Below, one piece after another: positions 1 through 64,000 of a DNA stretch of 64,000 nt. The first letter of the stretch is position 1, and the number at the start of each line of letters is the position of its first letter. Location of the stretch: positions 2,046,001 to 2,110,000 of the forward strand of contig CDLV01000008.1 of NCBI GenBank assembly GCA_001244265.2. Reading direction: 5' to 3'. The position numbers and the translations under genes were made by a program. The DNA is from Microbotryum violaceum (taxonomy: Eukaryota). The notes under the pieces are model-generated. The model was not told where the DNA came from. It searched no databases and saw nothing but the letters and a program-made list of their open reading frames with translations.

Positions 1-32
1 CGTCTTCGCGTCTTCGCGTCTTCGCGTCTTCG
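1..32. repeat. (CGTCTTCG)x4 microsatellite, probably intronic, truncated by the window edge
   Basis: Four perfect 8-bp units at the window start. Confidence 0.9.
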
Positions 33-51
33 CCACGCCCATCGCTCGCAG

Positions 52-979
52 AGCCCAGGCCTGCGCCTGAAAGAGGAGCTTAGCAGCAGGATCCCCTACT
101 CGCTCAATCTCCACAAGTTCCTCGCGTCGCCCGACCCCCAACTCGACATCGACGTTGAATATGTCACGTTTGCGGGTACCAGGGGGCAGGAGGAGCCGAT
201 GCAAGCTCTCTTTGACCAACTCAATGCTGTTGTGAGTTCGGTCGCTCTTCATACAGGGAAGTGATGTGACGCATCTTACTGATATTTTCCAGTTCGTGCA
301 TCAGGGTCAAGCGGTTCGGGGTCAAGCGTTTCGACGTGTCGGCACTAGTGAGGTTCTGAGCGTGCCCGTTTCGACGTCGGAAGAGCCACTTACCTCACAT
401 GGAGCAAGCACCCAATGCAGTGACGTTGTTCACTTTTGCTTCCACCGACCACATCGAGACGGTATGGAAGATGACAAACGAAGAATGGTACCGAGAGAAG
501 GCACGATTGGGTCGGATGCGGGTCGGCATCCGACCCATTCATCCGACCCATTGTCGGCGAATTAACCAGGTCCTCGCTCCGGGAAAGACGAAAGGCAGGC
601 ACAAGGCAGGCGCCGCCGCTCGGCAGATATTCCGCCGATTCTATCCCATCAAGTCGACAATCGCCCTTCGAGGGTTCGTCTATGCTTTCACACTAGCCGA
701 GGATGGCTTCCGAGTCCTGTTCCACATTCCGGGCGGGATCATGCAAACAAACGAGTTCAATTGTTCGCGGCCCGAAGTATCAAGCTCCTCCTTCGGTTCC
801 CTGTCCGACTTGTTATCGACACTGAACTCAACCTCGGTGCAATCATCTCGGGCGCCGCTTATCCGCTCACGGTCAACACTCTGCCGCCGATCATCAGCGT
901 CCTACCTCAGCGGAATCGGCCGCGAACGTTCGACATGAAGCTCGTCTTTGGGAACCGATCTACCGCAACGACGCGATGA
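52..979 (+). pseudogene. Decayed intron-containing gene, probably the N-terminal part of a fungal-type protein kinase (FunK1/Pkinase_fungal-like); its 3' part forms the left arm of a long inverted repeat
   Basis: Exon 52-231 (SPGLRLKEE...DQLNAV) and GTGAGT...ACTGAT...CAG intron 232-292. Downstream frames give RQIFRRF...RGFVYAFTLAEDGFRVLFHIPGGIMQTNEF...LLRFPVRLVIDTELNLG...LVFGNRST, resembling the FunK1 R-FV-GFTL...R-W-FDRSG...LG...GR-T region. Frameshifted, with no catalytic kinase motifs present. Confidence 0.4.
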
Positions 980-1346
980 CTGGAAGCCGAGCGGTATATT
1001 ACCCTGGTCTCTGGCGATTGACCTACCGCAACGACAGCTGCAGGGTAATGAACCGCTCGGCTTCCAGTCATCGCGTCGTTGCGGTAGGTCGGTTCCCAAA
1101 GACGAGCTTCATGACGAACATTCGCGGCCGATTCCGCTGAGGTAGGGCGCTGATAGATGATCGGCGGCAGAGTGTTGACCGTGAGCGGATAAGCGGCGCC
1201 CGAGATAATTGCACCGAGGTTGAGTTCAGTGTCGACAACAAGTCGGACAGGGAACCGAAGGAGCTTGAAGCCTTCGGGCCGCGAACAATTGAACTCGTTC
1301 GTTTGCATGATCCGCCCGGCATGTGGCACAGTCGGACTTCGAAGCC
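705..1346. repeat. Long imperfect inverted repeat (arms 705-1006 and 1041-1346, 34-nt spacer); candidate hairpin RNA
   Basis: The reverse complement of 1041-1346 aligns to 705-1006 with scattered substitutions and small indels. The ORF track shows near-identical peptides on opposite strands (e.g. 902..1099- and 948..1145+). Confidence 0.97.
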
Positions 1347-1405
1347 GACTGACACATCTTCTGTCCCTCGTCTCCGCACTGGAGTAAATACCTCAAATAC
1401 ACCTC

Positions 1406-1591
1406 CTTATATAGGGGTACGGTACCTGGTACCGCCTCTTGCCGGATATCTTTGCCAGCTCTATCTCGATTGAAAGACGCTTGACCTTTTTTTCATGCTT
1501 TGCGAAGGTCAGACATGGTCGACACGTCGGGGCAGGCGGGGCTCGGTGCCTATTCTCCGATTGGTCGATTGGTCGATTGGTGGGGGCGGGG
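1406..1591 (-). promoter_or_regulatory. Putative Pol II promoter facing the hairpin: TATA box, three CCAAT boxes and a GC box
   Basis: TATATAAG on the minus strand at 1406-1413. CCAAT on the minus strand at 1560-1564, 1568-1572 and 1576-1580, followed by GGGGGCGGGG. Confidence 0.55.
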
Positions 1592-2064
1592 CCCGGCGAG
1601 GGCTTGGTTGACCGCGGCCCCCCGACCTCTCAAGCGCAATCCATCGCCCTAACGTCGCTCGGACGTCAACACCAGATTGATCATCCTCCGGTCCTCAATC
1701 GCGATGTCAAAGAGCGTGTGCAAGGCGTGTGCAAGGCGTGTGCAAGGGAACGAATAGTACCATCTGCTCCCCAAGCTGCTTCAATTTCGTTCTCTCGCAA
1801 CCTAAGGAGCATTCCCGAGCTGGACCGTGATGCCGGCTTCATGAAGGTCCAACATCATGGCACTGTCAAGGCTCGAAGGCCTCCCTTTGCGACTCGCTCC
1901 GTCATCGCATAATTTAGGACAACGAGATCCCTTGCAACCAGGTAGAGAGGGGTACTACAAGAAGCACTTCTTGATGGCATACTAAGTCCGATCAAGCCGG
2001 ACAGTCGGACCGAGGTCGAGCTCGAGCTCGAGCATCCAATAGTTGGGTCGTTCGCCCGAACCGC

Positions 2065-4801
2065 TCAGGCCACGTATCGGAACGCGGGATGACTGTTGGC
2101 CGGTAGCACAAAGACACAGTCAGCTTCTCTCTCGAGACTGCTCTCCAAGCCATCATCTCGGTCACACTCACTCTTCAGCGAGCTCGTTCAGTGCCTCTTG
2201 CGGCATCTCCTCGAGTCCCCAAACCTTGATCCTGGCCTGCTGTTCCTCGGGCGACAACTGATCAAAGTCCTCGTCGCCATCCTGAGCGGGACCGTACTTG
2301 GCTTCCTTGGCCAAGTTCTCGCTCCTCAAATGAAGCGTCAGACCGAGAGATAGGATCAGAGTCATGAGCGCGAACCCGAGTCCGACGCTGTGGCCTCGGA
2401 TGAAGCGCGGCGAATCTTGCTTGAAGTAAACGAGAGAGGAGACGATACCACCGGCGCTGTGTAGGGAAGTCGCCGGGATGTTCAACATCTACTGTAACGT
2501 GCGCTGAAAGCTGCGCCTGGCACTCACTTTCCGACACTGAAGAACAGGCCCATGGCTGCGGAGCGCTTCGTTCGATTCGGATAGTTGTTGCCCTATGATT
2601 GAAAGAAACATCATCTTGATATCAGCTTCGGCAAACTTTAGCAATGGTGTGAGTGTGTGTAGACTCACGATCCAAGAGATGGAGTTGGAGATCTGAGTAA
2701 TTCAAGGGTCAAAAAGATTCGTCAGTTGCCGTAGCACCGCCTCGAATAAAGATAGCCCCCTCACAACCCAGTCTGAACTCACGCAGGGGCAAAGTCCTCC
2801 GACGCAGAGGAAGAGAGCGAAGTACGCAACCTTGGGGTCCGTCCTCGGGTCACGCGCGAGCAAGATGATGAATCCGATCGAGGCCAAAGAAATCCAAACC
2901 ACGTTGAACAAGCCGCGATGGCCGAGTCGGTCAGAGTAGAGCGCGCCTGAATAAGGATAGGAGTGACCCGCAGCCGATTCGATCGCTGATCAGCAGGGGC
3001 GACTTGAGGGCTCTAAAAAAGCGCGCCTATGCTTACTGAAGAGAGTCGTTGCGAAACCCAGGAAGAAAGGTGGGGTCGACATGAGCTGACTTTGAGACAG
3101 GCTAAACGTGCCAAGCGCCGCGACAATGGTCGGGATAAAGAGCGCGATAGAGTAGAATGGCTCGGCAACTCCCTGAGGAAGAGCAAGGTCCGAGGGGATC
3201 AGAGCTATTCGCAAACGATTGCAAGTAAATTCCAGAAGTTAGATTCGTCCAGACTCACAATGTAGATCAAGGTGAAGCAGTACGTCTTCCAGTCCGTGAA
3301 CGCGGCTCTGACTTGCGACCAAGCGAACTCGGTTTGCGACGATGGACCCCGGTCGGCCTTGAGACGGCGGAGCACCTCTTGTTGTTCATCCTGGGTCAGG
3401 AAATTGGCCTCTTCCGGGAAGTCCGTCATGACAAAGGGTGCGACACAAGCGACGAGGAATGTCACAATACCCTCAATCTGATTGAGATTTGTTACGCCGA
3501 GGTGAGCAAAGTGCGTCGGTCGCGACCCACGGACAGTAGCTGAAGTGTACGCACAATGAAGATCCATCGCCACCCGGCCAGACCACCCAGACCGTTCATC
3601 ATCGACAAGCCATGCCTAATAAGAAGAAGATGTAATCAGCACGCGTACGATTCCGAATATCCAAGAACGAAGATGCAGTAAGGATCTCACGCAATCAAGC
3701 CACCGAAAGCACCCGCGAGCGTCGCAGCCGAGAAGAAGAAACTGATGCGGATGTTCTGCTCCTTCCTCTTGTACCACGAGGTGAGATAGAAGCAAGCGGC
3801 AGGGAATAAAGGCGCCTCCGCGAAACCGAGGAAGAAGCGAGCGGTGGTGAGGCCGGTGAAATTGGTGACCAGACCCATCAAGGTCATGACGACACCCCAG
3901 ATTATCATCGCTGCGGGAAGGAATCGGGAGGGTCTCAAGCGGCGGACAAAGATGACCGCGGGCGTTTCAAAGAAGACACTGTGGATAAGTGGCCAGATTA
4001 GAAACGGAAACCTCATTTGTAATAATCCTAAGGGAGCTGTAATCGTTGAGGGCGCTTACTAGGAAGTAAAGAAGACCAGGAGAGCGATGGAGAACTGGTT
4101 GCCCTTGAGGTGAAGATCCTTTTCGAGTCCGTTCACTGCCCGTGATCAAGCCGAGAGATGATAGGCAGGGTAAGTCCATGGTCCTTCCACTTCACCCGAG
4201 AGGCGGAAAGCTCAAATGAAAAGGGCCTACGTCGAGCTTGTCCGCTGATAGTGCGGAATCGTACCGCAACGAGGGAAAACTCGTCAGCCGTCAGCCGTCA
4301 GCCGAAACAGGAACGAAGGCCAGGATGAGGGCTCACATGTTGACGCGATCCAAAAATGACATCAAATATAAGAGCCTGCGCCATCATTCCCAAAATTTAG
4401 CACTATGTCCCAACCCGAATTCCGGCGCAACCACACACCGACGAAGCGGTGTTGGAGGGATGCCGACCGTAACCTCCGAGGCGAAGCGAGGCGATTCCTC
4501 CTTCGGGCACCGCTGTCGCGTCAAGCTGTCGTCGAACTCACGAGAGGAAAGGTACAACCTTCCAATCGATCTGAGTGAGGGTCCAACGTTCGAAGGAGTC
4601 AGTCATAATATACACATCCCAACACGCTGCTACCGGGTCACCCACCTTGCGTAGTAGTCGTTGTTCGGCCGCCTTGGAGAAAGGCACGCCAGGTCCGGCG
4701 ACAGCGATCTCCGAGGCCTTCTCATCATCTTCGACACCGGAACCGGCGTGGCTGCCATTCATGGAGGCGCGATGTTGCAGGACAGGTTGTAAGTTCGACA
4801 T
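2065..4801 (-). CDS. MFS transporter, anion:cation symporter (allantoate/nicotinate permease, Dal5/Tna1-like) family; multi-exon
   Basis: Exons encode EQRLLRK-IDWKVVPFLS-LLYLMSFLDRVNI, ARFFLGFAEAPLFPAACFYLTSWYKRKEQNIRISFFFSAATLAGAFGGLIA, IEGIVTFLVA...DFPEEANFLT, AFTDWKTY, YSIALFIPTIV, DSPRFIRGH and the C-terminal HPAFRYVA*. Confidence 0.93.
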
Positions 4802-5525
4802 GGCAATAGTAGAGCACCGACCGGCGGTAGTGGAAAGTTAAGTGTGTCAAAGGTCAAGAAGACGAAGAAGAAGACAAGTCCAAGACGTGTTGGCAATGAA
4901 GAGAAAAGTCGATGCCCCCGACTCGGCACCCTCTCATTCGATTTTGGGCCTGCATTTGGACCTGATTCGGTCACCAGTGCCTCGGAACCCGTCGCAGCGC
5001 CATTCTCGCGCACCTTCCCGTTCGAGACATCAATTGGCCTGGAACGCACTGCCAAAAGAAACCCTACCTGGAGCGTTAGGGGGCGCTGTCACAAGTGTAG
5101 GATGTTCTGCTGGTGATGCTCACAAGATGTCGAACTGTGGCCGGGTGCTGAGCTAGCTCGTGCGACGTTTCGTCAGCCCTCGCCGTCGGTCGGACCTAGG
5201 GGCATGTTTTTTTTTGTCCAAACCTGGCCGAAGCACACTGAATCTGACGATCTCTTTCATCTCGCAAGATGTCGTATACTCAAGCTCATGGACTGCAGCG
5301 TGGTCTAGTAGTGTGGTAGAGTCAGAATCGCAGACTGTGCCGAGTGAAGGCCCGTGCGCGCGGTCAAAGCATCGTTGTTCTCGAGTTATCGCGATAGAAT
5401 GGAAGGGTGAACAGCTTAGATTGATCTACGCCACTGAATACGGAGCACATCAAATTGATTACATATGGAGTACAGCCTCTACGCATTTCCCAGAACGATA
5501 GGTAACCTCAAACGGCTACGAACGC

Positions 5526-8298
5526 CTACAACTTGCTCCCCTTGGACTGACCCATCTCGGGCCCGACCTCCAGCTCCGTTTCATGGATGTTGACGTTGAA
5601 GCGCGTCTTGTTGAGCGGCTCGGCCTGGGCGAAGCGGACGATCGCGGGATAGACGTCACCATCGTAGCGACCGAGGGCCGAGTTGAGTTGGTAGTCCGGG
5701 ATACCCCACGAGTCAACGAGAGGGACGGCTTGCGGTCGCAGATCGGCCAGGAGCGCGTGGACGCGGTTGCGCAACAACTCGTGTTGCTTGGGCGAGATGT
5801 AGCCCGAAGACAGGAACTCGGCGGCTGCGAGGGAAAGGCAAGGAGAGAATGCGTCAGCGACATAGCGCATTCAAAGTCGTGCGGCAATGCGATGCGAATC
5901 CCTGGAAAAAAAGTCTCACCCTCCGAATCCATGGTGTAAGTCGCAAACAACTCGAAGCAAGTCGTCATGATGCGAAGCAAAGCAGGTTGGCTCTGCAAGT
6001 CCTTGTCGGTCTTGATCGCCCTGGCAAAGTTGTACACGAGCACGAACTGCGAGTGCGCGACTGACATCCTGAAAATGTCAATCAGGAGCGAGTTCCACGT
6101 TCTCCGCTCAATGTCGCGCTTGCGCAAAGCCGTGGCGGTCAAGTAAGCTGCTCGGTGACCAAACGCCTGGATGAAGAATTCGGGGTCGGCAAGATCACCG
6201 GCGTACTTGGCCGACGCCTTGGCCTCGGGGTCCGAGATGTAGCGGAGGATGTAGTCGCGCGTTCGGTTCTCGGACGACATCGGGGCGTCGCGGTCGGCCA
6301 AGAGGACGCGGAAAGTCTTGAAGAGGTAGCGACCGACTTGCTGCGTCAACATGTATGAATCACCTTCCCACGTGACCTGGGGCAGGTAGTCCGCGTAGAA
6401 TGACGCCAAGCCACCGGAAAGCGAGAAACCGTGACCACCGCATGCTCGTCGGCACTCTTCGATCGCCCCCGAGGCCATGATGGTGCACAGACTCTTAAGT
6501 CCCGAACTCGAGGCGTGGACGTCGGCCAATCGCGAAAAGTCACCGTCGGCCATCGCGGTCTGGTTTTCTTCGTACAGGCGGAACATCTCCTTGCCCGTGT
6601 AGTGGCACGCGAAGGCTTGTACGAGCGGCGGGAAGATGCGGTGTTGAACAAGCTGGTAGTTGAGCACCTGGGTCTCGGCGGGCTTGTTGCCGTCCAAGAC
6701 GGGGGCGTCTCGATCAGCGAACTGGCGACGGACGGCGCAGTATCGGATGGCAATCGTGGCGGATCGGGCGAGCACCATACGTGCTTGTTGAACACTGCGG
6801 ACATGCGATTACCGTCAGCAACTTGGTACGCTAGGTCAAAACGGGCGCTCGGGTCTGCTCACATGTTGGCGCGGATGTAGGTCATCGTTCCGTAGCTCAA
6901 GCGGGCGTTGACGGGCTTTTCAAACTTCCCCGTCTCGATATCGACCTTGGCCCATCGGGCGAGGAAGTTGATATGCGGGATTTCGACGTTGTCGAGGAGC
7001 ATCGCACCGTTGTCGGTCATGGCGTAACCGGCCTTGGGTCCGATATCCATGATTGTGCGTCCGGGGAGGAGTTCGCGGGTTTTGACGTCGCGCAAGGGGA
7101 CGACGAAGGGGTAAGGGCCTCGCTTGACGAGCTTGCCATCTCGTCCGTCGGGGGTGTGCAACTGAGCCATGACCACGGCATGGTCGGCCGTACGCCCGAG
7201 ACCTCCGATCCACCTGAAGCGAGAGAAATCGTGCGCAAAAGACTCGATCTTTCAATTCGAGAATCCGGGCGAAACGGGTGACCGTTGCAGATCACAACAA
7301 GACTGACCACTTCATGGCGGTCAAGGACGGCGATTGCAGCTTGAAGGTCTTGGACTCGGGCTGGTAGACCGCAATTGTCTCGAGACCTTGGACGTTCGAT
7401 CCGTGGCCCAACTCGGTTTGAGCATAGCAGCCTGTCGAATGAGAACACCGGTTCCAGAAATCAGCCTCGAGCAAAGCAGGAGATAGCCGAGGTGTTCTTC
7501 AGGGTACGCACCAATGATTTCAAAATTCTTGGCGGGCTCGTAGAAGAGCTTTAGCTGCTCTTCGTTCGATTGTTCAGCCAAAGTCTTGAGGAACATGGAC
7601 CTGTAAGAGCCGGCGAAGAAGGTGCGGTCAGTTTCTAGTTGCTCGGGCGCCTGTTCCTCGTTCCTCTTCGATCGAACCGGCCGCGGACCGTGGCGAGGCA
7701 ATCGCCACCGGCTAGCCCGAACCCAGTCCCACCACTCCGCCAAAACGACTGCGCCGCTCACTGCTGGATCCAAGAAACTCACTTGTGCAACCCGAAAGCA
7801 GCGGGCCAATCCAACATATCCTCGGCAAGGGCGTGGTCCTTGGCGGACCAGTCCAACTCGGTGAGCAACTGCGCGAGACGCTTCTCCTTGGCGAGACCGG
7901 CCTTGAACTTGTCCGTTCGGGACATGAAGTGGATCCGTGACTTGTCGAACGCGGGCTGAAGGGTGGGATGAAGTGCGATTCGAGTCAATCACTGGGATAT
8001 GATGAGTCGATGTGCAGGAGGACTGGGATCGGGCCGTTGCAACCTCCAACGATCGACCAGCGAACCCTTGCCGCTAGCGCTGCAGAGTCACCAAAGTGGA
8101 CAAACTGACCTCATTCTCAAGTACGGCCAAGATCCTCTTGACCCTCTCCAAATGCTCCTTGCCATGGAGGTACAGGGTCAGGTCGTCCGAGCTGAAACTC
8201 GCCTTGGCGCGTTCGATCTCGAGCAGCCGTGAGCCGGGCGTGCCCGCCGGTTTGCTCAGGTGCGCTGGGATCTCGATGTACTTGACGCCGGGATCCAT
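5526..8298 (-). CDS. POX1: Peroxisomal acyl-CoA oxidase; multi-exon
   Basis: LEIERAKASF, GLH-SMF, GCYAQTELGHGSNVQGLET, KWWIGGLG, DIGPKAGYAMTDNG, TIAIRYCAVRRQF, EECRRACGGHGF, QVTWEGDSYML, LNSALGRYDGDVY; ends in the PTS1 signal SKL*. Confidence 0.96.
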
Positions 8299-8865
8299 CG
8301 TTGGGGGAAAGTTAGGAGTGCGATGGTGAGAAAGAGGTTGATGGCCCAAAGGGGAAGGGCGTGGGGAATTTAAGGATCCGGTAGAAATCGTTGGTGGCAA
8401 AGGTGTACGGGAGAGAAAAAAAGAACACAACCCACGTCCACTTCTGGGCTTTCGGACTCGACGATCGCCTCGGGTTCGGCCCGGGAGCGTGATACCCGGT
8501 CCGCTCGGTCACTGCAGCGCCCGGAGTTCGCCTGGGGCCGCGCCTTCCGGGTGCGTCGGGCACGGTCCCGATTTGAGCGCGCGCGAAAGGCTGCGAAACG
8601 TCAATGCGTAATGTTGCAAACAACGATTTAGCCAGTATCACAGTCACTCTATTTGCGAGATTATCATGTCGCGGCTCTAGTACAATTCTCTCATCTCGAG
8701 AGACGATGGCCAGGGCACCCGTCGACGCGTAGTCATCAGATGGAGTGGGCCGCCGCTCGTGTCTGATGGCCTATAGATCCGCCACCGTGACGTCCTCCAT
8801 GCTATTGCAAGACCACGCCGGACCACAGCAAAAATGCCCAATAAACCACAGGTTCTAGTTCGCTC

Positions 8866-11800
8866 TCAAATAGGACTCCTCAAGACCTCCACCTGATTCC
8901 TCAACTTTTCACTCCGAGTCCCGATCCCGCTATTTGTCGGAGAAGTTCCGAAATGGTTAGGAGGGAGGGGACTCCAGGAAGGCGAGGAGGACAGGTTTGT
9001 ATTGATTTGTTGGGGTTGGGATGAGTTTTCCCAGGGGTGTCTCCGAGTATGGTTGAGAGGCGAGGAGGATAGGGACCGTTTGCGCTCGAGACGTTCGGAA
9101 ATGACCTGGGTTCGTCAACAAGTTCGTCAGCAAACGCTTGTTAAGGCGCAAGCCACCCGGAAATAAAATAATGCCTCACCACTTCTTTCTCCAACCTTTC
9201 AACCAACCGATCTACCTCCCCTTGGTCCTTCCCCTTCCTCCATTCATCCAAATCTGCATTTTCGACCTTCTCCAACCACCGACTCTTGACCGCTTCACCC
9301 GTTAAATCCGCACGATGGTGCAACCAACTCGCAAAATTCGGACTCGTTAAGAAGCGCGAATAGAAGCGCTCGATCGCGGAGGAGAGGGTCGAGGTTGTTG
9401 GAGCTCGGAAGGGGAGGGGTGTGCCGTGCGCTTTGAGAGAGGCGAGGAAGGAGGAGGGGGTGAAGGTTGGGAAGGAAGCCGAGGTTGAAGGGATGGAGGA
9501 GATGGTCGAGGAGAGTGATCTCTCATGGGTCGGGCGGAGTGCCGAGCTGCGATTCAAGGCCATGTTAGTCTACAATGTCGGTACCAGGTAGCCTCAAGCG
9601 CAGCTCACCCTTGAGAGGCAGCACTCGGTCCCCCAGCCGACGCAAAGTAACGATTCAGAGGAGCGATAAAGCTCTCCGTCAGCGCCGCGAGATGCTTGAA
9701 AATCAAAGCATCACACGTCACGTAATCGCCGCCTTTGAACGCCGTTTCGACTGCTTTAGCAACGACGGGGTCCTTTTTGACGTGCCGCTTGCGCGTCGAA
9801 GTTAAACCGATGGTCGCAATTGATGTGGATTCGGTCTTGCCGATGTGTGTCCGAAGGATGTGGGCTCGACTTTTGAGTTGGGTCAAAATGAGTGGGTTGG
9901 TAGAGGAGAGGATGGATCCTGGTATTGGCTGTGAATACAAACCTTGACAGAGTCAATTCGACTCCCGCACCTCAGATTTGATCCACGTTGTCGAACCCTT
10001 ACCTTGCCAGGACTCGCGATCCGAGCAAAGTCCGTATCGTGAATATGAAAATAGGGTCGATAATCCCCCGCAAACAAAATGGGGCGAATGAGATTCTTTA
10101 GATGATGTACAAGCTCGGAGCCGGTGCGTGGATCCGAGGTCGAGATGAGGATGGGGTCGCCGAGAAGGACGAGTTCCCAGAGCAAGAGAATCTTGGAGAA
10201 CGATAGTGTGTCATGCAATGCGACTGATAACGGTGTGAGAGGGGATGATGCAGGGATCTGGTGAACAATCAATACGAAGTCGATGTTAATTTGATCCAGG
10301 AATAGGTTCGACCTGTGCTGCGCCTTACTATAGGTACAGGGCCGCCAACACTGGGCGACTTGAGTTGCGGAACCTTGCCCGATATCGAGGCTAGAGGTTT
10401 GAGCCATTGGGGCTGCGAGTCGATCGGTATCGAGACCGAGTGTACGACACCGAGGAAAGGGTAGTCGAGAGTGGCGCCGGGTAGGAGATCTGGCCTGTAC
10501 GTAGGAGCGCGTGTCAGCAAGCGACTCGAACCAGGGTCTCGAGCCACTGACGCACCAGGAAGCGATATTGTAGCAGGCAGTCTCGACCATACCACCTCCC
10601 TGGGAGCTGTGCTTGAAGTGGAGTGGTCCGAGGGTCGCTATGGTGATCGAAAAGAGACCGACGAGCGAAGGGCGATGTGTGATCTGTGCGAGCGCAGATA
10701 CGGTTATTCTATTCAGTCAGACCTTCTTAAGGCTCAGGAGACTCGAATGAGCACGTACAAGAACTAGAGATTGCTGCGTGTAACCTCTCCGTACCGTATC
10801 ATTCTGGGAAAAGGTCAACCTTCGTTCAGCTCGAGATCTTTGTTGCTTAAACCGTGTCGTAGTGCGCTCCGCACCTTTTCCTGAAGAAAGTAGACGAAAC
10901 CGTGCAAATGCCCATCGGATCTCGATCCCAGGTCGCCGGCACCCTGATCGTCTTCCTGTGCAGAATCCTGATCCTGGCCGACCTCGCTACTCATTCGACC
11001 ACTACCCAAGGTCGATCTCGACGTCGTCGCCTCCGTGTGCATCAAAGTGGCCAAGAAAGGGTCGTCGTCGATTTGATCGCCGTTGGCACTCGCATTGCCG
11101 CTCGAGACGGACGTGGTCGAGGTCGGACGCCGGGGTATTGGTATTCTCCAGGAGAAGGTGTGAGCGCCTGCGGTGGGTAGTTGATCCTCGCCTTCGGGGA
11201 GGGAGGAGAAGGCGATGTTGGATCGCAGTGACTTGGGGAACCGCGTTGGGGGATACACCTCGCTCAGCGCGGGCTAGCAGGGCCGAACGTGGGGGCGGCG
11301 TGACGACGTCAAGTCAGCTCGATCCACTCTCCGGGGGCTTGAACAGCGACGACAGCTCGGAAAGACTCACGCCCAAGTCGATATCAAACTCGACGATGGC
11401 AAAACACAGGATGTACCTGCGTAGCCGGTGCAGTATCCGTGCATCCATCGCCACTTCCGGAAAAGGGGACGCGCTCCGGTGGGTCGTGCTCGTCTTTGCC
11501 GGGGACACGTTCGAGGTCGTATTCAGCGATAGATTCGGTTTGCCGTCCAACAAAGGGTACGTAGAGACGGAACGCGGGCGTGGTGTCTCGAGCTCGGTCG
11601 AGGGCGGCGTTGTGCTTCGCCGTGGTGATAGTGCTGCCACTGCTGGTGGACGCGATGACGCCGCTGCTGGTGCGAGGACTCGAGGTGGGGCGGCGCCAGC
11701 GATTCGGCCATTTGACAGGTGGAGCTTGGGCTTCGACTTGACGACCACGTTCGCGTCCGATATTCTTGACGACGAGGCTCTTGGAGGTACTACAGCAGCA

Positions 11801-11877
11801 GAGACACGCAGCGAAGTGGACGACGACGGGACCCCAAAGTCGCTCGCATCCCAAATGTCATCGTCGCTGCTCGCCAT
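8866..11877 (-). CDS. DENND6: DENN-domain Rab GEF, DENND6/FAM116-like; multi-exon
   Basis: CFAIVEFDIDLG, YPP...NIAFSSLPEG, GFVYFLQEK...RRGYTQQSLVL, LWELVLLGDPILI...DYRPYFHIHDTDF, HLAALTESFIAPLNRYF, FYSRFLTSPNFASWL. Confidence 0.85.
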
Positions 11878-13822
11878 CGCGCACTCCAACGCGCCAGGAG
11901 GAGAGTGAGCGAAGGTAGCCAATGAAGCGCGGTCGCGCCAGATGGCCGACGTGCGACCGGCGCGCGCCAGTACAGTATTGAACATTTCCCTGGGCACCTA
12001 GCAGCAGTTTCAGCCACTGTATTTCTGTGGATGTAGCCCTAATTGGGTAACCTTGAACCTTTCCAAAACCGCTTGGGAACTCAGCTGTGTAGCCGGGTAG
12101 TCCCGGCCGTCGGGTTGGTGCATCGGCCCAGATCGGAGATGTGTGCAAAACCGCCGAGATTTCCAGCGGGCCGGCCCCCACACAGCCGCACTGGAATTTC
12201 TGCCCGGGCTCCTAGATGATAAGGTTTGCAATTGATCCCAGTTCGAAGCGCTGTGTTCCTCCCCAGCAAGACTTCAATAAGTCGAGCGAAATAACCAAGT
12301 CAACCTCCTAGGGCACCTTGGTTGATCACCCTCACTGCACCTTTCAACCGTTTTGGCAAAGTTGGGCCACTGCCAGGAACCCGCGCGCGCGTGAATGTGG
12401 CGTGCAGCGAGTCGCGCGCGATCGAGAGTATTTCCTACAATCGATGTCGTTCATGTACTTGATGAAGCCCTGCACCAGGGAGAGGGCCTTCGACGTCATT
12501 GCAGTCCCAGTCTGCCCCCGACTCTGAGTCGCCGTCGTTCGCTCGCTAGGATCCACCTCGTCCGACGAGTCGTTGATCAACATGTGGGGGAAACGCGTCC
12601 CGACAGCATGGCGATTCTCGCGGACACTGCAGGGAAGGTTCTAAACCATAGTGAATGCTACAATCAGACAGGGGGGTTGTGAGGGATCTCGGTAGGTCTG
12701 GTTGGGCCTCGGCAGGGTCGAACACATGCTGATGTTTCCTCGCAATGGCGCAGCGTGCGGATGTCTAGCCGAGTAGTAAAATCTTCGCAGTTCAACGTCG
12801 TAGTTCGTCCATGATTTTCCCAAAGGGGCTGCACCAGCCACCAGGGTCGTGCTGCCTCTGGTCCAGTGCGGCGCTGGAGTCAACTGCTGCTCGGAATCAA
12901 AAGCCCAACTAGAACCTCGACCTTGGCACGTCGCGGCGCGTACTACTGGTGCCGGATGTCTGGGAGCGCCTCGGCACGAATTCAGGGTCCGGGGAAGTGG
13001 TGCGCCCACTTCTTCTCCCGGGGAACCCTCCATCCAGGTCAACAACTCGCGTCCCCAAATCACGCCCACGTCAATAATCGGTCCACATCTTGCGTGATGT
13101 GCCTCACGAACGCACCCGAGGGGCCGAGTCTCTGGAGTGTCTCTGGCACATCTTTTAGTCGGCTGCCCGCTCGCTCGGCGTCTTTGGATCGCTCTTTCTT
13201 CGGCCCTCATCATGCTTTTCCCCACTTCGTATGCCCGGTCGTCTCTCGCTCGGAGCGTCGACTGGTCGAGTTACGTGTTTCCTTTTTCCACTCGATCTGG
13301 AAGCTTTCTCGCCACCACCGATTCTCGTCGGAACCTTTGGACCGATCACCGCAACGGCACTCGAGGAGCTCCGCGTCAATTCAGGAGTCCAAGGGTCTCT
13401 TGTGTCTCTGTGAACCACCTAAGGGGTTTTAGTGGGTATGATTGATTCTGATTCAGGGTCAATGAGTCCTACACTATTGGCCTAGCCAGTTTGCTTAACT
13501 GCATTCCCTCCGACATTTCCAAAGGTTTATATGTATTGATGTAAGTATATGCTGTTATTGAAATCTATCAAACAAACAAAAAAGGCCACGATTAAACGAC
13601 TGAATCTCGACAAATGAAAATAAAGAATCTCAGATCCCGGTGAGTCGGGATGGTGGGTCGGATCACAATTCGGAGTCTGCGAACAAAGCTTCAAGATGTC
13701 AGTCGATGCAACTACTGATGGTGAAGTCCATAGACCAGCTCGGAATACCTTTGCGACAAAGAGGTGTCACTGTATGAGGACGGATCGTCACCGCAGACAG
13801 TGCCAGTGCGAGAGGAGGCAAA

Positions 13823-14558
13823 ACATCCGCCTCCGCCTCCGCATCACATCAATCACAAACACAAAATTTCACTCCTTCAACCGGGCAGAATTCTGGTCTC
13901 GAAACCGAATACAAAGCGGGTGCGTTAGTGGGCTTCTGCATCTCGCAATGCTTCATCCGAGTCCTGGGTGATCCGCTAAAGTTATCTCGATCTTTTTACA
14001 GCTGGACTGGCGCTTGTAGCTTTTATGGTCACTGCAACTGTCCTACACGTGTTCGTGTTCTGGTGGTGTAACAGCGACCTGTTGTACCGCACCTGCCTCG
14101 GTGTCCTCCTGACGGGCACCGGTTTCACTATCGCGAGACGTTCGACATTGGGGCAGTTTTCGACGGTGACATTAAGCAGGCCATCTCTTGGGTGTGAGTG
14201 ACTTTGCCGACCCCAATAAAGCAAGTCTTCAGATCGATCATTGATGTTTTCTTCGCGATAGTGAAACGGGTGCCCGTCAGGAGGACACCGAGGCAGGTGC
14301 GGTACAACAGGTCGCTGTATGTAGCACCACCAGAACACGAATACGTGTAGGACAGTTGCAGCGACCATAAAAGCTGCCAGCGCCAGTCCAGCTGTAAAAT
14401 GATCGAGAGAACTTTAGCGGATCACCCAGCGATGAAACATTGCGAGATGCAGAAGCCGCTAACGCACCCGCTTTGTATTCATTTTCGAGATCAGGATTCT
14501 GCCCGGTTGAAGGACTGGAATTTTGTGGTTGATGTGGTGGGGACGCGGAGGCGGATGT
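13823..14558. repeat. Second long imperfect inverted repeat (arms 13823-14136 and 14253-14558, ~116-nt spacer); candidate hairpin RNA
   Basis: The reverse complement of 14253-14558 aligns to 13823-14136 (e.g. acagcgacctgttgtaccgcacctgcctcggtgtcctcctgacgggcacc is mirrored exactly), with substitutions and indels increasing outward. Confidence 0.97.
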
Positions 14559-15060
14559 GGCTTGCGAGCCGGGCTGCTCCATTTTGCCAGTCAAACTCAG
14601 GAGAGGAGATGAGGTTGGCAGCGGCAGCCGCTTGAATTGATCAGCACGAGCCTCTTCGAGTGGGAAAAGCTGGGACGCGTAAATATGGGTGCATGATGAG
14701 ACGATACTCACCTTGACTGTCCTTCAACTAAGCGAGTGCGTGTGTCAGCATGGAGCGAGTGGATGATGGCGGGAAAGAAAGAGACTTATGGACCTCGCAG
14801 CGGGCCCATATCGGCAGTTGGCCGGTCTTCCGAATAAGGTCGCACGAGTGACGAGCGATGATCACCTTCAGGAGTCAAGACCGAGAATAAAATGGTGAAA
14901 GATGCCGAGGACCGAGGTCATCACCATCCTGACATTTTTTTGTAGATACGTCCAGCGAGGATCACGGTCAATGAAAACATGATGAGGTTCAGGTCTATGG
15001 TGGGCCCGAGTGCAGGCATACAGTCGCACCACCTTTGAATTCGACGAGAGCCCACGAGCT
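14253..15060 (-). pseudogene. Probable decayed intron-containing gene of unknown family whose 3' part forms the right arm of hairpin 2
   Basis: Minus-strand splice-like signals (GTGAG at ~14711, GCTGAC at ~14744-14749) and broken hydrophobic reading frames; no recognisable domain. Confidence 0.3.
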
Positions 15061-15689
15061 CAGAGGGATGACTCGATGATCATGTGACTCGGTTCACTAC
15101 GAGAGGGGCATGTGTCGTAATCAACCCGCAGGCGATCGACAGTCGCCAACCGACGGGCCGGAGGTGCTAAATATTGGCGCGCTCTCAGACAGGGGGCTAG
15201 ACGGCCCGCGGATGCGTCGGATTTGCCTGGCCGCCTGTTCTCCCAAGATGTTCTGCAGTCGACAATATTTTCCTCAGGCCTCAGGTCCAAGGGCACTCTT
15301 TACTCGCCGCTTGCACAGCCATGTCTGCCCACCGTTGCTCTTACCCGTCACACGAACCCCCCACCGACAGGACAGGAGAGACTCCGACCGACGGCCTAGG
15401 AAGACTTCCTCCAGCCACCCGCCGCGTCTCGGGTGCTATAGCACTTGTCGTCTTCTTGGTCATGTTCTTTGTGTTCTCCGCTCTCTGTCTCTGGAACGCA
15501 CGGTTTTCTTAGTACGCATGCTTCTTGCACCATGTGGTTTATTTTTTACCAGTGGGAATCCTTTAAATTAACGGGGATGATGAAAATCAAATAGCAGGAG
15601 ACTTGAATTGAGCAGTGGAAAAAGAACACAATATGAAGTACAGTACAGTAAAAAAACGATTGTTCATTTATCGGAGGAACAGCCGCCCG

Positions 15690-17520
15690 TTCTTGTTGCC
15701 CAAAACGTCGTCGCAAGTCGGTCCAACTTGGCTTCAAACACTCGTGCAATGACATCCGGACGGTTGCGTGCTTCGTCATTCTCTCCCAGTGCAGCCTTGA
15801 TTTCCGGCCGTTCGGGGTTGGACGTCACCGCGATGAACATCGAAGGTCTTCATATCTGACGACGCACGCTACTGCATCTTAATAACGCTGCGGGATCTCG
15901 CGCGGCCTGTTCTTGAACGTCGAGCTCAAACTTATCGAACGTCCAGTTCGATTAGGGTCAGTACAGCGTCGGTGACACCTTGTGCCGTGGTGAGGCGCAA
16001 GCGTTCTTGGTGACACTGGAGGTAGTTTAGCCGATCGGTGTCGGCTTGGAAGTCTCCGTCGATCACGGACTCGGGGAAGAGACGCTGGGTGCAATGCAGG
16101 AAATGCGAGACTTGAGTTGATCCACTCGACTCCTTCTCCTTGACCTTCGTGGTAGATGTTCACACAGTCAATGTCAGTCTGTGCTTGCGTCTCAACAGAA
16201 AGGAACACGTAAGAAAGAGCCGAAAGTCATGTTCATTCCTCGCGGTCTTCATCCTCATCATCGCGGTCTTCGTCCTCCTCTCCGCCACATCAAGACCGAG
16301 ACCGGCAAGTACCACGGCAATCGGACACCATTGTTGATCTGCTCTCAGTTTGTTGCAGATCGGCGGCCCAGATCGGTGGAACCCGCAAAGAGGAGTGTTG
16401 AAGTGGATCTACGGAGAAGAGTAGTGGGTAACGGAGAGGCATCGCAGACGGATGGAGCGAGCTAAAGATTTGGTACTTGGGTCGACCATCGGGACATCGA
16501 TCACCGTGCACCTGGAGAATAAGGTCTTGCGGTCCACGATCTCCCGTGTTGGTGTCGGAATCGCAGATAAGCATCGCCATTTCCGTGCTTGACGTAGGAA
16601 GGTTGTGGGTGCGTCGGTCTCGGCCAGGTGGTACACAGAGGCGCAGGACCCACGCTTTGGCCGTATCTCAACATGCGCGGGCTTTGACCGATGCGAACTC
16701 CCTCACAAAGCGATTGTCGGTACGCAACATGAACTCGAGCTTGGTCAACGTAGATCTTTGTATGCGACTGTCTGCGCCGTCGAGTCCCAAGTCGAGTGTC
16801 GGTCGCCTCGGCCGGGTCGATGAGCCATGTCTGAGTAAAGGCTGGGCATTGATTCACGGCAGGGATCAGGGCGCCGAGTCGATGATAGAAGCGACCGAAC
16901 ACGCAAAACAGGGGGGTCCTAGAGTGCCCCCCCAGTCGTGTCTGGTCGAAGTGAGCAGCCGGTGAAGTGAAGCACAGCGCGTTGTTGTACGACCGGGCGT
17001 TTTCGCGGAATGTTTTAGATTCGGTGCGCGTGGGAAGCACAGTTCAGCATGTGGGTCTACTGCAGACGAATGTTGTTGGACGGAGCAACTGACCGCTATC
17101 CGAGCCTTCAAGTAGCTGTCGATACCCGGGATTGGCCTGGGGAGGGGGAGGCGCACCTTGCCCGCGAGCAGCACGTGCCAAAGTGTCCGGTTGACTTCGT
17201 CCTTTCGCACTCCCAGTGTCGAGCCTTGCAGTGGGTGCACATGGCCGTCTGAGGGCCGCGGTAGTCGCGGACGGAAACGTGGGAGACTGGGAGTGGTTTG
17301 AGCGCGATTCGAGCCCTGCGCGCACGCACCTTTGCGCCTGCGGAGGTGGTGGTGGGGGTTGCGCGCGAGGCGGGCGAGGGCGAGCCAGGCGAGTCGAGGC
17401 GAGCACTTCGCCGAAAAGCAGGTATTCGCGCACTCCAACTCAGGAAACAGTCCGGTTCCCGGCCCTCGGGGAGCAACTGAAGGCCAAGGATAGGGAGCGG
17501 AGGAGCTATATGTAGCAGGC
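15690..17520 (-). mobile_element. Truncated, degenerate Helitron (RepHel N-terminus through the first Rep motif)
   Basis: CTHCKARHWECER...FGTCCSRGKVRLP zinc finger, FRENARSYNNALCFTS, GRFYHRLGALIP...PAFTQTWLID, HPSAMPLRYPLLF, SSTFKNRPREIPQRY*DAVACVVRY and PSMFIAVTSNPERPEIKAALG...RPDVIARVFEAKL. Contains stops and frameshifts; the helicase half is missing. Confidence 0.9.
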
Positions 17521-18197
17521 GACATCGTTCTTGATTAGCATTGCCAGATCCGACTCCTTGCTGAGCCTCCCCCCCCCCCCCCCGTGAGCTATTTTCCCGT
17601 TTCCCTATTGTCTCCCTCTGTGTTTTGTAGTTGCGAGTGCACGCAGCGGGATGCGCTGCACCACGAAACGAAATTAGAATAAGGGATTCACCGTTAATCA
17701 GCGCTCAGCGACGCCTCGCAAGTTCCAATCCCGTCGGCTATCGCTGCCAAAAGCGCTGCTCGGCACGTATAGCCGCGGCCCACGTGCCCCTTTGCGTCCC
17801 ACTTCACACCTCGGCATATCCTAGACTCACTCCTGCTGCCGCTCACTTCTTGTGGTCGACCGGATTTTGTCGTCGCGTCACGACCCACCCTGTGTCTGGT
17901 TAGGCTCGACCCCACATTTACAGGTCTACGCACCGAGCGCGCGCGCGACGCTCAACGCGCGACGCACGATCCCCGTCGATCTCAGCTCAGCTGGTCTAGG
18001 GCAGAAGAGAGCCCACGCACGCAGCCACAGTCCTCCCCTCCCACAGTACGACGCGACTGAGGCTGTCCACGGGCAACGTGCACCGCTCGCCCGCTCGTCG
18101 ATCCTTCATCGCATGCACCACAAACTAGTGCACCGTTCCCTCTTACGACCCAACAGCATCTGGACTACAATCACCCGCCTCGGCTCACGATCGCGGG

Positions 18198-20464
18198 ATG
18201 ATGTCGGGCTATGCTCCGACCTGTAAAGCCTCTGGCTCGTCGTCGTCGTCGTCGTCTTCGTCATCAAGCTCGCACGTGAACGCGATCGCCGGTTCGAGTT
18301 CAGCCGGCTACGACGACGACGACGGCACCTCGCACCTGATCCCGATCAGCGGCTACGTGCCCACTCGACTTACTCGTCGACGCCGCTGTCGCCCATCATC
18401 GAGACCTCACCGCGGATCAGCCACGGCAGCAACGGCGCAGGCGGGTTCGGGCACGGCATCGGCGCGTTCCACGACGACCACGACGACGACGACCACCATC
18501 ACCACCACCACCACCACGCCGTCTCGACCGCCATCTCCAGTCCAACGATTTCTTCCTCACCCTCCTCCCGAGTTCCCATCAGGGCGCCTTCTTAGGGGCC
18601 AGAGGGCCACATCATCGCACCACCTCGTCCAGCTCGGCTCAGCGCAACGGAGGCGCAGGCACAGGCGGAAGCGGGCCAGCAGCTGGCGTTGTTGGCGCGA
18701 ACCCGTTCCTCGATCCACCACCAAAACGATCTTGGGGATTCGGGATCGTTTACGTCATCACGAGGTTGCGCTCACAGAGGCGGATGAAGGCGTGGTTCCA
18801 TGCCGCCGCGTCGAATGGGTCCGACTCGTCGCCGCTCGTCAGAACAATTGTCGCCGCCGCATCGATTGGGTTCATCGTTTGGTTCTTGATGACTTTGGGA
18901 GCACCACCACGGACAATTGTAGCAGCAACAGAACGAGGCAAGACTCCAATATACCCCAAAGGAGCGCAATCGAATCAAATTCTTCGCGGCATGTTGGCCA
19001 AGACGTTCCCCTTTCTCGGCTCCTTCTCCTCCTCATCTGCTTCTTTGCCGGCTCCGGGCGTGATTGAACTCACGATCCCGACGCCCGAACCATATCATGT
19101 GCGCCTCGCCCAAGCGCAAGCGATGCTCGACGCCGATCCCGACTCGGACGGGTTGGCCTACCGCCGTTTCCTCGAACGCACGACCTCGCCCGAGGGGCAA
19201 ATGACCCATAAACCCACCATGACGTTCGACCACCTTTACGTGCTCTCGTTGCCGCATCGTATGGACCGGAGGGCCGAGATGACACGGTTGGCGAACGCGT
19301 TGGGTGTCAAGCTGACGTTTGTGGATGCGGCGATCAAGGATGAGCCGTTCATTCAGTGGATTGGGGAAAGGGTCGCCGCGACGAGGCAGTTGAGGAGGAG
19401 GCTCATGGTCAGTTGCCGCGAACGCGCGGATTTTGAAGAAAGTCTCATCGCTGACATGCTGTGATCTGCATGCACACACAGGCCAAAGCGCGCAAGGCCT
19501 CACCGGCTTCGATCGGTGGACTGCACATTGGGTCCGACTGGCTCACCCCTTACCTCGACAAGCAGCACGTCAAAGTGTTTCCCCAATTTCCCTCCGATCG
19601 CAAGCGGTACCCAACAGGGAATTGGATCACCCATCTCGAGGCCTTGCACACTGCGGGAAATCATACGAGCCTGAAACCCATCGACGAAAACTTTGACCTC
19701 GCCAAAGCGCTCAATGATCCTTTGGAGGAATTCGCGGTACGGCAGGTGCACGAAGGGATCATCTCGACTTATTGGGGGCAGACGAGGGCTCTGAAGGCCG
19801 TTGTGCAAAATGGAGATCGCGCGGCGTTGATCATGGAGGATGATGTCGATGTCGAGTGGGATCTTGAAAGGTTGTGGAGTCGTATTCATCGCAAATTGCC
19901 CGAGGATTGGGACGTGACGTTTTTGGGGCATTGTTGGAGTCGGGAATACATTAGTCAGTTTTATGGGCATTGTGGTTGAATGGGCTCATGGAGCTGATGC
20001 ACTAACGCCGTAAATTGCGTCCATGACCACGTCCCACAGCGCCCATGCAGTTACACCCTCACATCCACGCCTCGGTGATGCCGATGTGTTTGCACGGATG
20101 GGCCGTTTCGGCCGACGGGGCGCAACGCCTCCTCTCGACCTTCTTGGACCCTTGGTCCGCCTACTCGACCGCGGTCGATCTCGTGCTCCCCACCATGATT
20201 CGCTACCGCCGCATCTCGGCCTATTCGATCCAACCTCCTTTGATCATCCAACGCAAAGACGGTCCCTCGGACCTCCAAGAAGGTTCCGGATCGAAGTGGC
20301 GGGGAATCCTAAGGGATAGTACAGTCGAACGACTGGCGAAAGATGACGGGACGTACGAGGGGATGAAGCCTTTCGATCCGGCGAATATCGACCCCGGAAC
20401 CAAGTTGAGGATGGGGTGGTGTCCGAGCGAATTCGAGGATGGCAAAGATGGGGAAGGGAGGTGA
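18198..20464 (+). CDS. Glycosyltransferase family 25-like type II membrane protein; multi-exon, with the 5' low-complexity region apparently frameshifted
   Basis: TM segment IVAAASIGFIVWFLMTL, FDHLYVLSLPHRMDRR...LTFVDA, ALIMEDDVDVEWDL, WDVTFLGHCWS, PMCLHGWAVS...AQRLL, IQPPLIIQRKDGPSD. Confidence 0.82.
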
Positions 20465-21030
20465 TTCAAAAAAAGTCAACGTCAACGATGGAGATTTTCT
20501 TCTTTCTTTCTCCTGGGCCTTCGCTTCGCCCCATGATTTGACGGGGAGTCGTCGGCTCTTTCGTTCCGGGAAGCCTCACACGAGGGTGTCCATCTTGGTG
20601 TTTACGTGTGTTGGACCTACATTCCTTATTTTTCTGTGCCCGTTTTTCGGGTCTATTCCTCGATATATAGTAAAGAGGGTGGTAACCCCCCCATTTCGGA
20701 TCATCTGTTTCGTTCTCCACTCGCTCGCATACTGCATTGTCAATATCATACCTATCGACCATATATATCGGTTGCGTTGATGTGGTGATTGCTTACTTGT
20801 CCCGAAGCCCCGAGGCGAACAAATTCCACAACTACGCACGCGCGATGACATGGGACTGGAAGGTTGACGTCGCGTTGAAGCGATTTCGCACGTCGTCGCT
20901 GACGCGCTGACGATGCGACGCGACTGACGCGCGCGCGTGCGTCGCTATCCTCTTTTGACCTCTTTGACCCCACGCTCTCCCACCTAACCTCACTCAACTC
21001 ACCACCTCCCACCACCTTCAACAAAGAGGG

Positions 21031-24000
21031 ATGCCCCTCCTCCAACGATCTAGCTCGGCATCCTACTACCCGACTTATCAATCTGTCGCTCGATCGCCCG
21101 TCGCGTCCACTTCGACGTCCAGACTCGTTCATCGGGACGAGCAAGATCATGGCGCGTCTGCATCGATGAGCGTGACGGTAGGGGTCGAGAAGGGTAAAGG
21201 AAGGGCAGTAGAGGAAATTACTATTGGTGGGAGTGGGTCGGGGAGTGGGAGTGGGATTGGGGACGGGAGGCCGGTTGTGCAGAGGGTGAATAAGGTCGAG
21301 GTTTGGACCGTGCAATGGAGGGAGCCGCAGCATCGCAAGAATAAGACGTGGGAGAGGTGAGTGGAACAGTGGGGATAGATCATAGCGCTGGGGAGAGAGC
21401 TGAGCGTCTTTGAGCCTTATGGCATGTTGTCGGCGTCAATCGAATTGGCGTTACCAGGGACGGGGTGAGCTCTCGGAGACGATTTGATTTAGAGCCCGTC
21501 ACGAGAGGGCTGAAACTGAGCGAGGCATCTTCCTGCCTGCCCCTTTGCACTATCTACAACCACCAAATATCCGCCACATCTACCACAGTTCCTCATCATC
21601 AAAGGACCATCAGCGACTCTGAGGGACGAGAACGGCAAGACGTGAGTGACGAGGCTGGCGAAGATTTTGTGCGAGCAAAGAATGGTTCTGACGTGCCCAA
21701 ACGATCGTTCCACAGGCTCGGCTCAACGACGCTTTCTATGCCCATTGAGCCCGAGCTCGAGCTCAAAGTTGGTGGAAGAGAGTGCAAGGTGCATTCACAT
21801 TGATCTCACTGCCCCGAACCTTCCGAAGAGCAATTTTCTGACGGCCTCTTCGCACTTGCAGATCGACGATACCATCACCTACGCCGAATACGTGCGACAA
21901 TTCCATGATTCGTCCGCCGTTGTGTCAGCTCACCCCAGCGCTGGATCACCCTCGATATCACGTGCGCCAATGCCCGGGGCTATCACGCCAGGGGGTGGAA
22001 CCCCTCGAGCGCTACCGAGACCGACGCCGAGCAAACCTTCTGGACTGGCGAGCGTGATGACTGCGACGAAATTGCCCGTTGCAGACCAAAGTGCAAGGGC
22101 AAGAGAGGCAATACCCATGGGAATGGGGATGATGTCGATTTCCAATTCGGTGATAGGGGTCAAGAGGCATACGAGCAGGGAGAACGAGGATCCCATCCGA
22201 GCTGTTGATAACGATGAAGGTACCGGAGGATACGAGTCCGACTTGAAGAGGATCAGGAGGGAAGATGAGACCCAACTGGGAAGAAGGATAGACGCGACTC
22301 GAGTGATCGATCGAACGAACGTCGATGGGCCGACATTGATGGCTACTCCACCAGCAGCGCAAGAGCCCGTCAAGAAGACAGGGAAGGAGTACCTGGTCAG
22401 TGTAGCCTGAGGACCTTTCTTTGCAAGTACATCACCTCAACTTTCGCCTGACTTGTCGCAGTGCCAATATCGGAAGTATTCGACCAAAACGAACCCCACC
22501 TGGGAGGGGGACGGCGTAAGCAGCCATCGCTTCCTGCCTGGACTGATCGAGAGGCCGCTGACAGGGTCGTGCTCGTGGCTCACATAGATTCTGATCGTCA
22601 CCGGTACCTCTGGATCACTCAAGAATCGTGAGACGAGAAAGACGTGAGCTATTCTAGTGGGCTTTGGGAATTCTGATGCACATGAACTAAGGCTCCAAGC
22701 ATCGGTCGCAGCATCACCAATGGCGCCATTGGGCCCAAGGTCCGACTCGATTCGGAACAACAGATCAACATGGGCGGTTACACACTGGAGATCGAATCTG
22801 AATCCACTGCAGCACCGACGGCCACCCTCCCCATTGTCGCCCCGTCCGTTCGCCCTCCACCAGTCAGGAACATGGCCTCTATGAAGCCGCCAGCTCGACC
22901 ACCGCCATCGATCTTTGACCCCATCGCTGTCGCCGCCTCCATACCTTCGAGCAACTTTTACATACCTGGAGTGACCCCTCGAGCGAGCAAGGCTTTCCAA
23001 GATCCGACGCACGGAATGGGATCGGCTGGATCGAAAGGCAAGCCTGAGTTGGGTCCGCAGCCGAGGTTCGACCCCACTAAGGCTGGGGCAGTGGTGATGA
23101 GACGACCTGATGAGGAGCACGAGTTGGTTTATAACGGAAAGTGAGTCACGCTGCATGAAAACCGCCGCGAAGCAAGTACTCACTGGCCGTATTCGTTCGG
23201 TACGCGGCGGACTCAGGGGCTTACCCGTGGTTGATGTCGTTCTCGACCCTCAACTGGGCGATCGACTGCGGGACCATCAAAAAGAGTACGTAAACGACTG
23301 TTTCCAAATATAGAATCGCTCAGTGTTCATCTTGGGACGTTGATTTTATTGCACAGAGGCGTCAAGTTCATGTACGAAGCCGTGATGGGCATGCGTGGAG
23401 AAGGGCAAGGCTGTATTCTCGCCGACGAGATGGGACTCGGCAAATCCGTCCAAGCGATCAGTCTGATATGGACGCTGCTGAGTGAGTCCGAGTCCGAGTC
23501 CAGGCCTGTTTCCCATATGGGATTTCGGCCTGAGAGAGGACTTGATTTCACAGAGCAAAACCCATACTGGGGAAGCGGGACAGGCGTGATACAACGCGCC
23601 ATGATTGTCTGCCCCGTGACGCTCGTGAAGGTAGGTCCCTGGCGGCCGTCACTCGAGTATGCAACCTCCCCGTTGCTGACTACAATCCATCGAACTAGAA
23701 CTGGAGTCGCGAGATACGTCTGTGGCTGGGCTACGATCTTCTCCGACCTTTCATCGCCGATTCCGGGGCCAACATCAAGTCCTTCTGCGCGACCAAGTCC
23801 TACAACCTGCTCATCATCGGCTACGAGCGGGTTAGTCGCGTGAGATGCTCCGCGTCGCCCAAATTTGTTGCTAAAGCACGGCGCGTTCCCCATACAGCTT
23901 AGGACTGTCATCGACGACATTAAAGCTGTACAACCTCCGATCGGGCTGATCATCTGCGATGAAGGTGTGTTATATACTCCCCAAGACGTACTGGGACCCT

Positions 24001-26244
24001 TGGACCCTGACACAGGTCCCTCATCTCCCTCAGGCCATCGCCTCAAGTCCTCCGACGCCAAGATCTCTAAAGCGCTGCGCTCTCTCTCCTGCAAGCGCCG
24101 TGTAATCCTCTCGGGTACGCCGATCCAGAACGACTTGCAAGAGTACCATTCGATGGTTGGTACGTAGATCCAATTCACAATCCTGTACCAGCCGTTCAAT
24201 AACGAAACATAACATTCGATGCGCACAGATTTCGTCAATCCGGGCTTGCTCGACTCGTATCCTGTGTTCAAGAAGCGTGAGTCCGAGAACACGCGCCGCA
24301 AAGTGATCAACTATGCGTTGCTCAAGTGTGGAGGCAAAATTCTGATTCCACAGATTTCGAGAATGCGATCATCAAGTCGCGTGAGCCAGGTGCGAGTGCC
24401 AAGGACAAGAAGGTCGGCGAGGACCGCTCGAAGCAACTCACTCGTATCGGGACGGCGTTCCTCCTTCGTCGAGCGGGCGACGTCATCGCCAAGTACCTGC
24501 CTCCGAAACTCGAATACACCGTCTTTATCGCCCCCACGCCTCTCGAGATTTCGATCTACGAAGAGATCCTCGTTGGGTCGGCTGCGAGGGCACTGCAAGA
24601 AGGCTCGATCACGGAGCAATTGTCGTTGTTGATGGTTTTGAGGCAATTATGCAACACGCCTGGCTTGTTGATGCAGTCGATCGAACAGAACAAGAAAGTC
24701 GATGCGCTCAAGAAGCCGGTCGTCGAGTTGCTCCGGAAGGCGGGGAACGATTCGTACGATTTCGCGTTGTCGGGTGGGTGATGTTCTGTTTGAGCTGGCG
24801 ATTCAGTCTAAACTCCCACTGACACAATAGCATGCGCCTTCCAGGTAAATTGCTCGCCCTCGGCACCCTCTTGCACCAATTGCGTTCGATCCAAGGCGAA
24901 AAGATTGTCGTCGTGTCCAACTTTGTCCAGACGCTCAATATCATCGAACGCCACTGTCGGCAGAAGAGGTACCCTTTCAGTCGATTGGACGGGAACACGC
25001 CGCAAGCTGAGAGGATTGCGCTGGTCGAGGCGTTCAACAGGGGCAAGAATACGACAAGTTGTGCGTGCTTCTCTGACGGCGTGTCGAGTGAAGGTCACAG
25101 GCTGATTTTGCAGTACGATAACAGTCGTTTTCCTGCTGTCGAGCAAAGCGGGTGGAACGGGGCTGAATAGTAAGTTTGTCTCTTGAGGTCGTCAAGCTCG
25201 TGTGCCGCTGCACTGACCCATGCCCCGACTATATAACAGTCACCGGAGCTTCCCGCCTCGTCCTCATCGACAGCGATTGGAACCCTTCGACGGATCAACA
25301 GGCCATGGCTCGGATCCACCGTGAAGGACAAAAGAAGCAATGCGTGAGTTGGTCGACTGCTTCCGTTCGAGCGCGAAAGACGCCACTGAGACATCTCTTT
25401 GTGGCAACAGGTCATCTATCGCTTCCTCACGGCCGGTACGATCGACGAAAAGATCTTTCAACGTCAAGTCACCAAGATGGGGCTGTCGACGTCGTTGATG
25501 GTGAGTTTTCGCGAGGTTGTCCACACGCATCTGCCTCCAAGAGACTGATAGTCGAGCCTCGCAGGACGATGATCAATCGGGTGGAGCGGGCAAGGCGGAC
25601 TCGTTTACCCCTGATGATGTACGTTGTTCGTCACGACCCTTCATACTACGCATCATGGCTGACTTTCCTTTCTGGATCGCGCATGTCACAGCTGCGCAGC
25701 ATCTTCAAATTGCACCAAGGCGTCGCATGCCAAACGCACGACCTGCTCGGGTGCAAATGCCACCTCGATCTTGACCACGACGACGACGGAGAGGGCGCAG
25801 CTCGAATGGAAGCCGACCTCGGACCAACTTCCGAAGACGCTTCCTCCTCCCTCCAAGCTTCTGAACCCCCGGGATTCACCCAAGCCTCTCATTTTCACGC
25901 GCTGGGTGGTGGATTCGACCTCGAAATCGTTCAGCGCGACGAATCGCGTCGATTGGGGATGTTGAACAATTGGGCGCATTACAATTGTTGCGACGAAGCT
26001 TCCGTGGATGAGATTGAGGATACGTTGTTGAGGTCGGTAGTTTATCAGAGGATTATTGAGGCCGCGGATGGGACCGAGGGGAGTGTGCCGGAGGGGAGGG
26101 CGACGTATAGGTTGAGAGAAGGTGAGTTTGGTGGCAGTGGCCAAGGTGGCTTCCTCCCGCATTCATGAGCACGGTGCTGATTACTGCATTTATGTTTGTG
26201 TGATAGGCCAAGTCGGGTTCGTGTTTGGTAAGAAAAGTGGTTAA
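21031..26244 (+). CDS. RDH54: Rdh54/RAD54B SNF2-family DNA translocase; multi-exon
   Basis: [14 protein letters not shown]-terminal motif, [108 protein letters not shown]. Confidence 0.92.
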
Positions 26245-26554
26245 TGTGCAGTCAAGTATAATAGCAAATACTAGCCAAATACTAGCGGCCCGTCGAGTAT
26301 TCAAAAGTTAGCCGTTTTCGTCTCAGCCGGCTTGCGTAGATCGCGTACTCTAAAGTTCAGCTCCTTAGCATTGCATTGTACACTACGCACGAGTCGTTCG
26401 ATGTGTTGAAAGGGACACCGAAGTGCTCGATCGGGGAGACGGTCAGTCACCTACGCCACGGCTACCTCTTCACACAACTGGCCAAAGAAACTGACGGAGC
26501 ACGCGCGTTCGGAAATGCATAAAAGTGGGGAAGTGCGAGTGTGACTGGAGCGAG

Positions 26555-27179
26555 CCAAGGATCCGCATTAGATCAGATCACCGTCAGATCAGATCAGATC
26601 TGATCTGGATCCTTCTGATTCTGCCTTGATTGATCTGATCTTGATCTGATCTGAGCAATCAATTTGATCCGAGACATGAAATTGCCTAATTTGGACATAC
26701 AGACTTCTACATGTCTACATGTTGAAATGCTCATCTTCTTCCTCCACTCATCATCATCCTCATCCTCATCATCCTCCAAAGTGATCACCTTGCTAAGCCG
26801 CCGCTTTTTGGAGGAGCTCCCCGCTTCTATGACTGGATTGGGTCGCATGATCCCTACGAGAAAGTGTTTGCAATGAGTCAGCACCTGACACTGCAACGAA
26901 GGCCCATCAGAGGAGGACCACACCCTGTAGTATTCCTGTGGCGCGGGGCTGACACCCTGAATGCGGCGGCGATGCTAGATGGCAGATGGCGCGCTTCTTT
27001 CTCTCTCATGCAGTGATCAGGTGCGCCGCAGTTGGCATTTCAAACACAATCATAATGGCACCATCTAGGTGCCGCCTACTTTTGATTTTTTTTTTCTTTC
27101 TCGAGGCTTGATTGATCTGAACTTGATCTGACCCCCGTCAGATCTGATCTGATCTGATCTGATCTACTGGGACCCTTGG
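26555..27179. mobile_element. Non-autonomous DNA transposon (MITE-like) with imperfect TIRs and subterminal GATCA/GATCT arrays
   Basis: Left end CCAAGGATCCGCATTAGATCAGATCA versus reverse complement of the right end CCAAGGGTCCCAGTAGATCAGATCAG. Dense GATC(A/T) pentamers at both ends; no clear TSD. Confidence 0.7.
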
Positions 27180-27189
27180 TGCCATCATC

Positions 27190-28800
27190 GTCATATCCTA
27201 CGTTCTCGCTTCAGCCAGCTTCGACGAAATGTATCTAGACGATCCGGATATCGAGCTTCTTGACGATGATTTCGAGCGAAAGGCACCCTTCTTGGACGTG
27301 AGGGTGTCTTGAGCTTCTCGCCTTCCGCTTCGACAACCCACTGCAGACACCCAGATAACCTAGATACAGCTTTCATGGTCGACAGACGAGCCTCTCGAGT
27401 TTGATACTCTTCCTAGGCCGCTCGATGCTTGGAGGGACAAGTTCAAGGATCGTGGAGCAATTACTGTGGCACGTAAGCAAGGTTACCGGTCTATTGCTTT
27501 CGCTGGGCACCAGCTGCCTTTCGGTGTTGAAGGATCTGGCGGCATATAGATTACGCCGAGCGCATACGTTCGATCGTTATCAGCAGCCAAAAAGTGGATG
27601 TAAAACTATGTAGGTATCGACATCGAAAGTCAGCCTCTCATCGTGAAGGCTCTGGAGGTGCTGTCGCCACTGCTCATAGAGGAGCAATATACCCCTTCAA
27701 GGATCCTCGGGTGTAGCACTTCCTTGCACACGCTGCTCGATTTCGTTGGTAAGCAGCCAAATTGTTCGTCTGTTCGATGGCGTGATTGATTGGGGTTATT
27801 TTTCGTGCTTTTCCTAGGGACAACGTGGCTTGGAGAAAGATCTCGTCGTGCTGGACCCGAAAGAGCGGAAGTCAGTTGAAAACGCTGTTCGCTCTTTAGC
27901 TGCTCTTGGCCTTAACAATGATACTGCACCGTAAGTTGAGTGCCATGAGACCTGTACCAGCCTCCCCTGAGCCGATAACTCATCTCTTCCGATTCTAGGC
28001 TTGCCGTTCAGCAGGCCTATGACGAGGCCGATGCTCAAGCAGAGGAACGCTTCCTGCTCGACGTCATTGTGACAGCAAATGAAAGCTTGCCGGCTGGTGT
28101 AGGTTCATTTATGTTGAAAGAGGATTCCACCCATGCATCTCTTGAAGGTGCCTTCACTTTTGTTGTACTGGTCAAGGCGACCAGGATGGTTTTTACAACA
28201 ATTTAAGCAACTGGTTTCGTATAGCAAGCAACACTAAATGGGACCAGCATTCATTCACAGGCTCAGATTATTCGACTCCCATCCCTTCTGCGTCACGAAT
28301 CTCGTCAGCTTGCGCTTAATCTGAAAAGCTTGATCCAACACCGTCGGGCACATCAATGCTTCCATCTCAGAGCTGTCCTACTCAAAGGAAGGCACGGCGC
28401 CACTACCTCGAAAGTTTCCGATCCCACATCAAAAGCAAAATTGTCCAAGCACGGTGAAATACACTACAGTGTCCTCCGAGGCTTAGTGCATTCAATGGGT
28501 GCAGCCCGTCTCGAAGCCGTGTCAGGAGTTGCGAGGTCCAGTCGTTGGACAGGACAAGGAACTTTCAGTCGCTTTTCGACCGCAAACGAGACGGAAAACA
28601 TAGGGTACATCAACGACAGACGTAAAGAAGTGAGCTGCAATTGTGCTCTGCACATATGGCCCAGAGAGTGCTCATCAATAATGTTCATTCTTGCCCAGGT
28701 ACGGATGCAATTGCGAGCAAGGCAATACACAGCATTCGCCAAGATCCCACCGTTTGGGTCGATCGACGGAAACGTCACGTCAGCAGTGTTGTTGGGTATT
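27190..28800 (+). pseudogene. Heavily degenerate coding relic, probably transposon-derived
   Basis: Protein-like frame broken by many stops (FDEMYLDDPDIELLDDDF..., later Cys/His clusters such as CNCALHIWP); family not identified. Confidence 0.3.
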
Positions 28801-28849
28801 GCTTGAAGTGGTGGAGCGAGCGACTATGACGACGGCGGCAGCGAGGGCG

Positions 28850-29500
28850 AAATTTCAGATACATGAGACGATGCTTGAGATGCGAGAGGAGCATAGTCGC
28901 TAGTGCAAAGATCCACGCGCGGCAGGCCACATGTGCTTGCACGGAAACATGTGGCGAACGAAATCCGGACAATCGCGAGTCGAGATCACGCTCGAGTCGG
29001 TGGGATTGAGTCCAACGGTGTAGTCTGTCTCGATGAAGGTCGAGTCTTCGTCCTCCTGCTCGTCCTCTCCGAAAGACGTGACGTGGATCTAAAGATTGGT
29101 AAAAAGAAAAGAAGAAGAAAAGTCGTCGAGGTCGAGTCAGCCAAAGTCTCGACCCCGAGACGCGAGAAAATCCTAAGCTCAACTCACATCACCGTCGTCG
29201 TCCATCTCCGTGACCATATCGTTCGCTCGACTCCACTCAATTGATTGCGCGGTGTTCTGGCGCCGAGTCTCGGCCTTACTCGATCGCCGACGAACAAAGC
29301 CGGTGACGATGAGACTAATCTCTTGGCGGTATGCTGGCTCGGCGCCATTGTGAGGGTGTGGATGAGCTGATCCGTCCGTTGTCGCTGCCCGCGGCCAATG
29401 TAACAATACTTCAAGATCTTATGCCACGACTCGATGTAATTTTTGGTGGTGATCGCGTGATACGTAACCTGCGAATCATCAGACAGAAGGGTATGAGCCA
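28850..29500 (-). mobile_element. Fragment of a MULE/Mutator-type transposase C-terminus with a SWIM zinc finger
   Basis: TKNYIESWHKILKYCY...RQRTDQLIHTL followed by DCPDFVRHMFPCKHMW; interrupted by stops and frameshifts. Confidence 0.75.
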
Positions 29501-29983
29501 AGGGATTTCGGCGGCGGGAACCGATGTTGGTTGTATCGATTCGGCGTCAGGCGGCGCAACGAGGGCGCGTGGCCTTGTACGACATTGATGAGTCGAAGAG
29601 GGGGTTTGACGACATTGTGTTGGAGTGGTGAAAATCATTTAGGACTTGCAAGTGCATGGAAGGAAGGAAAGAGAGAATCGGGTTGAACAGCCCTATTTAT
29701 TCATGCGCGCGGGCAACGTCTACGAGCGCGAGCGCAGTAAACAAGGAATATTGCGCTTGGACCGCGTGCTCGTTGGTCACGTGCTGTGGCGACGAACCCG
29801 ACAGACGCGCCTCGAGACAGGGAGGCCGAAACGCGCGGCCGAATTAGGCGGCAGAAATCGGTCCAGAACTCGCGCGCGAGGACAATAAAAAGCTGGAGCG
29901 TGTGGATAGCCCGCCGCCTGCCGCTGCCGCCCCCCCCCTCGGCTCCCCTCGGGGTGTCGTGCACTGCATGCGTTTATTAGAGT

Positions 29984-30165
29984 TAAGCTCAACTAGTAAG
30001 CCCTCCCTCTGGGAGGGGCGTCGAGCTTATAACTTAGAGTGTAGAGTGAATAGGCGAGAGAAATGCCTGTTCGCTTCTGCACCTTATTCGTTCGCTCGAA
30101 CGGCAGTGCTCATTGCCTCTACACTCGCAAAACTTTTCGACCCACCTACCGACTGAATAAGGTGC
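29984..30165 (+). ncRNA. Candidate structured RNA element (stacked hairpins plus a long-range pseudoknot)
   Basis: Complementary segments: 29984-29993/30020-30029, 30037-30046/30117-30126, 30044-30055/30065-30076 (with G-U pairs), 30079-30094/30150-30165 and 30102-30108/30111-30117. Confidence 0.45.
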
Positions 30166-30199
30166 TGTCTTATAACAAGGGAATATTGGCGTTTTTGCA

Positions 30200-31900
30200 A
30201 ACCGCGGTCCCTGGGTTGTGACCAAGCGCCGCCCGTTCCCACTCCTCTCTTTCCTCCTCCACCGCTACCAGTTGAGTGTCCGTGGACGTGTTACGGCTGA
30301 CCCGCGTCTCTCCATCGGTGCATCAACTGAATCTTGCCTGGTCTCGGGCGCTCGTAGCAGTGGTGTACCATACCGAATGGGACACGTTCACGCGGGCCTC
30401 ACGCCAAGTCTACGCGGCATCTCCCGGCGTGGCAAGTCCCGACTTCCCCACGCCGTCGCGAACTCCGACTCGGCTGCAGTACTAACGAGGTCGTGTTTGA
30501 CCCCTGACGAATCGCATGGCTGCAGACCAGGTACACGATACGCTGGGGACACGATCTTGGAATGCTAGTGCTTAAAGTCACGGATGACCTTCACGTACGT
30601 CGACAACTCTGCTAGACTTGGCGACCCGAATGTCGCTCTTCGGTCAGTATCACTGAAAGCGGCGAGTCCGGACTCGGGCTTCGACAGTGCATCAAATTCA
30701 AGGCTAGGTCGGGCGCGTTCATAAATCGATTCGAAGCATTCAACGTTGCCATGCAAACCAGTATGCACCGGAGCGAATTTTCGGCTTTGGATCAAATTGT
30801 CCCGGAGGCCGCCCACCACGCCCCGGCCGGAGTCGACCCGAAAGGTATGTAGGTAGATTTGCCTTGAGAGAACTCTTGGCAAACTTGCTGGCTGGCATCT
30901 CTGATCTCCGCAAGCTCTACGCTCTCCCATAGCTCGGGTCTTGCAGCCGCTCGACAGCCTTGCTGTTCCTGCTGCTGCTGCTGCACCGCCGACCGCAAAG
31001 TCAACTGCTCCACCCGAGATGGAAAGCACGGCGAGGAGCAAGAAGGCGAAGGAGAAGAAGAAGTCTTAAGTCGCAGCAGTCGTAGCAGTAGCGATAGATG
31101 TTAGGGCGAACAGGCACCCATTATCGCTTCCGAACGTGCATCGATGATGAGGAACACAAGGGATTATTTGAGTTGGCAAGACTACCTTGTGGAGTGCTTT
31201 GAGAGAAAAGAGAGACCGTCGCCGTTTTCCATCATGATTGCATGTGCGATTTATAAATCCAAGTATGCGCAAGGCAAGATAGACCAGCCAAACCTGTGCT
31301 GCCGATGTTGAGGCACCGAGCTGCGAGCCCATGGGCCGGCGGCGAGCTGCAGCGAGCTCAATTCGAGTCGAATTGGCGCCCCACATGAGGCCCTACGCGG
31401 ACGGGTGCAAGCTGGTCGGACTCAACCGCGCGGTCGCTTCCAAACCTCGAGCGACCTCAGACAGGGGCACCGGCGATGGATGGGCGACGGCCACCCAGAG
31501 CAGCAAGGCCCGACCGACTACCACCCCCAGTCCAGCTACGGGGGCAAACAGGATGACGGTCACCAACGCCTTTGCGGTATTGGAAGAGGAGGACATGGAA
31601 GAGGAAGGGGATGAAGAAAATGAGGAAAATAGGGCCGAAGGTGGCGACGGTCAGAAAGAGGAGTCTCGGGGATGAGGAGCGGTCCGGCGGAAAAGGAGGA
31701 GGATGGAAGTGAGGAAGAAGAGGAGACGGAGGATAAACAAGCAATGGAAGTAGAGCAGGGGTCGAGCGCGTTATCATCTAAACCGAACAACAACGACTTT
31801 GGGCTGGCGGCGGCTCTTTCGACCCCGGTATCATCGCACTTGAGCTCGGCTGATTCGAGCCCGATCTCGTCTTCAACCGGTCACGTCGAGAGTGGACTCC
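30200..31900 (+). mobile_element. Degenerate gag-like ORF1 relic of a non-LTR retrotransposon (tentative)
   Basis: Broken frame with a Lys-rich stretch, a CCRC*...H...C knuckle-like motif near 31295-31350, then TNAFAVLEEEDMEEE and an acidic tail, as is typical of fungal LINE ORF1 proteins. Confidence 0.4.
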
Positions 31901-32301
31901 CGTGCGGACAGGGTACTACAGGTGATGTAGGGCCTCTATGGGCGTCTCTACTGGCTCTATCATGCTCTACTACACTCAAAAAGTATGTATACGGCAAGGG
32001 AAGACGATACATGCAGATTAGCGGAAACTGTAGCAATTTCGTTTTTTTTCGGGGCGTACCGCACATTTGTTGGCGCGGCGCAGAGTACGCCCTAAATGGC
32101 TCACGCTCCGCCTAATAAGGCGTACTGGGTCCGAGGTCGGTACGCCCGGGGCCTACGTGAATTGGCACACGTACGCCCCAAAACTTTCGATCGCATTTGT
32201 GGCTGCTTACAGCACATTGTATACACTCTGACAGTCACCAGTTGGGTCTAAGGGTGCGACTGTACAACCCTTTAGCAGATGAAGCAGATACAAGTCGATG
32301 G

Positions 32302-35121
32302 TCACAAAGTCGAACTTCTGTGACTCGGAGCACCGCGCAACGACTGCAGAGAGGCCGGCCTGTACTAGGCTCTGTACGAACGTTGATATGTGTGCTGTAG
32401 CAATCGCAAGCCCCCTCAGTAGAGCATCGATTACAGCGCAAAAAGAGATATGGTACATGAAACGATACAGGGGCCGAATCACACAACTGCTATGGTTTTA
32501 CAGGACGCTGTATGCCCACCCAGTGACTTCCTCTGGTTCAGATTGGATGATCTGGACCAAGGGCATTGCAAATAGGTACCACTTCTGCAACATGGGGAAG
32601 TAATGATGTCTCACAGGGCCATTCTCATCGCTATCATTATCGGCGTACCGTTCCGCCGCCAGCTTCTTCGCAATGGAGAATGAGGCGGCTATGTTTGATG
32701 TGCAAGAAAGAGCTTGGGGTAAGGATCCGCCTGATAGTTTTTCTGTGCAAAATGGTTTTTGGTCACTTGCCTACGTTCAGATGCTTGATTAGTCTTTTTG
32801 GTGTCCTTGATAAATGTCTTCACCAAACTAGCATTTGTGCCCCAAGTCTTCTTGAGTAATGTCTCAGTGGGAACCTGCAACTGATGAAGAGTGACAAGTA
32901 GGCAATGCCGGTCAGCCAAGCCAGCGCACTCTGCCATGCCATTCAGGATACTGACTCACACTCACGTAAATCTCCCGATTCTTGCTTCCTGCCAATGGCT
33001 TCGCATTGCTGAAAGGCCATGCCAGTTTGTTACCTGGGACCAGCTGGAGATTGACGCTTTCTTCTGGGTATGAGACTTCAGCCAGTGCCCGCGCTCCGAG
33101 CCCATCCCGATGAACCCCATAATCATGGACCTTAACTAGCCTCCAAGCCTCACTGATGTAAGCCCATGCGCATGAACGAGCAAGCGAAACACTGTAGTAA
33201 AAAGCCGTATTAACTCTGGAACACAGGAAGTTCTACAAAGCGGCATACATTGAGGCCACTTACGCTCCAGAGAGCTTCTTGAATTCGTCTGCGCGCAGAT
33301 CCTTCGTGACACCACGTTCACACATATGATGCATCATGTCGTCCTTTGTTCCTCTTTGGAGATCTCATGCAACTTATGTAAGTACAATCCGCATAAGTTA
33401 CAGCGGATGAGGTTCTGAGTGAAGGCGACCGGCGTTCCACACAGCCCTCCCGCGGCACAAGTTGGGCATCTGAGCTTGACCATGACAGACTTGTGCGCCC
33501 GATACTCGTCCTCGAACAGCGAATGCCCTGGGTGCAAGCCGTTAGCCTGTACACAAAGAGCGGATGTTCAGAGAACCGATGGCCGTGACACCACCATTGT
33601 GGCAGCCAATGCGCCATCACGTCCACGAACGTACCTTTTCCAGAATCCTTAACTTGTCAATTTGGTACTTACGGGCGGAGCTCGCTTCCCAGAATTTTTT
33701 GAACGTCTGACGGGCCGCCTGTCCTCCCTCCTCCACGGCGCCCTCCTCCAGACCCATGAACTCGTAGCGCTGACGCGCCATAGCCACGGTCGGTAGTAAG
33801 AGTCCCTCAGCGTTCACATCGGGGTTTCGCCTGCACGCGCCGTACGTTTGCGCAGCAGATGGCTCAAGGTCGGTCGGTAATCATCAATTCCAGCAAGGTC
33901 GTCCATCGCCTTGTCAGAAAGGCATTGAGTGATCGCAGCGCATTCCGGTTTCTTTTGTACACCCACCAGCTATAAGAAGCCGTGGCGCGCAAATCTGGGA
34001 CCAGCTCGGTGGCGAGATGCGCAATTGACCCCATTGGATTGAGTCCATCATATTGATGCCATTGAAGTTTGCCATCCGGACTCATTGCAACCCCACCTTT
34101 CGTTGAAATGTGTTGATGGCGTAGCTGAGTGACTGCTCGGAACGACCAACGGTGCTCCAAGCCAGTGTCATCGCGAAAGACCAGGTTTGAGCTTCAAGCG
34201 TCCGGCGTCCAGCAGGGTACGGTGCTTTGCTTCCGTTGTGCATGATGGTGAAGCACGTGGGTTGTCAGTTCGGATATGGCCCCTGACGATGGACAGTGAA
34301 CGGGCAGCCGCGACGATGGGAATGTCCGTTTGCTCACCGAGCTGTAGTAGTCTACTCGTTGGCGAATCTGTGGCTCGTAAAGCTTTTTCTCCGATCCAGG
34401 AGACAGGTCCACTTCATTGATGGACTAGAAGAAGTACATAAAATTTAGGGGTGGAAGTAACGATGGTGACTTACGCAGTACGCACCCTTCGCAGTCTGAC
34501 CGGTGAATGTGAATGGGTCGCGTCAACGTCGTCCGAGAAGCCTGCTGGGAGGACCCCGCGGGCTCAACGTCCTCAAACACGTCTTCGAGGCTCGATTTCC
34601 AATGAGGTTTCGAGCTTGATTCATGTATGTGTGTTGGCTCCAAGGGAAAAGTAGCTGAGAACGCCGGTGGCGACGCAGCGGCACCGGGTAGGTCGAGGAC
34701 TTGGGGACGCGTCCGCCGCGATTGAAGTCTTGCTTCACGCTCAGATATCGGAGGTGGGGCATGAGCCTTTGGCGTCCATTTCTTTCGTCTTCCACGGGCC
34801 ATCGTTGGTGGCCTGGGTGGTCGACTCAAAGGAAGCACCTTCCGACGCGGGCCCGCAGATGGCCGGGTGTGGCACTGACGCCGAAGTGAGACCTAATTTG
34901 TCGGACAAATTAGTCCTCTGAGTCAAGTCGCCAGGTTGACTTATCCGTCACGGCTAAGTGCGACTTTGCAGGGTTGACAGTACTTAATGTTGGGACTAGG
35001 TATCAGCTTACCGCCTTGATTGCTACAGCATACATATCAACGTTCGTACAGAGCCTAGTACAGGCCGGCCTCACTGCAGTCGTTGCGCGGTGCTCCGAGT
35101 CACAGAAGTTCGACTTTGTGA
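32302..35121 (-). mobile_element. 2.8-kb DNA element with 104-bp terminal inverted repeats and a degenerate internal Cys/His-rich gene
   Basis: 32302-32405 and the reverse complement of 35018-35121 differ at only 2 positions. Internal minus-strand remnants include MARGRRKKW..., ...SYSWWVYKRNRN... and RCPTC...LCG...IRCNLCGLYLHKLH. Confidence 0.85.
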
Positions 35122-35409
35122 GTCAGCGAGCCCACTTTTTGTATGTTTCCCAGCTCAACGACAACGCATGTTGGGTGAGCATTTACGGCCAGATATACCG
35201 GAGGTGAGGGTAGCTGGCTGATTGCGAACGCAGGGGTAGGCGGTGTAATGCCTGCGGCAAAAGGAAAGAGAAAAGGTTCGTCATTTGTGATCGAGGCTAA
35301 GCTGCTGGCGATCCGGCGCGAGACGGGAGACCTCATTCCGGCGCCAGCTTTCGCTCTGCCTCTGCTTCGCATCGGGCGCCGATCCCCAGTCACCGTATCA
35401 ACCGCCACC

Positions 35410-37628
35410 ATGTCCTCCTCCCCCTCTTGCAAACGTAGCAAACTCTCCCCCACGCTCCCCTTCACGCCCAAGCTCCTCTCCCCCTCCTCGATCGCCTCGC
35501 TGCGCTCCCAAGTCGAAGCTTCGCAACCTTACAAGCACGGCGTCATCCCTCAACTGTTCGAGCATGACTTTTTGGAAAAGGCGAGGAAGGAGTTGTGTGA
35601 GAGCGTGAGTTTTACGGAAAAGGAGACGGATATATGTGAGTTGGTGGAATAGAATGGGGGATGGGTTGGATGCAGCTTAGCTGATGATATCTTTGTTTCG
35701 TGTGTGCAGATCGAGTGAGTTGCCAAGTTCGGTCGTCGGGTGAATGGAGGAAGGGACACTGTGTCAAACGTGGTGTCGGATCTTGAATTCGGCACAAAGC
35801 TCGATCTGGAACATGGCATTGCATCGGCCTGGTTCGGCACCCGACCCCCAAAGTGGAGGCCCCTGAACTAACACCGTTTGAATCCCCACCCTGCAGATCT
35901 CGCAAACAGGCGATCTCACGAACCTCTCCGGACTGCCCGCCGCTGAACAAGCGCAACTTGGCACGCTCACCCAACTTCGCGACGCGTTGTACTCTTCCGA
36001 ATTCCGTTCCTTCTTACAAAAAGTCACCGGTTGTGGACCGCTCAGTGGGATCAAGACTGATATGAGTTGCGCCGAGTACGGGGAGGGGAGTTATTTGTTG
36101 AATCATGATGATGTGATTGGGACGAGGAGGATAAGTTTCATCCTGTATTTGGTCAAGAGGGAGCCGGAATGGAGGGCCGAGGTGAGTTGTGGAATCATCG
36201 GTTGGGTTCTAGACTTGAGGAAAGCGAAAAAAAGTTGACCTTTATCCTGTCCGGCTCGTAGTGGGGTGGCGCTTTGGAACTGTACCCCGTTGTACCTTCG
36301 GAAGGGGATAGACCCAACATACCCGAACCAAAACCGTCCGTTTCAATACCCGTAAGGACAGCTTCAAAGTATCGACCGCTCTCGCATCCCCGAACTGACT
36401 CTCGTTTTCCGCACAGCCCGCATTCAATCAATTCACCTTCTTCAAAGTCCAACCCGGTCACTCCTTCCACAGCGTCGAAGAAGTCGTCATTGAAGGTCAA
36501 CATGGACCTTCATCACGAGGAGGGATTGGTTCTCGTCTCAGTTTGTCCGGGTGGTTTCATAAACCCATCGAAGGGGAGGAAGGTTACGAGCAGGAATTGA
36601 AAGAGGAGCAAGTGGAAGGTGCGAAGGGGAAGAGCAGCTTGCAGCAGTTGTACAAAACGACATTGAAGGAGGCCACCGCGTACGAGGGTCACGTCGAAGG
36701 AGGTTTGTTGGAGGGGGAAGGGAAGGTCTTCCCTTCAGATGAAGATCGAAAAGTGTTAGGGGAGGTGCTCAACCCTTCTTATTTGGTCCCCAAGACGATC
36801 GCGTTCCTCCAATCTTCCTTTGCCGAACAAGGTCATCTAGCCCTATCGTCCTTCCTTTCCAAAGAACTCTCGCCACAAATTGAAACTCTTCTTCGCCAGC
36901 TGGACGCAGGGATGAATAAAGGCCGCAAAGGTGCGATCGTCGGTGGGCAGGTGGTGAATCTCACTCCAAGGCACGAGGAGGGGGTTGGAAATGGATGGGC
37001 ATTGGTCGGGCCACCTCATTTACAGAGGTTCTTGGCTTGGGGGGCTGAGCTGGACGATGACGACGAGGACGAGTTGGCCGTTTTGCTGAAGAAGGTTAAA
37101 TCGACCTTTGAGTCCACATCTTTCGCACGCCTGCTCGCGACGCTCACTGGCGTCACTCTCAAAGCCTATACATTGGATCTCCGTCGTTTCCGCCCCGGCC
37201 TCGATTACACCCTTGCCCGAGGGGTCGAAGAAGGTCACATCTTGGACGTGGGGTTGGGTTTGACGCCTGAGCCGGAAATGGGGCGGGAGAGGGAGTTGTG
37301 GGAAGAAGGGGATGTAGGGGGGTGGGAGGTATGGTTGGATGGCGGGGAGGGGGAGGAAGGGGATGAAGCTACTTATGGTGGGGGGAGAAAGAAGAAGAGC
37401 ACCGAGAAACAGGGTGAGACTGGAGCAGACAGTGAAGAAGAGGAAGATGAGGAAGAGGATGGTCCATTGTTGAGTTTGGAACCGAGTTGGAATCGGTTGT
37501 CGATCGTGTTGAGGGATCCGGGGGTGCTCAAATTCGTCAAGTACGTTTCGGCTAAAGCCCCTGGTTCGAGGTTCGATCTTAGTGGGGAGTGGGACGTTGA
37601 GGTGGCCCAAGACAAGGATGATGAGTAG
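35410..37628 (+). CDS. TPA1: Tpa1/OGFOD1 ribosomal protein uS12 prolyl hydroxylase (2OG-Fe(II) oxygenase); multi-exon with a 5-nt micro-exon
   Basis: SQPYKHGVI, FTEKETDIY-R-ISQTGDL, FRSFLQKVTGCGPLSG, YLLNHDDVIGTRRISFILYLV, WGGALELYP, FFKVQPGHSFHSVEEV, RLSLSGWFH, RRFRPGLDYTLA, WNRLSIVLRDPGVLKFVKYVS. Confidence 0.95.
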
Positions 37629-37677
37629 TTGCCCCGCGTTGTTTTTCAGTGATATACTATCAACCCAGGGATGTTCA

Positions 37678-38725
37678 CTACGATCCGAGCACATTTGTTT
37701 TCGGCTTCTTCTTCTTGCCCCCTTTTTGGAACGAGCGCCAATCGGTGACGCGGTCTTCTCTGGTCTCTGTATGGGACGATTAAAGGAGCCAACATAAGCA
37801 CTCGATCATCTCGATCCTTATGCACCTTCCTTGTCGCATGCATGTACCTTCCCACCGCTTGTCATCTTCCATCTTCCTCTTCCTCTTCTCCAACGCCTCC
37901 TCGTCCTTCTTCGCCTGGGCGCCTTCTGCAATCATCGTCATCTTGTTGACCCTCCTCCTCCTCAACTCTTGGTCGATCAAGAGCTCCTTCGTCTTGAGCC
38001 GGATGCGTTCTCTGAAATCAGGGTTGGTGAGGGAGGTGACTCGGGGGGAAGTATCGGGGGTGATGGGGGCCATCCCCTCGGCTCGGAGGACGAGCATCCG
38101 AGCGTCGAGGATGATGTTGTCGAGCGCTTCGCGGCGTTTGGGGTCGACGAGTTCAGTTTGAGCCTGTAGTAGAGAGGGAGGTTTAGGTGAGTAAGGGGGG
38201 GGGGGGCAAATAGGTTAGAATCCGCGGCGCACCTTCTTGAGCAGATCGAACGCCTCGATCGCCTTTTCATGCTTGAGCTTATCCGGATGGATCAACAGCG
38301 ATTTCTTGCGATAGGTCTTTTCTGCACAAAGCATGCTATCGACTCGATCAGAAACGAAGCGAGGAGAGAGCAGTGCAGTGCAGTGCAGTGCAGTGCAGCG
38401 CAGGGAGACTTGCGAATGTCGGACTCGGTCAGGTTTGCGGACGGCATAAAGTCGAGTTGCAATACCTCGTAAGGGTTCATACGGAACGCTTTCAGTACCC
38501 GAGCAACCTGGGTAGCAAGGGAAGAAGACAGATTGAGCCCACACGCTTTGTGGTTACCCGCAGCGCTGCACTGACCTCGGCTTCTCGGGAGACGAGCGTC
38601 GCTTCCGAGTTGAGAATCCGGTCAATCTCGGCTTCATCGAACACGAGGTCGTCTATGCTGGTCGAGGGTGTCGAAGCCGAGGTGCTTGTGCTTGGTGTTG
38701 GTGTTGGCGTTGAGGTGGAGGCCAT
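37678..38725 (-). CDS. SPF31: DnaJ-domain protein, DNAJC8/Spf31-like; multi-exon
   Basis: SREAEV, MNPYEVLQLD, YRKKSLLIHPDK...AFDLLKKA, TKELLIDQELRRRR, KRWEETREDRVTDWRSFQ...KKKKPKTNVLG. Confidence 0.9.
38371..38398. repeat. (CAGTG)n microsatellite in a DnaJ gene intron
   Basis: cagtgcagtgcagtgcagtgcagtgcag. Confidence 0.9.
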
Positions 38726-39064
38726 GATTGGCGGTGGGTGGGCGCTAAAGTGGTGCGAATCACGAGGAAGAGCGCCCAAGAGTGGGGGGAATCGGGGGCC
38801 GCAGTGCTTGCGCCTGCTTGGGTTTGTAATGGTTTGTAGTGGTTTGTAATGGTACATTTGCCCCCGTAAGCGCGTGTTGTGTCGCGTGGGCGCGTGGGCC
38901 GACGCGCAGTTCGTCGCGTGAAAAGCTGTGGGAACCGCAATCTATCCAGAAGAACCACATTCAGGTACCTGTGATAATCGCACTAATACTAAAACTGCTG
39001 CCGTGCTCCGGTCGGGTGTTGCCAGCTGCCGTCTACGTCCGTTCGTTCGCGCAGACCAGTGACG

Positions 39065-41407
39065 ATGGCCAGACCATCCCACGATCCCACCTCGCCATCT
39101 CCTCCCTCAGACTCGTTCTTCTCGAATGGCATCACCTCCTTGACGGTCGACATCCCCTCCCAGTCGAACACAACAACCTCCTCCGCTCGGTCCGCTTCTA
39201 CCACCACCGGGAACGGACCCACCTCGACTCCACGTACATCGACCCCAACTAGTCCGCCGAGATGGAATACGACCGAGTTCTACTTTTACTACGCCGGGTT
39301 CGCGTTCGTGGTGCCTTATATGGCCTATACGGTCATCAACCTCAGTCGACGTGAGCCCTGGCACCCACTTTGGGCCCCGAGCGAAACCCCACAAACACCG
39401 CTGAACCGCACCTCTGCCTTATTGGCCACTACGGGCTGCGCAGCATCCCATCCCAACTATCATACTTTTGCACACCGACTGAGCAACGGCTGGATCTTGG
39501 GTTGGAAGATTGTACGCTTTTGCACACTTACACTCTGGGCAAGCGAAAATTCTGACTCGCCCCACATCGCACATGCGCGCAGGACAACTCGGACCACCAA
39601 TGGTACAAGTTCCGCACGAACCTTCCCCTGCTGACTGGCGTCATGCTCATCTGGCTCGCACTCTCCACCACGTACAACCTCATCGCTCGTCTCGCTACGC
39701 CTTCCCCCACCGACTCTCCCTCCCCCACCCCGGCATCCGAAGCCCGTTCCCACCTTACCTCCTCGACGTCTCTGCCCCCACGAGTCCCCTTTATCATCTT
39801 TTTCGCCCTCATCCTCCTCTTTGGTCTGCACGGTATGAGTCTCCCCAAAATGTTGATCATCCTTTGGTTCAACTACCGCATCGCCAGACTCGCCACTTCG
39901 CCGACCCTGTCCAAATCGGTCCCTTGGTTAACTTGGGCCTTCAATTTGGCCATCTTGTTCTCGAACGAAGTGAATGAGGGTTATCAATGGGCGAATCTGT
40001 CACCGAGCTTGCAACAATGGGTGCGTAGATGGACGTTCGGTGGATAGGACAGTCGTGCTTCGAGAATCGCAAAGCTCATATCTAGGGTGATGATTCAGGA
40101 CCAAGCCAAATGGGCCCAGGGTATTTTGCCCCGCTGGCACATCAACTGGAACATCACCATGCTGCGCCTAATCTCATTCAACATGGACTACTATTGGGCC
40201 GCGAACGTTGCTTCGGGAGAAGCGCAGACGATCCGATCGACGGAAGAGGAGAAACTCGAACTTTTGACGCAGAAACTGTCGGCCCCGCCTTTGAACGATC
40301 GAACTCGAGTCACGAAATCGCACCCACTTTCCGATTATTCATTCATGACCTACCTCGCCTATGCTTTTTACCCTCCCTTGTACTTGGCAGGTCCGATCCT
40401 GACTTACAATTCGTTCGTTTCGCAACTCTACCATCCCCCAGCACCATCTCCAGGAAAATGCTCCTGGGGTATATAGTCAGGTTCGTCGCGTGTTTGTTGA
40501 CGATGGAGTTGGTGTTGCATTCGATGTACGTGGTGGCGATCAAGGACGAGGCGAGGAGTGGGGCTTGGTCAGGTGAGAGTCCGTTCGAGTTGAGCATGAT
40601 TGGGTTTTGGAATTTGATTGTCGTATGGTTGAAGGTGAGCGGTAGCTTATCCTGACCGGGTCAAAAGTACAGCCAATTCAGCTCACACGTCCGCGCGCGT
40701 TTCCCTTTTCTTCAGCTCTTGATCCCCTGGCGCTTCTTCCGCCTATGGGCTTTGCTGGACTCGATCGACCCTCCGGAAAATATGGTACGTTGCATGGCCA
40801 ACAATTACTCGACCCTCGGCTTCTGGCGATCATGGCACCGTTCCTACAACCTATGGTGCATCCGTTACCTCTACGTACCGATCGGAGGAGCAAAAAGGGC
40901 CTTGATTGCTACGTTGACGGTATTCACTTTCGTGGCACTTTGGCATGATTTGAGCTTGAAGTTGTTGACGTGGGGTTGGGTCATTACCGTTTTCGTTTTA
41001 CCGGAAATGGTGGGGATGAAAGTCTTGTCGGCTCAAAAAGTGAGTAGTACGGATAGCTTGGTTTAGGGGGGGAGGGGGGGGGGGGGGGGGGGGAGGGTGT
41101 TCGAAACTACCTTTTCGCTGATGATTCTAGAATCGTTTCCTTCCCCATCCAGTACGCGCACCACCGATGGTACCGACACGTCTGCGCCCTCGGTGGGGTC
41201 CTCAACGTGCACATGATGATGACGGCCAACTTGATCGGATTCGCGATCGGGACCGAAGGGATGAAGTACATGTGGTCACGGATGATTGAAAGTTGGCAAG
41301 GTGTGAGGTTCATCACCCTCGCTAGTGCGTGCTTGTTCGTGGCCGTGCAGGTGATGTTTGAGTATCGGGAGGAGGAGAAGAGGAGAGGGATCAGGAGAAG
41401 GTGTTAA
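39065..41407 (+). CDS. GUP1: Gup1-like MBOAT O-acyltransferase; multi-exon
   Basis: [147 protein letters not shown]. Confidence 0.96.
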
Positions 41408-41658
41408 GGTGGGTGGGAGGGGGAGCGTCTTATTTTTGCCGAGGAGGATTTATTCATGTAGTATCCTGGTATTACATAAAAGATGCTGTAGCGCATCGTA
41501 TGCCTCGGTACGCGGTATTACACCGCGTGCATCATTCCAAACATCGCTTGAAAAATGAGGATGCCACGTTCACAGAGTTGATCGACACCACGCCGGAGAA
41601 TCGTAACACGCGCTCGCCCTTCCGACGCCCTCCACACGTCCTTGGTCCTTGGCAAAGG

Positions 41659-44600
41659 ATGGCGCCGGCCGAATCAGACCGTTCGCGAACGGAAGCTAAA
41701 GCTGAAGCGACAGAACGATCGCAGCTCAAAGCATTGGAATGGGACGTCACCCAATTCACTTCGCTCGCCACCTCTCCGCTCGTGATCGGTGCCGCGGGAT
41801 CGAATGCGCACGACGCCGGCGGTGGGAATGCGATAACGATGACGACGATGGCGAATGGTGGAGCGTTCAAGGGTGCGAGTGGGGCAGGTGGGAAAGCGGG
41901 GAGGTTGGATCTGTTGTTGTTGAACTGGCTGAGTGGGGTTGAGAAGAGTGTGGAGGTGTTGGACAAGGTATGCTTCAGTAACTTCCCTGGGGTCGCTCGC
42001 CGTGACTGATGAATACACACACCCCTGCTCCCCCGTTCCAAAATATCAGGAAACGATCCTCCTCCAACAGCCCACCTTGACGACCAACCTGCTCTCGATA
42101 CTGGTCGCCCCGGCGCCCACGTCTTCCCAGCCCCGTCTCAAACCCGGACGACCCGCCCGAGCGCTCCTCTCCCGAATATTCTTGCTCCTCCTCGCCAAAG
42201 GGGACACCAAAGGCCTCTACGACCTCGTGCAGAGTCTGATCCAAGGCATGGTCGGCAGTGAGCTTAAGGGAGCGGGCTGGGAGAGGGAGAAGGAGAACAG
42301 GCTCGCTTGTGCTTGGGTTTTGGGGGAGGTCTTTAGGGTTTGGGGCGGTCAGGTCAGTTGGTGAATAGGTGTGTGGGGGGGGGGGGGGGGAAAGTAGTCG
42401 GTCGAGCTGATGCTCTGGTTTCTTTCGGGCGACGCGGTGTAATAGGTCATGAGCACTTTTATCGATGTGGTGACCACCGCGACGAGGATTGGCAGGACGG
42501 CTTCTTATGTGAGTACTTTCTCCACTCCGAGCGATCTTTCGCGCCCGACGAACTAAACCTCGGGCCATTCCAACACACCCAGCCCGTGATCCTACGTTGC
42601 GCCGCGCTCGTCACGCTCAGGAAAGCCATCGTCGTCGGAGCAAGGTCCATGTCCGACCCTCTCATCAAGGAGACAGTTAAAGCCTTGCGCGCCGGCTTGA
42701 GCGAAAAGATTGGTGCGATCGTCAGGGAGAGTGCGAATGTGAGTAGTGGCGCGGAGAGGATAAAGGTACGAATTAAGGCAAGAGATACTGAGGCTTGGTC
42801 CCAATTGGGGTGACAGTGCTTGATCGCCCTTCAAGCCGCTCCGGGCACGTTTACCACCTTGGCCGACATTGACGCGATCGTCCAGATTTGCTTCCGAACA
42901 CTCGAGACGGCCGACCACGTCGCCCGTAGAGCCCTATCCCGACTCGTCGCTTCGCTACTCGCGTCGACCCAAGTCGAAGGCAGCGGTGCACCTCCCATCC
43001 TGTCCGCTCCTCCACGAAGAAGAAAGAAGACCGGAGGAGCACCCGGTGCTGCAGGCGAAGATGAGGATGACGACGATGATCCTTACCCTTCTGTTGGGGT
43101 ACCAGCGGCGTCGGCGAACGCGGCCAAGACGCTCCTTTCGCCTATCGAGATGCTCGTGCAACTTTCGGCGCCTTACAACAAGCTTTCGACGTCGAGAAAG
43201 TTGAGGAACGCCATCATCGACGTTTATGGACAACTCTTGACGAGTTTGGGCGCGAGTTGGGTCGAACAGAATTATGCCGAGGTGCTGCAGCACCTCATCG
43301 ACGAGATCGGGTGCGGTGTTGCTGCTGGAACAGGCTGGAAGAGCTGGCATCCGCGTATGATTGAACGCATCGAGCCGAGCAAAGCCAAGTACGAAGCTCT
43401 TGCGGCGCGCAAATCCGTCGGGATCCTCTTGCGGGATATCATTTCCGGACGTTTGTTGTCCGAATCGGCGCAAATCTTGGCCGTGCGCGAGATTGGACAA
43501 CTCTACCTCAAGCGGTGGCCTTCGCTCTTGCCTTCGCAAGTCCCACCTTCGAAACAAGCGCTCGTGATTGCGCTCGAGGAGACGAGCGGGCTCTTGGCTG
43601 CTCTCGGGTGCGCGCCCATGGTCGTCCAAAACGCCTTGTACGATCCTTTGTTGCGCCTCGTTTCGCATCCGAGTCATTCGGTGCAGATCGCTGCTGCGTG
43701 GGCGTTGAAGACGTTCTGCGACAATGCACCGACGCGGTTGAGTGCGACGATCGTGCAGCTCGTCGAGTTGCTCAACAAGGACTTGGCTGTTATTGCGCAG
43801 AAACCGAACGAGTCCTCGGGCGCGCCGGGATCCAACAAAGAGGGAGGAACTCCGTCGCCTCGTCGGGCCGTGGGTCATGCGCATGCGCTCGCGGCGTTGA
43901 TCAACTTGATCCCCCACCAACCGCTCTACGTCTCGTTCGACATATCGGCCAAGTGCATGAGTCTCGCGATTCAACTGTTGAAGCAATCGGCGAATCACGA
44001 ACTCATCGTATCGGGCGTCGAGATTCACGTCGCTTGGATTCTCGTCTCGGCGCTCATGTCGCTCGGCCCGAACTTTGTGCGATTGCATCTGCCTCAACTT
44101 TTGATCTTGTGGAGGAACGCGTTGCCCAAACCGACGAGTAAGGATGCGAGTGCGGCCCAGGTCAGAGGGGAGAACGAGTGGGCGTTCCTATTGCACATCC
44201 GAGAGTGTACGCTCGGTGCGATCCTCAGCTTTTTGCGGCACAATGGAGGGGTGGGGCGACGCGTCTCGAATGTCAAAAATGCGAATGGAGCAGCGGGGGA
44301 AGGGTCGATCACGGCGACGGGTTTGATCAGCGATGACGTTGGACGACGGCTCGTGCTCTTGCTTTCGAACGGGCTTTCGTTCGCAAGTTCGTTCCAACTC
44401 ACGTTCGAGAAAACCCTTTTGGAACAACATAACGTGCCGGCGATATCGTCGCGCTTGTCACTGTACGATCGCGACCTCATGCTGCGCAGGAGGTTATTGC
44501 AGTGCTTCGTCGCGTTGGGCCATCATCCCGCTACCGCACCGTGGCAAGTTACTTTGTTGACGCAGATCGTGCCCCTCTTCTCGGATCCGGAACACTACAC

Positions 44601-47600
44601 CGGAGAGTCGATGCTTCAAGCCGCCGTCAACTCACCAAATTTCACGTCCGTGTGGGAAGAAACGGATGGCTTTGGGTACGGCGTGACGAGTTTGATGAAG
44701 GATGGCGAAACGCTCGTCGCTTCCCACGCGGAGGACCCCGCCGGCGTTCGAAGGACCGTCAAACTCAATCGAGATGTGGCGGAGATGAAGATTGAACAAC
44801 TCTTGAAATCGGCCGTCTTGGGTGCGGCGGAATACGATCCTTTGGTCCTGTCGTCGCGCCATCATTCCGAAGTCTCGAGTCCCAGTTTGGCCTCGTCGAC
44901 GTGGGAAGTTCCTTCGGCGCCTCCGACGGCAATCGGTTTGGTCGATGCCGGGATCGAATTGTTCGCCATCTACTTTTCGACGCAAGAGCACCATAACCAA
45001 GGGGCTTTGTTGCAGATCCTGCAGACGAATCTGAGGTCGGGGAGGTTGGAGAAGAACCCGGGGCGGAGGATGGCGATCTTGGCGAATTCCATCACGGCGA
45101 TCGTGGGGGCTTTGAGGTTGTACCGACGGGCGGTGGAACCCCAGGTTGGGACTTTGATGAGAGAGATCATCAAGGATGCGTTGTTACACCCCGATGCGCA
45201 TCTACGTGCCGCTGCGGCCGAATCGTTGGGGAGGTTGTCTTCTCTGGGGGAAACGTCGTTCATGGCGACGCAGATTCAATTCTGCGTCAACCAAGTCGTC
45301 AGCAATACAGATCCCGACAATCGTGCGGGTTGTGCACTGGCATTCGGGGAAATCTATCGCCACGTTGGGAGTCTGGCCGCTGGACCGGTACTCAAAACGA
45401 TCGTCGACGTGTTGTTGTCCCTTTCGGCCGATCCTCATCCCCTCGTTCACTTTTACGCCCTGCACGCACTTTCCCTCGTTATTGACGCGGCGTCGTTATC
45501 CTACGCACCGTTCACGAACGCGACGTTGGGGATGTTGAGCAAGTTGTACACGCAGGACACGCACGAACCCGAAGGCGGAACACCCGGAAGTGTCAATCTC
45601 AGGGGTGACTTGCCGGCCTATCAAGCGATTTGTCGGGTCATGGATGCGTTGATTGGGGTGTTGGGACCCGAGTTGCAAGACTCGGAGCGCGTCAGAGATT
45701 TGGTTCTGCTCCTGTTGAGGGAGTTCGTCAATGAGGAGGACGACGGGATCGCCGTCGAAGCGATCAAAGCGACCCAACATCTGCTCATGTTCGCTCCCGA
45801 CGCTTTGAACCGCCAACAACTCGTCGCCACTTTACGAGGGCATCTTTCGTCGTCAAGTCGTCATTTGCTCAAAGTCGCCGCTGTGAACTCGGTTTACCAA
45901 CTCGTACAAAGGGATGCAGCGAGCATGTCCAAAGTCGGTGGCGACGGAATGGTACAACAGTTGTTCGAGTTACTCGATGATGACCCCAGCATTGAAGGGG
46001 TTAGGGACGCAATCACCTCGTGGTTACGTCAGACGGCGGAGGCGAACCCTTCGGGATGGATTGACCTTTGTCAGCGCATCATGTCGCGCTCCACGGGGGC
46101 AGCTAAAGCCGTAGCGACCGCTGCGGCGGCCGCTTCATCTTCCGGAGGGGGAGGGGGAGCGGACACGACGAACGCACAAAGCTCTTTTGCGGACGAAGAG
46201 ATTCAAGGACTAGGTCTCGACGATGGAGGTCTGAAAGCCTCTAAAGCGACCTCTCGATGGCGGACTCAATTATTTGCCTTACAATGCTTGCACGAAGTCT
46301 TCGTCACTGTCGCCAAAAGTGGACGAAGGGAACATTTTGATATTGCACGAGCGAGGGTCGTCAGGGCGAACCGGAGGGGTTTGTTGATTACTAGGGTTGG
46401 GGATTTGATCAAGATGGCTTTTACGGCCTCGACGGCGCAGGTGATGCAGATTAGGTTGGAGGGATTGGTCGTTCTCAGGGATGTCATTGAGGTAAGTCCC
46501 GAACCCGGGATTGGAAACAAATGGTGGAGGTTGCTGATAGCTTTTCAATTTGACTCTTGTGACGACAGGGTTTTGGACAATCCCAAGACATCGATTTCGA
46601 GGAAGCGCTTCTCCTTGAACAGTTTCAAGCCCCCATCGCCGCGGCCTTGACTCCGGCTTTTTCAGCCGATTCGTACCCCGAAGTCCTCGCTTCAGCGATC
46701 CACGTTTGCGCCGTGTTCGTCGGTTCCGGCGTCGTCAAAGAGATCGATCGAATGGGCCGCATCCTCAAACTCCTTACGACCGCATTAGAATCCTGTCGCG
46801 AGTCCGACATGTCTTCCATCGGCGACGTCCAAGACCTCAGTTCGACCGCAGCGGTCATGCTAAAAACCTCCATCTTTGCCGCCTGGGCCCAATTCCGATC
46901 CGCCAGTGTCAAACAGGCCTATTTAGCGCAAGTGATTGGACCTCATTTGCCGTTATTGTGTCCGCTCTGGGTCGGGAGCTTGAGGGAGTATGCGAGGGTG
47001 AGGACGGATCCGGATGCGACGTCTTCGGACTCGGGAGCAGGGGGAGCGGCGTTCGATTCGGTTTATTCGGGGCTGTCGAGGGAAACGGCGCTGCCTGTGA
47101 GTTCATGTAGTCGAATGAGTGAAGTACCTTTCATAATGGGATCGTTGACGATGAACGCACGATCTGGACAGTTTTACGAGCGATCTTGGCCGCAGATGCT
47201 TCATGCTGTCGGGACCTTGCTCAAGGCGGGCAACGCGCACATGCTCCGCGCCGTCGATGGCAAAGTCCCTAAAGCCACTGACTCTGCAACCAACTCGCCA
47301 CCACCCCCGCCGCACCGCACCCAGCCTGCCGAATATTTTTGGGTCTTGTTTGGTCTCTCCTACGAAGCCCTTTGCGCAACCCCACCACCAGCAGGAACGA
47401 CATCCCCGCTCGAAGTACAAACGATCGCGCTCGAAGCTTTGGCAGGTTTGATCCGCCCTCAAGTCTCCGGGCCGGCTTTGGTGGAGAAGGGTTTGTTTGA
47501 CGAGGTGTGCAATCTGTGTTATCGATTGGCGATTACGGAGGGACCCGAGGTCAAAGTGCATGTGATGGATATTGCGGTGCAGATGGCGAGGAATTATGAA

Positions 47601-48945
47601 GGGGAGGGTGTCGAGTGAGTATGAGAGCTTTTCGGGTTTTCTCTTTCGTCTGTTTGCTGATGTAGGTCTGGTGAGAGCAGCTTGGCCGAGGACAGCAAGA
47701 TGCGACGCTGCTTGCAGATCGCGACCTGTGTGCTGCGCGAAAGCGTACCTTCGACGAGTTCGTCACCAAAATGTGAGTCGCGGGCTCGATATATATGCTC
47801 TTCTGACTTGGCACTGACTCAGTGGTCCTTTTTTTCGACTCAATCAGCCACGCTCGCATCGGCGCCGGCTCGAATCACCTTGCTTCGCTCGGCGTTCAGC
47901 TCGTTCGCCGATCTGGCAGACATCTACCCCGCCTCGACGCGCGAGGAGCTGTACGCGATCGCCTTTTACTTTTATTCCCGTGAGTGAGGGCGACGCTCTC
48001 ATTTCAGGGAAAATTCCAAAGCCGATTTGTCTGTCTCTCTCGTCTCGCAGAATTGCTGCAAGAGGAGGCCAGCGAGATCGACCTCGTGTCGCTCACGCTG
48101 CCTGTGCTCAAGGTCTTGTGCGATCGAAGTCAACGATTCCCGCCTGGTGCTCGAGGCTTCGTCGTGTTGCCCAAAGTGATCAACGGCATGCTTTCTGCGT
48201 GTTTGCAAAACATCGACTCGGTGCGCGGGCGGCGAGGCGCCGCGGCCATCCTCAAGACGAGGAACAACCTCCTCGCCGCGGTCTTGCTCCTCACCTCGTT
48301 GGGTCCGTCGATCCAGGTCGGCCAAGAGGTGGTGGAACACGCGTGCTTCATCATCACCTCAATCGCCCTCTCGCCTTCTTCTGAAGTATTGCCGACAGCT
48401 CTGCATTGCTTGACCTCGGTCCTGGCAGCTGCATCTCGTGGTTCGGGCGTGCTACGATACTGCGTCGGGCAGATCTTGCCGACGTTGATCGAGTTCGTCG
48501 CGAAAGCGTCTAGGACGGAGCTGCAAGCTGGGGATCCCGCGTTGGTTCAACTCGCTGAAGTGCTCAAGGCTTTGGTAGTCGTGCTAACGGGTGTGGCTAT
48601 TGATCGAAGTAAGTGGCCAAATAGTTCTAGGGCCTGTTATAATTTCGAAAAAGGGCTTATTCACAAGGATGCCACCTCACAGGAACCCAGTCGCTTTCGA
48701 TCCTCCTGCCGGTCCTCATCCTCCTTCTCAAACCTTCCTCTCCGAGTGCCTCGCACACCCTCGCAATCAAGCATCTCATCCAACTCGCTTCCTCAAATTC
48801 GAGCAGTTTCAAAGAAGCGACCTTCAGCCTCAGTGAAGAACAACGCACGACGTTGGAGACAAGTATCCGGGCTCAGGTCGGAGGTACAAGGAGGGTCGAG
48901 GTCAAGGAGGAGGCACCGAAAATTAGTTTGAAAATGTTTGGGTAG
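41659..48945 (+). CDS. LAA1: Laa1/HEATR5-like large HEAT-repeat AP-1 accessory protein; multi-exon
   Basis: A 1276-aa exon with PLYVSFD, LMSLGPNFVRLHLPQLLILWRNALPKP, EKNPGRRMA, AESLGRL, RAGCALAFGEIY..VG, HPLVHFYAL, WIDLCQRIM, SRWRTQLFAL and DLIKMAFTAST; C-terminus PKISLKMFG*. Confidence 0.93.
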
Positions 48946-51435
48946 GCATTGCTGAGAAGTATGTGTAATTGTCAATGGGGAGTCTTCTTGCACGTTCGTG
49001 CGGTGAGATTGGAAAAGAGGACGTCAGCCGCTCGGCTTTCTCGTCTTTTGTCCCTCCACACCTCGCTCATTCCCCCTCGCCTCGGTTGATGAACCGCGCC
49101 CTCGGGCGAAGAACCCTGTCAACTTTTACAGAATATCAAATTTGAGGTGTCGAAGGCGAGGTGCGCAGCAGGATCCCGACGTTGACACTTATCCCGGTGA
49201 GCGCAGGTTCGTCCTTCCATCCACCAGCACTTTTCCCCATGAGCTATCCCGCCGATTGCGATGAACTCGGACAGGCTTCTCGAGACAAGTGGATCCGACT
49301 CCCCGTTCAGGGATCGCAGAAGATAACGGTCGATTCGTTGCAGCGTCGGTGTGTCTTACTATACTGGCCTAGCCATTTCTTCCGACTCGATTTTCCGAAG
49401 ATTACTAGGCATTGATATTGTTATGGTGTTATTTGAGCCTAATTCAATCAAAAACAACCGCGGGGCCGACGGCTTCCTCAGCGTGTCCGCTCTCCCTCAT
49501 CAGCGCGCTTTCGCACGATCCCACCGACCTACGAAACAATGGAAGGACCAAGCAAAAAGACCACACCATTGGCCAAGATCTTTCCCAGCCCCTTTTCGTT
49601 CCAAGGTTCGCAGTACAGCGAGGGAAAGACCCCGATCCTCGCTAGACGTGAGTGCGCGTGTTCACCGCTGGTTTCCGCCGGCGCCAAGCACCGTCTACGC
49701 CATAACCCGAGCGAATTCCAGCCCCAGAAACACATCGGAGGAGTGGTATGGCTCATGTTTGAAGCAGCTGCGACAGCATGGTGTGAATCTGCCTCCGTCG
49801 TCACGTGCAATGCTGCTCTTCGCCAGTTCAGTCGCGGCACGCGTGACATGCAACTCCCGTCCGCTAGCGGCGCGTCGGCACGTGCCTGGCTTGGCCCAGG
49901 AAGACCGAGGAAGACGGCTCGCTGCCCGATGTGGGGCACCTCTCTTGAGTGGGCAGCGGCCATCGAGCACCCGTGGTTCGAGCAAGCACATCACCCAAGC
50001 GATCACATCCACTGATCGGCACGTTTTCTTCACGTCTGATATTGTACAGCCCCGTATACCCTCCACGAAATCGAAATGAAAGCGCTGTCATATTCGATTC
50101 GCTCGAATAAGGCCGACTGGCAAACGAAGCGGCTCAGTCGCGAGATCAGAACCAAATGGGCAATAGAGGCCTTGGAGCAGAGCGCGGAGAAAGCGCACAT
50201 GGCGTTCAAGCAGATGACGCTCGAAAGGCAACCCCTAACCTTTTGGATGGTCGACTACGTCTTGGAGGAGCTCGAACAGCACGCGAGGATGGAGCGCGTC
50301 GTCGACGGCCAGTGGAGGGTGAGTAGCCGGTTTTGGCGCTCGCGTGAAGCAGCACCAGCTGACTCGAGTGTACCAACATCATTTGTTCCCGGGTAGGAGA
50401 GCTGCTTTGACGGCATCTTTGAATCGGACCGCCTCATCCCTGATGGTCTACGATCGGCGCTGATTCGTCAAGTTGCCAAGCTCGAAAACGTTCCCGAGGA
50501 ACAAAAGGACTGGCACCCAGGATCGAAGAAGCAGGTCCTCGATCTCGTGCACCCATCTCTGTACCCGCTCGTCTACAAGCAGTCCGTGGTACGCAAATCC
50601 CTTGATGGGGAAATGCAACCAGGCACCACAGCTGCGTCGGCGGTGACCCTCGCCGAAGCACCCGCTCCCAAACCAAGTTCAACGTCCGCCATACCCACCG
50701 GCTTCGACGACGCAGACGAGACCTCGTACCTCTAGAGTCAGTACCAGTGGTTGCCCAGCGACTTTACGCTCGACGAGAATGGAGGAGTATCGATTGATGG
50801 ATACATCAACAACCTGCACCCCGACGACCATGCCGATTTGTACGACACCATCGCCGTCATCTTTTCGCAATTCGTGCCCCTCTTTGACCAGACGCTATCG
50901 GAACTGATCGAACCACGTCCCCGCGCGATCCCTGTTATCGATTCGCATAGCAATCATGGCCTCGCCACCGATGCGATGGACGTATTGGAGCGGGAGGTGG
51001 GGGTTCGACCTTCCGCTCGGGGTAGTCGTGGTGCCTGCATCCTCAGGCAGGGGCAACAACTCCAGCCCTTTCTCATACTTGCCCAACCTCCCCTCCAAAG
51101 CTTCACTCCCTCTCATCAACGTCCCGACCAAAGCCTTCAACGCTCCCGAAGTACACACGAGAAGCTGAGGTCTGAAAATGGCACGAGGTTCGAACGAGGC
51201 GATCGTCGATAAGAGGTGGATCGCAAGTGATTCCACCCTTTCTTCCCTTCTGAATCGCACCAAAGTGTTCTCAAACTTCCCCATCTTTTTTCTCGCGCAG
51301 TCACTCGCGCCATGGCGATCGCAAAGAGCAACATCCACGACACGCGGATTTCGGCCCAGCGCTAGCTTTTAGATCCAAAGACGGGCACATTTCCTATGAT
51401 GCCCTCATTCGTCCTGTAGAGCCGTCGTTTGCTCA

Positions 51436-51552
51436 TCGAGACGGTGTCGCACTACTTTTTCGGGTGCGCGTACTCCGCCAGCTACTGGAGCGGGGTGCTG
51501 CGCATCCTGTTCGACATGCTCGGCATCGAGGATACCGACGTCGATCCGTCGA
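51436..51552 (+). mobile_element. ~115-bp fragment of the zinc-finger region of the L1-like element found at the window end
   Basis: tcatcgagacggtgtcgcactac...gataccgacgtcgatccgtcga is nearly identical to the reverse complement of ~59608-59726 (IETVSHYFFGCAYSASYWSGVLRILFD). Confidence 0.92.
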
Positions 51553-51630
51553 GGTACTAGGTACCGGTCTAGACCCGGTCTACTTGCTTGTACCTGATGG
51601 CGCCCGCCCGGCGTTGACGTTGAAACGTGG

Positions 51631-51683
51631 GCAGCCGCGACAGCCGCGACAGCCGCGACAGCCGCGACAGCCGCGACAGCCGA
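51631..51683. repeat. (CAGCCGCGA)n 9-bp tandem repeat, ~5.5 copies
   Basis: Read directly from the sequence. Confidence 0.9.
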
Positions 51684-53375
51684 CAACACAGGCTGACACT
51701 CGCCGACACTTTAGCTGACGCCGCGCCAGGCTAGGCCCTCGCGGTAGTTCTTGACGATCCAGTAGGCGTACAACTTGGCGACTCCGTAAGGCGGTGTCGA
51801 CGTGAATGACGCGCAAAACCTGCACAAGGTGGCACGAGTGACCTTTGGTGGAGAGCTGTTGAACGATGGACTGGAACGCCGCGCTGCGCTATCGCGGCAA
51901 TCTTAGTTCGTCTCGAGACGAAAGGTTGCCATAACCTTGATCCGCAGCCCTTTTGTCTGCTCGCCAAGTCAGCCCGTGGAGCAAGTGCAGCTGCGCTCGT
52001 GGCCCAGGCGGGGGTAGACCCAAGTTTTCCTCGAGAAGTCGTCGACGAATGTGACGCAGCCGAGATCGATCGAGTACAACGCGACTACGGCCGTAACGTG
52101 TTCGACATCCCCTTTCGATCGCTACGACGGCGACGACGACGACGACGACTCACCGAGGACCGGTACGATAGCAGCGAATTTGACGAAGATGAATGGATGG
52201 AAAATTACGGGTCCGATTTCGAGGAAGCTATAATACAAGACGCCTTGGACGAGGCTCGAGAGAGGTGGGAAATGTCGCGCGAGATCACCTTGCCGGCCCC
52301 CCAGGGTGTGTTCCACCCCGCTCCGGAAGATGCGATCCGCCGCAAGATCGAAAACCCCACATTCACGATCAAGGGGCGCACCGTGCAGGTTATTGTAAAG
52401 CTCGACAATATCGTCCTTACCCCCGATCAGCCCACCTACACCGGCGGGGTATGGCACGTCGAAGGAATGAAGAACGAGTCGATCGTCGCGACGGGCATCT
52501 ACTACTACGACCAGGTGAACATTGACGGCTCGTCGCTCGCCTTCCGAGGCACGTTCGACGAGACCGAGCTCCCCTATGAGCAGAACGACGAGGGTAGGGT
52601 GGAGATCGTTTTTGGGATCCACGGGGACGGACCGACGATGCAGTCGTACAACTCGGTCGCGACGACCCACAACCGGTGCTTGATGTTCCCCAACATTTAT
52701 CAGCATCGCGTCCCTTCGTTTTCCCTGCGCGACCGCACCAAGCCGGGGCACCGCAAGATCCTCGTCTTTTTTCTTGGTCGATCCGTTGCGCCCTCGCATC
52801 CCTTCGACGCGGGACGTTGCACCGCAGCAGCGAGAGTGGATCGAACGTGCCTTGTGCGAGTCGACGCCCGGCGCAGATACGGAAGCGGACGACTCCGCAC
52901 CCTCTCGGGGGTCGCTCATCGACCGATTGCCGAACGAACTCTGGGACCGGATCCTCGACTTGACCGACGGGCTAATAACACAGGACGAAGCCAAGGAACA
53001 CCGCAACAAGTTGATGTTTGAGCGCAAGTTCAAGCTCAAGGAGCTCAGCACGGAGGTGTACGAGCGCGAGTTTTCGTTATGCGAGCATTGAATAGAAGAG
53101 CGTGCACCATGGCCGTAAATGTCGTACTATCGGCGGCTCTTTTCGACGTTCGGTATTGCCCGCTATAGTTTTGCAATACTATTTTCTCAGTTGCAGTATG
53201 CTCAAGTAGTGAGGATGTCGATCGAGGCGGGTTGAGTTCTGCCGGTTCATCGTCGCCGTCCCAAAAATGACGTCGTTGCAGAAGTGGATGCACACTATAG
53301 ATATGATCGTTCCCGTTTCTGACGCAATCGTCTTGTTCTCGTGTATGGGTAAGAGACTCGGCCGAAGTTTTAGGG

Positions 53376-53527
53376 GTCCGAGCGCATCCATGCCGTCCGA
53401 GCGCATCCATGCCGTCCGAGCGCATCCATGCCGTCCGAGCGCATCCATGCCGTCCGAGCGCATCCATGCCGTCCGAGCGCATCCATGCCGTCCGAGCGCA
53501 TCCATGCCGTCCGAGCGCATCCATGCC
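53376..53527. repeat. Minisatellite: 8 perfect copies of the 19-bp unit GTCCGAGCGCATCCATGCC
   Basis: Read directly from the sequence; no spacers between units. Confidence 0.97.
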
Positions 53528-56049
53528 GACCATTGGCGTAAGTAGTCGCGCTGGCTCGTGCAAAGGAGCGTCTAGCCATGCAGAGTGACGAATCGACGAT
53601 ATGGGCGACTTGCGCCCGCGAAGTCGAGCCGAAAGTCGGGGGTGAAATCGTAGCGCCCAAAAGCTCGGCGACTTTGAGCGTCATCGCGTCATCAGAGAGG
53701 AGCGAAATTGCCAGTTCTTAAGATAGGTCTAAACGACGCTTGTCATATTACCATAGCAGGACCTGTGCTACTGTTCATGTCACAAAAAAGTGATAGAGAG
53801 TAATGATGCGGGACTGTGCCGACTGGAGCTTGCGAGCATAGCCTGGCAGAGCAATACACATCGGCATTTCGGCGCGGGATATCGCACGCGCGGCAGCTTG
53901 GATCGCCGCCTTGACTCCTCCCCGATCCTTCCCCACTGCTGCGTCCGCGGGTCATCACCGTCTGCAACTCGTACCTCGTACCGCAACGTCGCACGCAAGA
54001 CCCAGCCGTTCGCGATGAACGCCGCTACAGAAATCAAGTTCCCCAATCCTTTTGTACTGGGAACGTTCAGTAATAAGCGTGCGCCTGCCCATGCTGGAGG
54101 TAAGCTCCGAGCTGCTGTGTGTGACTCGATACCCCCATATTCGAGCTCGGGTCATCGTCATCAGCCTTGCGCATCGATAGACTGGTGAGCTCCGAAGCGC
54201 CGAGCGCCTGGATCGAATGCTATGTTTTTGCATTTTTTTTTCCTGCAGTGGATTGGCGACCTCCAGGGAGCTCGTGTCGCCGAGCATATGACTCGAGGCC
54301 TCGCGAACGGGCAACCTGCCGCCGTCTCGCCTAATGACGCGCGGCCTTGCACCGACGCGCTGTTAACTTTTCGGACTGGATCGGCTCACTCGGGCCTTGT
54401 CTCCATGGGAGGTACCCCTAGAATACTCTAATTATCGTCACCCTCTTCATAAATTACATTTCACATTTCACACAGACCTGTGCGCGCTGCAAGAGATCGA
54501 GATGAAGGCCCTATCGTACAAGATCCGCACGACCGAGCCCGACTGGCGCGAGCAACGACACGACCCGGATGTGAAGACGGGGTGGAAGAAGGATGCGCTG
54601 GAAGAGAGCAAACGAAAATCCGAGCGAGAGCAACGCTGCAGCGCCCATCAGCCGATGACGGCGGGAATGATCGACTACGCGTTCGATGAGTTGGAGGATT
54701 TCGCCCGTTTCGACGTCGCGGTGGGCGGCAAGTGGTGGGTGAGTGACGCGGATCAAGTGGCACAACACCGCAGTCGAAATATTCGGATGTAGTGAGTACC
54801 TACTGATGTTTCCCTGCTATTATGACACCCTGGATCCTTTGCGATTAGAAAGCCTGCTTCGACGCAATCTACGAGTCGGATTGCCTCGTCCCTGATGACC
54901 TTCGCATGTCGGTGCTTGGCCAAATCCTCAAGGTGGAGAATGCAAACAGGCCGCGCAATGCAACCTCGCGATCACAAGTCAATGATATCGTCGACCCCTC
55001 GTGGTATCCGCTCATGTACGGCCGAACACTTGTCCGTGCTGGCGAGAGTGATGTGGCTCGCGACCCGCCGACTGTGACCACCGCTCGCGTGGCCGAGAAA
55101 CCTCCAAGGCCCGAGAACACCCAAGAATACAAGTACACCTCGAAAAAGTACCAATGGCTCCCAGCAGACTTTTCAATCGACTCCCAGGGCCAGGTCAAAA
55201 TCCTCTCGTACATCAACAACCTCGATCCCAGCGAGCATATCGCGCTGTACTCGTCCATCGCCAGCGTCTTTACCGAGCTCGTTCCGCTCCTCGATCAGAC
55301 CCTCTCTGATCTTCTTCAGTCTGCTCCTCCTATCATTCATTCTCGCCGCGTGTGTAAGCTACTGGTACGAATATGATTACGTACCTCAGTACTCGAGGCA
55401 CGACTACCTAGGCATGGACAAACACATGCGTCGTCACGCGCGCGAAATGGCCTACCTCGAAAGGCTGGAGCACCGCCGCTTCGTCCTCCCGTCGCCCTCG
55501 TCCTTCAAGCCCTCGAGCACGGAGAAGATTCAAGCGCGGCTTGACAATCCCTGTTTCACTCTCAAAGGTCGTACCGTGCAGGTCATCGTCAAGTTCATCA
55601 ACTACAAGCTGACCCCGGCTCAACCTACCTACGACGGAGGCGAATGGCGTGTCGTCGGGCTCAGGACCGAATGCGTCGTCGCTACAGCGCTCTATTGTTA
55701 CGATGAAGAAAACGTCACAGAATCGTCCCTAGCTTTCCGAAGCACCTTTGACGAGTCCGGTCTGCCCCATCCGCGCTCGGAGGAACACGAATACGCTCTA
55801 GCAAGTATTTTTGGCATCGAGGAAGCCTCGACGACGGTGCAGTTGCTCAATTCGGTGCCGACAACCCAGGGCCGTTGCCTCACGTTCCCCAACGTTTATC
55901 AACATCGAACCGGTCGCTTCTCTGTCCGGGATAAGACCAAACCGGGACACCGCAAACTAGTGGCCTTCTTTTTGGTCGATCCCACGCAGCGCATCACTTC
56001 GACGACCGACGTCGCGCCGCAGCAGCGAGAGTGGATCGAGCGAACCTTG

Positions 56050-56580
56050 TGTTGTGGATTTGGACTTGGAGTACCAATGAATGAATGAAGATTCACTGTA
56101 GCTACACGGCGTTGATAGATGACCTATTGTGAGATAGAGTATCGCCAAGGTCAATCAACTTGTAGCAGGCGAATGGGCGAGATAGATATCGAGTGTGTGT
56201 TTAAATGTATTACAACTAACCTATTGTGAGATAGAGTATTGCCAAGGTCAATCAACTTGTAGCAGGCGAATGGGCGAGATAGATATCGAGTGTGTGTTTA
56301 AATGTATTACAACTAACCTATTGTGAGATAGAGTATTGCCAAGGTCAATCAACTTGTAGCAGGCGAATGGGCGAGATAGATATCAAGTGTGTGTTAAAGA
56401 AGAAGGAGAGAGTGAACGAGACCAGAGCCTTAGATAGTATCCGCGTGCAAGCCACCTCTGAGTCCAATCAATACGCCACACCGCCATCTGCCTCCATCCG
56501 GCGCCGCGCCACGCGCGCGCCAACTTCCCAATGCCACAAGTCCCTCTGGACCGCTGACCCTTTACTAATTTCCCACAACA
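56050..56580. mobile_element. Solo LTR (531 bp) with TGTTGTGG...CCACAACA ends and a 5-bp TSD CCTTG
   Basis: CCTTG at 56045-56049 and 56581-56585; perfect 8-bp inverted termini; excision restores the DUF4246 frame (RTL-LPSKR). Confidence 0.9.
56122..56398. repeat. 97-bp tandem repeat, ~2.8 copies, inside the solo LTR
   Basis: ACCTATTGTGAGATAGAG recurs at 56122, 56219 and 56316. Confidence 0.95.
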
Positions 56581-57499
56581 CCTTGCTCCCATCGAAACGC
56601 ACCATCGACCCCCTGAGCTACTTGGGATCGATCTTTCACAAACTACCGATCGAGCTATGGACTCGCATCCTCGACTTGACCGAGGGCTTGATGAAACCTC
56701 GTGAGGCCAAGTCGCACCGAAATAAGATGGAAGCAGAGCGCAACACCATGCTTAATGCGTACAGCCGAAAGGTGTTTGTCCGCCCAGTCGCCTAGCTAAC
56801 CCCCGCCCGGGCTCGTTGCGCCTTCTTCCGGACATTCTCATTTAGATTCATAGCTGATAAACACCCTGGATCAATCCTCGTTGATCGACGTTTGGACTCC
56901 TGCTTTTTTTTGCTTGTAGACCTCATAGTTTAATGTGCAGTTCAGCCGCATTTTTGTGACCAGTTCCGGGCCGAGTACGAACTTGAAAGCCCCGACGCTG
57001 TCGGAGGCCGAGTACGTCATGGCCAGAATCAAGTATTCTTTTGATTTCAATCTTCATTTCAAGCTATCTGGATTCATAACAGACCTATAACGATTCTGAA
57101 AGAGACGGTGCGCTCGGCGCGGGCCATCAATCGGCTGCTCAAGCCTACAGCGCTATTCGTACGAGCCGGCTCCATCAGTCGCTCAGCAAGCCTGTTGTAT
57201 CACCAAGAAGTCTGACTTGCGATTTAATTTGAATGCGAAAAGGACTTGTCGTTATATTTTCCGAGAGGCTGAAACAAAATACATTTTGCAGCGGAGCATG
57301 CGCTTTGCGGCCCTTGCATAACTTGAAGACTGTACACGTCTCGCGCTCAAACTGTCAGGGAATCTGGCGCGTCAGCGTCAAATTCCCCACCGCCGTGGTG
57401 GAGGTGCGGCCAAGCTGGGACTCGGATTGCCCGATGAGAAATCCAATATTGGAAGATGATGGTTTAATTGCCGAGCATAAAGGGCCAAAGCCAAAGCAG

Positions 57500-58420
57500 T
57501 GAGCAAGACTTGGTTTTCAGTGTCATCCACGAGGGCCATTTTTTTAAGCCAGTGTGATACCCTGTTTTTCTTGTTTTTTGGGGGAGAAACTAGAAGTCGA
57601 CGATCACAACACATTTTTTGTCTTATTTTTTTGTTTTACCGGGGCTCATAAATTGCAATCCTTCGGGTTGGCTGGGACCGCTACAAAAAGAGCTAAAAGA
57701 GGTTCTAAGCAGTGACGACAAGCAGATGGGTGAAACATTTTTTATTTTATTTTTATGTTGAAACTTTTCATCATATTGCCCCCAATTCCTGTTCCCCCTG
57801 ATTGGCCTACAGAAAAACTAGATGGAAGTCGACGATGATAACACAAACCGCCCGCAAGATGCGAGAAACGGGCCGGTGTCCACCAATCCGATACTTGGGA
57901 TTCAAGTGCCCCAGCCAAGCGGTTGCTCCCCCCCAGGAGACGAATGAGAGAGAGAAGGAGAGAGAGAGAGAAAGATAAAAGAGTAACAAAACAATTTACT
58001 AAGCGACAAGAGGCCCACCCCGCCGTCACTTCCCAACTCGGTCGAGACAAAGACAGGAGATCGACTGCGCAGCTACCCTGACCCGCGAAGTCCCAAGTCT
58101 ATGCTCGGTCACAACAAGACGAGGTGGAGGCCCCTCAAAACCTCCACCTCAGCAGTCCCTGGCCCCTCAAAGCCGAGTTTCTGCCTGTGTCTGCTGATCC
58201 CTCCCTTGACTCAGAACCCCGAAGCCAAAGAGCGCGAGTCACCGTCGAGTCAATCTCAAATCGCGAGCCGGTCCATGAGCAACGAAGGCAGACCTGTAAT
58301 AGATGAAAGATGAAAGCAAGATATTTAGTATACAGTGTTTTGTTGGAAGATGAAGCGTGATGGTGTGTGTGTGTGGAATGTGGTGGGGGGAAATCGAACC
58401 CAGCCTCTACTGCCGCCCAG
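57500..58420 (-). mobile_element. Cluster of truncated non-LTR retrotransposon 3' ends
   Basis: 57641-57735 is a diverged copy of 58440-58535, and each is preceded by a T-rich tract (poly-A tail on the minus strand). A further T-rich tail lies at ~57738; 57500-57580 resembles an inverted, diverged copy of ~59115-59190. Confidence 0.55.
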
Positions 58421-58831
58421 GTTTTTTGTTTGTTTAACTGGGCTCATAAATTACGATCCTTCGGGTTGGCTATAATCGCTACAAAAAGAGCTAAAAGAGG
58501 TAATAAAGCAACGACGACAAGCAGCTGGGTGAAAATCAAACCCCTGCGCGCAAAGAGCGCTGCGCAGATCAAAGCCCGCCGAGCACCCAACGCGGACTCC
58601 AACGGGCGGTGAGTACTGCTGCCGCTTCACGTCCCAAGCGCGGGAGCGAAGATACTCGAAACCAGGCAAGAGCGCCTAGAGAAAGAAGGAAGAGAATATA
58701 CAGAAAGTCACAAACGGGAACACCGAGAAAGTAAAATACTAAAACAAGGGGAAAGGAGGGGGAGGAGGGGGGGACACACCCGAGGGACCAAGAAAGGGGT
58801 CGAAGCCAGGGATAGAGGTCCCCAAAGACTA

Positions 58832-59335
<504 letters not shown>

Positions 59336-59347
59336 TTAACTCGGTCA

Positions 59348-62300
59348 TCACACCTCCCAATCTCGAGCCCCAGAAACAAAACCCGCCCGAGAGAGAAAAT
59401 CTCGCTTGAACGCTCTAAGTGCACTGGGGATCGAGGGAGGGGCCACGACGCGGTCCTTCTCGAACCGCTGGTGGACGTGCCAGCGCAGCAGGTGCAACCG
59501 CTAGAACCCAATCGCACAAGCCAACCGAACCCACATCCACTTCGAAGTCGTTCTCCCACGACCCCGCAAAAGGGGGAGCCCCATAGTCAGCTGCTCCTGG
59601 GTGAACGTCGACGGATCGACGTCGGTATCCTCGATGCCGAGCTTGTCGAACAGAATGCGCAGCACCCCGCTCCAGTAGCTGGCCGAGTACGCGCACCCGA
59701 AGAAGTAGTGCGACACCGTCTCGATGACCGCTGCATCGTTGCCACAGAACAGACACGACGGCGAAGAAGCATGGCCCTGGACATGTTGCTTCTTGCGCGT
59801 CGGTGTCACATCGTACATAAGCCGCCAGTGGGTGTCCTGCTCCGCAGCAGACGCGAACCGGTCATGAAGCCAACTCCAGAAGCGCTGCCTCCCGCTCTGA
59901 GAAGTCCCCTCGGGGAAACGCTTGACCCGAGGCTCCTGAGGTTGCCCACCAGGCAGAGCTCGGTCCTGACGGTCCTTCCCCGGGAACCGAACCGTGTTCA
60001 CAAGCCGACGAAGCTTGCGAATCGTGAACGGTCGAGTGAGCCCAAAGAAGTTGAAGCACCGAGGATGGGGATCCTCCTTGAGAGGGATCCTAGCGGGTCG
60101 CACCGCGGTCTTGGGCAGCAAGGCTTTCGCCTTGAGCAACTGACCCACGCGCGACCACACGTGCTCGTGCTGCAGGGCTGGTTCCTTAGAGTGCTGCCAG
60201 AAACCGCGTCGATGACCAACCAGAGCCCAGCCCTTTCCTTCGTCCCTCCAGTACAGGTCCGCGATCTGCGCAAACTTCGCCACTGCGTCCGCATCGTCAT
60301 ATGCGTGCTTGGCACCTTCAGCATAGAGTGAAGGGAGGCGAGGCGGAAGCGAGAGCAATTCGGGGAGCGTAAGGAGTTCGGACTTGATGGTTGGTAAGGT
60401 GACCCTGGCCGCTGCAACGACTGCCCCCAGCGCGTCGAGTCGCGATACAGCTTCTCGACCCGAGCCGTGCTGCTGAAGAACCCCCACGGACTGAAATCGC
60501 GGGTCGCAGCGACGAGGGACCTCCAGCTCTCGCGAGCTAGGGGCGCCCAGATCGCCTCGTTCGAGCCCGCCACAGCATCCCAAAATCGAAGCGCCACCGA
60601 ATGAACGATGTCGCCGATTAAAATCAAGCCCAAGCCACCGTCCTCCCGAGCCTGGAACACGAAATCGCGAGCGACGGTATTTCGCCCTGCTCCTCCCCAA
60701 ACAAAATCCGTAAGTGCTGTCTCCGCCGCCTTAATGAACCATTGAGGCGGTATGTCGAAGGACAGCACGTGGAGGACCGTCGAGATGATGTGAGCGTTGG
60801 CATAGAAGACCTTCCCACTCGGCGAAAGTGTCCGGTCTCCAGCGGCGCGGGTCTTGGCTTTGATCCTGTCAAGAACATGGGTCCAAAACAGTTTCGAGTC
60901 ACCGTGGCGAAAGAAGGCATAGCCGCACCACTTGAAGCTCTCCCCCTCCTGCACCGTTGGCAGCGCCTGCGCAGTCTCGTCCCGAAGCCAGTTCGGTCCG
61001 AGTGGTAGCACCAGCGTCTTGTCCGTGTTGGTCTTCCCGTTGGTTGCCTCGTACCACGTCTGCGACAGCGTTTCCAGCTTCGACAATGCCGCCGGTGACT
61101 CCACCACCACCACAGCATCGTCGGCAAACGCCAGATGCGTAAGCTGCGCACGTGGCCCCCCTGGCCACACCTTCTGCAGGTCGAGCGCGATCCCGCGCCG
61201 AACGAGGGCGTCGAGGAAGGGCTGGAACGTGATGTTCCAAACCGGGCACGAGAGGGGATTCCCCTGACCGAGACCACACAGCAACCGCACCAACTCCGTG
61301 GGGAACCTATTGATGAGGTAGCGCACCCCCAGAGTCTCGGGATCGTACAGAGCGCGCAGCAGGGAAATGAAACGCTCACCAAAGCCAAAGGCCTCGAAGA
61401 CGTCGAAGATCCATGCGTGATCGACCCGATCGTACGCGCTCTGCTGATCCAAGGACAAGAGGGCGCCCTCTGGGAAAACATCAGTACCGAGTGATCGGAG
61501 TTTTTCGAGAAGGAGAGTGAGATGACTTCCCGCGTCCGCTGAACGTCTTGATGGCATGAACCCGTGTTGCGCCGGCGGCAAAAGCTCGCCGAGCACCCCA
61601 TTGAGTCGCGCCACCAAGACCTTGCTGAGGACCTTGTAGGTTGTCTCGCGCAGTGTGATCGGTCGATATGCCCCCAGTGATTTCAGATTGGCCCCCGGTT
61701 TGTTCTTGGGCAAAAGCCGCACCAGCCCCTCTGCCAAGGACGCCGTCATTTTACCCCCCTCCCAAATCGAGTTGAACAAATCCAACAGCTTGGGACCAAA
61801 GTAGGTTGGCAGCGCCTTGAAGAGCTCGTACGGAATGCCCGAGGGCCCCGGTGATCGCCCCGAATCCGTCTTCTTCAACGCCGCTTCAACCTCGAGGAGG
61901 GTGAAGGGCTCGTCAAGCGCCACTCTCGCTTGACGAGGCAGCCGACGACCGAACGTAGGGTCCGAGCGGTCGTCATCGTAGCATTTCGCCGCGCGAATAG
62001 GGTCGAACAGGGACCGACGTGGGTTCGTCGGGTCGCCACGAGCTGGGTCCGGCGTGAAGAGCGACTGTGCGTGCCGTGAAGCAATACCCAGCGCCTCCTG
62101 CATGTCAACGGTCTCGGTGCCATCCACATCCTCCAGCGAGACGATGCTCGTCTGGCGACTCCGGCGGTTGAGACGCGTGCGAATGCTTGCCGATTGACCT
62201 TCCCTCGAGTCGACTGACGGCACATGCGCACGAATGCGCAGCCACTGAGCCTCCTTTACCGCCAACTGGTCCAACCGCGACTTGGCAAAAGCATACGCAT

Positions 62301-63386
62301 CGCGCTCGGCCTCATTCATGTGCTCACCGCGTGCCTCCAAAGCCTCCATGACGGATTGGCTCTCGGACCGCAGTCGGCGCATGTCGGCACGAGTCGAGCG
62401 GTATCGTGCATGGCCAGCGACTGCAACCGCCCGCAGAGCGGCGTCATAGACGTCGCCGAGCGGAGCGGTCCCCTCGAGCCTTCGATAGACCTCGTCGACG
62501 ACCCCGGGAATCGATGCGACAAAGTCTTGATCGTCAAAGACCGTTGGGTTGAGCCTCGAAATGAAATCGCTCGTAGAGGGAAGAGAAAGGGGGGTTCGGC
62601 ATCAGCGTTCGACGTAGGCAATGCGAAAGTCGCAACTACAGGTCTGTGGTCCGAACAGGGCGCGTCGAAGAGCGTAGAAGCGCTCAACAACCGGTTTGCC
62701 CAACTGCATTGGACAAGAATATAGTCGATCCGCGACCACGAGCAAATCTTTCGCTCCTCCCCTCTACCACGGTAGTGAGGACGAGTGAATGCGGGGGTGC
62801 AAGAATGGACATGTCGGACCGTGTCGAGTGCCTTGAACGCGATCTTTGACAGCAAAGTCTGCCAGTGCGATACAGGAGTCCAAGCGCGATCGGTGATGGA
62901 CACTCGGTCGACCGATACATCCGGACAATCATTGAGATCGCCGGCCAAGATCCGAAGAGTCTTGGGTCTCGGGGCGTTGAAATGCAGGAGCCCGAAAAAG
63001 TCGCGACGATCGTCCTCCTGTACCGGCGCGTACATGTTGATGATCTCAACATCGAGCTCCTCAAGACGAAACACCGAGCGCAGAATCCGACCGTCGAAAC
63101 GAGGAGCTCCTGCAAAGACGACCGGGGTAGAGGAAAGGAGATGGCCCGCCAAAGGTGAGCCATCGGGTATGAGGGTAAGGACATGAGGAGTGAAACGAAT
63201 ACAAGCCCCTGGCCAAGCACTCTCGAAGCCTTCGCGCGACGCGTTGTAGCTGAGGTGGTGCTCTTGCAGGAGAATGGCCGCAGGGGCCGGCCGAAGGGTT
63301 TTGAGATAGCGGATGATTTTGACTTGGTTGACTGCGTTCTTGATCGATCGGACGTTGAACGTCAACACGGTGAGAGACTCAATCAT
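59348..63386 (-). CDS. LINE ORF2: AP endonuclease, reverse transcriptase and C-terminal CCHC finger (two frameshifts, one premature TAG)
   Basis: TFNVRSI, LQEHH, NMYAP, AGDLND, SRIDYIL, SDHRPV; SPGPSG, YRPITL, QHGF, LDQQSAYDRVDH, GLGQGNPLS, LAFADD, GGLGL; CLFCGN...ETVSHYFFGC. Confidence 0.93.
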
Positions 63387-64000
63387 GAATAAATTGGATC
63401 AGCGCCGCCCCCTCGAATTCGGTCATCTCGGACCTGTGACCCCCTGAGCCGTCACCCCCTGATGCACCGAGGATCATGGCGGATCCCGCCCGGGTGACAC
63501 GTCGGTTGCCGGGTGCCGAGCTCGAACGAAGGCGTCGAGGACTCGTCGAGGCTATCGAGGTCGTCGAGGTTGCCGATGATTCCGACGTGCCACCGGACAA
63601 AGGCGATGCCGGAGCAGAAGCAGAAGGCGAAGGAGAGGTCGGGGTCGAAACGGGCGCCGCTGTCGTCGTCTGCGTCTCCTTTGTTGGGCCCGTGGTCGCA
63701 CGGGTCAACGTCTCTTTCCCAGTGTCGCCGCCCTCCGGTTCGGTCGAAGCGACCGATTCGCCGTCGTCGTCGTCGTCGTCACTGTCGCCGTCGTTCGCAT
63801 CGTCCTTGTTGCCGGTCGCTGCACCTGCGGGGTTAGCACGAGGTCCCAGCTGGATCATGTTCGTGCCAGAGGCACGAGAGTTCAATGCGGCGGGCCCACC
63901 GTGCTTCCCATTCTTTCCAGCAACTCGGAAGCCGGTGGTCGAAGTCGAAGTCGAAGTCGAGGCCCCCGGAACAGGGGCGGCGGTGGCCGGAGTCGAAACC
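63379..64000 (-). CDS. LINE ORF1 C-terminal low-complexity region (partial)
   Basis: S/T/P/D-rich frame whose stop codon overlaps the ORF2 start. Confidence 0.7.
   Translation of the reverse strand, partial: VSTPATAAPVPGASTSTSTSTTGFRVAGKNGKHGGPAALNSRASGTNMIQLGPRANPAGAATGNKDDANDGDSDDDDDDGESVASTEPEGGDTGKETLTRATTGPTKETQTTTAAPVSTPTSPSPSASAPASPLSGGTSESSATSTTSIASTSPRRLRSSSAPGNRRVTRAGSAMILGASGGDGSGGHRSEMTEFEGAALIQFIHD

What the first reader, a model, noticed from the sequence alone, without database searches (positions are those of the whole stretch)
705..14558. Recurrent architecture: decayed gene + inverted duplication of its 3' part + opposing transcription signals (candidate gene-derived hairpin-RNA system)
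Seen: two ~300-bp fold-back repeats of unrelated sequence 13 kb apart. In both, one arm is continuous with a decayed intron-containing gene (well supported for locus 1, weaker for locus 2), the other arm is its inverted copy, and Pol II signals outside the copied arm point into the hairpin antisense to the parent gene. Transition mismatches lean toward G-U pairing on that same strand (about 4:2 minus for locus 1 and 6:3 plus for locus 2 by my hand count, which is weak alone). Established: inverted gene duplication is the accepted origin of plant proto-miRNAs and Drosophila hpRNAs, and Dicer converts long dsRNA into siRNAs. Inference: these may be endogenous long-hairpin RNA genes silencing paralogue families in trans, a class I do not know to be well described in this fungal group.
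Basis: partly seen in the sequence, partly recalled or inferred. Interest (0 to 1): 0.82.

Follow-up and report, generated by a model that had tools for sequence, protein, structure and literature searches.

The report
Two fold-back duplications of decaying genes
Two real, roughly 300-bp fold-back copies of pieces of two broken fungal genes would form long RNA hairpins if transcribed, but nothing yet shows they are more than old repair scars.

Summary
Both fold-backs are real. Locus 1 has arms 705-1006 / 1041-1346 (95.6% identical, 34-nt loop). Locus 2 has arms 13823-14136 / 14253-14558 (94.0%, 116-nt loop). Contigs of independent DNA runs break exactly where k=31 graphs must break if both arms exist. 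A gene model from a sister species reads across arm, loop and arm of locus 1.

Locus 1 derives from a truncated, frameshifted pseudogene of the fungal protein kinase family PF17667. Locus 2 copies the 5' coding part, with its intron, of an orphan ORF that has no homologues.

Both arms of locus 1 carry their own derived substitutions and indels. The mismatch spectrum is ordinary, and the claimed G-U strand bias is 4:4 and 6:3, which is not significant.

A rare TATA box points into locus 1, but none points into locus 2. The closest named proteins are from Microbotryum, a genus reported to carry Dicer, Argonaute and RdRP, so dicing is possible. No transcript, small RNA or near-identical target was found.

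Best reading: these are old fold-back repair or template-switch scars that flank a 12.5-kb gene block. The hairpin-RNA role remains an untested hypothesis.

The parts
1..231 (+). Exon of the locus 1 parent, a pseudogene of the fungal kinase family. The gene starts upstream of the window.
   Evidence: tblastn: P0001 residues 34-73 match 124-243 and P0002 residues 22-99 match 10-243, both in frame 1.
232..292 (+). Intron of the parent gene (GTGAGT...CCAG, 61 nt).
   Evidence: The reading frame moves from 1 to 2 across it. The residues 'VHQG' after it match P0003 and P0005.
293..704 (+). Parent exon continued. It has a frameshift near 390 (frame 2 to 3) and an in-frame 8-codon insertion that holds a 36-nt palindrome at 505-540.
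   Evidence: tblastn frames 2 and 3 against P0001 and P0002.
705..1006 (+). Locus 1 arm A, continuous with the parent gene. It has two further frameshifts, near 778-788 and near 893.
   Evidence: Arm alignment. tblastn frames 3, 2 and 1 within the arm.
1007..1040 (.). Locus 1 loop of 34 nt. Positions 1020-1035 are a 16-nt templated copy: the exact reverse complement of 1075-1090, and one mismatch from 957-972.
   Evidence: (pair I9).
1041..1346 (-). Locus 1 arm B, the inverted copy. It reads in one frame against P0001 from 1317 inward, with a 1-nt deletion near 1313.
1406..1413 (-). TATATAAG, 60 nt outside arm B, pointing into the hairpin.
   Evidence: One of 3 TATAWAWR matches in 64 kb on both strands; 1.81 expected, and 28 of 100 shuffles reach 3. 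It is a motif only; function is not shown.
13823..14136 (+). Locus 2 arm A, the inverted copy, which has no start codon. It holds part of exon 1, an intron copy at 13920-14001, and exon 2 with a two-helix-like open frame.
14137..14252 (.). Locus 2 loop of 116 nt.
   Evidence: It holds no templated piece longer than chance 11-mers.
14253..14582 (-). Locus 2 parent copy. ATG at 14582-14580, exon 1 to 14468, intron 14467-14392 (GTGCGT...ACAG), then exon 2 with a 4-nt insertion relative to arm A. Arm B proper is 14253-14558.
   Evidence: No homologue was found and there is no Pfam hit.
13240..13520 (.). High-copy repeat 300 nt left of locus 2. Depth reaches about 8000 against a single-copy depth of about 56.
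   Evidence: tables 2, 3 and 7 (loose ends at 13239, 13423 and 13520).

Best explanation
These are two old, fixed fold-back (inverted) partial duplications. Each truncates a degenerating gene, and they lie at the two borders of a 12.5-kb block of ordinary genes (MFS transporter, acyl-CoA oxidase).

Parent 1 (plus strand) is a pseudogene of the fungal protein kinase family PF17667. It has lost its catalytic half. Parent 2 (minus strand) is an orphan small ORF with one intron.

In each case the parent runs towards the block, stops, and is followed after a short spacer by an inverted copy of its last 300 bp or so.

Inferred mechanism: at a break or stalled fork the 3' end folded back or switched template, copied about 300 nt of its own strand backwards, and was then joined to other DNA. 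Since then both arms have drifted like pseudogenes.

Shown: the structure, its presence in independent data and in a sister species, the gene origin, and the decay of the arms. Inferred: the formation mechanism and the absence of a selected function. Any transcript crossing a locus would fold into a duplex of about 300 bp and could be diced, as a by-product.
For: Structure and independence:
- Arms and loops are measured.
- Contigs of run X4 end at 874 and 14100 and start at 1177 and 14289. X13 also starts at 14289. Each break lies exactly 30 nt into the longest exact stretches shared by the arms. That is the expected break for k=31 graphs only if both arms, with the same arm-specific mismatches, are present.
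- An opposite-strand joint at 14075/14135 is seen in X4 and X13.
- The sister-species protein P0002 reads through arm A, loop and arm B, 73 of 77 residues identical over 907-1137.

Gene origin:
- The locus 1 ORF has 9 hits, and 6 of 7 relatives scanned carry PF17667.
- Nothing in the window matches P0001 beyond residue 320.

Decay of the arms:
- Against the outgroup P0001, arm A has about 6 derived events and arm B about 5, by my reading.
- Transitions to transversions are 8:5 and 9:9. Transitions at CpG are 3 of 8 and 2 of 9.
- The two loci have similar arm divergence (13/297 against 18/302, Fisher p 0.46).

Other:
- Loop 1 holds a 16-nt templated copy of an arm segment, a mark of serial template switching.
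- Arm depth is single-copy, about 55 against 56.8.
Against: - A consensus TATA box, rare in this window, sits 60 nt outside arm B of locus 1 and points into it. A pure scar does not predict that.
- Two such structures within 14 kb, facing each other, is more order than independent accidents predict.
- At least locus 1 has persisted across a species split with arms still 95% paired.
- The formation mechanism is inferred from the product only.
- No outgroup without the fold-backs was seen, and no RNA data could be used.
Confidence: 0.6

Rival explanations
1. They are endogenous hairpin-RNA genes. A Pol II transcript crosses both arms, folds into a duplex of about 300 bp, and is diced into siRNAs that silence the parent or paralogues such as the kinase family.
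For:
- The genus is reported to have one Dicer, two Argonautes and one RdRP, all expressed (passages).
- A TATA box points into locus 1.
- Parent 1 belongs to a multi-copy family.
- Locus 1 is kept in a sister species.
- Natural palindromic siRNA loci are known in a budding yeast (passages).
Against: - There is no G-U strand bias.
- At locus 1 both arms decay at similar rates, with frameshifting indels, and there is no sign of homogenisation.
- No contig at 85% identity or more, other than the arms themselves, raises depth on the arms in X4.
- The closest annotated paralogue is 70% identical in protein, too far for siRNA slicing except in short conserved runs.
- Locus 2 has no family at all.
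Confidence: 0.12
2. Both fold-backs are the two junction scars of one complex rearrangement that placed or re-joined the 12.5-kb block. Both broken ends folded back before being joined. This is a variant of the best explanation: one event instead of two.
For: - The layout is mirror-symmetric: parent 1 (plus) then copy 1, the block 1347-13822, then copy 2 and parent 2 (minus).
- Arm divergence is similar at the two loci (p 0.46).
- The junction of locus 1 carries a templated insertion.
Against: - The block is single-copy and holds ordinary housekeeping-type genes.
- The block ends share no homology or microhomology that I could see.
- No ancestral arrangement was available for comparison.
Confidence: 0.2
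3. They are foldback or MITE-type transposable elements.
For: Long terminal inverted repeats with a short middle. High-copy repeats lie beside locus 2.
Against: - Homology to the kinase family runs without interruption across the outer edge of arm A at 705.
- The sequences just outside the outer ends of the arms do not match, so there is no target-site duplication.
- Depth on the arms is single-copy.
- The two loci are unrelated in sequence.
Confidence: 0.02
4. They are assembly or chimeric-read artefacts.
For: Fold-back chimeras are a known long-read artefact (recalled).
Against: - The arms differ by 4-6% plus indels, whereas artefacts give identical arms.
- Independent short-read contigs of other studies break at the exact predicted points.
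- A separate sister-species assembly encodes the central junction of locus 1.
Confidence: 0.01

Closest known systems
Palindromic siRNA-producing loci of the budding yeast Naumovozyma castellii
   Same: Natural fungal inverted repeats whose transcripts fold into long hairpins. In that yeast they give 74.1% of 22-23-nt siRNA reads (passages of bioRxiv 10.1101/2019.12.12.873604).
   Different: There, small RNAs and Dicer dependence are measured. Here no RNA evidence exists. The fungus is a distant basidiomycete relative, and the arms are visibly decaying gene fragments.
Drosophila hpRNA loci and plant proto-miRNA genes formed by inverted duplication of a target gene
   Same: Origin by inverted duplication of a gene fragment, with a long near-perfect stem. 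(PMC10317233 and PMC3237417 were seen as search listings only; the rest is recalled.)
   Different: Those loci have identifiable targets that are near-identical or co-evolving, and mapped small RNAs. Here the nearest paralogue found is 70% identical in protein, and locus 2 has no family.
Fold-back inversions and templated inverted insertions at DNA breaks in yeast and human
   Same: An inverted copy of the sequence next to a breakpoint, separated by a short spacer, with microhomology or templated bits at the junction. (PMC7467729, PMC10622511, PMC11724301 and PMC3907307 were seen as listings and abstract starts only.)
   Different: The yeast templated inversions described are mostly 5-34 bp, and the human ones are kilobases to megabases with terminal deletions. 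These are about 300 bp, interstitial, fixed in a species pair, and paired around a gene block.
Pseudogene-derived hairpin endo-siRNA precursors of mouse oocytes (recalled, not looked up)
   Same: An inverted duplicated pseudogene forms a hairpin that can act on the founding gene family.
   Different: Function there rests on small-RNA sequencing and Dicer knockouts. Neither is available here.

Membership tests
Hairpin-RNA (endo-siRNA) locus | Long inverted repeat with a short loop that folds into a near-perfect duplex. | tested here: met
   arms of 302-314 nt, 94-96% paired, z -40.7 and -46.4.
Hairpin-RNA (endo-siRNA) locus | A single transcript that spans both arms. | not testable with these tools
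   The one read-laying run (12) held only contigs, and no RNA of the window's own organism.
Hairpin-RNA (endo-siRNA) locus | Dicer-dependent 20-24-nt RNAs confined to the arms. | not testable with these tools
   No small-RNA run was available. None of the papers listed describes small RNAs of this genus.
Hairpin-RNA (endo-siRNA) locus | A target gene with near-perfect complementarity. | tested here: inconclusive
   Arm depth in X4 is single-copy at 85% likeness or more. The nearest annotated paralogue is 70% identical in protein. No whole genome was held.
RNAi-competent host | Dicer, Argonaute and RdRP genes are present. | not tested
   Taken from the literature for a species of the genus that the closest named proteins come from (passages of PMC4469406). 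The window's own genome could not be searched.
Fungal protein kinase family PF17667 (parent of locus 1) | Sequence homology to family members. | tested here: met
   phmmer gave 9 hits, the best at E 2.5e-46. 6 of 7 relatives reach the PF17667 cut-off. The window ORFs themselves give no Pfam hit.
Fungal protein kinase family PF17667 (parent of locus 1) | Intact reading frame and the catalytic (HRD-containing) C-terminal half. | tested here: not met
   There are three frame changes, and nothing matches P0001 beyond residue 320. The Pfam hit of P0001 lies at residues 325-432. This is a pseudogene fragment, not a functional member.
Foldback or MITE transposon | Multiple copies, target-site duplication, and insertion that interrupts host sequence. 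| tested here: not met
   single-copy depth; no matching sequence outside the outer ends of the arms; gene homology runs through the arm edge.

The most novel reading that the evidence does not exclude
These are the first natural gene-derived long hairpin-RNA genes seen in an anther-smut (Microbotryum-type) fungus. They are transcribed from the parents' own promoters or from the flanking TATA box, diced into siRNAs, and used to keep a fast-evolving kinase gene family or the broken parents silent. The mirror-image pair around a gene block may mark a repeatable way in which such loci are born.
Probability: 0.12. Interest if true: 0.6.

Novelty: new member of a known kind. Interest (0 to 1): 0.35.

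Why it matters
If the arms yield siRNAs, this would be a dated example of hairpin-RNA birth from pseudogenes in a basidiomycete plant pathogen that still has RNAi, and it is shared by two species. A 2022 re-analysis of fungal hairpin RNAs says it still needs to be shown clearly whether long hairpin RNAs occur naturally in organisms (passage).

If they are only scars, they are still a clean natural record of fold-back or template-switch repair. The record is about 300 bp long, with a templated junction insert, paired around a gene block, and fixed across a species split. It also shows how gene predictors are misled: the sister-species model P0002 translates straight through loop and antisense arm.

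Tried and rejected
- Whole genome: none is held. So there was no genome-wide inverted-repeat scan, no search for RNAi genes in the window's own genome, and no target search.
- Sequencing runs: no RNA holder is listed for window 1-10000.
- Of the four runs laid, X18 is spliced RNA of a diverged relative. It has no cover on 1-1602 or 13885-15486, which is not evidence either way.
- X17, guessed to be RNA, carries unspliced introns at uniform low depth, so I treated it as DNA.
- X13 has thin cover on 1069-1487.
- Pfam: 0 of 10 ORFs around the arms hit at E up to 1.
- Locus 2 homology: no hits with the plus ORF or the minus ORF, both in 'near' lengths only. The ESM Atlas gave no usable hit.
- Rfam gave 0 matches in the window.
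- The bacterial-type promoter/terminator scan is not informative for a fungus.
- No telomere repeat lies in the window.
- RIP-like CpG hypermutation of the arms is not seen.
- A second intron at 348-420 of parent 1, which I first proposed, is rejected. The homologue alignment shows a frameshift near 390 instead.
- An ODIRA-type inverted triplication and the staggered-break inversion model do not fit. The first needs arms as long as the whole segment, and the second puts the two copies at opposite ends.
Full report
THE OBSERVATION

The window holds two close inverted repeats.
- Locus 1: arms 705-1006 and 1041-1346, 284 of 297 aligned bases identical (95.6%), 6 gaps, 34-nt loop.
- Locus 2: arms 13823-14136 and 14253-14558, 284 of 302 identical (94.0%), 7 gaps, 116-nt loop.

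A scan of the whole window for inverted pairs up to 1500 nt apart gave 22 pairs. Nine of them are pieces of these two loci, and the other 13 are 35 nt or shorter. With seed 12 and minimum length 50, the only other inverted pairs are two distant ones, 2612 and 8049 nt apart.

Sensitive BLASTN of 1-2000 and 12800-16000 against the window found nothing but the arms themselves and a 36-nt palindrome at 505-540. The two loci are therefore unrelated in sequence and have no paralogue inside the window.

As RNA, the strands tested (minus at locus 1, plus at locus 2) fold into almost complete hairpins: -605.5 and -592.1 kcal/mol, z -40.7 and -46.4 against 20 shuffles each.

NOT AN ARTEFACT

No whole genome is held. 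Twenty public runs from 8 studies hold window 1-10000. I laid four of them on 1-16000.

In X4, a different study of the same coded organism, contigs end at 874 and start again at 1177, and end at 14100 and start again at 14289. X13, another coded organism, also starts at 14289.

These four points lie exactly 30 nt into the longest stretches of perfect identity between the arms: 845-892 / 1159-1206 and 14071-14120 / 14269-14318, taken from the mismatch table. A k=31 assembly graph must branch there if, and only if, both arms with the same arm-specific mismatches are in that genome. This is my inference.

Both runs also show an opposite-strand joint at 14075/14135. Depth over locus 1 is single-copy, 55.6 and 54.4 against 56.8.

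The arms also differ by 4-6% and by indels, which chimeric-read artefacts do not do.

LOCUS 1: WHAT WAS COPIED

The ORF 360-938 found 9 proteins at E 0.001 or better among 1.84 billion representatives. Six of the seven relatives I scanned reach the cut-off of Pfam PF17667, 'fungal protein kinase'. The window ORFs alone give no Pfam hit.

The sources name the two best hits as Microbotryum proteins:
- P0001, 491 aa, is a hypothetical protein of M. lychnidis-dioicae.
- P0002, 319 aa, is a gene model of M. silenes-dioicae.

I take the window to come from this genus. That is an inference.

tblastn lays the family on the plus strand as follows:
- Frame 1 up to 231.
- An intron at 232-292 (GTGAGT...CCAG).
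- Frame 2 from 293.
- A shift to frame 3 near 390, then an 8-codon insertion carrying the small palindrome.
- Within arm A, shifts to frame 2 (782-907) and frame 1 (892-1005).

Nothing in the window matches P0001 beyond residue 320, and its kinase-profile hit lies at residues 325-432. The parent is therefore a truncated, frameshifted pseudogene. The copied piece is the middle of the ancestral protein (about residues 190-291), not its 3' end.

The first 21 residues of P0002 lie upstream of the window, so the gene begins before base 1.

LOCUS 1: AGE AND DECAY

P0002 is a gene model that translates straight through arm A, the loop and the start of arm B in antisense. It is identical at 73 of 77 residues over 907-1137. 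The fold-back therefore exists in a separately assembled sister species.

In the arm B stretch, P0002 shares two residues (G, T) with the window's arm B at positions where the antisense reading of arm A has D and S. At a third position it agrees with the antisense of arm A. Most arm divergence is thus older than the species split.

Using P0001 as outgroup, I read about six derived events in arm A:
- Two substitutions that make FHI from CHM.
- V to I.
- T to I.
- A 1-nt loss with a substitution near 778-780.
- A 4-nt deletion at 893.

I read about five in arm B:
- R to E.
- A 3-nt insertion.
- A 1-nt deletion near 1313.
- A 3-nt deletion.
- Y to H.

The single open frame of arm B from 1317 inward results from its indels there being multiples of three, not from conservation. 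I see no sign of homogenisation or of selection to keep pairing.

LOCUS 2

On the minus strand an ATG at 14582-14580 opens an ORF:
- Exon 1 runs to 14468.
- An intron runs 14467-14392 (GTGCGT...ACAG).
- Exon 2 encodes a hydrophobic helix.

Arm A on the plus strand repeats this from codon 9 or so. It includes the intron (13920-14001) but has no start codon, so the minus copy is the parent and the plus copy is the duplicate.

The duplicate keeps the more protein-like frame in exon 2, with two hydrophobic stretches. The parent has a 4-nt insertion there. Differences in the putative exons are mostly amino-acid-changing.

No homologue was found with either ORF (near lengths only). There is no Pfam hit and no Atlas hit. 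'Decayed gene' is plausible here but rests on the ORF and the intron signals only. What was copied is the 5' part.

MISMATCH SPECTRUM

- Transitions to transversions are 8:5 at locus 1 and 9:9 at locus 2.
- Transitions at CpG are 3 of 8 and 2 of 9, close to the share of G+C that lies in CpG, which is 0.27-0.39. The arms therefore show no repeat-induced hypermutation.
- Transition mismatches that would give G-U pairs are 4 on plus and 4 on minus at locus 1, and 6 on plus and 3 on minus at locus 2. Binomial p is 1.0 and 0.51.
- The two loci do not differ in arm divergence (Fisher p 0.46), so they may be of one age.

SIGNALS

TATAWAWR occurs only 3 times in the 64-kb window on both strands. The expectation is 1.81, and 28 of 100 shuffles reach 3. 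One of the three, TATATAAG at 1413..1406 on the minus strand, lies 60 nt outside arm B and points into the hairpin.

That placement is suggestive, and a pure scar does not predict it. It is still only a motif.

Locus 2 has no such match. Its left flank is 300 nt of unique AT-richer DNA next to a repeat present at up to about 140 times single-copy depth (13240-13520). Another high-copy repeat lies at about 15690-15950.

An antisense promoter is not needed for a hairpin. Read-through from either parent's own promoter would give one.

SURROUNDINGS

Between the loci lie an MFS transporter gene and an acyl-CoA oxidase gene. The transporter has a PF07690 hit, and the RNA contig of X18 shows at least 11 splice joints with GT..AG ends on the minus strand. 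The oxidase has PF22924 and PF01756 hits. All are at single-copy depth.

The layout is mirror-symmetric. Parent 1 reads rightwards, then its inverted copy, then the 12.5-kb block, then the inverted copy of parent 2, then parent 2 reading leftwards. I could not explain this symmetry with certainty.

HOW THEY AROSE (INFERENCE)

Loop 1 contains a 16-nt segment (1020-1035) that is the exact reverse complement of 1075-1090 in arm B. It differs by one base from 957-972 in arm A, and it carries the ancestral base. Short templated inserts at a junction are typical of serial template switching.

The product at both loci is: parent sequence, short spacer, inverted copy of the adjacent 300 nt, then unrelated DNA. 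That is what fold-back priming at a resected break, or a strand switch at a stalled fork, would leave. Comparable events are described in yeast and human (PMC7467729, PMC10622511, PMC11724301 and PMC3907307, seen as listings and abstract starts only).

Two other models do not fit. ODIRA-type triplication needs arms as long as the whole segment. Staggered-break inversion puts the two copies at opposite ends.

THE HAIRPIN-RNA IDEA

For it:
- The structures would be excellent Dicer substrates.
- Perlin et al. 2015 report one RdRP, two Argonautes and one Dicer, all expressed, in M. lychnidis-dioicae (PMC4469406, passages).
- Parent 1 belongs to a multi-copy family.
- Locus 1 persisted across a species split.
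- There is the TATA box.

Against it:
- At locus 1 both arms carry comparable numbers of their own derived changes, consistent with neutral decay.
- There is no strand bias.
- Depth on the arms in X4 shows no contig at 85% likeness or more other than the arms themselves.
- The nearest annotated longer relative of arm B is 70% identical in protein, one of 2 hits among 854 candidates.
- Locus 2 has no family.

Paralogous DNA at about 85% identity does exist for exon 1 of parent 1. It shows as one double-depth contig with 18 differences over 96-181 in X4 and X13. It also exists for 14736-14845 and 15156-15266, upstream of parent 2. It does not exist for the arms.

No transcript or small-RNA evidence could be obtained.

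COMPARISON WITH THE KNOWN

Hairpin loci born by inverted duplication of genes are established in plants and flies (recalled; PMC3237417 and PMC10317233 seen as listings only).

In fungi, palindromic loci of Naumovozyma castellii are the most prolific siRNA sources, giving 74.1% of 22-23-nt reads (bioRxiv 10.1101/2019.12.12.873604, passages).

A 2022 re-analysis of fungal hairpin small RNAs says it still needs to be shown clearly whether long hairpin RNAs occur naturally in organisms (PMC9757828, passage).

Eleven papers in the library hold both 'Microbotryum' and 'hairpin', and none has either word in its title or abstract. The 12 papers listed do not mention the genus at all. I therefore found nothing in print on such loci in this genus. 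That statement covers the open-access library only.

VERDICT

The gene-derived origin is confirmed for locus 1 and plausible for locus 2.

The functional reading is possible but unsupported, and several of its props fail: the G-U bias, the '3' part' description, the signals at locus 2, and near-identical targets.

I rate it a new member of a known kind, worth a cheap check against small-RNA and stranded RNA data, and not more.

Noticed in passing
window 13240-13520 and about 15690-15950: Two different high-copy repeats bracket locus 2. Summed contig depth reaches about 8000-9800 against 56 for single-copy DNA, and loose ends mark their borders at 13239, 13423, 13520, 15692 and 15846. The type of element was not determined.
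   Followed up: partly
window 505-540: A 36-nt imperfect palindrome (83%) sits inside an 8-codon insertion of the kinase pseudogene, relative to its closest paralogue. The sister-species model differs by an indel there.
   Followed up: partly
window 63-190: In X4 and X13 the only contig laid here has 18 differences from the window and double depth. It is probably a two-copy paralogue of exon 1. The window's own version is not among the pieces shown.
   Followed up: no
window 14736-14845 and 15156-15266: A 2498-nt contig of X13 matches these two pieces upstream of the locus 2 ORF at about 85%, with 374 instead of 310 letters between them. So a diverged paralogous segment exists elsewhere in the genome.
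   Followed up: no
window 32302-32405 / 35018-35121 and 51433-51555 / 59605-59727: Two further inverted pairs (104 nt at 98%, and 123 nt at 96%) lie 2.6 and 8.0 kb apart. I listed ORFs only for the first interval, and none suggested a transposase.
   Followed up: partly
window 53338-53565 and 56122-56412: Tandem arrays: a 19-nt unit with about 9 or more copies, five of them perfect, and a 97-nt unit with 3 copies.
   Followed up: no
window 907-1137 compared with protein P0002: The public sister-species gene model translates through the loop and the antisense arm of the fold-back. It is very likely a mis-annotated pseudogene.
   Followed up: yes
window 1347-13822: Mirror symmetry: both inverted copies face a 12.5-kb single-copy block holding an MFS transporter gene and an acyl-CoA oxidase gene, and both parents point into it. 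This is unexplained.
   Followed up: partly

What the first reader, a model, noticed from the sequence alone, without database searches (positions are those of the whole stretch)
705..1591. Hairpin 1 sits directly downstream of a textbook TATA/CCAAT/GC promoter on the minus strand
Arms 705-1006 and 1041-1346 with a 34-nt loop. TATATAAG (1406-1413, minus) lies 60 nt from the right arm, with three tandem CCAAT boxes and a GC box ~150-180 nt further upstream, and no credible protein ORF follows. The predicted transcript would begin with a small stem-loop (CAGTCGG-CTTCGAAGT-CCGACTG, ~1329-1351). The loop contains a 16-nt copy (1020-1035) of arm sequence 957-972, a possible template-switch scar.
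Basis: partly seen in the sequence, partly recalled or inferred. Interest (0 to 1): 0.75.

Follow-up and report, generated by a model that had tools for sequence, protein, structure and literature searches.

The report
Fold-back copy of a kinase pseudogene
The hairpin is real, but it is a broken kinase-like gene of an anther-smut fungus whose middle piece was copied backwards onto itself, and the RNA seen on each arm runs on without a break from the neighbouring gene on that side.

Summary
The inverted repeat is real: arms 705-1006 and 1041-1346, a 34-nt spacer, 13 substitutions and 14 gap columns. Contigs of three DNA runs cross its centre, so it is not an assembly artefact.

The arms are not anonymous. 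They are a piece (codons ~198-296) of a Microbotryum-specific FunK1-type kinase-like gene. The left arm continues a decayed + strand copy of that gene. The right arm is its inverted duplicate, and the catalytic half is missing.

In one RNA run, a spliced + strand contig enters the left arm (to 833). An RNA contig joined by splicing to the convergent MFS transporter gene covers the proposed promoter and 232 nt of the right arm. The three CCAAT boxes are an 8-nt microsatellite, and the TATA consensus is not enriched.

Best reading: a fold-back truncated pseudogene lying tail-to-tail with its neighbour. It is a possible read-through source of dsRNA in an RNAi-competent fungus, like inverted-repeat small-RNA loci of stripe rust. 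No small RNA or loop-spanning RNA was shown. The scan had noted other, transposon-derived palindromes in this genome, not this one.

The parts
1..231 (+). Exon of a decayed FunK1-type kinase-like gene; it runs off the window start. It corresponds to P0001 (MVLG_03326) residues about 34-73.
   Evidence: tblastn P0001 34-73 = 124-243, 77.5% identity; alignment A1
232..304 (+). Intron of the pseudogene (GTGAGT...CAG), removed in RNA
   Evidence: Joint 231>305, GT..AG, in an RNA contig of run X16; splice-site letters
305..704 (+). Body of the pseudogene, matching P0001 residues about 74-197. The match changes frame near 388-402. A 13-nt tandem duplication lies at 527-552, and the post-intron frame stops at 563-565.
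   Evidence: tblastn frames 2 and 3; tandem repeats; ORF list
705..1006 (+). Left arm. It is the native continuation of the pseudogene (P0001 residues about 198-291), with frame breaks at 779-787 and near 895.
   Evidence: RNA contig 305-833 covers its outer 129 nt
1007..1040 (.). 34-nt spacer. It holds the 16-mer 1020-1035, a copy of arm sequence: 16 of 16 to the reverse complement of 1075-1090, and 15 of 16 to 957-972.
   Evidence: DNA contigs 967-1080 (X1), 966-1081 (X14) and 894-1052 (X20) cross it
1041..1346 (-). Right arm: inverted duplicate of the left arm. On the minus strand it reads P0001 residues 199 to about 296 in one frame from 1317 down, with a 1-nt deletion near 1321.
   Evidence: phmmer E 1.8e-43, 78% identity; tblastn 1317-973; A1; RNA contig 1115-2092 covers its outer 232 nt
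1329..1351 (.). Small 7-bp palindrome straddling the outer junction of the right arm (1346/1347). It may be the microhomology used when the copy was made.
   Evidence: its role is inferred
1406..1413 (-). TATATAAG. It is a TATA-box consensus, but equally an A/T-rich UAUAUA-type element inside transcribed sequence downstream of the MFS stop codon.
   Evidence: covered by RNA contig 1115-2092
1558..1591 (-). (CGATTGGT)x3 tandem repeat, which gives the three CCAAT boxes, followed by a GC box
1115..2092 (-). Stretch with unbroken RNA cover, joined by splicing to the MFS exons. The strand is inferred from the CT..AC joint.
   Evidence: X16 contig of 978 nt with 0 differences; joint 2092>2172
1982..1984 (-). 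Stop codon (TAG) of the spliced MFS transporter reading frame. At least 867 nt of non-coding RNA cover follow it.
   Evidence: Pfam MFS_1 on 3687-4055
2093..2171 (-). Last intron of the MFS gene (GTGAGT...CAG), found both spliced and retained in RNA contigs
   Evidence: joint, and contig 2063-2201

Best explanation
This is a fold-back (palindromic) partial duplication that cut a gene short. A + strand copy of a Microbotryum-specific FunK1-type kinase-like gene runs from before the window start to 1006. It is already decayed by frame breaks. At 1006 the sequence turns back on itself: after a 34-nt spacer, codons about 198-296 are repeated in inverted orientation (1041-1346). The catalytic C-terminal half is absent.

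The most likely origin is a DNA break or replication template switch that copied the opposite strand for about 300 nt and then rejoined at 1347. It left a 16-nt templated copy in the spacer and a small palindrome at the outer junction.

The relic lies tail-to-tail against an MFS transporter gene. RNA contigs joined to each neighbour's spliced exons run into the arm on that side. Transcription of the arms therefore needs no promoter of its own. Both neighbours' RNAs carry the same sense of the arm sequence, so they do not pair with each other.

Only a molecule that runs past the centre would fold into about 300 bp of dsRNA. In this RNAi-competent fungus such a molecule would be a Dicer substrate and could give siRNAs against the kinase-like family.

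Shown here: the structure, its gene origin, its presence in independent DNA data and in a sister species, and partial transcription of both arms. Inferred: the mechanism of formation, read-through across the centre, and dicing.
For: Structure.

Gene origin: the arm ORF 907-1392(-) hits 5 of 1.84 billion representatives. The best is P0001 at E 1.8e-43 and 78% identity, query 25-127 against protein 198-301. All five are Microbotryum proteins; P0001 is MVLG_03326 of M. lychnidis-dioicae. Four of the five carry PF17667 Pkinase_fungal.

Collinearity: the + strand 124-1005 matches P0001 residues 34-291 in order but in three frames. The minus strand 1317-973 matches residues 199-320 in one frame (alignment A1). 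No match to residues beyond about 320 reaches E 0.001 anywhere in the window. There is no significant kinase homology in 1347-2100 (best E 0.02).

Both arms carry their own derived changes relative to the paralogues (A1), as expected for neutral decay.

DNA reality: contigs of X1, X14 and X20 cross the spacer. The 51-nt block shared by both arms has depth 433.8 against about 225-232 for the flanks, so there are two copies and no more (shared 31-mers).

Sister species: the M. silenes-dioicae model BQ5605_C001g00022 (P0002) reads through the left arm, the spacer and the antisense of the right arm. It carries the changes expected from variants 1024 T>C and 1120 A>G, which are also seen in X14.

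Age: the arms differ at 13 of about 298 aligned bases. The window and X14 differ at 11 listed places plus one 11-nt indel over 190-3600.

RNA: X16 shows spliced joints. Its contig 190-231^305-833 enters the left arm. Its contig 1115-2092 is joined over intron 2093-2171 to the MFS exons. Bin depths over 2401-2760 equal the exon share alone, which leaves nothing for those introns, so this is not DNA carry-over.

RNAi genes (one Dicer, two Argonautes, one RdRP) are present and expressed in M. lychnidis-dioicae (passages of PMC4469406).
Against: Contigs give neither strand nor ends. The cover of 1115-2092 could therefore be the sum of an MFS 3' UTR and a separate transcript starting near 1375. If it is a single UTR it would be at least 867 nt, against a mean 3' UTR of 253 nt in this species (PMC4469406), which is unusually long.

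Only one RNA run was laid. The formation mechanism is inferred from junction anatomy alone. The genome itself was not available, so neither the parent gene's DNA nor synteny in more distant species could be examined.
Confidence: 0.65

Rival explanations
1. One reading: a dedicated hairpin-RNA gene. A Pol II promoter on the minus strand (GC box, three CCAAT boxes, TATATAAG) starts transcription near 1375. The transcript runs through both arms and is diced into siRNAs.
For: All the motifs are present in the right order and spacing on the minus strand. TATAWAWR is rare in the window, at 3 sites in 64 kb. RNA covers 1115-1346. RNAi genes are present in the species.
Against: The same RNA contig covers the whole proposed promoter and is spliced to the MFS exons. 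The CCAAT boxes are an 8-nt microsatellite. The TATA count is no more than chance, with 28 of 100 shuffles reaching 3 or more. The 8 transition differences between the arms give G:U pairs equally often on either strand, 4 and 4 of 13 substitutions, so there is no sign of selection for a minus-strand fold. Both arms decay like a pseudogene.
Confidence: 0.15
2. A working siRNA source fed by its neighbours. Read-through from the pseudogene or from the MFS gene crosses the centre. The hairpin is diced, and the siRNAs hold down the intact kinase-like paralogues (MVLG_03326 type) or the two neighbours' own RNAs, which both carry the arm sequence in sense.
For: The architecture matches the inverted-repeat small-RNA loci of Puccinia striiformis. 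There, 14 of 33 gene-associated loci were long inverted repeats, some of them tail-to-tail gene pairs, and FunK1 kinases were among the predicted targets (passages of PMC4578785). Both arms are transcribed in part. The repeat has been retained since before the split from M. silenes-dioicae. A paralogue is expressed, seen as an X16 contig on 63-219.
Against: No small-RNA data exist for this genus in the library searched. No RNA contig bridges the spacer. In the whole-genome DNA run X1 no second-copy contig was laid on the arms at 85% likeness or more, whereas one was laid on 63-219, so near-perfect trans targets may be lacking. No compensatory changes were seen.
Confidence: 0.15
3. A fail-safe terminator for both directions. 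When either convergent polymerase passes the centre, the nascent RNA folds, is cut by an RNase III enzyme, and transcription ends.
For: The repeat sits at the meeting point of two convergent transcription units. The comparison with RNase III-dependent termination in yeasts is recalled, not tested here.
Against: There is no direct evidence. The repeat's origin as a gene fragment and its neutral decay need no such function.
Confidence: 0.04
4. A foldback transposon or MITE, or an assembly artefact.
For: Long terminal inverted repeats with a short spacer resemble foldback elements. Palindromes can also arise from chimeric reads.
Against: The arms are single-copy apart from each other, by DNA depth and by blastn within the window. 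I saw no target-site duplication at 704/705 and 1346/1347. One arm is collinear with its parent gene. Contigs of three DNA runs cross the centre.
Confidence: 0.01

Closest known systems
Inverted-repeat-associated small-RNA loci of the stripe rust fungus Puccinia striiformis (pst-sir-9, pst-sir-110; Mueth et al. 2015, PMC4578785; passages read)
   Same: The fungus belongs to the same subphylum. Long inverted repeats are made of gene sequence at tail-to-tail gene pairs. The authors propose that read-through past a normal termination site gives a hairpin that yields sRNAs. FunK1 kinases are among the predicted targets.
   Different: There the 18-22-nt reads were sequenced; here no small RNA is known. 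Here one partner is only a 300-nt fragment of a pseudogene, and the convergent neighbour (MFS) is unrelated to it.
Hairpin-forming inverted-repeat pseudogenes that give endogenous siRNAs (mouse oocyte loci, recalled; human psiPPM1K, PMC3616710, search listing and abstract start only)
   Same: A transcribed pseudogene carries an internal inverted duplication that could fold into dsRNA directed against its founder gene family.
   Different: Dicing and target repression are shown there. Here only the fold and partial transcription are shown.
Mu killer (Muk) of maize and similar natural inverted partial duplications
   Same: An inverted partial duplication of one sequence is read from a neighbouring transcription unit.
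   Different: Muk derives from a transposon and silences it heritably. This one derives from a host gene family, and no silencing is shown.
Fold-back inverted duplications at DNA breaks or replication template switches in yeast (PMC10622511, PMC11724301, PMC10766183; search listing and abstract starts only)
   Same: Inverted duplication with a short spacer, a templated short copy at the junction, and a small inverted repeat at a breakpoint.
   Different: Those are laboratory events, either very short (about 5-34 bp) or chromosome-scale. This is a fixed, old, 300-bp natural example, and its mechanism is inferred only from its anatomy.

Membership tests
Fold-back (palindromic) partial gene duplication | Two arms in inverted orientation, highly similar, with a short spacer | tested here: met
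   284 matches in 311 columns; 34-nt spacer
Fold-back (palindromic) partial gene duplication | One arm is collinear with the parent gene; the other arm is not flanked by more of that gene | tested here: met
   The + strand matches P0001 residues 34-291 in order. There is no kinase homology in 1347-2100.
Fold-back (palindromic) partial gene duplication | Junction signatures (templated insertion, microhomology or a short inverted repeat) | tested here: inconclusive
   A 16-nt copy of arm sequence lies in the spacer, and a 7-bp palindrome lies across 1346/1347. These are suggestive, but the pre-event sequence is unknown.
Fold-back (palindromic) partial gene duplication | Real in DNA, not an assembly product | tested here: met
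   Contigs of X1, X14 and X20 cross the spacer. The sister-species gene model reads through it.
Hairpin-RNA / inverted-repeat endo-siRNA locus | A long, near-perfect fold is possible | tested here: met
   -620.5 kcal/mol, z -68
Hairpin-RNA / inverted-repeat endo-siRNA locus | Both arms on one RNA molecule | tested here: inconclusive
   RNA contigs cover 705-833 and 1115-1346, each attached to a different neighbour. None bridges the spacer, and contigs cannot prove absence.
Hairpin-RNA / inverted-repeat endo-siRNA locus | 20-24-nt RNAs from both arms, dependent on Dicer | not testable with these tools
   No small-RNA run was listed. No Microbotryum small-RNA study was found.
Hairpin-RNA / inverted-repeat endo-siRNA locus | The host has RNAi machinery | not tested
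   Taken from passages of PMC4469406: one Dicer, two Argonautes, one RdRP, all expressed. I did not check this on sequence.
Pol II TATA/CCAAT/GC promoter | Consensus motifs in the right order and spacing | tested here: met
Pol II TATA/CCAAT/GC promoter | Motifs exceed chance and are independent of one another | tested here: not met
   TATAWAWR occurs 3 times against 1.81 expected, and 28 of 100 shuffles reach 3 or more. The three CCAAT boxes are one 8-nt tandem repeat.
Pol II TATA/CCAAT/GC promoter | A transcription start about 30-120 nt downstream | not testable with these tools
   Only contigs were available. RNA cover runs through the site without a break.
Foldback transposon / MITE | Multiple dispersed copies and target-site duplications | tested here: not met
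   There are two copies only by DNA depth and none elsewhere in the window. I saw no duplication at the arm ends.
FunK1-type fungal protein kinase family (PF17667), as parent of the arms | Homology to proteins that carry PF17667 | tested here: met
   In P0004 the Pfam match (residues 220-315) overlaps the arm-equivalent region. The window's own translations score no Pfam family, and the catalytic part is absent.

The most novel reading that the evidence does not exclude
The palindrome is a working RNAi module fed by two convergent host genes. Read-through from the MFS transporter gene or from the pseudogene crosses the centre and is diced. The siRNAs then tune the Microbotryum-specific FunK1-like kinase family, or the two neighbours themselves, since both carry the arm in sense. 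This would couple a transporter's expression to the silencing of a kinase family. It would be the first natural hairpin-siRNA locus described in anther-smut fungi.
Probability: 0.1. Interest if true: 0.6.

Novelty: new member of a known kind. Interest (0 to 1): 0.3.

Why it matters
On its own it is a tidy natural example of a small fold-back duplication that truncated a gene and was kept for far longer than the split between two sister species. It also shows how a promoter-like motif cluster can mislead when the RNA actually comes from the neighbouring gene. It would matter more if small RNAs are made. Anther-smut fungi have the RNAi genes, but my searches found no small-RNA study of them. This single-copy, gene-derived hairpin between two expressed genes would be a clean test locus. 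The earlier notes of this scan and a second, unrelated palindrome 13 kb away suggest that fold-back duplication is a recurrent mutational process in this genome.

Tried and rejected
No whole genome is held for the window. The parent gene's DNA, other copies and synteny could therefore not be searched.

Rfam: 0 matches in the window at gathering scores.

Pfam on six arm ORFs and on three flanking pieces: no family at E 0.01 or better.

Earlier notes of this scan: nothing near the finding, nothing by arm sequence, nothing by P0001, nothing by words.

Sequencing runs: no RNA holder was listed. X16 proved to be RNA only once it was laid.

In X16 no RNA contig lies on 834-1114, that is the inner arms and the spacer.

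X20, guessed to be RNA, behaves as low-depth DNA; its contigs cross introns.

Kinase homology to the right of the repeat (1347-2100): only weak, non-collinear matches, best E 0.02 in an 754-nt search space with six queries. I rejected it.

Fewness of stop codons in the arms: 18 and 20 stops over six frames, against a window mean of 16.8. This is not unusual.

Strand bias of G:U-compatible differences: 4 on each strand of 13. It gives no information on which strand matters.

The word-based protein search with P0001 residues 185-310 found only P0001 itself. The search with P0002 found P0002, P0001 and P0004, and no gene model from the window's own species among proteins of 175-559 aa.

Literature: three searches for Microbotryum with small RNA/Dicer, hairpin/inverted repeat, and Argonaute/RNAi listed no study of small RNAs or hairpin loci in this genus. 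This covers only the library searched.

Full report
**Observation.** The inverted repeat is real and at the stated coordinates. The repeat finder reports three collinear blocks: 736-777/1272-1313, 788-895/1156-1263 and 893-1006/1041-1154, at 95-98% complementarity. A global alignment of 705-1006 with the reverse complement of 1041-1346 has 284 matches, 13 substitutions (8 of them transitions) and 14 gap columns in 311 columns. As minus-strand RNA, 690-1400 folds at -620.5 kcal/mol, against -257 +/- 5.3 for shuffles (z -68; 0 of 20 as good). The motifs are all as described: TATATAAG (minus, 1406-1413), three CCAAT (minus, 1560-1580), the GC box (1583-1591) and the small stem-loop 1329-1351. The spacer 16-mer 1020-1035 matches 957-972 at 15 of 16 positions, and the reverse complement of 1075-1090 at 16 of 16.

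**Not an artefact, and single-copy.** Contigs of three DNA runs cross the spacer: X1 967-1080, X14 966-1081 and X20 894-1052. The contig breaks in the DNA runs fall where the two arms share exact 31-mers, at 845-895 and 960-995. The 51-nt shared block has depth 433.8 in X1, against 225-232 for the flanks. That fits two copies and no more. blastn finds the arms nowhere else in the window. A foldback transposon and an assembly error are therefore both very unlikely.

**What the arms are.** The longest arm ORF (907-1392, minus strand, 161 aa) was scored against 1.84 billion representative proteins and hit 5.
- P0001: E 1.8e-43, 78% identity, query 25-127 against protein 198-301.
- P0002: 71% identity.
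- P0003 to P0005: 54-56% identity.

By the sources' own names all five are Microbotryum proteins. P0001 is MVLG_03326 of M. lychnidis-dioicae, P0002 is BQ5605_C001g00022 of M. silenes-dioicae, and the rest come from M. saponariae and M. intermedium. Four of the five carry Pfam PF17667, 'Fungal protein kinase'. This agrees with earlier notes of this scan that the genome is Microbotryum. I did not otherwise verify the species.

**Gene anatomy.** tblastn of these proteins on the window and alignment A1 give the following picture.
- The + strand from 124 to 1005 matches P0001 residues 34-291 in the right order, but in three different reading frames.
- The minus strand from 1317 down matches residues 199 onward in a single frame.
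- Nothing in the window matches residues beyond about 320, the catalytic part, at E 0.001 or better.
- The stretch 1347-2100 has no credible kinase homology.

So the left arm is the native continuation of a decayed + strand gene copy. The right arm is an inverted duplicate of about 100 codons of it, and the rest of the gene is gone. Each arm has its own derived changes relative to the paralogues. Examples are the frame breaks at 779-787 and near 895 on the left, and a 1-nt deletion near 1321 and a Y>H change on the right. That is what neutral decay of a pseudogene looks like.

**Age and conservation.** P0002, the M. silenes-dioicae gene model, reads through the left arm, the spacer and the antisense of the right arm to a stop that corresponds to 1138-1140. 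It carries the residue changes expected from the variants 1024 T>C and 1120 A>G seen in DNA run X14. The palindrome therefore predates that species split. The arms differ at 13 of about 298 aligned bases. Over 190-3600, X14 differs from the window at 11 listed places and one 11-nt indel. On a neutral clock the duplication would be roughly ten times older than that divergence; this is my inference. In X14, 1120 and 1207 are G, which matches the left arm, so the window's A at both places is a recent change in the right arm. No compensatory double change was seen.

**RNA.** X16 is an RNA run. It shows GT..AG and CT..AC joints, and the bin depths over 2401-2760 equal the exon share alone, leaving nothing for those introns.
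- One contig joins 190-231 to 305-833 across the + strand intron 232-304. The pseudogene is therefore transcribed and spliced, and its RNA covers the outer 129 nt of the left arm.
- Another contig covers 1115-2092 with 0 differences. It is joined across the minus-strand intron 2093-2171 to the exons of the MFS transporter gene (Pfam MFS_1).
- After that splice the MFS frame runs 36 more codons to TAG at 1982-1984.

Unbroken RNA cover therefore runs from the MFS exons through the GC box, the CCAAT boxes, the TATA box, the proposed start site and 232 nt of the right arm. A contig does not prove one molecule, and it gives no strand or ends.

Each arm is thus attached to the convergent gene on its own side. 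In those orientations both RNAs carry the same sense of the arm sequence, so they are not complementary to each other. Only a molecule that crosses the centre would form the hairpin.

**The promoter.** The motifs exist but carry little weight.
- The three CCAAT boxes are a single tandem repeat, (CGATTGGT)x3. It is one of six short tandem repeats in the first 2.1 kb, and a neighbouring one (1714-1747) is length-polymorphic in X14.
- TATAWAWR occurs 3 times in 64 kb against 1.81 expected by chance; 28 of 100 shuffles do as well.
- TATATA reads the same on both strands. From recalled knowledge of yeast 3'-end signals, it is also the kind of A/T-rich element found near mRNA 3' ends.

A second transcript overlapping the MFS tail therefore remains possible. 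The transition differences between the arms give G:U pairs 4 times on each strand (of 13 substitutions), so the sequence does not favour either strand.

**How it most likely arose and works.** The anatomy fits a fold-back or template-switch event of the kind studied in yeast (PMC10622511, PMC11724301, PMC10766183; search listing and abstract starts only). Its features are:
- one arm collinear with its gene;
- a sharp outer boundary at 705/1346;
- a 34-nt spacer holding a 16-nt copy of arm sequence in its ancestral spelling (C at the place where the left arm now has T, and where the paralogues have Thr);
- a 7-bp palindrome across the outer junction.

In such an event, synthesis turned onto the opposite strand for about 300 nt and then rejoined downstream, losing the rest of the gene. 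This is inference from anatomy. Functionally, I read the locus as a relic that is transcribed passively from both sides.

M. lychnidis-dioicae has and expresses one Dicer, two Argonautes and one RdRP (PMC4469406). Any read-through across the centre should therefore be diced. The closest described parallel is in the stripe rust fungus. There, 14 of 33 gene-associated small-RNA loci were long inverted repeats, some at tail-to-tail gene pairs. The authors proposed exactly this read-through hairpin, and FunK1 kinases were among the predicted targets (passages of PMC4578785).

Against a trans-acting role, no second-copy contig was laid on the arms in the whole-genome DNA run at 85% likeness or more. 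One was laid on 63-219, with 20 differences in 157 nt.

**Verdict.** The promoter-driven hairpin gene is only partly supported. The object is a fold-back truncated kinase-like pseudogene at a convergent gene junction: a new member of a known kind, of modest interest, and a good test locus if small-RNA data are ever made for this fungus. Three literature searches found no small-RNA or hairpin study in Microbotryum. The scan's earlier notes describe other palindromes in this genome, transposon-derived ones, but not this one.

Noticed in passing
window 13823-14560: A second long palindrome, unrelated in sequence to the first. Its arms are 13823-14136 and 14253-14560, with 284 matches in 320 columns and a 116-nt spacer. 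On the minus strand the right arm begins just after an ATG at about 14582 and reads a hydrophobic stretch, so it may be an inverted copy of a gene's 5' part. No Pfam family was found.
   Followed up: partly
window 2093-2171: The last intron of the MFS transporter gene is found both spliced (joint depth 116.8) and retained (contig 2063-2201, depth 63.9) in RNA run X16. If retained, the frame stops in the donor GTGAGT. If spliced, 36 more codons are added.
   Followed up: partly
window 1714-1747: The 11-nt tandem repeat (GCGTGTGCAAG)x3.1 is one unit shorter in DNA run X14.
   Followed up: no
window 25-219: A diverged second copy of the pseudogene's first exon is seen as contigs in X1, X14 and X16. 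It has 20 differences in 157 nt, 255-258 extra letters at 62/63 and about twice single-copy depth, and it is present in RNA at depth 52. It is probably an expressed paralogue of the kinase-like family.
   Followed up: no
window 866-1185: In both DNA runs the contigs over the palindrome centre have lower depth than the flanks: X1 119-171 against about 228, and X14 8-15 against about 21. This may be the usual loss of palindromic fragments in short-read libraries.
   Followed up: no
window 32302-32405 / 35018-35121 and 51433-51555 / 59605-59727: Two further inverted pairs: 104 nt at 98% identity, 2.6 kb apart; and 123 nt at 96% identity, 8 kb apart. They may be ends of mobile elements or inverted duplications.
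   Followed up: no
window 5516-8073 (minus strand): An acyl-CoA oxidase gene (Pfam ACOX_C_alpha1 at E 3.3e-55, plus ACOX and Acyl-CoA_ox_N), an ordinary neighbour.
   Followed up: no
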